Shown here: piece after piece, positions 1 through 32,000 of the stretch | How positions within the stretch are numbered: position 1 is the stretch's first letter | Layout of the letters: every line of letters starts with the position of its first letter | Assembly: GCA_026625185.1 (NCBI GenBank) | Contig: CP113000.1 | Span: 2,115,622-2,147,621, forward strand | Reading direction: 5' to 3' | Length of the DNA stretch: 32,000 bases | Source: Thermodesulfobacteriota bacterium | GTDB lineage: Bacteria > Desulfobacterota > WTBG01 > JAGOGO01 | Notes under the pieces: generated by a model | The model's database searches: none | What the model was told of the DNA's origin: nothing | What the model saw: only the letters and a program-made list of their open reading frames with translations | Position numbers and translations under genes: made by a program

Positions 1-685
1 AATTCTGCGCCCCCGCTCCGACTCCGGGCTTATCACCGAGGTCATCCGGCAGATCATCAATTGCCTTCGCGAATATACTTTTGATTTTTTCTTTGATGCT
101 CATAGTAGTTGCCTCCTTATACATTGATGGTTGTTCCACCTCCTGGGGAGGCGGTGTTTTAATGTCTTCAATAGACCAGTCCGGCACAATCCGGTCGGCG
201 GTGTCCTGGTCGAACTTTTCAATCAGCCACTCCCGCAGACGCCGGAAAATGTCCCCGATGGTCCGGTCTTTCCATTCGTCAAATTCATAGGCGATTGATT
301 CTTCGCCCTCTTTAAAAGCGATATCCGACAGCCCCTTGACTGCCGGCGGCATTGCTCCCAGAAACCCCACATGCCGGAGGGTTAAATCCGGGTAAAGCGA
401 GATCGAACGTTTTTTGAAAAGTCCCTGTCTCACCATGTCGGCAAATTCCGGGACTACCTGTTTCAGCTTTGCCAGCAAAACTTTTCCCTCGCGCTTCAAT
501 TCCTCTACCCATGCCCAAGCCGGAGCATTTTCCTTCGGATGCCCGATCACAATCGGAGCTTCGTGTTCCGCGGGGTTATATTTTTGTACGATCCCGTCCA
601 GGTCGTCTTCCGTCCAGGTTTTGGTATTGCCCCCGGAATCGGTGTGCCTTCCCGTTTTAAAAATTTCAACAAATTTCCCATCCAT
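1..685 (-). CDS. Mu gpI-like head protease/scaffold, N-terminal 228 codons (ORF runs off the window edge)
   Basis: The minus frame is open from ATG at 685 down to position 2; I checked it triplet by triplet. The RBS is AAGGAGG (complement of 692-698). The ORF is absent from the track because it has no stop in the window. The translation MDGKFVEIFKTGRHTDSGGNTKTWTEDDLDGIVQKYNPAEHEAPIVIGHPKENAPAWAWVEELKREGKVLLAKL resembles the Mu-like prophage protease I family, and its position after the gpG-position gene matches Mu. Confidence 0.75.
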   Translation of the reverse strand, partial: MDGKFVEIFKTGRHTDSGGNTKTWTEDDLDGIVQKYNPAEHEAPIVIGHPKENAPAWAWVEELKREGKVLLAKLKQVVPEFADMVRQGLFKKRSISLYPDLTLRHVGFLGAMPPAVKGLSDIAFKEGEESIAYEFDEWKDRTIGDIFRRLREWLIEKFDQDTADRIVPDWSIEDIKTPPPQEVEQPSMYKEATTMSIKEKIKSIFAKAIDDLPDDLGDKPGVGAGAQN

Positions 686-815
686 GAAATCACCTCCTTA
701 ATGTGGATACCTTTTTATTTTGCCTGCCTCGCTTAAACCTTGCGGGCAGGTTCCGGTTACAAATGCCCGGATGGTAATATCATACTCCAACGCTTCTACG
801 GGCAAATTTTGCGCC

Positions 816-1265
816 TCAGTCGAACTTTACCCCCCCGAGAAAAATCTCCTGAAACCGGGGTTGAACTTTTCGAACTGCCTGCTCAAAAAACTTCTGCGGC
901 TTTTGCCCCTTTATAGTCACTTTTTTCACCACGATCTTTTTCCCCATCCAGGTAAAAGCCAAAGCCTGCTTGTCTTTAGGCCGAATATCAAACGGCCGCT
1001 TTTCCGGGCCGTACATGCCGGTGCCTTCGTGGACAAAAACCGCGTACGGTGTGGTAGCAGTCACCACCGCTGAGTTTCTGCCGGTGAGATACTTGCGGAT
1101 CGAGTTAGCAAGGTTGCTTGTCCGCCGGGGCACAACCGCAACCGCCTCTGCTTCGATCGCGCCGGCTACCCGCAAGAGACCGGACTGGATGACGTCCGCA
1201 ATATCCTTTTTCAGTTTCTGGGCTATCTGCCGGGGGTCCGGGTCTAAATGAAATTTTATGTCCAT
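816..1265 (-). CDS. virion morphogenesis protein (Mu gpG position; HK97 gp10-like motif)
   Basis: 149 aa. The segment TTPYAVFVHEGTGMYG resembles the YAxxVExGT signature of HK97 gp10-type head-tail proteins. The gene starts immediately after the portal stop (1265/1266). Confidence 0.65.
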   Translation of the reverse strand: MDIKFHLDPDPRQIAQKLKKDIADVIQSGLLRVAGAIEAEAVAVVPRRTSNLANSIRKYLTGRNSAVVTATTPYAVFVHEGTGMYGPEKRPFDIRPKDKQALAFTWMGKKIVVKKVTIKGQKPQKFFEQAVRKVQPRFQEIFLGGVKFD

Positions 1266-3335
1266 TTACACCACCATTACCGTTCGACAATGACAGTTAG
1301 GGTGAAAGGGAGGCAGGGGCATCTGCAAATACGCGCCCGAGGCCGGGTTCTGTTTAATCTGGTTGAGCATATTGCTATGTACACCCGCCACATCTATTTC
1401 GGTACCGTTTAAAGCCGCGCACCGCTCACAAGTCCGTTCGGTCATGGCGGCTACAATCCGCAGTTTTCCCACACCGGCCTGGTCTGCCTGCATTATGTCG
1501 GCGACAGAGCGCATCCGGGTCACCGAGGTGTCAATAATCCGCCTGATCTGCCAGTCTTCCAGCCCGGTAAGCTGATCCGCAAACTGGCTCCGGAAGCCGT
1601 CAATCGCTTCCCGGCTTCCCCGGCCGAATAACCCTTCGCCTTTTTCGAGATACTGGTTTTTCAGCCAATTCATCGCCGGCCCCTGCATGTCCTGATTCTC
1701 GATGAATTTGGAAAGATGCCACTTGTCGAGATTTTGCAGAGAATCGAGCACACCCTGATCAATCGGGGTAAAAGCAAACGTTATCGGCGGTTCATTGCCC
1801 AGCCAGGTGGATTTGTCCGAGAGCCGGTAAAAATCATAAATCCCTTTAACCGCATCCGAGATGTCCGCCTGATTTAATTTCTGGTAATATTTGCTCAAGG
1901 TTTTGTAAACTGCGGCGGTAAAGGCCGCCTCGGTCATCACCGGGGAGGCGAGCATCATTTTCTGCATCTCGTTGAGCGCCGCATCCCGGTGCTCTCCGGT
2001 GATGGCGGATAGCCGGTTGAAATATCCGTTGATCAGCTCCTGCCGTTTTTTCTCCATCTCCCCGTCAAGACTTTCGCTAATATCCTGTTCCGCATATTCG
2101 GAAAACAACTTCGGTGCTGATGACTGCGGGCTTACCAGTTTCTCCCCCTCCTCCGGTTTGGGAATCGAATAGGTGTCATAAAAATACTGTTCTCCGACCC
2201 GCAAACCAATATCTCTCACCAGAATCACATCCCGGTCAGCCAGCGGTTTAAGGTCTTTTTCTTCTTCCGTGCGGATCCAGATTTTGGGGTACGCGGTCAC
2301 TCCCGGAAAATTAAAATCCACCAGCCAGGGGATCAGAGTGTTATTGATGCATTCGCATAAAAGGTCGGCATCCGCTTTGGTGATGTCATCGCGCACCTCT
2401 TCCTGGGATTCCTCATTTCCTAATTTTCCCGGCGTGCCTTCGGTGGTCGCGGTCTGGCCGAGCACGGTCTTGCTCATCTGTTTATCCATGTATCCGCAGA
2501 GTGATTCATAGGTGTTGATGGTGCCGGAACGCTGGGCTTCAAGCAGATCGATCGTCATCCCTTCGGGTATGATCACTCCGGTTTCCTGCTGCAAGGCGTC
2601 AATCGCCTCGAGGAGGAGGTCCTGATCTTCTTTTTTTGTTCCGGCCGGGTATTTCCCAACCGGAGTGGGCGCGCCGAATTTTTCGCAAAATATCATCCAG
2701 AACTTGATCCCGTGCTTTTTGAACCACACCGGCCACCAGAGCTTCTGTCCCAGCCCTTTACCGTACGGGTTGTCTGAGCTGCCATAATTAAAAACGATAA
2801 ATTTTCGGTCCGGCACCTCTTCACCCTCGATCATGTTTTGGGGGGTGAGGAGCCGGAGTTCCCGGTCGGTCGTAAAAGAAAACCTCCGGGGATGTTTTGC
2901 TCTGATTTTTGCTATTCGCACCTGATCGTTTGCGTATTTCCACATCACCTCCCCGACATAGAATCCATAGAGAATGCCCTGGAGAAGTTCCTGCCGCGCC
3001 TGATCAAAGTTGCATTCTAAAAAAACCTCTTTGACAAAATCCGCGATTTTCTGTTCCTGGGTTTCAGCGCGGGGTCTTCCCCGTGAAATGCCGGTTTGGG
3101 CTGGCTCGATGTTCCATTCCTTGCCCACCACCGAGAGATACCGCGTCTGTAAAACACTTCCTGCGTGCGCGTCCCGGTCAACATCATCGTAGAGTTTCAG
3201 TCCCTTGCCTTGCGCTTCAGTGCGGAGCACGGGGTCAGGATTTTCCAACCGGTTGATCCAGCCCGAAAAGATGTCAATATCTTTTTGGGCGGTGGCAATT
3301 TCATTTACTTCAGGCTTTTTGATTTTTTCAGCCAT
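1266..3335 (-). CDS. portal protein (Mu gp29/DUF935-like) fused to a C-terminal MuF (gp30-like) minor head protein domain
   Basis: 689 aa, lying directly downstream of TerL. The C-terminus ERCAALNGTEIDV...PPFHPNCHCRTV carries the HPNCxC signature of the Phage_Mu_F/SPP1 gp7 family. The RBS is AAGAGGGA before ATG 3335. Confidence 0.85.
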   Translation of the reverse strand: MAEKIKKPEVNEIATAQKDIDIFSGWINRLENPDPVLRTEAQGKGLKLYDDVDRDAHAGSVLQTRYLSVVGKEWNIEPAQTGISRGRPRAETQEQKIADFVKEVFLECNFDQARQELLQGILYGFYVGEVMWKYANDQVRIAKIRAKHPRRFSFTTDRELRLLTPQNMIEGEEVPDRKFIVFNYGSSDNPYGKGLGQKLWWPVWFKKHGIKFWMIFCEKFGAPTPVGKYPAGTKKEDQDLLLEAIDALQQETGVIIPEGMTIDLLEAQRSGTINTYESLCGYMDKQMSKTVLGQTATTEGTPGKLGNEESQEEVRDDITKADADLLCECINNTLIPWLVDFNFPGVTAYPKIWIRTEEEKDLKPLADRDVILVRDIGLRVGEQYFYDTYSIPKPEEGEKLVSPQSSAPKLFSEYAEQDISESLDGEMEKKRQELINGYFNRLSAITGEHRDAALNEMQKMMLASPVMTEAAFTAAVYKTLSKYYQKLNQADISDAVKGIYDFYRLSDKSTWLGNEPPITFAFTPIDQGVLDSLQNLDKWHLSKFIENQDMQGPAMNWLKNQYLEKGEGLFGRGSREAIDGFRSQFADQLTGLEDWQIRRIIDTSVTRMRSVADIMQADQAGVGKLRIVAAMTERTCERCAALNGTEIDVAGVHSNMLNQIKQNPASGAYLQMPLPPFHPNCHCRTVMVV

Positions 3336-3344
3336 ATATCCCTC

Positions 3345-4658
3345 TTAGGCGTTTAGATACCGGTTCGCGGTCATAAAATCCCGCTGCTGCCGTGTGCTTT
3401 GATATTCGATGGGTACAACCAATCCCCCTGCCGCGTGCACCGCCAGCGCCAGCGCCCAGAATCGGTCTGCATGCGAGTCGTCGCTTCTCTCCGCGTCAAA
3501 CCTGATATTACCGCTGGAGGTTGTGAGCTTTTTAACGCTGTGAAAATCGTCGCGCTGCTTGCGGTCAATCGGGATCCGGATTTGCCGGTCTTCAAATTTT
3601 TTACGCAGTGTATTGGCCAGATCGAGTTTTACCGGCCCGGTAAACAGCACGCCTTCCACCGTATATTCTCCGTATTTTTTCTTTGCGTCCTCGACCGGTT
3701 TTTCGCCCATTCCGGTCTGGTCAATACATACCCGCCGCGGATGATATTGTCGCACAATCCGGTCAAGCTCTTGATCCTGCTCTGAAAATTTTGCCCCTTT
3801 CATCTCGATTTTCTCCCGTGTCCACAAAACGTCCCCGACCATTTCCAGCACATAAAAAACCGTAAGGTCGCGCCGCCGGCCGATATCCATCCCCGCGTAA
3901 AATGGGCCGTTGCCGGACAGATCGGGATTGTTGGCGCTGTCATGCTCCACCGAATTAATGAGATCGTAGGTAAGAAAAGCGGTCGCTTCATCCAGAAATT
4001 TCAGCTCATATTCCTGCTGCCACAATTCCTCATCATCAATCGCGTCTTTCAGAAGGGCGATATCATGTGGACAGCCATCGTTTACCGCCTGATAGATATC
4101 AACACTATGTTTGGAGAAAATCGGATTATTCCAAACCTCGTAGGCTTTGTTCTGTTTGCCTTTGGGGGTGAAAGTAATCACCAGCCGGTAGCCGGTGCGT
4201 GAAATAATCGGAAAAACTGCGGCCCAGATTTCACGGCTGTTTTTGTGGACTGAAAACTCATCAAGATACACGTTGGCGGAATAACCGCGGGCAGTGTCCG
4301 GGTTGGCGGGCACCCCGATCACTCGTGATCCGTTGCGAAACCCAACCTCCAGCACCCGGTACTCATCGCGCTCGCCGTTTTCCGCGGTGTATCCATAGGT
4401 GTTTTCAATAAAATCCATTGTCATGCCGGTGATCTCGCCGTGGAGCTTGATTTTCTCCATTAATTCTTTAACCTGGCGCTCACCTGATGAGATGGTTACC
4501 CATTTATTGTGGTCTCGCTCCCGGCAGTCCAATACGATCTCCGCGGCAGAAGAAAACGATTTGCCGGTCTGCCGCGCCCACATCCCCTCCTTGAATCGGG
4601 ATGTGTCATTGATCCATTTTTTTTCGTAGGGGTAAAGCTGAATTGCCGGATCAGACAA
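3345..4658 (-). CDS. terL: terminase large subunit (Mu gp28-like)
   Basis: 437 aa. It has a Walker A-like WARQTGKSFS and a C-terminal nuclease-like region. It sits between the gp27-like gene and the portal, and its start overlaps the upstream stop by 8 nt. Confidence 0.85.
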   Translation of the reverse strand: MSDPAIQLYPYEKKWINDTSRFKEGMWARQTGKSFSSAAEIVLDCRERDHNKWVTISSGERQVKELMEKIKLHGEITGMTMDFIENTYGYTAENGERDEYRVLEVGFRNGSRVIGVPANPDTARGYSANVYLDEFSVHKNSREIWAAVFPIISRTGYRLVITFTPKGKQNKAYEVWNNPIFSKHSVDIYQAVNDGCPHDIALLKDAIDDEELWQQEYELKFLDEATAFLTYDLINSVEHDSANNPDLSGNGPFYAGMDIGRRRDLTVFYVLEMVGDVLWTREKIEMKGAKFSEQDQELDRIVRQYHPRRVCIDQTGMGEKPVEDAKKKYGEYTVEGVLFTGPVKLDLANTLRKKFEDRQIRIPIDRKQRDDFHSVKKLTTSSGNIRFDAERSDDSHADRFWALALAVHAAGGLVVPIEYQSTRQQRDFMTANRYLNA

Positions 4659-5166
4659 GACCGTATACCCTTTCCTTAATAAAATTTACGAGTTCATCTT
4701 TGGTCATGGTTTTTGCGTTTTTCTCGGCATCCTTCACCAATTTTTTTGCCTTTTCTTTAACATCTACTTTAAATCGTTCCCGCATTACCGTGGAGCTTTG
4801 TAACTTTGCAAATTCACCCATGAGTTTTGGTATTTTTTCTAAATCAACCTTGCCGTCAATGAGCAAGTTAATCAGGTTTTCGGCCAATAGCTTGCTGATT
4901 GTCTCTTCTAAAACCATTCCTTCGCCGGCCTGGCTGACCAGAGCTTTTGATTGGTCCTCAACAATCCTGAGCCTTTGATATGTCGCTAAAAATCTTTTGC
5001 CATAACGCCCAAACGCACTTCGACTGATGTCATAGCCTTTCTCCGTGGCAAATTCATAAATATCGTCATAGGTAACGCCCGGCTCGAGGAATAGCCGATT
5101 GACCTCAGCGAGTATTTCGGGAGGCAGCTCATCCGAAACCCGGCTGTGCTGGCGGACTTTAGGCAT
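4651..5166 (-). CDS. DUF3486/Mu gp27-like protein (putative small terminase/DNA-binding subunit)
   Basis: LPPEILAEVNRLFLEPGVTYDDIYEFATEKGYDISRSAFGRYGKRF matches the N-terminal HTH pattern of gp27-like proteins. I prefer ATG at 5166 (MPKVRQH), which overlaps the upstream stop by 8 nt, over the track start at 5217. Confidence 0.7.
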   Translation of the reverse strand: MPKVRQHSRVSDELPPEILAEVNRLFLEPGVTYDDIYEFATEKGYDISRSAFGRYGKRFLATYQRLRIVEDQSKALVSQAGEGMVLEETISKLLAENLINLLIDGKVDLEKIPKLMGEFAKLQSSTVMRERFKVDVKEKAKKLVKDAEKNAKTMTKDELVNFIKERVYGLV

Positions 5167-5413
5167 TTTCTCCCAGCTCCCTTTTAATGTCCGCGATCTG
5201 GTCGAGCAATTGGACATACTCCGTATGCAAATCGTCCAGCTCGATGATTAATTGCCGGGCCTCGCCGGTTTTTAGCTCGGCAAAAGGCCGGATCGCCCCG
5301 GGCTGGATAATTATTTTGATCGCCCTGATAATGCCGTCGGCCTTGGTCACAATCGCGATTTGCTTACGTTTTTTTTCGGCCAGCGCGCCCTGCAAAATTA
5401 ATCGTTCACTCAT
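5159..5413 (-). CDS. hypothetical phage protein (coiled-coil, 84 aa)
   Basis: ATGA overlap with the upstream gene at 5410-5413 and an 8-nt overlap with the downstream gene. No recognisable motif. Confidence 0.5.
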   Translation of the reverse strand: MSERLILQGALAEKKRKQIAIVTKADGIIRAIKIIIQPGAIRPFAELKTGEARQLIIELDDLHTEYVQLLDQIADIKRELGENA

Positions 5414-5805
5414 TCGGGTACCCTCTTTATTTTTTGATTTTCTATTCGCACCATCGGGCAGAACTGATTTTGTTCGATGGCCGCTGTCAGCTGGGTAAAT
5501 GCCTGCGTGTTCATCATCACAATATCCTTGAATTCCCCCAGATGCCCTTCGTAATCCTTGGTGAGCTTTTCGTTTTTATCCACGAGGGCGGCATTATTTT
5601 TGTACATCGTTACCATTGCCTCAAACTGTCTTTTTTGTGTCTCAAACTGTCTATCCTGCCGAGTAGAATTTATCGCCATCCACAGATAGGGTCCGCCGAG
5701 AATGAGTACGATGATGAACAAAACAATCGCGCCGAAATGCCAGCTACTCATCATTTCAAGCACTTTAAGCAATAATGTTACCGCTGTAATTTGCTCCGGT
5801 GTCAT
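5410..5805 (-). CDS. single-pass membrane protein of the lysis cassette (i-spanin- or holin-like)
   Basis: ATG 5805 forms an ATGA overlap with the endolysin stop. There is an N-terminal TM segment (HFGAIVLFIIVLILGGPYLWMAI) followed by a coiled-coil-like region. I prefer this start over the track start at 5901, which would lie inside the endolysin gene. Confidence 0.5.
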   Translation of the reverse strand: MTPEQITAVTLLLKVLEMMSSWHFGAIVLFIIVLILGGPYLWMAINSTRQDRQFETQKRQFEAMVTMYKNNAALVDKNEKLTKDYEGHLGEFKDIVMMNTQAFTQLTAAIEQNQFCPMVRIENQKIKRVPE

Positions 5806-6326
5806 GTTTTCTCCCCGATTAATTTTTGATAGGTCGCCCACACCTTGCGGACGTGGTTGATCATTTGCTTGTAATCTGGCCGCTTGCCTCTGACCAAGCA
5901 CGTTGGATCAGCCAGATACTGCGCTATTTCGTCCCAGGTCGGCGGTATTGCCGCCTTGTGGGTTCGTACTCGGTAAAGCCCGATCGCTTTTTTGATATAA
6001 CCCCGTCCTCCGTTATAAGCGGCCAGAGCGGCTTTGTAGCGCGTCTCCTGGTCGGTTAATTCACGCAGCCGATCAAACTGTATGGCAAAATAAGCGGTTC
6101 CAATCCGAATATTTGTGATGGGATCTTTGAGTCGTTCCGGGTTGACAATCCCCAGATCTTTCGCGGTCGCGGGCATAATCTGCATTATTCCGATCGCACC
6201 GCATGGGCTTACCGCATTGGGGTCTAAATGAGACTCCTCTACCCCCATCGCCTTAAACAATTGCCAGTCGTGGCCGAGGTCTTTGTCGCGCTGTTTAAAT
6301 AAGAGGTCGTATTTTGTGTTATTCAT
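5802..6326 (-). CDS. lytic transglycosylase (SLT domain) endolysin
   Basis: GVEESHLDPNAVSPCGAIGIMQIMPATAKDLG contains the catalytic E-S and GxMQ motifs of SLT/goose-type transglycosylases. Confidence 0.85.
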   Translation of the reverse strand: MNNTKYDLLFKQRDKDLGHDWQLFKAMGVEESHLDPNAVSPCGAIGIMQIMPATAKDLGIVNPERLKDPITNIRIGTAYFAIQFDRLRELTDQETRYKAALAAYNGGRGYIKKAIGLYRVRTHKAAIPPTWDEIAQYLADPTCLVRGKRPDYKQMINHVRKVWATYQKLIGEKT

Positions 6327-6343
6327 AGGGTTCTCCGTTCACT

Positions 6344-6390
6344 AACTCCCCCAAACCCCCTCTTTAAAAAAGAGGGGGTTTGGGGGAGTT
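6344..6390. repeat. 22-bp perfect inverted repeat hairpin with a 3-nt loop; member of the AACTCCCCC-hairpin repeat family
   Basis: aactcccccaaaccccctcttt (6344-6365) is the exact reverse complement of aaagagggggtttgggggagtt (6369-6390). Related units occur at 24834-24875 and 26184-26220. Confidence 0.85.
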
Positions 6391-6723
6391 TTCTTGGGGG
6401 TGGTTTTCGTGTAAACTTTTCGGTGCGGTAAGCCGCAGCCAATCTGCGATATCCTCGACCGCGTTAATAATCTCGTTAGCTGTGGGCGTTTTTTCACCCA
6501 TCCATGAGCGATATACCTCATCCGTATCCTCATTCACGATTGCGATCGTGGGTGTTGACATAAAACCGTGATATTGAAATTCAGCCAGCGCCCCGGGATC
6601 CTCATCAACGTTGAATAAAACCGGCAAAACCTCTGACGGCAGTTTTATATCCAGATCCGTGTATAACATCTTTGCCGGAGCACAGAGGGGGCAATTATTT
6701 TTGACGAACAAGTAAACTCGCAC
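6364..6723 (-). CDS. thioredoxin/glutaredoxin-fold protein
   Basis: CPLC (CxxC) redox motif near the N-terminus (VKNNCPLCAPAK), with a GTG start at 6723. The last ~8 codons are encoded by the right arm of the 6344-6390 hairpin. Confidence 0.65.
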   Translation of the reverse strand: MRVYLFVKNNCPLCAPAKMLYTDLDIKLPSEVLPVLFNVDEDPGALAEFQYHGFMSTPTIAIVNEDTDEVYRSWMGEKTPTANEIINAVEDIADWLRLTAPKSLHENHPQENSPKPPLF

Positions 6724-6750
6724 TTAAAATCCCCTTGATCGTGAAAAGCC

Positions 6751-6797
6751 CAAAAAACAAAAAGACCGATTATCCACCATTTCTGGTAGATAATCGG
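6751..6797 (-). terminator. rho-independent terminator of the low-GC moron
   Basis: 9-bp stem ccgattatc (6766-6774) / gataatcgg (6789-6797). On the minus strand it is followed by TCTTTTTGTTTTTTG (complement of 6751-6765). Confidence 0.6.
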
Positions 6798-6876
6798 CCC
6801 AGTTTTCCTGACACCGATAAGAAATTATATTAGTTGTTTATCTTCCTATTTTACTCTTGTGGTACTTTGCGGTTTT

Positions 6877-7842
6877 TTATTTTTTATTAGCGTTTGGTTC
6901 CGCAGTATTTGGTTGCTGTTTTTTAACTATTGGCTTTTGCTCTTCAATTTTAAATTTTGGCTCATTTGATTGCTGACTTTTATCACGACTTACGGCTATA
7001 CTAAAAAGCAAGATAAGAACTCCGATACAAGCTATTAACATAACCCAAAAAGGCCAGACCCTCGCATCCTTATTAACAATCATGTGCAAACCCAACATGA
7101 AGCAGATTAATACTAAACCTGCTCCAGAAATTGCAATTAATATATCTGTGACAGTGTTTAAACTTGCAGTAAATTGAAACATTGAAAAAATTAAAGCGAT
7201 TGCCGCAGTAAACAGACCTAAACGCTCTATGTTTCGAGTTTTCTCTTCATCAACCTTCTTTTCTATGTTGTCTATTTTTTCATCAACCTTTTTTTCTAAA
7301 AGTTGGTTTGCTGAAAACAAAAAATTCGATTTTGTATTAAAATCGTTTGAAACCACTCTCATATGCAAGAGAAAACCTATGTTGGTCGCTAAATTTCTCA
7401 GGCTCATCTCTGAGTTATATTCTTCTAAATAACTTAACGTCATGTATGCTACCTTTTGAATTTCTTCTTTTGTTTCCTTCTGAACTTCTACAAAAAAATA
7501 TAAAGCTTTTTCTATACAATTAGCAGCCTCTTTTAACGGCTCAGGAATGCCTTGGGGAGGGGCCGAATTTAAAAAACCATATGTAAGAAGATGTGCTTTT
7601 TGGGCCAATAAGAAATAGCATTTTGCTTCACAACCCAATCCATCTTCGATAGCTTGTAAAGCCTCTATTGGTGTATTATGGTAGAGTAAAATCCTTGCCT
7701 TGGCGGAATAAGCAAAAATATTTTTTTGCTGTGCTAAAATTTCATCAAGTTTTTCAATAGCAATAAGGGGGCTCTCTCGGTAACCTTGCCATGCCGATTG
7801 GAATAAAGTTTGGTTTTCTATGCTGAGATGATATAAGTCCAT
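6877..7842 (-). CDS. membrane protein: helical-repeat (TPR-like) N-domain, Lys/Glu coiled coil, three C-terminal TM helices
   Basis: 321 aa. Coiled coil EKKVDEKIDNIEKKVDEEKTRNIERL. TM segments LGLFTAAIALIFSMFQF, ILIAISGAGLVLICFMLGLHMIV and VWPFWVMLIACIGVLILLFSIAV. Visibly lower GC than the flanks. 1-nt overlap with the upstream gene. Confidence 0.7.
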   Translation of the reverse strand: MDLYHLSIENQTLFQSAWQGYRESPLIAIEKLDEILAQQKNIFAYSAKARILLYHNTPIEALQAIEDGLGCEAKCYFLLAQKAHLLTYGFLNSAPPQGIPEPLKEAANCIEKALYFFVEVQKETKEEIQKVAYMTLSYLEEYNSEMSLRNLATNIGFLLHMRVVSNDFNTKSNFLFSANQLLEKKVDEKIDNIEKKVDEEKTRNIERLGLFTAAIALIFSMFQFTASLNTVTDILIAISGAGLVLICFMLGLHMIVNKDARVWPFWVMLIACIGVLILLFSIAVSRDKSQQSNEPKFKIEEQKPIVKKQQPNTAEPNANKK

Positions 7843-8066
7843 TACCTTCCCTTTTTTAGAATCGGCGGAGTGCTTCCCGGAGAGAGGTTTTTGTTATCTA
7901 TTATCTCATTTAACTTAATCGTCTCCGCCTTTTTTATGGCTACAATTAAGCCCTTTTCAAAACTCAGTTCGATTTTCCCATAAAATTCTTCGATAATCAA
8001 GGGTAAAATTAATTTTTCAAGTTTTTCTATCTGGTATGTTGGAGACTTTTTATCCATACTACTCAT
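7842..8066 (-). CDS. small YezD-like (DUF2292-like) protein
   Basis: 74 aa. QIEKLEKLILPLIIEEFYGKIELSFEKGLIVAIKKAETIKL follows the DUF2292 pattern (G-x-V/I-x-L/I ... G-x-I/V-V-x-I/V-E/K-K-x-E). It is the first gene of the low-GC pair. Confidence 0.55.
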   Translation of the reverse strand: MSSMDKKSPTYQIEKLEKLILPLIIEEFYGKIELSFEKGLIVAIKKAETIKLNEIIDNKNLSPGSTPPILKKGR

Positions 8067-8132
8067 ACTTCACACCTTACATTTAACATTTCAGGAAATT
8101 GTCGCCGATTTTGTTAAAATACTTTTCACATT

Positions 8133-8408
8133 TCACGCCTTACGCTTCACGGTCTTTAAGTACGCAAACAACCGACATCGCTTCCCATCCCGGATAAAAA
8201 ACCACTGATGATCCTCATCTTCCTGTGCGATTAAGATACCGTGATAACGCATTGCCTTCCGCAGGTCATCCCGGGTCGGCTCCCAATATCCGCAGGGAAT
8301 GACCTTTTGCCGGAGCATCGCCTGGTAATCCGCATACGCGGCCCGCCCGCCAACGATTACGAACGCCGCAATAACAAACCATATAAAATATTTTTTAAAA
8401 TTTATCAT
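8133..8408 (-). CDS. hypothetical membrane-anchored phage protein
   Basis: I prefer ATG 8408 (MINFKKYFIWFVIAAFVIVGG, an N-terminal TM segment). The track GTG 8432 would translate the heptamer array. Confidence 0.5.
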   Translation of the reverse strand: MINFKKYFIWFVIAAFVIVGGRAAYADYQAMLRQKVIPCGYWEPTRDDLRKAMRYHGILIAQEDEDHQWFFIRDGKRCRLFAYLKTVKRKA

Positions 8409-8499
8409 TTTCGCTTTCGCTTCATGCTTCACTCTTTACGCTTTACCGCTTAATCCTTATCCCCTAATCCTTTGTTCTCGCTCTCTGCTCCTTGCTCTA
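8409..8499 (-). repeat. tandem degenerate heptamer array, ~13 units
   Basis: On the sense strand it reads ...GGTAAAG CGTAAAG AGTGAAG CATGAAG CGAAAG CGAAAATG. The 7-nt register holds from 8409 to 8499 and ends at the ATG at 8408. Confidence 0.8.
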
Positions 8500-8596
8500 A
8501 CGGCTTTAAACATTTCGGACAGACATCCAGTATCGCGCACACATTAAACCACTCGGTTATCTCCCCACAGTACGGGCAGGTTATTTCTATCGGCAT
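8450..8596 (-). CDS. small zinc-ribbon protein (48 aa; below the ORF-track cutoff)
   Basis: MPIEITCPYCGEITEWFNVCAILDVCPKCLKPL has CxxC...CxxC. Its ATG directly abuts the TAA of the preceding small ORF (8596/8597). Confidence 0.4.
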   Translation of the reverse strand: MPIEITCPYCGEITEWFNVCAILDVCPKCLKPLEQGAESENKGLGDKD

Positions 8597-8716
8597 TTAA
8601 TTCTCGGTATATTTATTCAGCCGATTGATTAATTTCGTGTGCCGCCGTCGGTCTACAAACAGCTTCACAACGTAACCAATTGCGTAAGCCCATACTATAA
8701 CGGCAAATATTTTCAT
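8597..8716 (-). CDS. small hydrophobic protein (39 aa; below the ORF-track cutoff)
   Basis: RBS AGAAGGGGGA, then ATG 8716. Translation MKIFAVIVWAYAIGYVVKLFVDRRRHTKLINRLNKYTEN (one TM segment). Confidence 0.4.
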   Translation of the reverse strand: MKIFAVIVWAYAIGYVVKLFVDRRRHTKLINRLNKYTEN

Positions 8717-8756
8717 CACATTCCCCCTTCTATGATAATGTGTTTTTCATCTTCCC

Positions 8757-9266
8757 TTAACCCTTTACCCTTAACCCTTGTGCTTCGCGTAGCTCATATT
8801 CAAACTTCTCCTTCGGCTTCTTATCCCCGCCGATCGCGATAATTTTCTCAATCGGCCATTTTTCTACCATCTCCCGGTCAACGCTTTTGGCGATTTTAAT
8901 CGCCTCATTCCAACCCAGGCTTTCTATTGCTTCCACCGCGTTCTTCGGGAGCGACAGCCTCGCCTCGGTCGTATGTATCACTATGCCGTGGGGCAGGGTG
9001 ACCTTTTCGGCTTTATTGAACAGTTCGGCCTTGTTTTTTTTCAGGCAGGTGATAAGCGTTTTCTCATCCATTGCCAGCGTTTCCTGGAGAGTCTCTATTT
9101 TTGCCTGATATTGTTTTCTGATCTCAGCAATTTGTTTTTCAACGTCCGCCTCGATGCGGGCTATACGTTTGACCAGATCACCGATATAGTAGAGGTGATC
9201 ATCTATCTCATCATGCAATACTTTTTGCTCATTGCTCATTGCTCTTAGCTCTTTAGGCAGCGTCAT
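8757..9266 (-). CDS. gam: Mu Gam-like host-nuclease inhibitor
   Basis: 169 aa. N-terminal coiled coil (IGDLVKRIARIEADVEKQIAEIRKQYQAKIETLQ), then a VTLPHGIVIHTTEARLSLP segment, which is the Gam family pattern. The position matches the Mu early region. An alternative start exists at 9239. Confidence 0.7.
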   Translation of the reverse strand: MTLPKELRAMSNEQKVLHDEIDDHLYYIGDLVKRIARIEADVEKQIAEIRKQYQAKIETLQETLAMDEKTLITCLKKNKAELFNKAEKVTLPHGIVIHTTEARLSLPKNAVEAIESLGWNEAIKIAKSVDREMVEKWPIEKIIAIGGDKKPKEKFEYELREAQGLRVKG

Positions 9267-9660
9267 GTTTACCCTCTTTCAGATTAAGCGACATCTGACC
9301 CAGCATCTCCGCCAGACTTACTTTTTGTATTTTTGCTGCCTGTGCCAAAATTTTCAGGCCGTGCCGTTTCTTTTTTTCCAGAAAGTTTGCCAGCTCTGAA
9401 CCAACACTCGCCAGATAATACCCGCCGCCATCCTTCGATGATACCGAGCAGATCGGCACGCCATCCCAGCGCAGTTCAGTGATCAATCTGCGCAGCAGCC
9501 GGGTGTCGTTGATCCGGTTATTCCACCCTTCCTTAAAGACTTCCTCATGCAGCTCGCCCATGCCGATCGCCTTCTCCACTCCGATGTGGTTTTTCGTAAG
9601 CTCGACCAGGATGCGTTGTTTATAAAATTCTTTATCTTCCTGACTTATCGGCGGCTTCAT
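9253..9660 (-). CDS. winged-helix-like phage early protein
   Basis: 135 aa. RLLRRLITELRWDGVPICSVSSKDGGGYYLA resembles a wHTH recognition helix plus wing. No family assigned. Confidence 0.5.
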   Translation of the reverse strand: MKPPISQEDKEFYKQRILVELTKNHIGVEKAIGMGELHEEVFKEGWNNRINDTRLLRRLITELRWDGVPICSVSSKDGGGYYLASVGSELANFLEKKKRHGLKILAQAAKIQKVSLAEMLGQMSLNLKEGKHDAA

Positions 9661-9777
9661 GGGTTGCCTCCTTGTGTTTTGGCCTGCTCTTTCGGAAACC
9701 TCAATTTATACCAGCAACTTACACAAACCCTTTTTTCTCTGTATTTCATGAGGTTATGGGCTTCTTTCCCGCACTCC

Positions 9778-10212
9778 TCACATTCCTTGCTGAATAAGTC
9801 TTTTTGCTTCATTCTTTTCGCCTTCGCTGATTTTCATTATCACCGCGATGAGTCGCTCCAATGTGACCACACTGCGGCACCAGTCGAGCCGCTCGACCCC
9901 GCATATTTTTTTAACCAATCCGGCAAGCCGATTTTCTCCGTTCTGTATTTTTGTGGTTTCATCCAGTACCCGTTGTCGTAAAGCCTTTATCTGCGCGTTC
10001 GGCTTAGATTGCCATCCCAAGAATTTAAAAAATTTGATTAGCTTTTCGAGGTCTTCAAATCTCAGATCTGCCGCGGTTGTAACGCTGAACCCTTCAAGGA
10101 TCGCGTCATACTCGTGCTCTTTAAGCCCCAGCTCTTTTTTCGCGATGTGCACCTTCGCCAGCATCGCCCGCCGAATCCTCGGATTTTGTATTGTTTTTTT
10201 CGACTTTTTCAT
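9778..10212 (-). CDS. gemA: GemA / Mu gp16-like regulatory protein (DUF1018)
   Basis: RRAMLAKVHIAKKELGLKEHEYDAILEGFSVTTAADL matches the gp16/GemA N-terminal signature. Confidence 0.8.
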   Translation of the reverse strand: MKKSKKTIQNPRIRRAMLAKVHIAKKELGLKEHEYDAILEGFSVTTAADLRFEDLEKLIKFFKFLGWQSKPNAQIKALRQRVLDETTKIQNGENRLAGLVKKICGVERLDWCRSVVTLERLIAVIMKISEGEKNEAKRLIQQGM

Positions 10213-10260
10213 CTCACCCTTGAACCCTTAAACTCTTGAACCCTTGAACCTTTCTTATAA
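10213..10260 (-). repeat. tandem octamer array (TGAACCCT on the plus strand, 6 units) abutting the gemA start
   Basis: ctcaccct tgaaccct taaactct tgaaccct tgaacctt tcttataa, immediately 5' of ATG 10212 on the sense strand. Confidence 0.8.
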
Positions 10261-10713
10261 TATTTCCATCCGATATTTATCCCGGCTCGTTACAGCGTAA
10301 ACATGTTCGGTGCCCATGCCGGTTTTGCGTCTTCCAGCCCTGTTTAAATATCCGCTCCGATACAGGCGGGTGATAATTTTGGTCACGTAGCTTTTCTCGG
10401 GCGCGCCGGAAATGCGTTGAATATCCGATACCGTAAACCGGCTGATTGACACGTAGATGGCCTTTAAAATTTTTTGTCGGATGCCGTCCTGGTATCCCGG
10501 TTTCCATTTGTGGTTGTAACGATAAATGTCCGCATCTGGGTCGGTGATAACCTCACCGCGCTCGATAAAATCTTTGAGCGCGGCATACACTTTGATGCGA
10601 TCCGGCCCCACCGGGATATCAAGCCCTGTGTAAATCGACTCCCTTGTAAAAAATGGGCGTTTTTGTTCTCTCATCCACGCGCGCATTTGTTTTGCCAGTC
10701 CGGTTTTTTTCAT
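10255..10713 (-). CDS. winged-helix DNA-binding phage early protein
   Basis: 152 aa. FTVSDIQRISGAPEKSYVTKIITRLYRSGYLNRAG has a MarR-like wHTH pattern. ATGA-type overlap with the MuB-like gene (10710-10713). Confidence 0.5.
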   Translation of the reverse strand: MKKTGLAKQMRAWMREQKRPFFTRESIYTGLDIPVGPDRIKVYAALKDFIERGEVITDPDADIYRYNHKWKPGYQDGIRQKILKAIYVSISRFTVSDIQRISGAPEKSYVTKIITRLYRSGYLNRAGRRKTGMGTEHVYAVTSRDKYRMEIL

Positions 10714-11399
10714 TTTGTGCCCGTTATTTCTTTTACCAGGTCAAGGCTCACCTCGGTTAATCCGCTCGCCCGCATCGCCCGCTCAATCGTGATTGACGCG
10801 GTCAGCACTGGTCTCCAGTCACCGTTTGAGTGCTTATGGAGCGCGGTTACAACCTCCGGAGCCGGTTTGATCTCCAGGGCTTTTCGCAAAAAAAGCACAA
10901 TGTCCGGCTGGGTAAGCGGCGAGAATCCCATCCTCCTCCGTATTCGGGAGGAGAGACGCCGACGGCTCTCGATTTTTCCTTTCATTCCTTCTTCTCCGAT
11001 CAGCAGCACCGGGCAGGAGTAGCGTTCATTGAGGTTGCGCAGCATCTCCAAAACCTGCATGGCGAGCAAATCCGCTTCGTCAATGATGATCAGCCGCCGG
11101 TCTTTTGCCATCTCGTCGCCGATAATGGTGAGGCAGGTCTCGGACCGGCCCGGGCGCACCGTGCAAAGCTCAAAAGTGATCTCCCGCAGGAGCATCGGGG
11201 CGCTCCGGATATTGAGCGGAGGCAGATAAATCGCGGTTCCCCTCGCGGCGTATTGTTTCGCGGCCTCGGATTTACCTCTGCCTGCCGGGCCGGTGACCAT
11301 CGCGAGCGACGGCCCGATCAGGCTTTGCGGGTCTTCGAGTTCCGCGCAGATGTCGTTAAATTTGGTAATATTTTGCGTCTGGATAAATTCATTTTTCAT
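10710..11399 (-). CDS. MuB-like AAA+ ATPase (transposition target-DNA activator)
   Basis: Walker A VTGPAGRGKSEAAK, Walker B LIIIDEADLL. It lies immediately downstream of the transposase. Confidence 0.85.
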   Translation of the reverse strand: MKNEFIQTQNITKFNDICAELEDPQSLIGPSLAMVTGPAGRGKSEAAKQYAARGTAIYLPPLNIRSAPMLLREITFELCTVRPGRSETCLTIIGDEMAKDRRLIIIDEADLLAMQVLEMLRNLNERYSCPVLLIGEEGMKGKIESRRRLSSRIRRRMGFSPLTQPDIVLFLRKALEIKPAPEVVTALHKHSNGDWRPVLTASITIERAMRASGLTEVSLDLVKEITGTK

Positions 11400-11409
11400 T
11401 GCTCCTCCT

Positions 11410-11451
11410 TGCTGTTTGCTCTCTTTGCTCTTAGCTCTTTGCTCTTTGCGC
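11410..11451 (-). repeat. tandem heptamer array (GCAAAGA on the sense strand, ~6 units) between the transposase and the MuB-like gene
   Basis: Plus strand: tgctgtt tgctctc tttgctc ttagctc tttgctc tttgcgc. AAGGAGG plus ATG 11399 follows on the sense strand. Confidence 0.8.
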
Positions 11452-13673
11452 TACAACCCCATCTCCCTTGCTACCTCCCAGTACTCCCGCTGATCCGCAG
11501 GCATTGCTGCCTCGTGCATCTCCATCCACTCTCTGTCCTCCGCGGTCAGTTCCCCGCCTGCTTTTTGATATTTGAAACACCACTCATGTCTTTCCAATTC
11601 CGACAAAAAGTATTTCGGTCTCGGAGGCAGCGGTTTTTTGCGGATTTGCATCTCCGCGGCCTGTGTTGTTTCTTCGAGCGCGGCAACTTCCGCCTCCATC
11701 TCATCAGGCGTGCGCTGCCGATAGAGTTCGGTCTGCGCGGCAACCTTTTTGCGCCGTTCATCACCGACTATGGCCGCGGCTTTTTCAAGCGCCGGGACGT
11801 TGGAGTATTTTCTAAAATCCGGTACCCGTGAGGTAAGCTCGTGGTATTTTTGAGAGAATTCTTTGCGCCGTTTTGCTTTTTCTTCGATTTTTCGCTCCGC
11901 TAATTCATGGTCTTTCATTGAGGAGTACTCGACCAGTTCGGCGCTGGAAACAAATTCTCCCTGATAAAAAACCAGGATGTCGTCCGGATCCACCGGGTCG
12001 TATCGGAGATCAACCGAATTTCCGTGAAACGGAATTAACGCGTCACTTTCATATTGTTTTCCCTGGAAGGTGATCCGGCCCCGGTCAACTTTGCGGCTCG
12101 CGCGGGGGAGAAAGAGTATGTTAATCGCGTCGTCTGATAATTTTACCGGCCGCCAGCTCTCGTGCAGATAGCACGCTTCAAGGCATTGGATCGGAGTCGC
12201 GCTTTTTGGTTTCGGTTGACCACGCCATTCTTTGAGCACGCCTCGATGCGTCTTTTCCCGGTTGTAATAATCGGCGGCCAGGTACATGGCCAGGACAAAC
12301 TCTCTGTAGGTAGTGAGCTTGCCGGATCTGGCCAGGCTCTCGATTTCTTTCTGGTCAATATCCTGATGCTCGCTCGGAGCGGTGAGTCGTTTGACATTTC
12401 CGGGCAGGAGGAAGCGGTTCCGCATGATGCCTTCTAAAACATTGTTTGTGCCCTCGATCATTTTCGCTTTCGCGTTTTTTACGATCGCCCTCCGGTGTTC
12501 GCCGGGCATGACAAACGCGGGCATGATCTCCTCCGGGTCCTGGCCGTTAAGATCGATGGGGTAATCAATTTCTCTCTCGACCGAAAGCCCCAGCGCTCGC
12601 ATGTCCTTCATAATACCTATGATGTAGCGGGAGTTTTCCGGTTTGCCGTTATCGGTATAGATATTTTTAAAAGCGCCGAAACACCGGATGCCGATGTGAA
12701 GCGCCATACCCATGAGCGCGGCGTCATAGCGCCGGTCTATGGCGATGCCGTAAATAATGCGCGTGCGCAAGTCCTGCCACATGTAGCATTCCGGTCTGAA
12801 TACCTCGCCGGTCTCCTCATCAACCACCCAAAAATCGAAGCGATGCTGGTCGCCCACCAGGATTTCAAAAGGTTCGAGGTCGGAGTAATCGCGAAGGATC
12901 GGTGGAAGCGTGTTGTCAAGCGCTCTTAGGCCTCCTTTCTGCAGGGCTAAGAGCTGGGGGTTAAGCCTTTTTTTAAGCCACCAGAGGGCTGATTCGTATG
13001 AACCGGTCTGCCATGATCGATTGTGCGCCTCTATTTTGAGGCACTTAAAGAGAGAGTCTTTGGATATCTTGCGGTGCGACCGCTTTAATACCATGCCCAG
13101 CCAGAAGTCAACCGCTTCTGGCGTCCAGACTTTTGGGGTTTTTCGGGTAGATTTCCGGTGAGTTAATCCTACGAGGCCCTGGGAATTATATTTCTTTAAC
13201 TTCTTATATATAGTTCTCCAGTCAACCTCGTGGCGTAGAGCCACGTTTTCTATCCAGGCGCGTTTTTTCCAGCCTGCGGGAGCGCGTTCGGCTTCCTGGA
13301 TAATGCGCACCCAGCGGGTAAATTTTTTATTCTTGAGGTCCTTTTCCGAGATGGAGTGTTCGGTGGTTTGAATCCGTGTGTCCCGGATGCCGGCAAGGCT
13401 CGTGTCCGGAAAATCGGTAAGCTTTCTTAACGCTATCAGCGCCGCTTCCGGCGCCAGCACGGGAAGCATCTCGGCTGAGGTCGGGGTTGATTTTTCGGCA
13501 ATTTTTTTCTGGATATCGGAAGGGAGGGAGGAGAGGAGATAATGCTTTGTCTTTCCGCCGTTGCCGGCTTCTGTTTTGTGCGGCCAGGCTTCTTTTTGTG
13601 CGCGCCGCATAATCGTGGTTTTGTTAAGTCCGGTGGTCTCCGCAAGCTTTTTGGCTGTATATGCAGATTTCAT
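11451..13673 (-). CDS. MuA-like DDE transposase
   Basis: 740 aa. N-terminal HTH (AKKLAETTGLNKTTIMRRAQKE). Candidate DDE triad contexts are VGDQHRFDFWVVD, IYTDNGKPENS and AKAKMIEGT. The long C-terminal region is typical of Mu-type transposases. Confidence 0.9.
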   Translation of the reverse strand: MKSAYTAKKLAETTGLNKTTIMRRAQKEAWPHKTEAGNGGKTKHYLLSSLPSDIQKKIAEKSTPTSAEMLPVLAPEAALIALRKLTDFPDTSLAGIRDTRIQTTEHSISEKDLKNKKFTRWVRIIQEAERAPAGWKKRAWIENVALRHEVDWRTIYKKLKKYNSQGLVGLTHRKSTRKTPKVWTPEAVDFWLGMVLKRSHRKISKDSLFKCLKIEAHNRSWQTGSYESALWWLKKRLNPQLLALQKGGLRALDNTLPPILRDYSDLEPFEILVGDQHRFDFWVVDEETGEVFRPECYMWQDLRTRIIYGIAIDRRYDAALMGMALHIGIRCFGAFKNIYTDNGKPENSRYIIGIMKDMRALGLSVEREIDYPIDLNGQDPEEIMPAFVMPGEHRRAIVKNAKAKMIEGTNNVLEGIMRNRFLLPGNVKRLTAPSEHQDIDQKEIESLARSGKLTTYREFVLAMYLAADYYNREKTHRGVLKEWRGQPKPKSATPIQCLEACYLHESWRPVKLSDDAINILFLPRASRKVDRGRITFQGKQYESDALIPFHGNSVDLRYDPVDPDDILVFYQGEFVSSAELVEYSSMKDHELAERKIEEKAKRRKEFSQKYHELTSRVPDFRKYSNVPALEKAAAIVGDERRKKVAAQTELYRQRTPDEMEAEVAALEETTQAAEMQIRKKPLPPRPKYFLSELERHEWCFKYQKAGGELTAEDREWMEMHEAAMPADQREYWEVAREMGL

Positions 13674-13831
13674 TTCCCCTCGCTCGAAAGCAGGGTTTCT
13701 CTATTATTAATTATTATATACCCCAAAATCGCTATCGCCAAACCGGCAAAATTAACCAGCGGAAACCAGGCTCCGTCCGAACAGGCGATTATAAATCCGC
13801 ACCAGAATAATATTTCTGCGATAAATTTCAT
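13670..13831 (-). CDS. small hydrophobic protein (53 aa; below the ORF-track cutoff), translationally coupled to the transposase
   Basis: ATG 13831 sits right after a heptamer array. Translation MKFIAEILFWCGFIIACSDGAWFPLVNFAGLAIAILGYIIINNRETLLSSEGK. Its TGA overlaps the transposase ATG (ATGA at 13670-13673). Confidence 0.4.
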   Translation of the reverse strand: MKFIAEILFWCGFIIACSDGAWFPLVNFAGLAIAILGYIIINNRETLLSSEGK

Positions 13832-13880
13832 TTTTACCCTTAACCCTTTAACCTTGAACCTTTTACCTTTACCCTTTCAG
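13832..13880 (-). repeat. tandem heptamer array (7 units, CTTWAMC on the plus strand)
   Basis: ttttacc cttaacc ctttaac cttgaac cttttac ctttacc ctttcag. It spans the stop of 13869..14366 and ends at ATG 13831. Confidence 0.8.
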
Positions 13881-14366
13881 CTTGAGCTCCCGTTTTAGTT
13901 TCAACACCTCGGTTATGTGTTCCTCTATTTTTCCCAGGGCCAGCTCCCGTAATTCGCAGCCGGTGATGACCTTTGCGTCTTCAGCCGCGGCAAAAGATTT
14001 TGCTATTTCCAGGGATTCGGTGATTTGCTGAACCGCGTAGACTAAATAGGCCGGCATGGGGTATCGAGTTGGTTTCGATAAATAATGATTAAATATATGG
14101 GTAGAGAGGGGCTTTTTTGAGTCGCCGAAATACTGATTTATCGCGTCAACCATCTGATCCCGGCTTAGATTTTTAGCGCGCATTGATTTTTTTACCGATG
14201 CGGCAACCTCGATACAGGCCTCCTCATAGCTTTCAAACGCTTTTGCCGGCTGTTGTGTGGCGCAGGCTTTTAAAATTTCTTCCTTTGCCCGCTGGTAGGT
14301 TTCGATTTTTGCGGTAAAATCCAGGTCTTTTTGTCGTGAGTCTATAAAAATCTTCTTTTTAGACAT
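13869..14366 (-). CDS. hypothetical early-region protein
   Basis: 165-aa ORF between the ner-like gene and the transposase. No motif recognised. Confidence 0.5.
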   Translation of the reverse strand: MSKKKIFIDSRQKDLDFTAKIETYQRAKEEILKACATQQPAKAFESYEEACIEVAASVKKSMRAKNLSRDQMVDAINQYFGDSKKPLSTHIFNHYLSKPTRYPMPAYLVYAVQQITESLEIAKSFAAAEDAKVITGCELRELALGKIEEHITEVLKLKRELKLKG

Positions 14367-14400
14367 TGACTTATGCCTTTTTTTAGGCTAATTATTTAGC

Positions 14401-14640
14401 TTAAAATCCACTTGCCGTTTTTGAGGTGACGCGCTTTGCCGGGTGCGCGTAATACTCGGGAAAAACATCTATGGGGTGTTTATCGATTGCCTCGGCGATT
14501 TTTGTCATCACACGATGTGAAATTCTTTTTTTCAGAACGATGTCTGAAACCGTTATCGCGGAAACCCCGATCTCTTTTGCGAGCGCACTTTGGGTGATGC
14601 CTTTTTTCTTAAGCCTGGCTTGTATGTCTGCGGGATGCAT
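14401..14640 (-). CDS. ner: Ner-like HTH DNA-binding regulator
   Basis: 79 aa. IQARLKKKGITQSALAKEIGVSAITVSDIV...IAEAIDKHPIDVFPEYY parallels Mu Ner/Nlp (HTH followed by a xWPxRY-like tail). It is the first gene of the early operon. Confidence 0.75.
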   Translation of the reverse strand: MHPADIQARLKKKGITQSALAKEIGVSAITVSDIVLKKRISHRVMTKIAEAIDKHPIDVFPEYYAHPAKRVTSKTASGF

Positions 14641-14844
14641 GGTTGCTCCTTGGTTTTTTTTGTCTATTTTTTTGATGTTGGGGTGTAATTCTTATCCTTT
14701 TGAGCTTGTTTTTTAGACTTCGTATGTTTAAGACTTATAGACTAACAAAATAAGCATGTCAAGCATTTTTTTATGCAGCACCACTAAAAAACCTATTTTT
14801 TATTTATTATATGTAAGTATTTATATTTATAATAAAATTTAACT

Positions 14845-14894
14845 GCATCACCTTGCACCACCTCCGTGCACCACCTTTAAATCAATGGTGATGC
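14845..14894. promoter_or_regulatory. candidate operator cluster in the ner / c divergent control region
   Basis: TGCACCACCT occurs twice, 13 bp apart (14854-14863 and 14867-14876). The pair is bracketed by the inverted pair GCATCACC (14845-14852) / GGTGATGC (14887-14894). A related TGCAGCACCAC lies at 14774-14784. Confidence 0.4.
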
Positions 14895-15509
14895 GTGAAA
14901 AATCGCATGAATAATGAGTCTCTTTTAAAAGATCGAACCCGATGGGCAATAAATTATATTTGTAAAAAGGAGCGTTACTCGAATGAGTCGCTTGGAAATT
15001 TGCTTGATATTAATAAAAATACAGTCTCAAGTTACCGGTTAACATATACCGTCCCTAATATTGCTTTTGTTCTAAAGTTTTGTGATAAATTTGGATTTAA
15101 CTATGAGTGGTTTATTTTTGGTAAGGGCGAGCCGTTTCCAGGAGCGAGAGCTGAATTCCCGGAGGTTTGCGGGCCGGAGCAACGCCAGCCGGTGGAGCTG
15201 AAGGCTACAATAACAGGTGATCAGACGGCAAATTATACAATGCCAGGTGTCGATCAATTTGGTCAGGCGGTTTCTCAATTAAAAACGATATTCGACAACC
15301 GCGATCCGACGTTTATCCAGGCTATAATGGCCAACCTGAACACTTTTGGGCGGGCCATTGAAGAAAACCAGGAATTACGTAATAAAATCAATTCACTGGA
15401 AAAAAGAATAGCCGAATTAGAGGCGGGGGTACAAAGGGAGGGTGGGGACGTTCGAGGCGATACCTCTGTAGAAGGGACTGGCCGCTCTACCGAAAAGAAG
15501 GCCGGGTGA
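14895..15509 (+). CDS. c-like phage repressor (CI-repressor-type HTH)
   Basis: LGNLLDINKNTVSSYRLTYTVPNIAFVLKFCDKFGFNYEWFIFGKGEPF matches the Phage_CI_repr HTH, which ends in WLxxGxG. It is divergent from ner. The start is either GTG 14895 or ATG 14907. Confidence 0.7.
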   Translation: MKNRMNNESLLKDRTRWAINYICKKERYSNESLGNLLDINKNTVSSYRLTYTVPNIAFVLKFCDKFGFNYEWFIFGKGEPFPGARAEFPEVCGPEQRQPVELKATITGDQTANYTMPGVDQFGQAVSQLKTIFDNRDPTFIQAIMANLNTFGRAIEENQELRNKINSLEKRIAELEAGVQREGGDVRGDTSVEGTGRSTEKKAG

Positions 15510-15557
15510 TTTATTTAATTTATTAAAGATATATGTAAAACAGGGCTTGGAGAGAAT

Positions 15558-16490
15558 GTGGTTAATAAAAAAAGGCTTTCTCCCATTTATTTGGATAAAA
15601 TAGATGCTTGTGAGGGGTCAAACATCGTCTATCTTCGGCCAAGTCGGAACCGTCGTCGTATAGTTTTTGGTTGGTATGGAGGAAAATTTAGTCATCTTGA
15701 GTGGCTACTGCCCTTACTACCACAATGTCATCACTATTGCGAGCCTTTCGCTGGGTCTGCTGCTGTTCTGTTGAACCGTGAACCTTCACCGGTTGAGACA
15801 TATAATGACATTGACGGAGACGTAGTTAACTTCTTTCGCGTACTGCGAGACCGCCGTGATGAAATCGTTAGGGCAATTGCTCTTACCCCCTTTTCCCGCG
15901 AGGAATACCATCTTGCTATTTACGGAAATACTAAAGCAATAACCGATGTAGAGCGAGCTCGACGCTTCTATATACGAGCCCGTCAAACACGAACGGGGCT
16001 TGCTCAAACTGCTTCGCTCGGTCGCTGGGCAAACTGCAAAAATACGAGCCGTGCCGGAATGTCTGGTGTGGTTTCCCGCTGGTTGGGTGGGGTTGATGCG
16101 CTGAATTTTATTGCGCAGCGTCTAATACGAGTCCAAATCGAAAACCGGCCAGCTGAGGATATGATTAGGCTTTACGATGCTAATAACACCTTGTTTTATT
16201 GCGATCCGCCCTATCTGCATGCTACACGTGGGGACTCAAAGGCTTATGGTTTTGAAATGGATGAGAGCCATCACCGAGAACTTGCCAAACTGCTAAATGA
16301 ATGCCGAGGAAAGGTGGCTCTGTCTGGTTACAACCACCCGCTTATGGATGACCTATACCCAAAGAAAAAATGGTTTAAAACAATGGGACCAGAAAAAACT
16401 ATTCATTCAACCAAGGGCACGAGATGTGAACTGCTCTGGACAAACTACGATCCCAACAAGGGAAGACAAAAAAAATTATTTGATAAATAA
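15558..16490 (+). CDS. Dam-family (D12 class) N6-adenine DNA methyltransferase
   Basis: FGWYGGK, the AdoMet motif EPFAGSAAVLLN and the catalytic FYCDPPYLHATRG (DPPY) appear in alpha-class order. GTG start with GGAGAG 5 nt upstream. Confidence 0.9.
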   Translation: MVNKKRLSPIYLDKIDACEGSNIVYLRPSRNRRRIVFGWYGGKFSHLEWLLPLLPQCHHYCEPFAGSAAVLLNREPSPVETYNDIDGDVVNFFRVLRDRRDEIVRAIALTPFSREEYHLAIYGNTKAITDVERARRFYIRARQTRTGLAQTASLGRWANCKNTSRAGMSGVVSRWLGGVDALNFIAQRLIRVQIENRPAEDMIRLYDANNTLFYCDPPYLHATRGDSKAYGFEMDESHHRELAKLLNECRGKVALSGYNHPLMDDLYPKKKWFKTMGPEKTIHSTKGTRCELLWTNYDPNKGRQKKLFDK

Positions 16491-16492
16491 AA

Positions 16493-17620
16493 ATGAAACC
16501 TACCCCAGAACAAATATTGGAGGAAATTTATAAGCGTGCCGAAAATTCGCGCAAAAAGTCTTTCATAACCGATGGGGTAATAAAAAAACAAATTGACTAT
16601 GTTTGCCATTGCACGAGTAACCGCGCCGGTGTTCGATTGTTAATGGCTTGTCTTTTAGGAAAATTAGATAATCCGAAAGTTGATCCCCGAATGCCCTATA
16701 CGGAGATCGGAACTAATGACTGTTTTTCGGGGCGCACCTATGATGAACGCTATATAACACACTTTATTAACGTGCACCGCTTGCCCTGCAATCCGACGAC
16801 CGCCTTTCTAACGCCTACCTTGCGTAATATAGACCGTCCTCTTAAAACTGATACTGAGCTTGTGGGAAGACCGCGAGAACTTTACAAAACTACTCTCCAA
16901 TTATTGGAGGAAGTTGCCAAGAACCGTATTAGCGCCGACATTGTTTTTATTGAAGTTGTGCGTATATTACTAAATGCCCGCGACGAAAAGTTAAACCGCA
17001 TAGCTTCGCTTCTCAAATCCATTAAACGTGGGGAGGGAGCCTTGCCGCTCTCGTCTGAGACAATCGTTACACTAATCGAGCAACATCTGGCTTGTAAAAA
17101 ATCAAGCCGTCTTCCGGTATTGGTAGTAGCTGCTGCGTATCAGGTTGCCGGGAAACGAATAGGGGAGCGCGTTTTGCCGCTCAACTCTCATAATGCCGCT
17201 GACTTACAAACTGGCTCTATCGGTGACGTGGAGGTTTGTCTTGTTGGAGATGATAACGTCGTTACCGCTTACGAAATGAAGATGAAAAGGGTAACGATAG
17301 ATGATATAGACGGAGCAATAAATAAAATCGTTAAAGCATCACAAAGGATTCATAATTATATCTTTATAACTACCGAAAAGATTGACCCAGAAACAGCCGA
17401 ATATGCTTTAAAATTTTATGAGGAAACAGGGGGAATTGAGATCGTCATACTTGATTGTATCGGCTTTTTAAGACATTTTTTGCATCTATTCCACCGGCTT
17501 CGTACAGATTATTTAAATACTTATCAGACTCTTGTGTTGGAGGAGCCTGATTCGGCAGTTAGTCAGTCTCTAAAAGAGGCTTTTCTTGCTTTAAGGCAGT
17601 CTGCTGAGAGTGGTGAATAA
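16493..17620 (+). CDS. putative type II restriction endonuclease (PD-(D/E)xK)
   Basis: It starts 2 nt after the methyltransferase stop. The core SHNAADLQTGSIGD245VEVCLVGDDNVVTAYE261MK263 gives D-x15-ExK. Confidence 0.6.
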   Translation: MKPTPEQILEEIYKRAENSRKKSFITDGVIKKQIDYVCHCTSNRAGVRLLMACLLGKLDNPKVDPRMPYTEIGTNDCFSGRTYDERYITHFINVHRLPCNPTTAFLTPTLRNIDRPLKTDTELVGRPRELYKTTLQLLEEVAKNRISADIVFIEVVRILLNARDEKLNRIASLLKSIKRGEGALPLSSETIVTLIEQHLACKKSSRLPVLVVAAAYQVAGKRIGERVLPLNSHNAADLQTGSIGDVEVCLVGDDNVVTAYEMKMKRVTIDDIDGAINKIVKASQRIHNYIFITTEKIDPETAEYALKFYEETGGIEIVILDCIGFLRHFLHLFHRLRTDYLNTYQTLVLEEPDSAVSQSLKEAFLALRQSAESGE

Positions 17621-17651
17621 TCCTGAAACATTTCATATAAAATTGGCAATT

Positions 17652-17686
17652 GCAAAACAAAAAGGTAAAAGGCCTTTTTGTTTTGC
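17652..17686 (+). terminator. hairpin terminator after the R-M pair
   Basis: gcaaaacaaaaagg (17652-17665) and cctttttgttttgc (17673-17686) form a 14-bp perfect stem with a U-rich 3' arm. Confidence 0.55.
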
Positions 17687-17750
17687 GAAGGGGCAACAAT
17701 CTATCAGTGTCCTTTACAAATCAATATAACCATTGTTGGACACGTAGACA

Positions 17751-18305
17751 ATGAAGACTAAAAAGGGAAAGAAGGACGTTCTCGATCTCAAGGGTGACAT
17801 GCGAGTGGTGAAGAGACTTCTTCAACTATATGACGCATGTTTGAAAAATGCGGAGGCTCTCTTATCCGAAGCAGATTTACTCTTCAAGAAAGGCCACCAC
17901 CCAAGGGCGTTTACTCTTGCCCACACTGGCTGGGAAGAGACTGGAAAGTCCCAACTCGTGGCCGACTTCTTGAACCAAATGGTTTCCCCAGTGGAGTTCG
18001 AGGCCGCCTTCAAGGATCACAAACTGAAATCTGCATATAACTGGAGACGGTTTGTTTGGAACTTTGCCAACATCGCTGACTCCACAATTGAATACGACCG
18101 TAACAAAACGACAGCGGGTCTGCAAAAACGTCACTCATCACTTTACGTTGGGAAAAACACCGATTTTAGCCCTATTGCACCTGAGAGTCAGGTTAGTAAA
18201 GAGGAAGCACATACGGTCATCGAAGCTCTACGGAACGAGATTAAGAAGATAAACTTGTACGATGCAATCACTGAACGAGTCGGTTCAAAGTCTTTTCTGA
18301 AGTGA
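17751..18305 (+). CDS. AbiV-like abortive infection protein
   Basis: LYDACLKNAEALLSEADLLFKKGHHPRAFTLAHTGWEETGKSQLV follows the AbiV family N-terminal helix pattern (NAxxLLxDAxxLxxxGxYxxAxxLxxxxxEExGK), as I recall it. Confidence 0.6.
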   Translation: MKTKKGKKDVLDLKGDMRVVKRLLQLYDACLKNAEALLSEADLLFKKGHHPRAFTLAHTGWEETGKSQLVADFLNQMVSPVEFEAAFKDHKLKSAYNWRRFVWNFANIADSTIEYDRNKTTAGLQKRHSSLYVGKNTDFSPIAPESQVSKEEAHTVIEALRNEIKKINLYDAITERVGSKSFLK

Positions 18306-18497
18306 GGCGGCCCTATGCTGGCCGCAACCAACACGAAACAAGAATATAGGCCAGTCGGAGGAAGGCTATAGAAAACAGACGTATGGGAAAACGGGGACGT
18401 CACTAAAATTATAAAATTCTTAACAACGGGGTCTTATACGGATCAATATAAATATTTTTTGAATTGAAGTACTGGTTTGGAGGACAGGAGGAAGTAT

Positions 18498-19016
18498 ATG
18501 CTCAACCTCAGTGATCTTACCAACGGCTTGCCTGCTATTACACCAGCATTCGGCCAATACCTGGCCGAGGCAGGGGCTGTGTGCTTAGAATCTCAAGGAC
18601 ATTCCAAGGGTCAAGGGCTTTCCGTGCAAGGAATACATTCGCAATTCTACTCTCTCTACTGGCCCAATATTACGGATCAGATGGAAAGATGCCTTAACGA
18701 TCCCGATGTCGCGACGGAGCACGGGGCAGTTGGAATAGCGGTCCTACTTATAAAGCGTTTGATAGGTTATGCGGTAATAGAGCGGTCACGAAAGGGAACG
18801 GGCTTCGACTATTGGCTTGGAGACGAAGCAGATATGCCTTTCCAGAATAAGGCAAGACTCGAGGTTTCTGGTATTAGAAATGGAGACCAAAAAACCGTCA
18901 ACGCTCGTGTTCGACAGAAACTGACGCAGACTGAGGTATCCGACAAAATGAGGTTACCGGCCTATATTGTGGTTGTTGAGTTTGGCCGACCTCTTGCTGA
19001 AGTGAGGCAACGATGA
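18498..19016 (+). CDS. hypothetical protein with a PD-(D/E)xK-like (restriction endonuclease fold) motif pattern
   Basis: AGGAGG at 18486-18491, then ATG 18498 (the track ORF begins at TTG 18477). E81...GFD111YWLG...RLE129VS131G, using track numbering. Confidence 0.7.
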   Translation: MLNLSDLTNGLPAITPAFGQYLAEAGAVCLESQGHSKGQGLSVQGIHSQFYSLYWPNITDQMERCLNDPDVATEHGAVGIAVLLIKRLIGYAVIERSRKGTGFDYWLGDEADMPFQNKARLEVSGIRNGDQKTVNARVRQKLTQTEVSDKMRLPAYIVVVEFGRPLAEVRQR

Positions 19017-20128
19017 AGGACGCGAACGAACTCCACAATGAGTCTATGGACCGGGCTGAGTTAGCACTCTTGGCCCGTATGAGGGGCGAACATGAGGAGG
19101 CAGAGCGTCTATTCACAGAATCCCTTCAGCTTGAAATGGAAGCAATTGAGGTAGTTGATCAGTTGCCGTACGTTGAGCCGAATTACTCTATTCTCCACTG
19201 TAGCGCTGCCACACTTGCTCTTGATTGCAATGATTCGCGCCTCGCGGAAATGTTGATCAGCAAGGCTCTCGCCCACGATCCCCCCCCGCAGATAGCAGAC
19301 GAACTCCGGGACTTATTCGAACAAGTCCAGTTCCGCCGACATCTCCAGTTGCGTGGGATAACCCTGGCCGAGGACGAACTGCAGATGAGCTTGGCTGGCC
19401 AAGGAGTAGGCTTTGGCGTTGTCCATAGTGGTGAGTTTCTTCAAAGAATTGATGGCGCTTCGAAAATTATATATAGGATCGTGGAGCGCCGTCAGAATAA
19501 GCCTTTCCGAGAAAAAGGCCGTCTGGCGCGACTCATTAAGGACGACTATGAGCTCTTTCTGTCTGTTCCTCGCGCCGCGAGTTTTGCAGTTACACTAAAA
19601 TTGGGTCACCCGTCTAACCAGCCCAAATTGCCAGGTATTGCGGATGCGTTTGAAATCGTTAACGAATTTATGACCCTTATGGGTCTCGTCAATAAAGCCG
19701 ACTTCTCCGCAATCGAATCACGAATTCCTGATCCTGTTTATAGAACGAATTTCGTACAATTGGCTAAGCGGTTGGCTCCAGACGGGGATAACGTCAAGGT
19801 TGTTGGATTCACTTCGATTCACGAAGGGCGAGAAAGGTTTGTTGAAGTCACGCGGCCTAAAACCAAGATCATAACTCCTGAGCCGAGGTCCGTAGTGCAG
19901 GCTGAGTTGGTAGTTGTTCGAGGTGTGCTGCGATTTGCGGACGCCACTCACACAGACAGCGGGCATATCAAGATCGTCGACGAAGAGAGTAAGACTACTC
20001 ATCAAGTAAAGGTCCCGGAGGGCATGATGAACGACATCGTAAAACCACTGTGGGACACGACAGTGGTGATCAAGGGTAGACGGGAAGGGAATTACATTCT
20101 TCTTCAGGATATTATTGAAGAAGAATAG
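19013..20128 (+). CDS. hypothetical 371-aa protein (N-terminal TPR-like helices, remainder unassigned)
   Basis: ATGA overlap with the upstream gene (19013-19016). The frame is long and clean with balanced composition. No catalytic or NTP-binding motif recognised. Confidence 0.7.
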   Translation: MKDANELHNESMDRAELALLARMRGEHEEAERLFTESLQLEMEAIEVVDQLPYVEPNYSILHCSAATLALDCNDSRLAEMLISKALAHDPPPQIADELRDLFEQVQFRRHLQLRGITLAEDELQMSLAGQGVGFGVVHSGEFLQRIDGASKIIYRIVERRQNKPFREKGRLARLIKDDYELFLSVPRAASFAVTLKLGHPSNQPKLPGIADAFEIVNEFMTLMGLVNKADFSAIESRIPDPVYRTNFVQLAKRLAPDGDNVKVVGFTSIHEGRERFVEVTRPKTKIITPEPRSVVQAELVVVRGVLRFADATHTDSGHIKIVDEESKTTHQVKVPEGMMNDIVKPLWDTTVVIKGRREGNYILLQDIIEEE

Positions 20129-20215
20129 GTTCGAACCAGTCGCTGCACCGAATCGGCTGGAAACGGCGCCTACCTCCCGGTGAGCTTTCCGTTAAATTTT
20201 ATGATTATGAGTATT

Positions 20216-20236
20216 TTTTTAAACTACGTGCGGAGA
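20216..20236 (+). repeat. direct repeat copy 1 (tttttaaactacgtgcggaga)
   Basis: 19 of 21 nt match 21362-21382, with a 14-nt exact core aaactacgtgcgga. Statistical support is only marginal in AT-rich DNA. Confidence 0.35.
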
Positions 20237-20303
20237 TGTGATAATTTCTATAGTTAAAAGAAAAAAGTTGGGGAATAATTTCCGCAATTCTTAGGTCTGG
20301 GGT

Positions 20304-20489
20304 TTATTTTTTGTCCAATCCAGTCCCTTCGTTTTCTTTTTGTTGATTTAAAGGATTTACCTCGTTGGAAATATTATTATTTTGAGATAATATAAGACAT
20401 CCAGGAATGGAAAAACACTGAACTGCAAAATCTCTCTCTGCCTCCAACCAGGCCGTTTTATAGTCATCGGGATATAATCTGGTGTACAT
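20304..20489 (-). CDS. hypothetical 61-aa protein, operon partner of the Ntn hydrolase
   Basis: Strong RBS AAGGAGGG 6-7 nt before ATG 20489. It starts 19 nt after the upstream stop. Confidence 0.55.
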   Translation of the reverse strand: MYTRLYPDDYKTAWLEAERDFAVQCFSIPGCLILSQNNNISNEVNPLNQQKENEGTGLDKK

Positions 20490-20508
20490 AAAAAGACCCT
20501 CCTTTTAC

Positions 20509-21180
20509 CTAAATTTCAATAGTTTTTGTAATGTTACCCACACCAGGAGCTACTTCGCTACGTTTTTTTGCCTTTTCGATAAAATCTTTTACCGCTTCTT
20601 TACTAAGTGATTTTTTATAATCGGCTTCGATAAGTGAATATAAAGCATGAGGTCCACCGGACCCGATGGCAACAAAACCGATCGGATCATGGCATATCAT
20701 ATCACCGGGGTTTATGACTGTGTAAATATGACAAGCAGAATCGTCTTTTCCCGCCAGAATAAATTCAACTCCAGCGTTATATTTTATAAATGCTTGGTCA
20801 ATAATTTGAACAAGGCTTGGAAAGAGTTTTTGCTGTAAAGTTAAATAAGAATTTAAATCCAGTCCCCGTGGTTCTAATTCATTTCTGATGATGCGAAGTT
20901 TCCGAACCAACTGGTATGATTCTCTTAATATATCTGCTATCCGCTGTGTTGATTGAATGTTTTCAATGTTAACGCGCTGTTTTGTTATCTTTATAATTTC
21001 ATTAGCAAATAATACATCTCCAGCAATTAAAACCCAGGCGTTATCAGTAATCTTTACGATTTTATCTATTTCTTGATTTTCAAATTCATACCCAATCGGG
21101 AAATGAGCCGTAATCATTTGATCTGATGTAAGAATACACCCATTACCATTATCACATAAAGCAGCTATACATACGGTCAT
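20509..21180 (-). CDS. proteasome-type (T1 family, HslV/Anbu/BPH-like) Ntn hydrolase
   Basis: MTVCIAAL places Thr directly after the initiator Met. This is followed by LTSDQM, DKIVKITDN, LIAGDVLFA and VAIGSGGPHALYSL, in the order of the proteasome beta-subunit motifs. RBS AGGGAGGA. Confidence 0.65.
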   Translation of the reverse strand: MTVCIAALCDNGNGCILTSDQMITAHFPIGYEFENQEIDKIVKITDNAWVLIAGDVLFANEIIKITKQRVNIENIQSTQRIADILRESYQLVRKLRIIRNELEPRGLDLNSYLTLQQKLFPSLVQIIDQAFIKYNAGVEFILAGKDDSACHIYTVINPGDMICHDPIGFVAIGSGGPHALYSLIEADYKKSLSKEAVKDFIEKAKKRSEVAPGVGNITKTIEI

Positions 21181-21361
21181 TTTTATTCCTCCCTTGATTT
21201 TTTCTTTTTTCTTAAAATCTAATGTAATAATAAGTTCGTTTTTTTTAAAAAATCAATCTTTTTTTATAATATTATGGTTTTATAGAATGCAATTTTCACA
21301 CCATTAAAATTAAAATTATTCAACCACTGGTGTTTTTGGGTAAAAAATTCACCTTTAAAAT

Positions 21362-21382
21362 TTTTCAAACTACGTGCGGAAA
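21362..21382 (+). repeat. direct repeat copy 2 (ttttcaaactacgtgcggaaa)
   Basis: See 20216-20236. It is followed by ...gatttcattaCA at 21405-21416, which resembles a Mu-type TG/CA terminus read in reverse. Confidence 0.35.
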
Positions 21383-21571
21383 ATCTCTCTTGAATTTTGT
21401 CGCCGATTTCATTACAAAAAAACAGGGGTTAGCGGGTAAGAGTGTGGCGACAAAATTTTCTCCAAATTTCATCTAACTTCTTATTATCCCGGCATTTACC
21501 GGCATATCCCACCTAATCCCGTTATTCTCCTATTATGTTACATTCCTCACACGTTTATAAAGGAGGAAAGA

Positions 21572-21874
21572 ATGGTTAAACGATTTGGTATCCTTGTAAT
21601 AATAGTTGCGGCAATAGCAGTCTTTTCCGGCTGCGCGTGCCAAAAAGACCTTTCGGCTGAGAACTGGGGACGGTCTTTTGAATTGGCCAAATATAACCAG
21701 TATCTGAATCCAGAAGCAGGAAAAAATCTGGAACCGGTTGAGGGCTTAAATGGATGGGCCGCTGATGCGGTTATGGCAGGGTACCAGGAATCTTTTAAAG
21801 GCGGCGGAAAAGGCCCACAGAGCGTCAATTTGAATCTGGGAAGCATTTCCGGCATCGGACAGGCAAAACAGTAA
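21572..21874 (+). CDS. small lipoprotein at the head of the tad cluster
   Basis: RBS AAGGAGG. Signal peptide with lipobox AVFSGC. 100 aa. Confidence 0.7.
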   Translation: MVKRFGILVIIVAAIAVFSGCACQKDLSAENWGRSFELAKYNQYLNPEAGKNLEPVEGLNGWAADAVMAGYQESFKGGGKGPQSVNLNLGSISGIGQAKQ

Positions 21875-21975
21875 ATGTAAAGGGTGAGGTGTAAAACGTA
21901 AGGTGTTACGATTTACACCTCACCCTTTACGATTAACGCTTTACGTGGGTGAAGAAGGTAAGGGGTAAAGACTTT
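21871..21975 (+). repeat. tandem heptamer array (~15 units) with internal dyad symmetry
   Basis: gtaaatg taaaggg tgaggtg taaaacg taaggtg ttacgat ttacacc tcaccct ttacgat taacgct ttacgtg ggtgaag aaggtaa ggggtaa. Confidence 0.8.
21877..21930 (+). terminator. 25-bp stem (one mismatch) hairpin after the lipoprotein gene
   Basis: gtaaagggtgaggtgtaaaacgtaa / ttacgatttacacctcaccctttac with loop ggtg. It is embedded in the heptamer array at 21871-21975. Confidence 0.6.
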
Positions 21976-22179
21976 ACATAGTTTTTTTCCCTGAAATACA
22001 TAAAATACTCTATGGATTTATTTGCTGGATAATGGAAGAGATAAAAAAGGAAAAAATGAGGAAACCCCTCAATCCCCCCTTCGTAAAGGGGGAAGGATTT
22101 ATTTTTATAGATTTTTCTTTTTCCTGCTAGAATTTTTATTATCTCTACCCGCCGGTGAAAGATAAATTCGCTTTAACTT

Positions 22180-22267
22180 CCTCTCCCCGCTGGGGAGAGG
22201 ATAGAGGTGAGGGGTAAAATAAATAAAGTTCCCCCTCACCCTGACCCTCTCCCCCGAGGGGAGAGGG
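22180..22267. repeat. MITE-like element: two inverted copies of the DUF559-associated terminal repeat with a 10-nt spacer
   Basis: cctctccccgctggggagagg-ata-gaggtgaggggta (22180-22216) faces the inverted copy ccccctcaccctgaccctctcccccgaggggagaggg (22231-22267). Confidence 0.75.
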
Positions 22268-22303
22268 AAAATGTTTCAGATAAAGAAAAAGAAGAAAAAC
22301 CAC

Positions 22304-22798
22304 ATGAAACTGAAACTATCGACCCATAATCAAAGAGGGGTCTCAGCGCTCGAGTTCACGATTTTAGCCCCTATGCTTTTTGTGCTTATTTACGGGATTA
22401 TAGAATTCGGTATCCTTTTTTATGATAAAGGGTTGCTCACCAACGCAAGCCGGGAGGGCGCCCGCGCAGGTATAAAGTATGATGCTGATCATAACACATC
22501 GGGTGATATCCAGACAAGGGCAATCGCGGCAGTAAACCAATATTTACGGAAGGATAATAACACCGGGTGGAGATTGATTGATTTGGGCGCTACAGCACCA
22601 GCCCCTAACACTCCGCTGCCGACTATAATAACCGTCACCGATCCAACTCTTGGTAACAATAGACTGCGCGTGGAGGTGCAGTGGACATATAATTTTTTAG
22701 TGCTTCCTAATTTTAAAGGCCTCGGCTGGGTTGATCTTAACCCAGCGATTACTCTCAACGCAGTGACCGAAATGATGTTGGAAGAAAACCAGTCGTAG
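22304..22798 (+). CDS. tadE: TadE-like pilus assembly/minor pilin protein
   Basis: QRGVSALEFTILAPMLFVLIYGIIEFG is the TadE N-terminal motif. I chose the start at 22304 (MKLKLSTHNQRG) by paralogy with MKPNQSTYNQRG of the next gene. The track start at 22271 lies inside a repeat. Confidence 0.8.
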   Translation: MKLKLSTHNQRGVSALEFTILAPMLFVLIYGIIEFGILFYDKGLLTNASREGARAGIKYDADHNTSGDIQTRAIAAVNQYLRKDNNTGWRLIDLGATAPAPNTPLPTIITVTDPTLGNNRLRVEVQWTYNFLVLPNFKGLGWVDLNPAITLNAVTEMMLEENQS

Positions 22799-22820
22799 GA
22801 GGTTTGAAACGGGAAAAACC

Positions 22821-23342
22821 ATGAAACCGAATCAATCAACCTATAATCAGCGAGGGGTCTCTGCCCTCGAGTTCACGATTATCGCGCCCCTGGTTTTTGT
22901 GCTGGTTTACGGATTGATAGAATTCGGATGCTTTTTTTATGATAAAGCGATGATCACTAACGCGTGCCGGGAAGGCGCCCGGGCCGGAATAGTGTATGTC
23001 CATGATCATAACATATTGGAGGATGGAACGGATTATGATATCACCTCAAGGGTAGAGGGGGCAGTAAACTTTTTTTTAGGTGATTATAGAGGAGTGAATT
23101 TCAGCCCCTGGTGGGGACCCAGCCCCTGGCCAAAGTTAATATGTTTTGGCTCTTCAACTCCAAATCCTGGTTCCCCGAATGTGACTATCCCCACTGGTAC
23201 AAATAAATTGCGCGTTGTAGTTAGTTGGAATTATGACTTTTTAGTTCTTCCCCATTTTGGACCTCTTGGTTGGGGAAGTCTGGCAAACCCGTTTCCTCTC
23301 ACCGCGGTGAGCGAAATGATGCTGGAAGAAAACCCGGCCTAG
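22821..23342 (+). CDS. tadE: TadE-like protein, paralog
   Basis: QRGVSALEFTIIAPLVFVLVYGLIEFG. The C-terminal ...AVSEMMLEENP is shared with the upstream paralog. Confidence 0.8.
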   Translation: MKPNQSTYNQRGVSALEFTIIAPLVFVLVYGLIEFGCFFYDKAMITNACREGARAGIVYVHDHNILEDGTDYDITSRVEGAVNFFLGDYRGVNFSPWWGPSPWPKLICFGSSTPNPGSPNVTIPTGTNKLRVVVSWNYDFLVLPHFGPLGWGSLANPFPLTAVSEMMLEENPA

Positions 23343-23356
23343 GAGTGTTAAAAAAA

Positions 23357-24649
23357 ATGAAGCAATTAAAAGGGCCAAAGTTTAAAAATGAACATGGGCT
23401 GACCGCGCTTTTTGTTACGCTTCTTCTTCCCTTTATTTTTGCTTTTGTCGGTTTTGCGATTGATCTTGGGCACCTTTATGTTGTCGGCAATGAGCTTCAT
23501 AAAGCGGCTGATGCCGGAGCTCTTGCCGGCGCCCGGTTCTTACTGAATGCGGACGGCACCGCTGTCAATACAGGTTGTAATCAGATTGCCTATAACGCAG
23601 CGGTTGCGAATATGAGTGAAAAACTTCCCGTCGAGGTGTGGAATGGGGATGTGCAGAGAGGTCACTGGAGTTTTGCCACTCGAACCTTTACCCCGAATGA
23701 TTCCACGGTGATGGTGGATATCTGGGGTAAATCTTTTGAGGAATTGGACGCTGATACTGCTTTTATTAATGCGGTGCGGGTGGAAACTAGGAGAGAAACG
23801 AACCAGGCGCTTTCTTTTTTCGTACGGGTGTTTAACCCTGATTTTCATGGGTTTACGGTTCGGAAATCAGCAGTTGCCTACCTTGGATTCGCGGGCACGT
23901 TAAATCCAAATGAGGTTGATCAGCCAATTGCAATTTGCAAACAGAGCATAACTGATGCAGAGGGGAATTACAACTGTAATATCGGGCGAATGCTGAACAG
24001 CGGTTCGAATACTGCCAGCCATAATACTGCTGGCTGGACCAATTTTTTTCAGCCTTGCCAAACCGCCAGTACATCAACCTTGAGGCCGATACTCCAAAAC
24101 TGTAACGATGGAAATCAGTATAAGATTACGCTGGGAGAAGAAATAGGCACGACCGGAGGTGTGGAAGATAATGTCATTAATAGTCCCACCCAGCCGAATA
24201 TAATGAATTGTTGGAAGAACGGGCTTTATGACTCCAATGGTGATGGTGTAAAGGAATCCCCTATCGACACTGACGGAGACGGCTGGCCTGACCAGCCGTG
24301 GAACATTACCCTGCCGGTAATAGACTGCCCAGGTAATAACGTCTCGCCCTGCTCCGAAGTTCGTGGGGCGGTCAATTTGAATATCATTTGGATACTGGAA
24401 AAAGATAATAAAATTGATGACGACGCACCTCGCAAGATGAGCGCATGGTCAAATAATGCCCCGAGCGGCCAGGTGCGGTGGGATAGTTTTGTCGCCAATT
24501 TCAATTTAAAAAATGTTGATGGGGCGCCAGCTCCTTTTGCTAAAAAATCTATTTATTTTTTACCAGACTGCACTCTCCATGAGCCGGAGGGGGGTACTGG
24601 CGGGGATAATTTTGGCATCCGGGCCAAGATTCCTGTGCTGGTGGAATAA
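23357..24649 (+). CDS. tadG: TadG-like pilus assembly protein
   Basis: GLTALFVTLLLPFIFAFVGFAIDLGHLYVVGNELHKAADAGALAGA is the TadG N-terminal pattern. I prefer ATG 23357 (AGGAG at 23341-23345) over the track start 23270, which overlaps tadE. Confidence 0.75.
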   Translation: MKQLKGPKFKNEHGLTALFVTLLLPFIFAFVGFAIDLGHLYVVGNELHKAADAGALAGARFLLNADGTAVNTGCNQIAYNAAVANMSEKLPVEVWNGDVQRGHWSFATRTFTPNDSTVMVDIWGKSFEELDADTAFINAVRVETRRETNQALSFFVRVFNPDFHGFTVRKSAVAYLGFAGTLNPNEVDQPIAICKQSITDAEGNYNCNIGRMLNSGSNTASHNTAGWTNFFQPCQTASTSTLRPILQNCNDGNQYKITLGEEIGTTGGVEDNVINSPTQPNIMNCWKNGLYDSNGDGVKESPIDTDGDGWPDQPWNITLPVIDCPGNNVSPCSEVRGAVNLNIIWILEKDNKIDDDAPRKMSAWSNNAPSGQVRWDSFVANFNLKNVDGAPAPFAKKSIYFLPDCTLHEPEGGTGGDNFGIRAKIPVLVE

Positions 24650-24656
24650 TAGGAAG

Positions 24657-24796
24657 GAGCGAGGCACGAGGAACGAGGAAATAAAGCGTAAAGTGTAACT
24701 TGTGAAAAGTGAAACGTAATTTGTAAACAGTGAAAAGCAAAAAGTGAAATGTAAGGTGTTACAATTTACTTTTTACGTCTTACTTTTAACGTGGGA
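24657..24796 (+). repeat. tandem heptamer array, 20 units, switching from GTRAA-type to TTACN-type at a dyad centre
   Basis: gagcgag gcacgag gaacgag gaaataa agcgtaa agtgtaa cttgtga aaagtga aacgtaa tttgtaa acagtga aaagcaa aaagtga aatgtaa ggtgtta caattta cttttta cgtctta cttttaa cgtggga. Confidence 0.85.
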
Positions 24797-24833
24797 GGAG
24801 TTAGTTGAAAGTTAAAAGGGAGAAGAAAAAATT

Positions 24834-24875
24834 AACTCCCCCTTGCTCCCTCTTTGGTAAAGAGGGGAGATTGGA
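24834..24875. repeat. AACTCCCCC-hairpin repeat unit
   Basis: aactcccccttgctccctctttggtaaagaggggagattgg is related to 6344-6390 and 26184-26220. Confidence 0.6.
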
Positions 24876-24913
24876 ATGAACCCACTGGCTCTTACAACCG
24901 ATACCGGACATCG

Positions 24914-24962
24914 ATGAACCAGCAACGGTAAACGGATAACGGTAAACAATGAACGGACAATA
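24914..24962 (+). repeat. tandem heptamer array (GTAAACG-type, 7 units) abutting the tadZ start
   Basis: atgaacc agcaacg gtaaacg gataacg gtaaaca atgaacg gacaata, followed by aggacATG (ATG 24968). Confidence 0.8.
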
Positions 24963-24967
24963 AGGAC

Positions 24968-26119
24968 ATGCTTGATATCAAAAAACGAGTTAAAATAGAT
25001 ACCAAAGACCAAAGTCTCAAGAGAAAGTTTGAATATATTGTCAACTCAACCGGTGGATTTGAGATTCAGCCGGATGATGACAAAAAACCGGCCGATCTTT
25101 TAATCTTTGAGCTGGGCACGGATACTGACCATGACTTCCATGTGCTTCAAGCATCGCTTCAATCCGGCACGGTCAATGATGTTTTTCTTACCTCCGAAAA
25201 ATCCGACCAGGATTTGCTGCTTCAGTCAATACGGATCGGCGCCAAGGAATTTTTCCCCCAGCCGATAAAAGACGATGAGGTAAAACAGGCCTTGAAAAAA
25301 TTCCGCGAAGGAGCGGAATCCGGCAAACGGTTAAAATTAGGAAGGCTTATAAATGTGATGGGCAGCAAAGGCGGGGTGGGCACTACCACCATTGCCGTCA
25401 ATTTAGCCGTCAGCCTGGCGGGAATAACCGGTGATAATTCAGTGGCCTTAGTGGATATGAATATTGCGACCGGAGAAATTCCGCTCTTTCTTGATATTAA
25501 GCCCGGTTACCACTGGGGTGAAATTTCCAAGAACATCACCCGCCTGGACTCCACCTTTATTATGAATGTCCTCAGCAAGCACAGTTCGGGAATATATTTG
25601 TTTTCCTCCCCGGGCACTCCCGGGCATGAGGCTGTTTCGCCGGAGGCGGTAGAGCGCCTTCTCAATATTATGCGGCGGATGTTTGATTTTGTGGTGGTTG
25701 ACTGCGGTCAACGCCTTGACAAAAATTCCCAGAAAATCCATCAAATTTCCGACACGGTTTTATTAACTGCTATTTTAACCGTGCCCTGCATTGCCAACGC
25801 AAAAAAGATTTTCAAGATATATGATTTCTGGGGTTATCCTTCGAAAGGAAAAGTAAAAGTTGTGGTAAACCGGTATGTGAAAAATTCCCAGTTGACGCTG
25901 CGGGACGCGGAAGAAACCTTCGGCCAAAGCATACTGTGGAGTTTTCCGAATGACTTTCAAACCACACTCGCCGCGATAAACCAGGGCAAACCATTAACCG
26001 TAATCGCTCCTAAAGAGGAAATAACTCAGAGTTTCAAAAAGTTTGCCGCCACCTTTATTGACCGGGACCAAAGAACGACAAAGGAAGAAAGGTCGTTGTT
26101 TAAGCGATGGTTTTCGTGA
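24968..26119 (+). CDS. cpaE: TadZ/CpaE-like pilus localisation ATPase (receiver-like N-domain + MinD/ParA fold)
   Basis: Deviant Walker A GSKGGVGTTTIAVNLA. 383 aa. Positioned upstream of cpaF. Confidence 0.85.
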   Translation: MLDIKKRVKIDTKDQSLKRKFEYIVNSTGGFEIQPDDDKKPADLLIFELGTDTDHDFHVLQASLQSGTVNDVFLTSEKSDQDLLLQSIRIGAKEFFPQPIKDDEVKQALKKFREGAESGKRLKLGRLINVMGSKGGVGTTTIAVNLAVSLAGITGDNSVALVDMNIATGEIPLFLDIKPGYHWGEISKNITRLDSTFIMNVLSKHSSGIYLFSSPGTPGHEAVSPEAVERLLNIMRRMFDFVVVDCGQRLDKNSQKIHQISDTVLLTAILTVPCIANAKKIFKIYDFWGYPSKGKVKVVVNRYVKNSQLTLRDAEETFGQSILWSFPNDFQTTLAAINQGKPLTVIAPKEEITQSFKKFAATFIDRDQRTTKEERSLFKRWFS

Positions 26120-26183
26120 ACACCTTTTCTCCCCTTTTGTAAAGGGAAGTTAGAGGGGTTAGTAAAAGCGAAAAAATAAAATG

Positions 26184-26220
26184 AACTCCCCCTTACACCC
26201 TCTTTAGAAAAGAGGGTGTA
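26184..26220. repeat. AACTCCCCC-hairpin repeat unit
   Basis: tacaccctcttt (26194-26205) / aaagagggtgta (26209-26220) form a 12-bp perfect stem, preceded by aactccccc. Confidence 0.7.
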
Positions 26221-26463
26221 CAGGAAGGAAAAGGGAGTATCAAAAGAAGGTTAATTAACTTGTAAAAGAGACGGCAAAGTAAAAAGTTTTAGATGCAAGG
26301 CGCGCAAATCCGACGGAATGAGGCGTACTTACCTGTACGTCGCAATGACTGAGGATGCAGCGCAACGCCGCAGGTGGGCTTTTTACGAAGCGGTCATCAC
26401 ATAAAAGGAGATGATAAGACAGTGGAAAGACAGTTAACAGACCGGCAGGAAAAACAGAGAAAA

Positions 26464-27759
26464 ATGAGCACGCTTCCGGAAGAATATTTTGAGTTAAAGA
26501 CCAGGATTCACGACCGCCTATTAGACATTATGGATATTTCTCTTTTGGAAAGCTCTCAACGGGATTTTGTCGTTGTTCAGATTAAATCCCTGGTAGAAAG
26601 AATTTTGAAGGAGGAGAATAGCAGCGTCCCTCTTAATTCGGTTGAACGGGAGCTTCTGATTTCTGAAATTCAAAACGAAGTGCTGGGACTGGGGCCGCTG
26701 GAGCCGTTTCTTCAGGACCCGACCATTTCCGATATCCTGGTAAATACCTTTGAGCAGATTTATGTGGAGCGGTTCGGAAAGCTGGAACCTACCGAAGCCC
26801 GGTTTAAAGACGACGCGCACCTGAGAAGAATAATTGACCGGATCGTATCGGCAGTGGGCAGGCGGGTTGATGAGTTTTCGCCCATGGTTGATGCCCGGCT
26901 GGCGGATGGTTCGCGGGTGAATGCTATTATACCACCGCTGGCTATTGACGGCCCGATACTGTCAATCAGACGTTTCGCGGTGGACCCCCTCGAGCTGGAA
27001 GACCTCATCTCTTTTAAAACCTTAACTCCGGAAATCGGCGAAGTGCTGCGCGGGATAATTCGCTCTCGCTTAAACGTGATCATTTCCGGCGGTACCGGAA
27101 GCGGGAAAACCACTTTGTTAAATGTTGTCTCCCGCTTTATTCCGGAAAATGAGCGGATCGTCACGATTGAAGACTCGGCCGAATTGCAGCTTAAACAGGA
27201 GCATGTGGTGCGTCTGGAAACCAGACCCCCGAATATTGAAGGCAAAGGCGAGATTAACCAGAGAGATCTGGTCCGCAACAGCCTCAGGATGAGGCCGGAC
27301 CGGATTATTGTGGGTGAGGTGCGCGGCCAGGAAGCTTTTGACATGTTTCAGGCGATGAATACCGGTCATGAAGGCTCTCTAACCACCGTTCACGCCAACT
27401 CACCGCGTGACGCTCTGATGCGGCTTGAAACCATGGTTTCCATGGCCAACCTGGATATTCCCAGCGACTTTATGAGAAGGTTTATCGCTTCAGCAATCAA
27501 CATTCTGATCCATCTGTCCCGTCTGGCGGACGGCACCCGAAAACTCGTCAGCCTCCAGGAAATTACCGGTATGGAGGGTAATGTGATTACCATGCAGGAG
27601 ATTTTCTCTTTTAAGCAAACCGCGATCGACCAGCAAGGTAACATCAGGGGTAGATATATTTTTCATGGGGTGCAGCCGCGGTTTATACAGAAATTTAACA
27701 CCGCCGGGATAAAAATCGCGCCCGGATTATTCGATGCGGTAAATGCGAGTGTGGTTTAA
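26464..27759 (+). CDS. cpaF: TadA/CpaF secretion ATPase (T2SS/T4P E family)
   Basis: Walker [15 protein letters not shown], Walker B/Asp box [10 protein letters not shown], His box [15 protein letters not shown]. The start is uncertain: ATG 26464, GTG 26422 (AAGGAG upstream) or the track GTG 26374. Confidence 0.9.
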
Positions 27760-27985
27760 CTTTAACTTGATAAAATTCCCTGTAGCTTGCTTGCTAAAGG
27801 GTTTCATTGTATCTTTCTCTGGCTTGACCAGAGAATCCAGTTTCTTTGTTTCTGGATTCCCCGATCAAGCATGCCCTCGAAAGTAGTAATCGGGGGTCGG
27901 GGAATGACGATGTGCTTTGTATAATTTTTGGTATACCCCGCTGCTTGCGGCGGGATAGTTCATTTCACCAATATCATAGGTTCGT

Positions 27986-28954
27986 ATGAACATTATTTTT
28001 ATTACGATAATTATTTTTATTATCGCTCTTTTAATTACAGAGTTGATGTTTTACGCTTACCGTGCCATACGGTATCCGCATCGCGCCCGGATTCGGGAAC
28101 GATTCAAAGCGCTCAAGGAAGAGGAAACGGTAGGGGTGACTCGGGATTTGCTTCGGAAAAGAGTGCTCAGCGAAGTGCCTTTCCTAAATTTCATGCTCCA
28201 GCGGTTGACGATAACCGCCAGGTTAGACCTGCTGGTAAAGCAGGCAAACGTGAAATTACCGCTCGGATTTTTCGTGCTGCTCACCTTGGTGCTGGGTTTG
28301 ACCGCCTATGTCATAAGCTCTCACCTTAACATTTTTTTCCCCTTGTCCGTGATTATTGGCATTCTTTTCGGTTTTTTGCCGTATGCTTACCTTCGGCTGA
28401 AAAAAAAGAGGCGGATGGAAAAATTTGAAAAACAAATTCCGGACGGTCTGGATTTGATCGGCCGGGCCTTGCGGGCGGGGCACGCTTTTACGGGGGGGAT
28501 GAAACTGGCAGCGGATGAGATGGGCGACCCTTTCGGCACTGAATTCCAGGAGACTATTGATGAAATTAACTTTGGGATCAACGTGTCCGACGCCTTAGGC
28601 AACCTGGTTAAACGCGTTGACTGCCCGGACTTGAAATTTTTTGTGATTGCCGCGAATATCCAGCGGGAGACCGGGGGAAACTTAGCGGAGATTATGGAAA
28701 ATATCTCAAGCATTATCCGGGAGCGCTTCAAATTACTGGGTAAAATCAGAATCCTGTCGACGGAAGCGCGACTTTCGGCAGTGATCATGTCCATTCTTCC
28801 TTTTGCGGTTATGTTTGTCCTGTCTTTTATTAATCCGGAATATCTCCATACCCTGTTTTCCGATCCGGTCGGGAAAATAGTCGCTATGGTAGCTGGAGTT
28901 ATGATGGTGATAGGAATTTTTATTATCAATAGGATGGCAAAAATCAAAGTGTAA
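27986..28954 (+). CDS. tadB: TadB (T2SS F-family inner membrane platform protein)
   Basis: 322 aa and polytopic. LDLIGRALRAGHAFTGGMKLAADEM is typical of the T2SSF domain. It follows cpaF. Confidence 0.85.
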   Translation: MNIIFITIIIFIIALLITELMFYAYRAIRYPHRARIRERFKALKEEETVGVTRDLLRKRVLSEVPFLNFMLQRLTITARLDLLVKQANVKLPLGFFVLLTLVLGLTAYVISSHLNIFFPLSVIIGILFGFLPYAYLRLKKKRRMEKFEKQIPDGLDLIGRALRAGHAFTGGMKLAADEMGDPFGTEFQETIDEINFGINVSDALGNLVKRVDCPDLKFFVIAANIQRETGGNLAEIMENISSIIRERFKLLGKIRILSTEARLSAVIMSILPFAVMFVLSFINPEYLHTLFSDPVGKIVAMVAGVMMVIGIFIINRMAKIKV

Positions 28955-28968
28955 TCTTGATAGATTTT

Positions 28969-29013
28969 CCTCTCCCCGGCGGGGAGAGGATTAGGGTGAG
29001 GGGTAAATAAAAT
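28969..29013 (+). repeat. solo copy of the DUF559-associated terminal repeat
   Basis: cctctccccggcggggagaggattagggtgaggggtaaataaaat is near-identical in layout to 22180-22224. Confidence 0.75.
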
Positions 29014-29062
29014 GGGGGCGAGGTGAACCACCTTAAAGTTTAATTTTTATAGAAGGAAACCG

Positions 29063-29998
29063 ATGAACGTTACCCTTTTATTTTTTTTAACATTTTTTCT
29101 GGTTTTGTTTCTTTTGTGTTTGGGCGTCTACCGGCTGGTTCGCGAATACCAATACAAAACTACGCTAAAAGAAAAAATAGCTGCCGGCAGCGAAGGCTGG
29201 GATTCTACGGAAGAGAAGTTATCTCCGGTAAAAAATAAATTTCTTAATTTTTTAAGCGCCCTGGGAAAAAGGGCGGCTCCTGAAGACTCCTCGGAATACG
29301 AGAAAATGAGGATTGACTTTTTAAGGGCCGGCATCCGAAAGACTAATGCTCTCGCATTATTCTGGGGAGTAAGAATTTTATTGGCCGTTTGTCTGCCGCT
29401 GGCTTTTTTTCTCCTCCGGGTCACGGTCTTTAAAATACTGGATCCTGCCCGGGTACTAGCATTGTGCATTTTTCTGGCGATCGTGGGTTTGTATCTGCCT
29501 GTTTTTTGGCTGAGCATAAAAATTTCCAAAAGGAAAAACAAGATATTCGAGGGTCTCCCCGATGCCTTGGACCTTTTAGTCATCTGCGTGGAAGCTGGTA
29601 TGGGGCTGGATTCGGCCATATACCGGGTGTCGGAAGAGATAATGTTAAGCAATCAGCCCCTGGCTGATGAGCTTAAATTGTATAATCTGGAAATGAGAGC
29701 GGGAAAATCCAGAAGAGAGGCCCTGAAAAATTTTGCCCTGCGGGTTAATCTGGAAGAGATTCAAAGCCTGGTAACCTTACTCATCCAGGCGGACAAATTC
29801 GGAACCAGCATCGCTCAGTCATTAAGGGTTTATTCGGACTCTTTCCGGACCAAACGATTTCAGAGGGCGGAAGAAATCGCCGCCAAGCTGCCGGTAAAAT
29901 TAATATTTCCATTAATGTTTTTTATTATGCCCGCCCTGTTTGTTGTGCTCGTGGGGCCGGCAATGATCAGTCTTTATAAGGCCTTTGTTCATCAATAG
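29063..29998 (+). CDS. tadC: TadC (T2SS F-family inner membrane platform protein)
   Basis: 311 aa. LDLLVICVEAGMGLDSAIYRVSEE is a T2SSF domain pattern. Paralogous in layout to tadB. Confidence 0.85.
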   Translation: MNVTLLFFLTFFLVLFLLCLGVYRLVREYQYKTTLKEKIAAGSEGWDSTEEKLSPVKNKFLNFLSALGKRAAPEDSSEYEKMRIDFLRAGIRKTNALALFWGVRILLAVCLPLAFFLLRVTVFKILDPARVLALCIFLAIVGLYLPVFWLSIKISKRKNKIFEGLPDALDLLVICVEAGMGLDSAIYRVSEEIMLSNQPLADELKLYNLEMRAGKSRREALKNFALRVNLEEIQSLVTLLIQADKFGTSIAQSLRVYSDSFRTKRFQRAEEIAAKLPVKLIFPLMFFIMPALFVVLVGPAMISLYKAFVHQ

Positions 29999-30019
29999 CG
30001 GAAGGAGAACTTTCCTTTA

Positions 30020-30153
30020 TTCTCTCCCCCGAAGGGGTGACAAGAAAAAAATTACCTCTCCACTGGCGGGGAGAAAGAAAACATTTTCCTCTCCCCAAGT
30101 GAAGAGAAAAAATACTCCCCTCTCACTAAGGGGAGAGGCCAAGGGTGAGGGGT
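30020..30153 (+). repeat. cluster of three to four degenerate cctctcccc/ggggagagg hairpin units, ending in the left terminal repeat of the DUF559 element
   Basis: ttctctcccccgaaggggtga, cctctccactggcggggagaaag, cctctccccaagtgaagag, ctcccctctcactaaggggagaggccaagggtgaggggta. Confidence 0.65.
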
Positions 30154-30549
30154 ATGAAACGCAGGAATATCGACCGATGCAGAAATTTGCGGAAGCAACA
30201 GACGGAAGCGGAAAAGAAGCTTTGGTCAATAGTTCGGAATCGTCAAATTGGTGGAATAAAATTCAGACGCCAGTTTTCGATAGGGAGGTATATAGTAGAT
30301 TTTTATTGTCCTGCATATCTGGTTGGTATTGAGGCGGATGGGGATCAACATTGTGAAGATAAGGTTAGTAAAAGCGATGAAATCAGGACAAAATAATTAA
30401 AAGAACGTGGTTTTGAAATAATAAGATTTAATGATCGCGAACTATTGAACAACATTGAAGGAGTGTGTGAAGTTATTAGGAAGGTTTTAGAAAGAAGAAG
30501 AGATAAAGCACCTCACCTCAATCCTCTCCCCTCTGGGGAGAGGAGGTAA
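30154..30549 (+). pseudogene. DUF559 (Vsr-like PD-(D/E)xK endonuclease) gene interrupted by an in-frame TAA at 30394-30396
   Basis: N-part: LRKQQTEAEKKLWSIVRNRQIGGIKFRRQFSIGRYIVDFYCPAYLVGIEADGDQH...DEIRTK, then stop. The same frame continues LKERGFEIIRFNDRELLNNIEGVCEVIRKVLE, the normal DUF559 C-terminus, and ends at 30547-30549. Confidence 0.75.
30509..30546 (-). repeat. right terminal inverted repeat of the DUF559 element
   Basis: The reverse complement tacctcctctccccagaggggagaggattgaggtgaggtg mirrors the unit at 30115-30154. Confidence 0.7.
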
Positions 30550-30644
30550 TATGAGAAAATAAAGGAGAGGGGGTAATACATGAAAAGTTCTCCCCAGAGG
30601 GGCGAGGAAATAAGAAAAGAAACATTTAACATCAGAAAAAACTT

Positions 30645-31664
30645 ATGAATATTCCAAATGGTAGTATCCTCCGGAAAATTTTAGTCGTACTCCTTGCGCT
30701 CATCATTACGAGTCCCCTGGGTTGTAAAACGACCGATCAGAGGGTACAGGCGGATGACAACTTTAAAAATTTTTTTAAACAATCGCCGATAAATGTCGCT
30801 AAGAAAAAGAATTTTGATTATCCTCAAGACCGGGAAGCGCTCAAAGCGCTTCCGGATATGACTGCGCAGGATCATGAAAGGCTGGGAGACAGCTACTTCA
30901 GCCAGGAAAATTATCCGATGGCTTGTGTCCACTATGACAAATCCCTTAAACTTAATCCCGACAACACCCGGGTTCATTATAAAAAAGGGGTGCTTTTTCT
31001 GGCAGGCGGGTTATATGACAGCGCTCTGGCTGAATTTCAGGAAGTTTTAAAAAAAGAGCCTGAGAATGCTTTAGCCTATGAAGGAATGGGGCAGGTGTTT
31101 TTTCAGAAAGGGAGCTCTTCGGAAGCTGAGAAACATTTTCTGCAAGCAATCAGCATAGACATGAACCTGTGGAGAACCCACGACTTTCTCGGTATTATCT
31201 ATGACTTTAAAAAGAACCACGCAATGGCTGTTCAGGAGTATAACGCCGCTATCGCGCTCAAACCTCAATATGGGCCCCTATATAACAACCTGGGTATGTC
31301 CTACTTAATGGCCGGAGACTTTGAACGGGCAATCAATACATTCAATAAAGCTTTGCAGATGAAGTTTACCGAAAAAAGGGTTTACAATAACCTGGGCTTG
31401 GCGTTATGCCGGGCAGGCCGCTATTCGGAAGCTCTCAAGGCTTTTCGGACCGGGGGAGGTGATGAAGCTCAGGCTTACAATAACCTGGGATGTTTTTATT
31501 TGTGGGATGGAGAATCGGAGGCAGCAATGAACGCCTTTGAGAAAGCGATGGGAGCCCGGCCGTCCTATTATAATAAAGCCGGCGAAAACTTAAGAAGAGC
31601 GCAGACGGCAAAACAAAGCGAACCGCTCCCTGATTTAAAGAACAATCCGAGCCCTCTTAATTGA
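30645..31664 (+). CDS. tadD: TPR-repeat lipoprotein (TadD-like)
   Basis: Lipobox ITSPLGC. There are at least 6 TPR-like units (AxxxLGxxYxxxGxxxxAxxxFxxAL pattern). Positioned after tadC. Confidence 0.75.
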   Translation: MNIPNGSILRKILVVLLALIITSPLGCKTTDQRVQADDNFKNFFKQSPINVAKKKNFDYPQDREALKALPDMTAQDHERLGDSYFSQENYPMACVHYDKSLKLNPDNTRVHYKKGVLFLAGGLYDSALAEFQEVLKKEPENALAYEGMGQVFFQKGSSSEAEKHFLQAISIDMNLWRTHDFLGIIYDFKKNHAMAVQEYNAAIALKPQYGPLYNNLGMSYLMAGDFERAINTFNKALQMKFTEKRVYNNLGLALCRAGRYSEALKAFRTGGGDEAQAYNNLGCFYLWDGESEAAMNAFEKAMGARPSYYNKAGENLRRAQTAKQSEPLPDLKNNPSPLN

Positions 31665-31730
31665 TACCCCGGAAAACCTTACCCTCAGTAGTTATTAAGT
31701 AGTTTTCTCGGAAGCAATTTTATGGTAAGA

Positions 31731-31770
31731 TTGAGGCCTTTAAAAAATTATTTTTTAAAGGCCTCAATTT
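31731..31770 (+). terminator. rho-independent terminator of the tad operon
   Basis: 17-bp perfect stem ttgaggcctttaaaaaa (31731-31747) / ttttttaaaggcctcaa (31751-31767), followed by ttt. Confidence 0.7.
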
Positions 31771-31860
31771 ATCAAGAAGGCAGGTTAAAGTACTTTTGTG
31801 ATTTCACGCCTCATAGAATAATGATCACAGTTTGCAGGTTTCCTTGATTGAGAGTTGAGT

Positions 31861-32000
31861 GTGAACGGGGTTACAGTAACTACCAGTCGGCGCGCTTTGG
31901 CAGTTTCTCCATCGGTATGGGGAGTTGTAACCATCTGGGTAATATTTCGTGCCTGGACGAGCCTGTGGGCGGCATTGGTCTCTACGTTGCGGCCGCTGAC
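31861..32000 (+). CDS. 5' end of a possible membrane protein gene (open to the window edge)
   Basis: The frame is open from GTG 31861 (or TTG 31855) to 32000. The translation VNGVTVTTSRRALAVSPSVWGVVTIWVIFRAWTSLWAALVSTLRPL is hydrophobic. No RBS was checked, so support is weak. Confidence 0.25.
   Translation, partial: MNGVTVTTSRRALAVSPSVWGVVTIWVIFRAWTSLWAALVSTLRPL

Follow-up and report, generated by a model that had tools for sequence, protein, structure and literature searches.

Near the end of the early region of a Mu-like prophage lie two adjacent AT-rich genes, and the question they raise is whether they form a two-component defence or exclusion system carried by the phage or have come together in some other way. 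We studied them in the window, a stretch of 32,000 nucleotides of contig CP113000.1 from a Thermodesulfobacteriota bacterium, and in related phages and bacterial loci.

Layout, composition and phage context

The pair is formed by two minus-strand open reading frames, 8066..7842 (74 aa) and 7842..6877 (321 aa), which share a single base within TAATG; both the coordinates and the 1-nt overlap given in the initial annotation were recovered. The same annotation had described the two genes as more AT-rich than the neighboring phage genes, in agreement with our GC profile: GC content is 0.33-0.38 over positions 6750-8250 and 0.45-0.53 on either flank, and the overall GC of the two genes is 0.35 and 0.34 compared with 0.44-0.56 in phage genes. 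At synonymous sites (GC3) values were 0.30 for the 321-aa gene and 0.39 for the 74-aa gene, against 0.49-0.68 in 15 other phage genes, so that the AT-rich shift shows at these sites as well. The region of the pair is compositionally foreign; some of the drop is a property of the 321-aa gene itself, since in most related loci the GC of its family's genes is likewise below that of the neighborhood, with differences of up to 10 points. No Rfam matches and no tRNAs were found in the window.

The assignment of the surroundings to a Mu-like early region also held, as Gam (E 3.6e-20) and GemA (E 5.7e-9) are both encoded inside the window, the identical copy L002 carries gp27, a Mu-type portal (Portal_Mu), Mu_F and terminase, and its sister phage L001 is annotated with Mu transposase_C (Mu-transpos_C) and a MuB-type ATPase (AAA_22), with which the window shares 90% identity in MuA and 93% in MuB. 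For the portal, identity to the B3/D3112-like and phiSHP3 counterparts is 35%. Between the window and L001, dS of MuA, MuB and portal ranges from 0.37 to 0.86 and the genome is strongly mosaic. Megablast against phage records returned no match, and scans of IMG/VR with the small protein, both flanking proteins, both conserved DNA segments bordering the locus (hereafter handles) and the L001 cargo described below found only two contigs, both from one sample; this transposable prophage lineage is rare and poorly sampled. The features of the locus are collected in Table 1.

Table 1. Features of the locus, with positions in the window; residue numbers refer to the 321-aa protein.
Feature	Position	Strand	Remarks and basis
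5' handle, 29 nt, TAACAAAATCGGCGACAATTTCCTGAAAT, intergenic, upstream of small gene	8088..8116	-	100% identical in L001
Small gene, conserved part (MSS + codons 1-52 from MDKK)	7902..8066	-	Resident phage gene; window/L001 comparison
Small gene, cargo-specific tail ending …NEIIDNKNLSPGSTPPILKKGR and stop	7842..7901	-	Holds Shine-Dalgarno of 321-aa gene
TPR-like helical repeat domain, residues 8-142	7417..7821	-	AF2 helices mostly pLDDT >90; Foldseek; family profile
Stalk helix, residues 145-207, with KE-rich 33-nt tandem duplication	7222..7410	-	AF2; repeat analysis; family alignment
Three TM helices, residues 208-292 (about 208-226, 231-256, 263-292)	6967..7221	-	Hydropathy, AF2, conservation
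Disordered K/Q-rich tail, residues 293-321 and stop codon	6877..6966	-	pLDDT 44-57
Right junction start, AAATAGGAAGATAAACAACTAA	6830..6851	-	Degenerate copy of small-gene codons ~45-52
3' handle (30 nt, 6788-6817) and intrinsic terminator (stem 6800-6763, T-run to 6753)	6753..6817	-	End of early region

The small gene is resident in the phage

The conserved part of the small gene is 88% identical in amino acids and 86% in nucleotides to L001 6391-6546, with dN of 0.079, dS of 0.62 and a dN/dS ratio of 0.13, which indicates that its first 52 codons are under purifying selection. Because the gene is common to both phages and its dS matches that of the well-conserved backbone genes MuA, MuB and portal, we consider it a resident gene of the phage. 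The similarity stops at codon ~52; beyond this point the proteins end in AAAAAGGGAAGGTAATG in the window and in GGGAGGGCACGAACATGA in L001 (a tail of only ~6-9 residues), each being an in-frame reading of the ribosome-binding site that serves the downstream cargo, and the tail is disordered in the AF2 model.

No homologue of the small protein was present in 50,697 phage genomes, and a word-indexed homologue search returned one orthologue only. The initial annotation had assigned this protein to the DUF2292/YezD pattern, with which it shares a similar size and a helix followed by YG-x-[IV]-x-[LI]…G-x-[IV]-[IV]-x-I-x…E-x-I; however, the assignment was not sustained. Pfam reported no family other than DUF2292 (PF10055) for the two orthologues, with 12.9 bits (E 0.083) in the window protein and 12.7 bits (E 0.097) in its orthologue P0003, under the Pfam gathering threshold of 22 bits, and NCBIfam gave no match at E<=1. 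A PDB sequence search with the small protein yielded nothing, nor did the literature on DUF2292/YezD offer anything usable; to our knowledge no function has been described for DUF2292. An AF2 model built on a shallow alignment of two sequences predicted one helix spanning residues 9-59 (pLDDT 70, pTM 0.32), which is unreliable and too low in confidence for a fold search.

A slot with variable content

Alignment with related Mu-like prophages, a check proposed together with the initial annotation, showed that the site carries other cargo in L001 and neither gene in L004. In the window the small gene is followed by the 321-aa gene (TPR-3TM, after the domains of its product); in L001 the small gene is followed by an unrelated dCTP-deaminase-fold protein with a membrane anchor (DCD-TM) and then by the same terminator, while L004 has GemA, a Zn-ribbon protein and a 72-aa orphan. 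Since the content of the slot differs among related phages, the region is cargo and not core, a reading that rests on three genomes, with the small gene in two phages only and the TPR-3TM cargo in one.

The borders of the slot are sharply drawn. On the left, the 29-nt handle is identical in L001, in spite of a nucleotide identity of only 70% in the adjacent 99-aa gene; it is absent from L004 and its RNA fold is unremarkable (z +0.5). A more recent origin of the handles than of the backbone was considered and rejected, given that the genome is mosaic and the dS of the small gene matches MuA, MuB and portal. On the right, homology between the window and L001 resumes at the junction listed in Table 1; in L001 a 35-nt junction segment is a direct repeat of small-gene positions 6502-6536 (26/35 matches, shuffle p 0.002), so that the L001 cargo lies between two copies of a sequence that derives from the small gene.

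As the left boundary lies inside the resident small gene, the cargo is probably coupled to it in translation: the overlap is 4 nt (ATGA) in L001, and the 321-aa gene has a good Shine-Dalgarno sequence and a coupled start. The small gene continues at its 3' end, in frame, into the leader and ribosome-binding site of the cargo, which makes co-transcription and coupled translation probable. Neither the cargo nor the small protein of L001 matched PADLOC, the slot cargos had no match among known defence, anti-defence and virulence families, and the literature on membrane-bound dCTP deaminases provided nothing usable.

The explanation that we favor, to which we give about an even chance, sees in the locus a slot for accessory genes where the early operon ends (its 3' end), now occupied by a membrane protein of host origin, and not a two-component defence system. 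The slot would be bounded by the last early genes on one side and by the conserved early terminator on the other, with a Grx-like gene and the lysis cassette beyond the terminator; the 321-aa gene would be a swapped-in cargo that probably shares the transcript of the early operon and is probably translated through coupling at the 1-nt overlap.

Terminator and promoter

A stem-loop with a T-run had been noted at the end of the pair and described as its own terminator. The hairpin is there, with a 17-bp stem, a 4-nt loop and a T5GT6 tail (-31.6 kcal/mol, z = -8.4 against shuffles), but it does not belong to the pair, since L004, which lacks both genes, has an equivalent one. Comparable hairpins occur in L001 (-30.7 kcal/mol, z -6.2), where the 30-nt 3' handle is 100% identical, and in L004 (-35.9 kcal/mol, z -5.4), where the stem has another sequence and keeps the same shape and the same place before the Grx-like gene. 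For this reason we assign it to the phage backbone as its early terminator.

Upstream of the small gene no sigma-70-type promoter passed the scan; the only minus-strand match is at 8020-7993, inside the small gene, and the total was 4 matches against 5.8 expected. By eye, the handle has TTAACA-18-TGAAAT, in which the A2 of the -10 element is missing. Given that no such promoter was found, expression of the pair in the lysogen is doubtful.

Architecture of the 321-aa protein

TPR-like helices, a KE-rich coiled coil, three TM helices and a K/Q-rich tail had been recognized in the large protein, and the AF2 model (pLDDT 87) together with the TPR profile match confirmed this layout. Foldseek aligned the TPR domain to MamA, consensus TPR proteins (CTPR) and SycD/PcrH (prob 1.0, E 3e-3 to 3e-2), and the family profile matched TPR chains in the PDB, including engineered TPR proteins, with an E value of 3e-17. 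The main Pfam TPR models were each matched by 3-5 of 34 family members; the 321-aa protein alone had no Pfam TPR match at E<=1. The N-terminal 140 residues share the TPR fold with MamA and with SycD/PcrH, class II type III secretion chaperones (target-normalised TM-score 0.4-0.7); however, those proteins are soluble, whereas here the TPR domain is fused via a helix of ~80 residues to a conserved 3TM module.

In the model that helix is a single unbroken one of 82 residues (145-226), which carries the KE-rich repeat (7246-7265 and 7279-7298, 95% identical) and continues into TM1. Conservation in the family peaks at this stalk/TM1 junction, E-[RK]-x-R-x-I-E-x-L-G-x-F-x-A, and at the intramembrane polar residues S220, H253 and R261; the invariant columns of the family alignment give a juxtamembrane motif E200-x2-R203-x2-E206-x-L-G209, and the conserved residues of the TM module are F211, A213, S220, G240, H253 and R261. 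C-terminal tails vary among relatives. The 3TM module had no consistent match in Pfam, NCBIfam, PDB or BFVD, and a profile of the C-terminal module by itself likewise found no relative in PDB or Pfam. The phage copy keeps all 13 invariant family residues as well as H253 and R261, so that the protein is probably functional, judging by its sequence.

From the model, the N-terminal domain of 3-4 repeats is predicted to be cytoplasmic, where it may bind a protein or peptide ligand, and a stalk of ~60 residues would run unbroken into the first of the three TM helices. The monomer model and the conservation pattern are consistent with stalks that bundle into an oligomer, and with a 3TM module that would act in the inner membrane, either by letting ions or small molecules leak or through contact with another envelope protein.

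A small family of solitary bacterial genes

The 321-aa protein belongs to a small bacterial family without a name, with 52 clusters at E<=1e-3 in an exhaustive HMMER scan of 1.84 billion representatives; a word-indexed homologue search with the same protein found nothing but itself. In four loci (L008, L014, L022 and L023) the genes of its closest relatives (41-50% identity) directly follow chromosomal slt, in a stable neighborhood with the order slt, family gene, HI0933-like flavoprotein, PPIase; for a fifth close relative (L006) the resemblance is limited to the HI0933-like/PPIase neighbors downstream. The window protein is the sister of this slt-linked clade (41-42% identity), on a long branch. 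No relatives were found in IMG/VR or in the 50,697 phage genomes; the 321-aa gene is apparently a captured bacterial gene, derived from a host. The core-family TPR domain is conserved and not diversifying, and the housekeeping-like synteny of the closest relatives, from slt to PPIase, points to a role in the cellular envelope over an anti-phage activity.

This neighborhood invites the proposal that the phage copy of a host membrane protein works with a lytic transglycosylase or the peptidoglycan machinery, tuning wall turnover or the timing of lysis. TPR membrane proteins commonly scaffold envelope machines, and the gene sits just upstream of a lysis cassette with an SLT-type lysin, while L001, which is devoid of the TPR-3TM cargo, has a Peptidase_M15_3 lysin; both facts, as well as the four slt-linked loci, would fit. 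Nevertheless, a strong terminator stands between the 321-aa gene and the lysis genes, the predicted location of the TPR domain is the cytoplasm and thus away from the periplasmic Slt, and the neighbors of more distant family members are unrelated (prfB, DUF72/radical SAM, DUF2059, DUF4328), which makes this proposal rather improbable. A joint capture of slt and the cargo was rejected, the phage SLT being only 33% identical to the catalytic domain of the host Slt.

It could also be argued that the gene has no role for the phage at all and is a host gene fragment brought by illegitimate recombination into a recombination-prone site: the TPR-3TM cargo is found in a single phage lineage, its composition is strongly foreign and unameliorated, its branch is long relative to the sister clade and the genome is highly mosaic. 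Such a neutral passenger is very unlikely in our opinion, as the reading frame is intact and of full family length, the invariant residues together with H253 and R261 are all kept, the Shine-Dalgarno sequence and coupled start are in place, and the identical protein occurs on at least 4-5 contigs from different assemblies.

Comparison with toxin-antitoxin, defence and moron loci

The initial annotation had suggested a soluble sensor paired with a membrane effector, a suggestion that our results do not support, given that the small gene is phage-resident and that no partner accompanies the relatives in related loci. Neither a small upstream partner nor a homologue of the 74-aa protein was detected in 16 metagenome loci and 3 loci fetched for P0004/P0016, the family genes being solitary in all loci examined. 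A split into two proteins is moreover not needed, because the 321-aa chain by itself already joins a sensor-like TPR domain and a membrane module.

A related possibility is a toxin-antitoxin-like or abortive-infection module, in which the small protein would regulate or neutralize a membrane protein that kills or depolarizes cells under phage attack and the 29-nt handle would serve as operator and promoter in the lysogen. The gene order is that of an antitoxin placed first, with overlapping and translationally coupled genes as in type II systems; the N-terminal part of the small protein is conserved while its tail changes with the downstream gene, and both cargos are membrane-anchored. The 29 nt upstream show perfect conservation, both handles contain a bipartite inverted repeat, ATCGGC-N5-TTTCCTGA, and some family members reside in toxin-antitoxin or restriction-modification islands, L007 with HigB, HTH-M78, YhcG and MazE, L018 and L009 next to a DNA methylase. 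However, a cognate partner is not found: relatives that stand alone in every locus examined are not intrinsically toxic genes in need of an antitoxin, and a single small domain would need to govern two proteins that have no relation to each other. An in-frame reading of the cargo's ribosome-binding site explains the variable tails more simply, and the tail in L001 is very short; no sigma-70-type promoter passed the scan, and the inverted repeat is an unproven operator, no better than ~29 comparable chance-level pairs in the same AT-rich stretch. We therefore give such a module little credence.

Nor did any defence model give a convincing match. The window proteins had only two matches in PADLOC-DB v2, PycTM (E 9e-4, in the TM region) and PDC-M33B (E 0.016), and of these the weak PycTM match would favor a toxin-like module; but among 34 family members no model was matched by more than two, PycTM appearing in 1/34 and only over TM helices, CorA (E 1.6e-4) in 2/34 and a 2TM effector in 1/34. 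The assignments to PycTM, CorA and 2TM effectors were rejected as noise of TM composition, inconsistent across the 34 members. CorA-like proteins, CBASS 2TM effectors and Pycsar PycTM do share the general layout of a cytoplasmic domain, a long stalk helix and few TM helices, although the 321-aa protein has no nucleotide-binding or signalling partner and no GMN motif, and the loci of its family have no cyclase or CRISPR neighbors.

The locus had also been called a moron. Accessory genes of temperate phages are exemplified by lambdoid morons, by the P2/P4 hotspots with conserved phage genes on their flanks and by Mu's semi-essential early region, and the slot resembles morons and hotspots in having a foreign gene at a fixed position, with variable content and conserved sequence on both sides. 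Composition deviates as in a moron, and relatives carry a replacement at the same site (DCD-TM in place of TPR-3TM) or neither; on the other hand no sigma-70-type promoter of its own was found, the hairpin shared with L001 and matched in L004 is not a private terminator, and the left boundary is placed within a resident gene.

Significance

Returning to the accessory slot as the favored explanation, what the phage would gain is most likely an early-expressed accessory function at the membrane, which could be the exclusion of rival phages or the modulation of the envelope; a membrane-level exclusion or envelope role of the 321-aa protein is our guess. A bolder version, which we think unlikely, would make the stalk-3TM module a new family of ligand-gated membrane effectors, with a TPR or another N-terminal sensor, and the 3' end of the small gene with the early terminator a landing pad at which cargos such as TPR-3TM and DCD-TM are swapped in order to keep rival phages out or to overcome the defences of the host.

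In temperate phages, accessory slots are a recurrent source of new genes for defence, anti-defence and host manipulation. Here the site is precisely delimited in a poorly sampled Mu-like lineage and offers two cargos open to testing, an undescribed family of TPR-stalk-3TM membrane proteins and a membrane-anchored dCTP-deaminase-fold protein. It is a well-characterized "unknown" that merits a test at the bench and would not surprise a specialist. Should the 3TM module prove to act as a membrane effector, the known effector domains would gain a new member; otherwise, the locus would be a clean case of a phage capturing a host envelope gene.

Prophage backbone and the two-gene region

The first ~14.4 kb of the window is occupied by a Mu-like prophage on the minus strand (see table), in which gp27, the large terminase and a Mu-type portal come after the SLT lysin. 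Its portal shares just ~35% identity with those of the B3/D3112-like and Stenotrophomonas Mu-like phages known so far and no related phage record was found by megablast, thus the lineage is poorly sampled. A sister phage was found on a 17-kb viral contig, L001. Amino acid identity with this phage is 88-93% for MuA, MuB, GemA and portal, but 68% for Gam, 65% for a 99-aa protein, 64% for the Grx-like protein, 60% for gp27 and 51% for TerL, indicating that both genomes are strongly mosaic; the lysin type is also swapped, the window having SLT where L001 has Peptidase_M15_3. Overlapping with the 3' extension of the ORF for the Grx-like protein there is a perfect 20-bp palindrome rich in G/C, CCCCCAAACCCCCTCTT…AAGAGGGGGTTTGGGGG, which resembles a bidirectional terminator; L004, a third, related Mu-like phage from the same sample as L001, has a comparable C-rich hairpin.

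The two low-GC genes lie where the initial annotation placed them and overlap by one base. GC falls to 0.33-0.38 over both, and the drop is also synonymous, with GC3 values of 0.30 and 0.39 versus 0.49-0.68 in other phage genes. The promoter scan detected no sigma-70-type promoter upstream of the small gene. The hairpin that follows had been taken as the pair's own terminator; however, L001 carries the same terminator after an unrelated gene, and L004, which lacks the small gene, has an equivalent 18-bp hairpin with T5GT5 immediately ahead of its Grx-like gene, so that it belongs to the backbone as the terminator of the early region.

Three genes at 15558-18305 (+), next to the prophage's regulatory end, make up a small defence island (see table). 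A second low-GC patch (20250-21500, GC 0.30-0.37) contains a gene for a proteasome-subunit-like protein.

Coordinates of features in the window, in related phages and in the 321-aa protein
Feature	Position	Strand	Remark
SLT lysin	5802-6326	-	after two-gene region
Palindrome	6345-6389		
Grx-like gene	6364-6723	-	after two-gene region
Hairpin + T-run	6800-6753	-	17-bp stem, -31.6 kcal/mol, z -8.4
Inverted repeat, right copy	6793-6811	+	
Large gene	7842-6877	-	321 aa
Tandem duplication	7246-7265 / 7279-7298		33-nt spacing, 95% identical
Small gene	8066-7842	-	74 aa
Inverted repeat, left copy	8091-8109	-	
Gam	8757-9266	-	
GemA	9778-10212	-	
MuB	10710-11399	-	
Transposase	11451-13673	-	
D12-class N6-adenine methyltransferase	15558-16490	+	
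SacI-like restriction endonuclease	16493-17620	+	
AbiV/HEPN protein	17751-18305	+	
Proteasome-subunit-like protein	20509-21180	-	PF00227, E 9e-11; GC3 0.26
dCTP-deaminase/dUTPase-fold protein	L001 6561-7226		221 aa; PF22769; PDB 9ln0, E 1e-22
72-aa orphan ORF	L004 3930-4148		low GC, no Pfam match
28-nt direct repeat	L004 4192-4219 / 4269-4296		around C-rich hairpin
C-rich hairpin	L004 about 4228-4262		
TPR-like helices	residues 8-142		AF2 model
Single 82-residue helix	residues 145-226		AF2 model; carries KE-rich tandem duplication, turns into TM1
TM2	residues 231-256		AF2 model
TM3	residues 263-292		AF2 model

Comparison of the slot in three phages

At the same position L001 carries the small gene, an unrelated dCTP-deaminase-fold protein and then the terminator. 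Breakpoints were defined by DNA alignment of both phages: the left block begins with a 29-nt handle between genes, identical at 100%, and reaches codon ~52 in the small gene (86% nucleotide identity), where similarity breaks, restarting ~40 nt ahead of the hairpin with a 30-nt right handle (100% identical). The L001 cargo, with an additional helical segment and a transmembrane anchor at its C terminus, showed no PADLOC match and no other copy in IMG/VR. It is bracketed by a 35-nt direct repeat of small-gene origin (26/35 matches, shuffle p 0.002), of which the window retains just the distal half. L004 has neither handle, its slot containing a GemA-like gene, a Zn-ribbon protein and the 72-aa orphan; a direct repeat lies just ahead of its terminator.

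Each conserved handle of the window holds one copy of a bipartite inverted repeat, ATCGGC-N5-TTTCCTGA, with no further copy in the 32 kb when ≤2 mismatches are allowed; the right one overlaps with the terminator's 5' arm. Its significance, assessed a posteriori, is marginal, since the AT-rich region contains about 29 inverted pairs that are comparable.

Among 5.8 billion proteins the small protein has one orthologue, P0003 on L001. In the shared part of the gene dN is 0.079 against a dS of 0.62, indicating a real gene under purifying selection, and its divergence equals that of well-conserved backbone genes, thus it is resident rather than brought in with the cargo. The cargo-specific tails of the protein hold the Shine-Dalgarno of the gene that follows (AAGGGAAGGTAATG for the window, GGGAGGGCACGAACATGA for L001), and would most simply be cargo leader translated in frame. 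The YezD pattern first ascribed to this protein fell short: DUF2292/YezD is the sole Pfam family reported for both orthologues, at 12.9 and 12.7 bits where the threshold is 22, and neither NCBIfam nor a PDB sequence search gave a match, so the resemblance may serve as a lead, not as membership. The AF2 model, built on two sequences, is a single helix (pLDDT 70), too weak for a fold.

The large protein and its relatives

While a fast homologue search with the 321-aa protein returned only itself, scanning 1.84 billion representatives exhaustively with HMMER gave 52 relatives at E≤1e-3, the top one 41% identical along the full length. Pfam, NCBIfam, PHROG and PADLOC hold no model for this family except generic TPR matches; the family profile matches TPR structures (E 3e-17). 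A confident AF2 model (pLDDT 87, 28 sequences) ends in a disordered tail, and Foldseek (PDB, BFVD) matched the TPR part only, to MamA, CTPR and SycD/PcrH. The DNA encoding the stalk helix carries a tandem duplication translated as EKKVDE…EKKVDE.

Conservation in the family peaks at the stalk/TM1 junction (E200-x2-R203-x2-E206-x-L-G209-x-F211-x-A213…S220), plus G240, H253 and R261. Because this peak lies inside the membrane, the 3TM module is probably a working part and not a mere anchor. More distant relatives have the same C-terminal module with other N-terminal domains (for example a long TPR array or another helical domain); its profile alone matched nothing in PDB or Pfam. All invariant positions are intact in the phage copy, and that the gene is carried as a neutral passenger is the less probable reading.

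Neither IMG/VR nor the 50,697 phage genomes scanned contained a relative. The closest clade is chromosomal, with the phage copy as its sister on a long branch. In four loci (L008, L014, L022 and L023) the gene is immediately downstream of a ~640-aa Slt, as would suit a Slt-linked factor of the envelope or of lysis, a reading to which we assign a lower probability; in L022 and L006 an HI0933-like flavoprotein and a PPIase follow the gene, and other relatives adjoin prfB, DUF72/radical-SAM, DUF2059 or DUF4328 genes. A minority lie among TA or R-M genes. In L007 (683-2909) 7 nt separate the gene start from a preceding HTH_3 + Peptidase_M78 gene, itself after a HigB-like toxin, with a YhcG nuclease and MazE close by, and in L018 (11-3149) and L009 (40-3708) it comes after a DNA methylase; these three neighbourhoods are mobile or defence-like. 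A TA-like or Abi pair would accord with such settings, but none of the relatives' loci has a small upstream partner or a 74-aa homologue, and this too is considered less probable. The gene is 1-10 GC points under its surroundings in most loci, so part of the low GC is a family property; the drop in the window is larger (13-16 points).

An accessory-gene slot as the best-supported reading

The initial annotation of a moron holds in substance, the region being foreign and variable cargo, while a co-inherited sensor and effector pair is unsupported: the small gene is resident, the L001 cargo is unrelated and relatives lack a small partner. The best-supported reading, drawn from only three genomes, is that the early operon ends in a slot for accessory genes, where cargo would be exchanged between the small resident gene's 3' end and the early terminator. 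The slot's occupant in this phage would be a host-derived TPR-stalk-3TM inner-membrane protein, which may oligomerise through the stalk, bind a ligand by its predicted cytoplasmic TPR domain and deliver its effect by the conserved 3TM module. Phage accessory slots are already well known as a kind of feature; new here are the architecture, whose landing pad lies within a small gene, a so far unnamed family of membrane proteins and, as alternative cargo, the dCTP-deaminase-fold protein with a transmembrane anchor (DCD-TM).

Follow-up and report, generated by a model that had tools for sequence, protein, structure and literature searches.

Organization of the locus

The gene pair considered here lies within a 32,000-nucleotide stretch of contig CP113000.1 from a Thermodesulfobacteriota bacterium (hereafter the window), and consists of two genes, gene 1 and gene 2, which were read from the sequence as encoding proteins of 172 and 371 amino acids, respectively (Table 1). 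The pair spans approximately 1.65 kb and is self-contained, with non-coding flanks of 192 nt on the side of an AbiV gene and of 175 nt downstream. The Shine-Dalgarno motif, the ATG of gene 1, the ATGA in which the stop codon of gene 1 overlaps the start codon of gene 2, and the non-coding flanks had all been described in an initial annotation of this DNA, and each was confirmed at its position. In the same annotation, gene 1 was taken as a 179-aa reading frame; the residues to which it drew attention (E81, D111, E129 and S131) are real, but the length is not. The TTG at 18477 that opens this longer frame reflects only mechanical open reading frame calling and was rejected in favor of the ATG at 18498, at which all gene 1 homologs begin with MLNL or MLDL and from which independent gene calls also give 172 aa. 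With this start codon, the four residues become E74, D104, E122 and S124. A scan for sigma-70 promoters and terminators revealed nothing convincing 5' of gene 1.

Table 1. Features of the gene pair and its flanks, in positions of the window
Feature	Position	Strand	Basis or remark
Non-coding flank, upstream	18306-18497		192 nt, following the AbiV gene
Shine-Dalgarno motif AGGAGG	18486-18491	+	6 nt 5' of the gene 1 ATG; direct sequence reading
Gene 1, PD-(D/E)xK-fold nuclease-like protein, proposed effector/toxin	18498-19016	+	172 aa; AlphaFold, Foldseek, residue conservation
Codon of E74	18717-18719	+	
Codon of D104	18807-18809	+	
Codon of E122	18861-18863	+	
Codon of S124	18867-18869	+	
ATGA stop/start overlap, translational coupling	19013-19016	+	Sequence; exactly 4 nt in 73 of 79 species loci
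Gene 2 (whole), partner protein, proposed antitoxin, sensor or targeting subunit	19013-20128	+	371 aa; homologs and Foldseek
Gene 2 aa 1-111, five-helix TPR-like adaptor	19013-19345	+	AlphaFold, Foldseek, linkage to gene 1
Gene 2 aa 122-290, alpha/beta middle domain, no assigned fold	19376-19882	+	AlphaFold secondary structure, lower confidence
Gene 2 aa 299-369, OB-fold-like C-terminal beta-barrel, putative nucleic-acid binding	19907-20119	+	Local Foldseek matches
Non-coding flank, downstream	20129-20303		175 nt

Fold and conserved residues of the gene 1 protein

The AlphaFold model of the gene 1 protein (pLDDT 90.7) shows an alpha-beta-beta-beta-alpha-beta core topology, as found in PD-(D/E)xK nucleases, preceded by an extra N-terminal subdomain of a helix and a hairpin (aa 1-65). 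The core is composed of a helix at 69-89 carrying E74, strands at 92-96, 105-108 (D104) and 117-126 (E122-x-S124), a helix at 131-147 that bears R137, K141 and Q144, and a final strand at 155-161 (E161). E74, D104 and E122 thus occupy the elements expected of a PD-(D/E)xK active site, and a serine, S124, stands at the position of the lysine; this canonical lysine is missing in every member of the family. D104, E122, R137, K141, Q144 and E161 are conserved in 88 of 88 sequences, and E74 and S124 in 87 each.

In searches of the PDB with Foldseek, all matches of the gene 1 model were PD-(D/E)xK-type folds, and all were weak (best E 3e-3, TM 0.36-0.40). They comprised tRNA-splicing endonuclease, the DREN (DUF4365) nuclease of SPARDA, CinB, the Cas4-like ACE1, D212 and cap-snatching endonucleases, with the first two being the best. 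The restriction-endonuclease-fold core, with E...D...ExS and serine in place of lysine, that had been proposed from the sequence is therefore borne out by the predicted topology, the fold matches and the residue conservation. As the canonical lysine is absent, catalysis by the gene 1 protein is not assured; the near-invariance of the three acidic residues and of R137, K141 and Q144 among 88 sequences with identities down to 40% nevertheless argues for a maintained active site, and the latter three residues may substitute for the function of the missing lysine.

Domains of the gene 2 protein

The N-terminal part of the gene 2 protein (aa 2-111) is predicted by AlphaFold to form five helices (pLDDT approximately 90), which match the TPR domains of KLC, Sgt2 and Hip in Foldseek. 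In Pfam, the best TPR match, to TPR_2, is below threshold (E 0.037, 14.6 bits against a cut-off of 27), so the TPR-like helices proposed earlier are real in structural terms and weak in terms of sequence. The middle domain (aa 122-290) gave no domain-specific PDB match with Foldseek, and this alpha/beta domain was found only in fusion with the adaptor (425 proteins). The remainder of gene 2 had been reported to carry no recognizable motif, which can now be refined, as the protein terminates in an OB-fold-like barrel (aa 299-369). Local Foldseek matches of this barrel include PolD DP1, the large subunit of ExoVII and the anticodon-binding domains of AspRS and LysRS, as well as CusF/SilF, baculovirus LEF-3 and phage SSB, with probabilities of up to 1.0 but E-values of just 0.02-0.3.

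At least 471 full-length homologs of the gene 2 protein were found, every one of which is named "hypothetical" or "TPR protein". Profile searches of Pfam, NCBIfam, PADLOC and PHROGs returned no match for either protein apart from the sub-threshold TPR, in agreement with the initial annotation, in which the pair could not be assigned to any named system. In addition, sequence searches of the PDB with both family profiles gave no match at E<=10, and no description of the pair was found in the literature on PDC-M02, DUF4365, or two-gene defense systems combining a nuclease with a TPR or OB protein.

Linkage of the two genes and modularity of the partner

The two genes were found to be strictly paired. 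The N-terminal helical domain of gene 2 is encoded directly 3' of gene 1 in 79 of 79 informative species loci, 73 of which show an overlap of exactly 4 nt. Two natural fusions were observed, one joining gene 1 to a short gene 2 (P0315) and the other joining it to a long one (P0390), and the pairwise identities of the gene 1 and gene 2 proteins are correlated (r=0.88, Mantel p=0.001), with gene 1 as the more conserved partner in 82% of pairs. Co-occurrence in other genomes, which had been suggested as a check on the pair, is thus well established, and the residue conservation in 88 sequences together with the gene order in 79 of 79 loci forms a pattern far beyond chance.

Within gene 2, universal coupling to gene 1 is limited to the N-terminal ~112 aa; what follows is a swappable module. 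Approximately 57 of the 79 loci encode the adaptor only (114-144 aa), a short partner without a DNA-binding domain for autoregulation. In other loci, the adaptor is followed by HTH_3 (L007) or by Bac_transf, a sugar transferase (L081), and one locus has an HTH as a separate gene (L005). Gene 2 of the window represents the long form, in which the adaptor is followed by the alpha/beta domain and the OB-like barrel. When short-form loci were searched with an HMM of gene 2 aa 112-371, no split-off tail gene was found. Similarly, no third gene is common to the whole family, as the 141 immediate neighbor proteins of 75 species loci matched 141 different Pfam families, none with more than four members; a conserved third gene of ~250 aa (alignment A7) is limited to five loci of Latescibacterota and Gemmatimonadota and shows no similarity to the gene 2 tail.

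Damaged copies of the pair were also observed. Gene 1 is damaged and gene 2 intact in three loci, through two stop codons (L008), a stop at codon 75 (L052) or the substitution E74A (L065), whereas a nonsense codon in gene 2 occurs in L017 alone, which is likewise the sole locus in which S124 is mutated, to proline. Decay of this kind is what a toxin-antidote pair should show; it was seen in four loci, mostly from metagenome-assembled genomes, in which errors of sequencing may occur.

Distribution and genomic neighborhoods

The gene 1 family comprises 2080 clusters at 50% identity. Relatives were found in 312 of 185,579 species genomes (~0.17%), with a patchy distribution across more than 10 phyla, including cyanobacteria, Latescibacterota, Chloroflexota, Acidobacteriota and Desulfobacterota. 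Between phyla, sequence identities are as high as 55-65%, which implies horizontal transfer, and the pair is also present on megaplasmids of cyanobacteria and Hymenobacter.

Six of the eight long-form contexts analyzed adjoin defense or toxin/antitoxin genes, as a raw, uncorrected proportion, and the other two contain nothing defense-like. In the window, the neighbors are a type II restriction-modification (R-M) system and AbiV, consistent with the defense-gene neighborhood that had been recognized there; elsewhere, they are a retron type XI RT-protease with BrnT, the DRT UG13a, two MNT/HEPN genes, a giant protein with a PNP effector, and an integrase island with NERD and patatin genes. For the family as a whole, the genes immediately beside the pair in 80 species loci are of diverse kinds, many of them housekeeping genes (those of EF-G, malate synthase and alanine racemase, for example), and in one locus (L086) the pair is a solitary insertion between housekeeping genes. 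As for phages, the window's pair lies beside the early region of a Mu-like prophage, and the long form occurs on six IMG/VR viral contigs, adjoining a phage repressor gene or near a terminase gene; a tblastn search of 50,697 GenBank phage records gave no real match.

Comparison with known systems

Among known systems, the closest in layout is PDC-M02, a PADLOC candidate composed of a DUF4365 nuclease of ~170 aa (A) and a partner of ~380 aa (B), for example LE1-0038/LE1-0037 of Leptospira phage LE1. In both cases, a small PD-(D/E)xK gene comes first and a partner of ~375 aa second, often with a 4-nt overlap (172 + 371 aa in the window; 168-184 + 366-381 aa in the PDC-M02 loci L088-L093), and both pairs occur on prophages and plasmids. 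Structural matches were obtained with both proteins, as the gene 1 model weakly matches DREN/DUF4365 chains and the best fold match of gene 2 is the PDC-M02B protein of LE1 (BFVD model Q6NE06; Foldseek E 1e-6 over 335 columns, TM 0.37, rmsd 15 A), which was equated with LE1-0037 solely because this is the only 381-aa CDS in the LE1 record. At the sequence level, however, homology to PDC-M02 was rejected, and a tentative structural analogy remains. None of the ~50 PDC-M02 HMMs of PADLOC matched either protein at E<=1. Alignments of PDC-M02A (A6) and PDC-M02B (A5), built from phage LE1 and five plasmids, were compared by hhalign with alignments A1 (gene 1), A2 (gene 2) and A4, which gave probabilities of 0.3-2% (1-2% for gene 2 against PDC-M02B) and stayed negative when the gene 2 alignment was enriched and the settings were made permissive. 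A "GSF[GA][FV]" motif that seemed by eye to be common to both was dropped, as the alignments gave it no support. The proteins also differ in that gene 1 has the extra N-terminal subdomain and ExS instead of QxK, and in that PDC-M02B sequences show no counterpart of the TPR-like N-terminus of gene 2. Our literature search found no mention of "PDC-M02", and hence no experimental validation of it.

The DREN nuclease of SPARDA, whose connection to DUF4365 is taken from the literature, is a PD-(D/E)xK effector nuclease of a defense system, and it was matched by gene 1 in four structures (9qcc, 9jsz, 9vx6 and 9jt2, E 8e-3 to 0.3). Unlike DREN, gene 1 stands alone, without an APAZ or Argonaute partner, and it had no Pfam match at all at E<=1, DUF4365 included (hhalign probability of A1 against the DUF4365 alignment, 0.3%). 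SPARDA is activated by filament assembly. The tRNA-splicing endonuclease (EndA/TSEN), which gave the best PDB fold match (7zrz, E 3e-3; 1a79, TM 0.40), is similar to gene 1 in size and in its layout of two subdomains; the alignments have an rmsd of 8-12 A, there is no sequence similarity, and the catalytic set of EndA is Tyr-His-Lys, in contrast to the conserved E/D/E of gene 1.

The pair also resembles type II toxin/antitoxin systems in which the toxin gene comes first (HigBA, HicAB, BrnTA type), which are likewise small, translationally coupled and horizontally mobile pairs of adjacent, always co-occurring genes. Further likenesses are a partner less conserved than the putative toxin, partner variants bearing an HTH, and decay that spares the partner. 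The long form of gene 2 is far larger than typical antitoxins, and we know of no toxin/antitoxin family with a nuclease of the gene 1 type or with a TPR-like antitoxin. Nuclease-first order is less common among type II toxin/antitoxin pairs.

Proposed function and alternative explanations

The gene pair is real, widespread and unannotated, and is most likely a new candidate module of the anti-phage or toxin/antitoxin type. In particular, we hold with somewhat better than even confidence that the two genes make up a self-contained conflict module, mobile by horizontal transfer, of the abortive-infection or toxin-antitoxin kind. The candidate two-component module put forward in the initial annotation is thus upheld as far as computation reaches, by the fold, the helical repeat, the pairing, the neighborhood and the failure to match any named system. 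In the mechanism that we propose, gene 1 would encode a small metal-dependent PD-(D/E)xK nuclease acting as a toxic effector, with a non-canonical active site of E74, D104 and E122-x-S124 in which R137, K141 and Q144 of the next helix probably replace the function of the lysine. Gene 2 would be made in step with gene 1 via the ATGA coupling and would dock onto the nuclease by its TPR-like N-terminal domain, either holding it inactive or directing it. The long-form tail may bind a phage protein or a nucleic acid, for instance single-stranded DNA or RNA, and upon infection the nuclease would be released or activated. Points against this conflict-module reading are the weak fold matches of gene 1, the absence of the lysine, the housekeeping neighbors, the nuclease-first order, and a short partner that has no DNA-binding domain.

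A plain type II addiction module, with gene 1 as toxin and gene 2 as proteic antitoxin, would stabilize mobile elements, prophages and genomic islets and would have no direct anti-phage function. Such a role appears unlikely, and it overlaps with the conflict-module reading, as toxin/antitoxin and abortive-infection systems are not sharply separated. It accords with a small coupled pair scattered as solitary insertions even among housekeeping genes, with its presence on megaplasmids and prophages, with HTH-bearing partners that resemble modular antitoxins, and with the decay pattern, whereas the 260-aa alpha/beta and OB part of the long partner would be superfluous in a simple antitoxin and retron, DRT, R-M and AbiV genes adjoin the pair in most long-form contexts. 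Alternatively, the pair might serve the mobile element or phage itself, as a DNA-processing nuclease with a single-strand-binding accessory (in replication, recombination or packaging) or as an anti-defense or superinfection-exclusion factor. The repressor- and terminase-linked viral contigs, the adjacent Mu-like early region, the resemblance of the OB fold to SSB and LEF-3, and the residence of the analogous PDC-M02 pair in the temperate phage LE1 all point in this direction. We regard it as distinctly improbable, since phage genes are lacking in the vicinity of most of the 312 genomic occurrences, the GenBank phage records contain no match, most partners in the family lack any OB module, and sites next to prophage repressors are typical of accessory cargo rather than of core phage functions.

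Two further explanations concern what the gene 1 protein does. With lysine replaced by serine in all members, it could be a catalytically inactive scaffold or nucleic-acid binder of PD-(D/E)xK fold, and the pair a regulator or targeting complex for the C-terminal modules of gene 2 (OB, HTH or sugar transferase). The tails do include an HTH and an enzyme domain, and the top fold match, tRNA-splicing endonuclease, works by a different chemistry; this is slightly less probable still, as the acidic triad and the R137, K141 and Q144 set are essentially invariant and most partners carry no tail to be delivered. A housekeeping pair for DNA repair or recombination, such as a resolvase-like nuclease with an accessory protein, might be supposed from the combination of a nuclease fold with an OB fold and from the loci situated among core genes. 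It is very improbable, given the rarity and patchiness of the family, the horizontal transfer implied by the identities between phyla, and the variable neighborhoods.

A broader and more speculative proposal, which we consider rather unlikely, is that this family and PDC-M02 are two branches of one ancient and very widespread immune architecture, a partner-gated, DREN-like PD-(D/E)xK nuclease. In the present branch, the partner would be a plug-in platform, in which a TPR-like docking domain of ~110 aa carries different grafted modules (none, HTH, alpha/beta plus OB, or sugar transferase), and the long form would sense single-stranded nucleic acid of the phage through its OB barrel and unleash the nuclease.

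Implications

The small size (1.65 kb) of this self-contained pair makes it readily testable. If the proposed function is true, it would provide a role for at least 2,000 sequence clusters, a family that is now invisible to Pfam, NCBIfam, PADLOC and PHROGs, and the known nuclease effectors would be joined by one whose active site is unusual, with ExS as opposed to ExK. In addition, it would link the unvalidated PADLOC candidate PDC-M02 and the DREN nuclease of SPARDA to a broader structural class, and the family would represent a natural experiment in modular sensing, in which the nuclease and the docking domain are constant and the tails vary.

Gene Models, Annotation and Distribution

The AGGAGG, the ATG, the shared ATGA and the flanks reported for the pair in the initial annotation were all confirmed in the sequence, with spacers of 192 nt from the AbiV gene and 175 nt to the next ORF. 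The product of gene 1 had to be shortened from 179 to 172 aa: the ORF from TTG 18477 was merely mechanical, and this start was dropped since homologues start at the ATG (MLNL/MLDL). Gene calls made independently on a pair of metagenome contigs with an identical gene 2 protein gave the same size. In this numbering, the proposed motif reads E74, D104 and E122-x-S124.

Neither protein matched a profile in Pfam, NCBIfam, PADLOC or PHROGs, in agreement with the earlier statement that the pair could not be assigned to a named system, and profile searches with both found nothing among PDB sequences; TPR matches in gene 2 were confined to aa 16-41 and were all sub-threshold. Gene 1 relatives numbered 1790 among 90%-identity clusters, and a profile run against 1.84 billion representatives yielded 2080 clusters at 50% identity (581 scoring below E 1e-30), which nearly throughout contain stand-alone proteins of 170-190 aa. 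At least 471 full-length gene 2 relatives were found. Their database names, like those of the gene 1 relatives, were 'hypothetical' throughout, with 'TPR protein' once. When one genome was scanned for each of 185,579 species, relatives turned up in 312 of these, and hosts include many cyanobacteria, Latescibacterota, Dehalococcoidia/Chloroflexota, Acidobacteriota, Nitrospirales, Omnitrophota, Brocadiaceae, Gemmatimonadota and Heliomicrobium; the closest relative of the window pair lies in a Syntrophus MAG, and four megaplasmids carry the family. Sequences from different phyla are 55-65% identical, which implies that the family has spread by horizontal transfer under strong constraint.

Table. 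Features of the window and of compared loci
Feature	Positions	Strand	Remark
Mu-like transposable prophage early region	8757-15509	minus	
Gam	8757-9266	minus	
GemA	9778-10212	minus	
MuB/TniB-like AAA ATPase	10710-11399	minus	
MuA transposase	11451-13673	minus	
Ner-like HTH gene	within 8757-15509		79 aa
c-repressor-like gene	14895-15509	divergent	204 aa
Dam/D12-class methylase	15558-16490		type II R-M; upstream of pair
SacI-like endonuclease	16493-17620		type II R-M; upstream of pair
AbiV/HEPN gene	17751-18305		directly upstream of pair
Shine-Dalgarno AGGAGG	18486-18491	+	read from sequence
Gene 1 start ATG	18498	+	read from sequence
ATGA, gene 1 stop and gene 2 start	19013-19016	+	read from sequence
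Gene 2 end	20128	+	read from sequence
AT-rich cassette with bracketing repeats	20215-21380		contains 61-aa ORF
Direct repeat, 20 nt, TTTTT[T/C]AAACTACGTGCGGA	20215-20234, 21361-21380		19/20 identical
Proteasome-beta-like gene	20509-21180	minus	223 aa; in cassette
Long imperfect palindromes	21860-21947, 22180-22266		42-nt and 38-nt arms, 81-82% complementary
LE1-0038/0037 PDC-M02 pair (L088/L104, BX571876)	38735-40413		in temperate phage LE1
1370-aa protein (L085, Syntrophus MAG PNOF01000012.1)	11170-15282		directly after closest homologous pair, before Bro-N gene
~250-aa third gene (L009, L011, L014, L015, L018)	about 10920-11720		overlaps short gene 2 stop

Linkage and Modularity of the Two Genes

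Co-occurrence in other genomes, raised as a check in the initial annotation, was found: in 79 of 80 species loci, gene 1 is immediately followed by the coding sequence for the N-terminal ~105-125 aa of gene 2, and the 80th stops 163 nt past gene 1, so that 79 loci are informative. Stop and start overlap by exactly 4 nt in 73 of these 79. The two genes thus form an obligate unit, although the universal part of gene 2 extends no further than its first third. For this adaptor domain and gene 1, pairwise identities are correlated (r=0.88, Mantel p=0.001), and gene 1 is the better conserved in 82% of pairs. Natural fusions of gene 1 were found twice, once with a short (P0315) and once with a long gene 2 (P0390).

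Beyond the adaptor, gene 2 is variable. In about 57 loci it encodes the helical domain alone (114-144 aa), and in about 19 it is long (362-399 aa); in short-form loci the long tail (aa 112-371) never occurred as a gene of its own, and in the database it is essentially confined to the ~370-aa architecture. Other tails occur in L006, L030 and L060, and L007 carries an HTH_3, which its relative L005 encodes as a separate downstream gene. On a Hymenobacter radiodurans plasmid (L081, NZ_CP037921.1, 5989-7424), a gene 1 of 40% identity overlaps by 4 nt the downstream gene for a protein of 301 aa, which has its first ~119 aa in the adaptor position and a full Bac_transf sugar-transferase domain as the remainder (E 3e-52), an unexpected enzymatic tail. 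No third gene is conserved family-wide, as the 141 immediate neighbours represented 141 Pfam families, none with more than four members; an exception is seen in five Latescibacterota/Gemmatimonadota loci, where short gene 2 is followed by an unannotated gene of ~250 aa, a three-gene variant of the short form. This gene matched nothing in Pfam or PADLOC, and by hhalign it was not similar to the long-form tail.

Predicted Structures

The gene 1 model (pLDDT 90.7) comprises an N-terminal helix and hairpin subdomain, followed by an alpha-beta-beta-beta-alpha-beta core with E74 on the first helix, D104 opening the second strand, E122-x-S124 on the third, and R137, K141 and Q144 on the helix after it. 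All 88 sequences keep D104, E122, R137, K141, Q144 and E161, and E74 and S124 are each kept in 87 of the 88, with the conserved residues persisting down to 40% identity. Foldseek matches in the PDB were all weak (best E 3e-3, TM 0.36-0.40) and of PD-(D/E)xK type: tRNA-splicing endonuclease, SPARDA DREN (DUF4365), CinB, Cas4-like ACE1, fusellovirus D212, cap-snatching endonucleases and MGME1. As for the substrate, which may be DNA or RNA, the top match is an RNA endonuclease, but the acidic triad is of the type found in metal-dependent PD-(D/E)xK enzymes. Model topology, conserved residues and match types therefore support the fold first proposed. The Ser noted at the expected Lys position was likewise borne out, and judged by its conservation this substitution is a family trait and no accident.

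The gene 2 model (pLDDT 79.6) has three parts. The paired TPR-like helices expected at its start correspond to five modelled helices (aa 2-111), for which kinesin light chain, Sgt2 and Hip gave TPR-like matches. The remainder, initially regarded as motif-less, proved so in part: a lower-confidence alpha/beta region (aa 122-290) has no structural match, and a C-terminal barrel (aa 299-369) resembles OB folds (PolD DP1, ExoVII, AspRS/LysRS anticodon-binding domains, CusF/SilF; among viral proteins, LEF-3 and SSB).

When gene 2 was compared in structure with viral proteins, it was matched best by an uncharacterised protein (381 aa) of Leptospira phage LE1, at E 1e-6 and with 335 columns aligned; this is taken as LE1-0037, the sole 381-aa CDS of the phage. 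LE1-0037 is PADLOC PDC-M02B (E 1e-64), and the 176-aa LE1-0038 preceding it is both PDC-M02A (E 8e-51) and Pfam DUF4365, the DREN nuclease of SPARDA, which gene 1 resembles structurally. Each protein therefore points independently to a component of this phage-defence candidate. Membership was rejected because every sequence homology test failed: the PDC-M02 HMMs matched neither window protein, and hhalign probabilities against PDC-M02/DUF4365 were 0.3-2%. On the models, the pair is a separate family structurally analogous to PDC-M02, possibly with a very distant relationship to it. Five plasmid homologues share the LE1 layout of DUF4365 and a ~375-aa protein, often with a 4-nt overlap. A second LE1 pair of similar sizes (71825-73540), LE1-0081 (174 aa, 'immunity region protein') and LE1-0080 (394 aa), adjoins the CI repressor. 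No mention of PDC-M02 was found in the literature searched.

Genomic Neighbourhood

In the window, the pair is preceded by genes for a Dam-type methylase, a SacI-like endonuclease and AbiV, consistent with the defence-gene neighbourhood initially described, and lies beside a Mu-like prophage early region (Gam, GemA, MuB-like ATPase, MuA). Only 48 nt lie between the c-repressor-like gene and the methylase, so that the block of R-M genes, AbiV and the pair may be cargo between repressor and prophage end rather than host DNA. Downstream, the direct repeat brackets an AT-rich stretch (GC ~0.37-0.38) that resembles an inserted cassette whose ends are duplicated. Between it and Tad pilus genes are two palindromes that have a common GGTGAGGGGTAA-type core and resemble REP-like elements.

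Seven other long-form contexts were compared (L085, L086, L087, L094-L097). L085 contains an MNT gene, Bro-N and a 1370-aa PDC-M60C-like protein with N-terminal PRTase and C-terminal PNP_UDP_1 nucleosidase domains (PDC-M60C E 8e-24; 'PN-superfamily effector' E 9e-22), probably another defence gene. L087 is an integrase island with SNase, NERD, patatin-iHKD and AEP genes; L094 has HEPN-MNT, L096 DRT UG13a (E 5e-186) with a transposase, and L097 a retron type XI RT-protease (E 6e-171) with BrnT. Nothing recognisable was found around L086, where the pair stands alone between cobS and glnA, or L095. The long form also occurs on six IMG/VR viral contigs (20-79 kb), with a terminase gene 2.7 kb from the pair in one and a phage repressor directly upstream in one. 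The genes next to the pair across all species loci are of mixed kinds, with many housekeeping genes among them. As a whole, the module has the behaviour of an autonomous islet, landing often but not always among defence and toxin/antitoxin genes.

Possible Function

We favour, by a modest preference, an abortive-infection or toxin-antitoxin-type module, in which a non-canonical PD-(D/E)xK nuclease would be held or steered by the gene 2 partner docking via its TPR-like domain; in the long form, this partner also has a module with a putative OB fold, which could serve to sense nucleic acid. Gene 1 has two in-frame stops in L008 (2946-3473), a stop at codon 75 in L052 (90-611) and E74A in L065, all beside an intact gene 2. 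The sole gene 2 nonsense codon, at position 53 in L017 (10001-11709), accompanies S124P, the only change of S124 among the loci. No locus was seen in which gene 2 is broken and gene 1 apparently intact, and the pattern therefore fits the toxin/antidote prediction, as a hint only, because it comes from four loci, mostly MAGs.

The same decay would suit a pure addiction module, a reading that we consider unlikely and that has to be set beside the frequent defence-gene contexts. A phage or mobile-element function, to which the viral contigs and the Mu-like neighbour could point, is improbable. An inactive scaffold or targeting complex might accommodate the Ser; it is quite improbable, and the acidic residues are conserved with it. 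Despite the many housekeeping neighbours, a housekeeping repair pair is very improbable for a family found in so few of the scanned species.

Two-gene nuclease-plus-partner conflict modules are a kind already known; no description of this family, its ExS active site or its adaptor with swappable tails was found in the literature searched. There is good support for the pair being a real system that is widespread and lacks annotation. As a conflict module it remains at present one more candidate among many, and one that is readily accessible to testing for toxicity and protection.

Follow-up and report, generated by a model that had tools for sequence, protein, structure and literature searches.

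A mobile gene pair of a proteasome-type protease and a small partner protein as a possible toxin-antitoxin-like module

What is a gene for a proteasome-type protease doing, with a single small gene behind it, in a stretch of foreign-looking bacterial DNA? This question is raised by an AT-rich two-gene cassette at positions 20215..21382 of a window of 32,000 nucleotides (the whole stretch of DNA that was analysed), the limits of the cassette being set by a direct repeat. Its GC content is 0.33 versus 0.468 in the rest of the window, which puts a figure on a difference that a preliminary description of this DNA had judged by eye. RM and AbiV genes adjoin the cassette, namely a Dam-like methylase, a SacI-like endonuclease and AbiV, and a Mu-like prophage lies next to these; on its other side the cassette borders on Tad pilus genes. 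No HslU-like ATPase, alpha subunit, ATP-grasp or transglutaminase gene was found in the window, and the protease is thus an orphan there, as had been claimed. The protease ORF (223 aa; 20509..21180, minus strand) is followed after 19 nt by a partner ORF of 61 aa (OS130_10150; 20304..20489, minus strand). Both ribosome binding sites (RBS) were read directly from the sequence: GGGAGGA stands 6 nt before the protease ATG (21187..21193, minus strand), and AAGGAGGG, the strong RBS reported earlier, stands 7 nt before the partner ATG within the 19-nt gap after the protease stop (20497..20504, minus strand). A very AT-rich region upstream of the protease (21181..21360, minus strand) has a GC content of about 0.28-0.30 and contains sigma-70-like matches. 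The promoter-like sites at 21256-21227, 21299-21271 and 21344-21315 (minus strand) are consensus matches only.

The 223-aa protein (NCBI WAC06615.1, labelled there as hypothetical protein) begins with MTVCIAAL, as noted before, and has Thr directly after Met and no propeptide. Its assignment as a proteasome-type Ntn hydrolase is confirmed. The protein matched Pfam PF00227 with 42.2 bits (cutoff 22.4, E 9.2e-11), and the AF2 model (pLDDT 95.6, pTM 0.91) gave 1183 PDB matches at E <= 0.001 in Foldseek, with 20S beta subunits matching at E about 1e-10. The top 50 of these were 20S subunits throughout with TM values of 0.60-0.69, and phage HslV-like proteins reached 0.5-0.58. In this model the fold is the Ntn alpha-beta-beta-alpha sandwich, as in 20S beta subunits. 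Against the NCBIfam archaeal beta equivalog the protein scored 48.9 at a cutoff of 224 and is therefore no orthologue of the archaeal beta subunit.

The LTSDQM, DKIVKI, AGDVLFA and AIGSGG segments, in which proteasomal elements had been recognized before, all lie on alignment columns that 110-111 of 111 homologues share. Specifically, T2 (equivalent to Thr1) is conserved in 110/111, D20 (Asp17) in 111/111, K40 (Lys33) in 110/111, G54 (Gly47) in 111/111 and S/T174 (Ser129) in 110/111 homologues; the Gly-Ser-Gly column set is G173-S/T174-G175, and the spacing of 14 from K40 to G54 is the same as from K33 to G47. Thr directly after Met is found in 213 of 214 family proteins. Two further proteasomal residues are replaced. 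The position of Asp166 is taken by Ser208 with Glu209 adjacent (101/111), and that of Ser169 by an invariant Ala211. This mapping comes from an HMM/HH alignment to Thermoplasma beta; the alignment range agrees with the PDB match 3c91_H. With these replacements the activity of the protease could differ from classical proteolysis. The family furthermore has an invariant motif of its own, RSEVAPGVG. In the AF2 model two additional helices, about 34 residues in all, lie between H1 and the next strand, S6, and there is no insertion between H3 and H4. In one variant contig (L076) the codon for Gly144 of the protease is a nonsense codon, which would suit a dispensable toxin but may be a sequencing artefact.

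For the 61-aa protein, AF2 predicted a conserved helix at residues 10-26 (YKTAWLEAERDFAVQCF, encoded at 20412..20462, minus strand) followed by a disordered tail with pLDDT < 50 from residue 40. W14, A17 and E18 are invariant in one alignment, and the homologue set adds R19 as invariant. Judged from the residue order, W14, A17, E18 and F21 would occupy i, i+3, i+4 and i+7 on one face of the helix. In 31 of 47 non-redundant loci, drawn from many phyla, the next gene after the protease is a small ORF that carries the motif W-x-x-A-E-R-x-[L/F]; this ORF starts at -89 to +24 nt relative to the protease stop, with frequent overlaps of 4, 8 or 17 nt. By this recurrence the 61-aa ORF, which had been called a partner from its position, is the true cognate partner of the protease. 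The partner was found only as a stand-alone protein; its 34 homologues of this kind measure 51-94 aa and no domain was detected in any of them. No protease-partner fusion occurred among 269 retrieved proteins, and distant family members of 260-330 aa are without any partner. Models of toxins, antitoxins and defence proteins (Pfam, NCBIfam, PADLOC, PHROG) gave no match to either window protein and, in contrast to most type II antitoxins, the partner has no DNA-binding domain. An origin of the partner by gene fission, as the split-off C-terminal helix of the long-form relatives, is unsupported, since it shows no homology to their C-terminal strand-and-helix extension (hhalign probability 0.1%).

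How did the pair come to this place? The direct repeat consists of a left copy, TTTTTTAAACTACGTGCGGAGA (20215..20236), 67 nt beyond the partner stop, and a right copy, TTTTTCAAACTACGTGCGGAAA (21361..21382), 180 nt upstream of the protease start. They match at 19/20 positions (20215-20234 and 21361-21380; the 20-mer is TTTTYAAACTACGTGCGGARA), or at 20/22 when extended to 20236 and 21382, and share an exact 14-mer as core. The copies, 1146 nt apart, point in the same direction and lie at the two edges of the AT-rich segment. Such a repeat pair arose anywhere in 4% of whole-window dinucleotide shuffles, within 3 kb in 1%, and in 0/1000 shuffles of the local AT-rich segment. The repeat and its bracketing position stand as described before, but it is rarer than the earlier estimate of an only marginally unexpected match. 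The repeat is statistically unusual, but it is unique to this locus: no third copy was found in the window, and 33 other loci had no flanking direct or inverted repeats with the exception of a REP-like repeat in L014, which leaves such repeats not established as the way in which these cassettes move. No tRNA or Rfam elements were detected at the cassette borders. An empty insertion site with one remaining repeat copy, which the preliminary description had proposed to look for in relatives, was not found in related strains either; every examined contig with the protease, or with the 100-aa gene at the flank, is arranged like the window, and the left repeat copy is kept in the strain variants L010-L012. 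A metagenome scan for the empty site returned only one already known locus, and a single-sequence genome scan returned nothing.

The relatives tell more about mobility. Homologous pairs were found among IS elements, integrases and defence islands, across widely differing phyla and with an archaeon and CPR bacteria among the hosts, and the pair is AT-rich compared to its flanks in 30 of 34 loci. Among 147 flanking genes of 39 loci the only recurrent families were IS1 transposases, DNA methylases, integrases, AbiEii-type ATPases and HNH nucleases. These neighbours include neither an AAA+ unfoldase such as HslU nor the Anbu operon genes (ATP-grasp, alpha-E, transglutaminase), and the pair has no alpha subunit as a mate either. 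The protease family was absent from 72,556 plasmid records. The pair is, in summary of these data, compositionally foreign, orphan, demonstrably mobile and located among defence, toxin-antitoxin (TA) and mobile genes, which supports in part the earlier interpretation of an independently acquired cassette. As in type II TA systems, two adjacent, co-oriented and coupled genes reside on mobile or accessory DNA.

The mobility that is visible is transposition of IS1 type, with inverted ends and 8-bp duplications. Hallmarks of the IS1 family, as used in ISfinder, are a DDE_Tnp_IS1 transposase, inverted repeats starting GG...TG and an 8-9-bp target duplication. In about a dozen loci, IS1-family inverted terminal repeats (GGTAGTG..TCA.TTTGA) enclose the pair together with a PF03400 transposase above cutoff, and perfect 8-bp target duplications were found for 9 of 11 elements. 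In one genome a 2305-bp unit with the pair is 100% identical at three sites. Some elements carry extra cargo, SocA/Panacea and an AbiEii-like ATPase, which is TA- or defence-like. The features of IS1-family cargo are present in these relatives and missing from the window copy: neither an IS1 transposase nor IS ends were detected in the window, and the IS inverted repeat has no match there within 4 mismatches.

A second lead comes from the six closest relatives examined. Four of them (64-70% identity) encode a triad: the protease, a partner of 84-91 aa whose C-terminus is extended by an antitoxin-like tail and, about 10 nt further downstream, a ParE toxin (PF05016, E 1e-11 to 1e-15). One of the remaining relatives (P0008) has the pair alone, and the contig of the other (P0005) is too short to tell. 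ParE occurs only in these four, as third gene; it is absent from the window, where no ParE or antitoxin-tail remnants were found downstream of the partner. The resulting layout, toxin 1 and antitoxin 1 joined to an antitoxin 2 tail and toxin 2, is what a fusion of two adjacent TA modules would give. With its mobility, its IS1 carriage and the occasional ParE, the pair resembles a selfish element or a defence module more than a protease with a housekeeping role. No relevant publications on TA, defence or transposon systems with proteasome-like proteins turned up in literature searches.

Our preferred explanation, which we put forward tentatively and with some doubt, is that the segment was acquired horizontally as a self-contained module of two genes, of the toxin-antitoxin-like conflict type. 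It builds on the fold, catalytic residues, partner conservation, gene coupling, mobility and ParE triads observed here. The first gene would encode a proteasome-beta/HslV-type protease with an N-terminal threonine that becomes active once the initiator Met is removed, and the second gene, on the same transcript, would encode its cognate small protein, in which the short amphipathic helix K-W-L-E-A-E-R-D-F-A would provide the conserved contact, the remainder being a disordered tail. We propose that the two act in the manner of a toxin-antitoxin or addiction/abortive-infection module, with the protease as a stable and potentially harmful effector. The labile small protein would bind it via the conserved helix and restrain it as inhibitor or decoy substrate. 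Loss of the module, or a shut-off of its expression, e.g. by phage infection, would release the protease. In this scheme we infer the physical binding, the direction of control, the toxicity and any phage phenotype of the pair. Selfish behaviour of this kind would account for the constant presence of the pair as cargo in a lineage of IS1-family transposons, for its location among TA and defence genes, and for the second tail, neutralising ParE, that some partners have acquired. Points against the scheme are the missing matches to toxin, antitoxin and defence models, the lack of a DNA-binding domain in the partner, the replacement of Asp166 and Ser169, the distant family members without a partner, and the nonsense variant insofar as it may be an artefact. 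The window copy would be a version without transposase and ParE, inserted between the defence-gene cluster and the Tad pilus genes, with the 20-nt duplication marking the borders of the insertion. The bolder proposal, that a proteasome homologue serves as effector of a transposon-borne toxin-antitoxin/abortive-infection system with a helix-plus-tail protein of about 60 aa as dedicated inhibitor, and is the defining cargo of an IS1-family transposon lineage spreading across bacterial phyla and into archaea, appears to us somewhat unlikely as a whole.

The same observations can be read in other ways. The protease could be a built-in device that destabilises the small protein, with the W-AER helix as degron or docking motif and the partner as labile adaptor or antitoxin for something else, which would be ParE in the triads. 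A protease of its own would free a promiscuous mobile module from host Lon or Clp, in keeping with the spread from CPR bacteria to an archaeon; the disordered tail of the partner is typical of protease substrates, and the ParE triads agree with this reading. The window partner, with neither tail nor ParE remnant, may from this perspective belong to a stripped or decaying version with no identifiable toxin. However, 31 of the 47 loci have the two-gene form with no adjacent toxin gene and yet both genes are conserved, and P0008, a close relative, is a clean two-gene form. Since no toxin stands beside these loci, the selective value of the common form is left unexplained, and we consider this reading unlikely. 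It is improbable, to a greater degree, that protease and partner are working parts of the IS1-type transposon, acting for example on transposase level or on the processing of a host factor, with stand-alone copies such as that of the window as stranded remnants of decayed elements. The left IS end lies 0.1-0.45 kb upstream of the protease in elements without nested insertions, and the order left end-protease-partner-transposase is kept across phyla along with intact target duplications. Read on the minus strand, the window repeat also contains AGTTTGAAA, the 9 nt at the inner side of the terminal repeat of the IS, a coincidence for which we have no explanation. Nevertheless, most loci, including the window and all ParE triads, have intact genes without IS1 transposase or IS ends, the transposase varies in orientation among the IS1-type elements, and in some surviving elements nested IS insertions interrupt the protease gene.

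We give an equally low probability to an ordinary stand-alone compartmental protease like BPH or Anbu, which would form rings and clear unfolded proteins without an ATPase, the small protein being an assembly, capping or gating subunit and the mobility incidental. The closeness of the fold to 20S beta subunits and the intact core catalytic residues agree with such a role, and many orphan proteasome homologues have no ATPase partner (Fuchs et al. 2021, PMC8665760). On the other hand, the pair is patchily spread, AT-rich and foreign in those 30 of 34 loci, present in several copies in a transposon and linked to ParE, and its partner lacks the homology to the long-form C-terminal extension noted above. 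Far less probable still is a link to the prophage, in which the repeats would be MuA-type binding sites at the left end of a Mu-like phage and the cassette phage cargo, for example for counter-defence. The Mu-like prophage occupies roughly 1-14.4 kb of the window, with MuA at 11451-13673 (minus strand), and a repressor-like phage gene (14895-15509, plus strand) points toward the cassette; the terminal CGGAAA of the repeat presumably bears a faint likeness to Mu end sites. The preliminary description had allowed for transposase sites at the prophage end, which we reject: there are just two copies in direct orientation, located 4.7 and 5.9 kb beyond the repressor stop (15509), and none near the repressor. 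The window covers only this end of the phage, its other end being outside. Moreover, nine related Mu-like phages, one of them with 90% MuA identity, lack the RM genes, AbiV, the 179/371-aa pair and the protease, and a search of 50,697 phage records gave no member of the protease family, while IMG/VR gave one distant match (27% identity). With no close relatives in phage collections and no PADLOC match for the cassette proteins, the defence or counter-defence function suggested earlier is not established.

We compared the pair with known systems. With 20S beta and HslV (MEROPS T1, PF00227) the protease shares the Ntn fold, the Thr after Met and the equivalents of Asp17, Lys33, Gly47 and Ser129, and in sequence as in structure it matches archaeal and eukaryotic beta subunits best; no HslV chain was among the best 60 of 82 PDB sequence matches (E <= 10). 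It differs by an identity of only 14-19%, by the extra residues, by Ser-Glu and Ala in place of Asp166 and Ser169, by the lack of alpha subunit, unfoldase and propeptide, and by being mobile instead of housekeeping. Fuchs, Alva and Lupas (2021, PMC8665760) described 22 families of orphan prokaryotic proteasome homologues, with WPH and PHI as widespread groups, and reported no informative gene context for them. Like these families and BPH and Anbu, the protease of the pair is found in bacteria as well as archaea, has no AAA+ partner and carries insertions behind H1/H2. PHI members have a helical insertion after H1/H2, PMI-2 to PMI-6 an insertion between H3 and H4, and the predicted C-terminal helix of WPH and some PHI members resembles that of the long-form relatives. 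The modelled protease would thus fit PHI or WPH but not PMI-2 to PMI-6, which is a lead only, as the families were compared by description. What sets the pair apart from these families is the conserved small partner, the IS1 carriage, the ParE triads and the lack of an Anbu operon. Connectase (PMC7980362) is an archaeal monomeric proteasome homologue that acts on one specific partner via a short conserved motif, as the protease of the pair would. It differs from the protease by an S3/S4 helical insertion and the lack of H1 and H2; it was not among the best 60 of the 82 PDB sequence matches at E up to 10, and no signs of ligase chemistry were seen for the window protease.

Type II TA modules have been described as integral parts of Tn3-family transposons (Lima-Mendez et al. 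2020, PMC7157771). Similarly, the pair consists of two small coupled genes beside a transposase, recurs across a lineage among TA and defence genes, and has a bona fide ParE attached in some relatives. It differs in its proteasome-type protease as putative effector, in the effector-first gene order, in the IS1 carrier and in a partner with no DNA-binding domain. In the type VI system SocAB the antitoxin is a ClpXP adaptor, and tripartite TAC systems rely on a chaperone. These systems would share with the pair the regulated proteolysis of a small labile protein and, in the relatives with ParE, share the three-gene layout, but they use host proteases or a chaperone whereas the protease here would be encoded by the module.

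Dozens of orphan proteasome homologues occur in prokaryotes and to our knowledge none has a known role. If true, the toxin-antitoxin reading would be the first assigned role for one of them and would define a new class of protease toxin. The family offers three handles: a small partner with a predicted 10-residue contact motif, its place as constant cargo of an active IS1-type transposon with 8-bp duplications and identical multi-copy insertions, and, in some lineages, the fusion of the partner to a putative ParE-neutralising tail. Should the reading hold, proteasome-type proteolysis would join the conflict systems of mobile elements in the form of a compact protease-inhibitor pair. If the reading is false, the family is still a well-defined new class of cargo for IS1 elements.

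Our analysis placed the 223-aa protein encoded at 20509-21180 on the minus strand (WAC06615.1, annotated as 'hypothetical protein' in a closed Thermodesulfobacteriota genome of 3.30 Mb) among the proteasome-type Ntn hydrolases, as had been proposed from its sequence in the preliminary description. It scores above the cutoff of the Pfam Proteasome model (42.2 vs 22.4 bits) and is considered a homologue, not an orthologue, of archaeal beta subunits because it falls far below the respective NCBIfam equivalog cutoff. When 111 family members were combined into a profile, the best 60 of 82 PDB matches (E up to 10) were 20S beta subunits only, with none to HslV, Anbu, BPH or connectase. The AlphaFold model (pLDDT 95.6) matched 20S subunits with TM 0.60-0.69 at 14-19% identity and phage HslV-like proteins more poorly; between H1 and the strand that follows, it contains about 34 residues that 20S beta lacks, modelled as extra helices. 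Thr2, Asp20, Lys40, Gly54 and Ser-or-Thr174, equivalent to Thr1, Asp17, Lys33, Gly47 and Ser129, are conserved in 110-111 of 111 sequences, and the initiator is followed by Thr in 213 of 214 family proteins. In contrast to canonical proteasomes, the family has not retained Asp166 and Ser169: in an alignment to Thermoplasma beta, Ser208, next to Glu209, takes the position of the former and an invariant Ala211 that of the latter, within the invariant family-specific motif RSEVAPGVG. As modelled, the window protease shows an intact Thr1 protease fold.

A word-indexed search revealed 946 relatives, nearly all unnamed, and an exhaustive search of representatives gave 200 clusters at E <= 1e-30, which split into a compact, window-like core of 223-240 aa and a larger sister group, whose proteins have 260-330 aa and are extended C-terminally by a strand and a helix. 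The hosts belong to uncultivated lineages throughout, namely Dehalococcoidia, Acidobacteriota, Alphaproteobacteria, Aminicenantes, Nitrospinales, Latescibacterota, CPR bacteria and a Lokiarchaeon. Neither the proteasome fold nor the occurrence of orphan homologues of the proteasome is new; Fuchs, Alva and Lupas compiled 22 families of uncharacterised proteasome homologues, for which they reported that genomic context was uninformative (PMC8665760). The family described here is probably equivalent to WPH or PHI, two of the widespread groups in that catalogue.

The 61-aa ORF at 20304-20489 (minus strand) lies 19 nt past the protease gene; its RBS AAGGAGGG and the protease N-terminus MTVCIAAL are present as originally read, and the protease is preceded by the RBS GGGAGGA. 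That this ORF is a genuine partner is borne out by the family: in 31 of 47 non-redundant loci an ORF of 52-91 aa starts -89 to +24 nt from the protease stop (often with an overlap of 4, 8 or 17 nt) and carries the motif W-x-x-A-E-R-x-[L/F]. Trp14, Ala17 and Glu18 are invariant, Arg19 is nearly so, and a weakly conserved I/V-x-P patch is found further along. The conserved residues are spaced i, i+3, i+4, i+7 and form one helix face; AlphaFold predicted one helix spanning residues 10-26, with pLDDT about 90 across the motif, and then a disordered tail. The partner is shown to be coupled to and co-conserved with the protease, with a predicted helix-plus-tail architecture. Its homologues are stand-alone small proteins only, and comparison with the C-terminal extension of the long-form proteases led us to reject an origin as a split-off piece of that extension; distant long-form loci lack the small partner ORF. 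CPR and Loki members (L031, L039, L041) encode a different small ORF at the same place with the sequence motif A-Y-x-[R/K]-W-G, which suggests a second partner type.

In the window, the pair is an orphan as described: genes for an ATPase, alpha subunit, ATP-grasp protein or transglutaminase are absent from its vicinity. Its AT-richness, previously judged by eye, amounts to a GC of 0.33 between the repeats vs 0.468 in the remaining window. The edges of this segment coincide with the two copies of a direct repeat (20215-20236 and 21361-21382) with an exact 14-mer core, 19/20 identical between 20215-20234 and 21361-21380 and 20/22 if extended. The repeat had been regarded as only marginally unexpected, but shuffle tests make a chance origin less likely: a comparable pair occurred anywhere in 4% and within 3 kb in 1% of dinucleotide shuffles of the window, and in 0/1000 shuffles of the local AT-rich stretch. 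The repeat-bracketed cassette stands at this locus but not as a general feature of the protease family, whose other loci (33 compared) have no flanking repeat apart from a REP-like one in L014. The most fitting reading of the repeat is that of an insertion scar particular to this locus, an att-like duplication. No empty insertion site was found among contigs with the flanking 100-aa gene or the protease, or in a metagenome scan. A perfect 12-nt inverted repeat, AATTTTGTCGCC ... GGCGACAAAATT (21393-21404 / 21446-21457, 41-nt loop), lies directly right of the right-hand copy, and two assemblies from one sample end within this interval. A variant contig (L076), 99.8% identical to window 19275-21900, carries a GGA>TGA nonsense change in the protease gene, at the codon for the invariant Gly144 (window position 20751), and two further substitutions less than 100 nt away. 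This may be real pseudogenisation or oxidative sequencing damage, the latter because all three differences are G>T or C>A.

A Mu-like prophage occupies positions 1 to about 14400, with all named genes on the minus strand: portal (1266-3335), terminase (3345-4658), gp27-like (4651-5217), transglycosylase (5802-6326), Gam (8757-9266), MuB-like ATPase (10710-11399) and MuA (11451-13673). It is followed by a repressor-like gene, a defence cluster (15558-18305) of Dam-like methyltransferase (15558-16490), SacI-like restriction endonuclease (16493-17620) and AbiV/HEPN abortive-infection protein (17751-18305), a 179/371-aa gene pair, the cassette and Tad pilus genes. The alternative that the repeats are transposase sites of the prophage end was not sustained: a MuA-binding array is ruled out because the window holds no third repeat copy, and the genes between repressor and cassette were found in 0/9 related Mu-like phages, including one with 90% MuA identity (IMG/VR contig L082). 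The 179/371-aa pair (18477-20128, 4-nt overlap) had no Pfam, NCBIfam, PADLOC or PHROG match except a weak TPR hit, and could be an undescribed defence pair. Elsewhere in the window, CTC[A/T]TTGCTCTTAGCTCTTT is directly repeated with 19/20 identity within the early region of the Mu-like prophage (9235-9254 / 11421-11440), one copy lying just upstream of the MuB-like gene end. A REP-like palindrome, TCCTCTCCCC[G/T]CTGGGGAGAGGA, stands twice between genes of the Tad region (22179-22201 and 30522-30544).

Across loci the pair occupies unrelated neighbourhoods and is compositionally foreign, being AT-rich relative to its flanks in 30/34 loci (median GC difference -0.108). The proposed check of its surroundings showed that mobile and defence-type genes recur: among 147 genes from 39 loci, the only recurrent flanking families were IS1 transposase, DNA methylases, integrases, AbiEii-type ATPases, HNH nucleases and HTH regulators. 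One Acidobacteriota genome carries a 2305-bp unit, 100% identical at three sites and interrupted in a fourth copy, that comprises protease, partner and a 304-aa IS1-family transposase (PF03400 above cutoff) between 20-nt terminal inverted repeats (GGGTAGTGTCTCAATTTGAA); the identical copies indicate recent transposon activity. In roughly a dozen loci spread over different phyla, the pair is bracketed by the same IS-type ends (terminal-repeat consensus GGTAGTG[T/G][C/G]TCA[A/C/G]TTTGA), the left end always upstream of the protease and, without nested insertions, 0.1-0.45 kb away. Examples are L030:5557-7860 (also L032, L051), L028:5477-7829, L029:5046-7830, L006:7918-11095 and L002:5834-9701. 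Perfect 8-bp target-site duplications flank 9/11 elements. From these ends, duplications and identical copies it follows that an active lineage of IS1-family transposons carries the pair as its constant cargo; stand-alone copies also occur. Bigger elements contain nested IS3, IS5 or IS256-type insertions, which split the protease gene in some, and others carry an AbiEii-like ATPase or SocA/Panacea protein as extra cargo. Several elements encode a 73-aa basic ORF without Pfam match between IS left end and protease (L030:5706-5927, ending ...AERRSEIARIAAQARWR; conserved in L028 and L067), an equivalent of which is absent from the window. IS1 transposase and IS ends are likewise absent there. The IS1-type terminal repeat (L028:5477-5496) shares its inner 9 nt, AGTTTGAAA, with the inner part of the window repeat (CCGCACGTAGTTTGAAAA, 21361-21382, minus strand), where the outer GGTAGTG tip is missing; this could be coincidence or a relic.

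Among the six relatives examined that are closest to the window protease, four (64-70% identity) have an additional gene, which follows the partner after about 10 nt and encodes an 87-88-aa ParE/RelE toxin (PF05016, E 1e-11 to 1e-15). One further relative (P0008) has the clean two-gene form and the contig of another (P0005) is too short to judge. In the four triads (L070:1120-1647, L073:1021-1554, L001:5509-6060 and L079:1080-1613) the partners have 84-91 aa and an added C-terminal antitoxin-like tail, ...DAKEALIEAEEKGxxxLxxFIKELGL. The 61-aa window partner differs in lacking this tail, being alignable over residues 12-55 only, and no tail or ParE remnant was found downstream of it.

The lack of an unfoldase, the selfish mobility and the ParE attachment in some lineages are likewise shown. 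We tentatively favour, at somewhat less than even odds, a toxin-antitoxin (TA)-like conflict module. The stable protease would act as effector and a labile partner would hold it in check via the conserved helix; in the triads two neighbouring TA modules (toxin1-antitoxin1, antitoxin2-toxin2) would have fused into one with a bifunctional antitoxin. TA pairs as integral transposon components have precedent (PMC7157771). The main rival reverses the roles, with the protease as a built-in degrader that renders the partner labile and would therefore make the module independent of host proteases. It accounts well for the ParE triads but leaves the commoner two-gene form unexplained, and we regard it as rather unlikely. 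Less probable still are a role of the pair in transposition and, equally improbable, an ordinary protease of housekeeping type whose small companion serves in assembly.

The searchable literature apparently contains no description of the conserved partner, of its carriage by IS1 transposons or of the fusion with ParE. The protease-partner pair might represent a novel class of TA or defence system built on a protease, a possibility that we consider realistic but put forward with some doubt.
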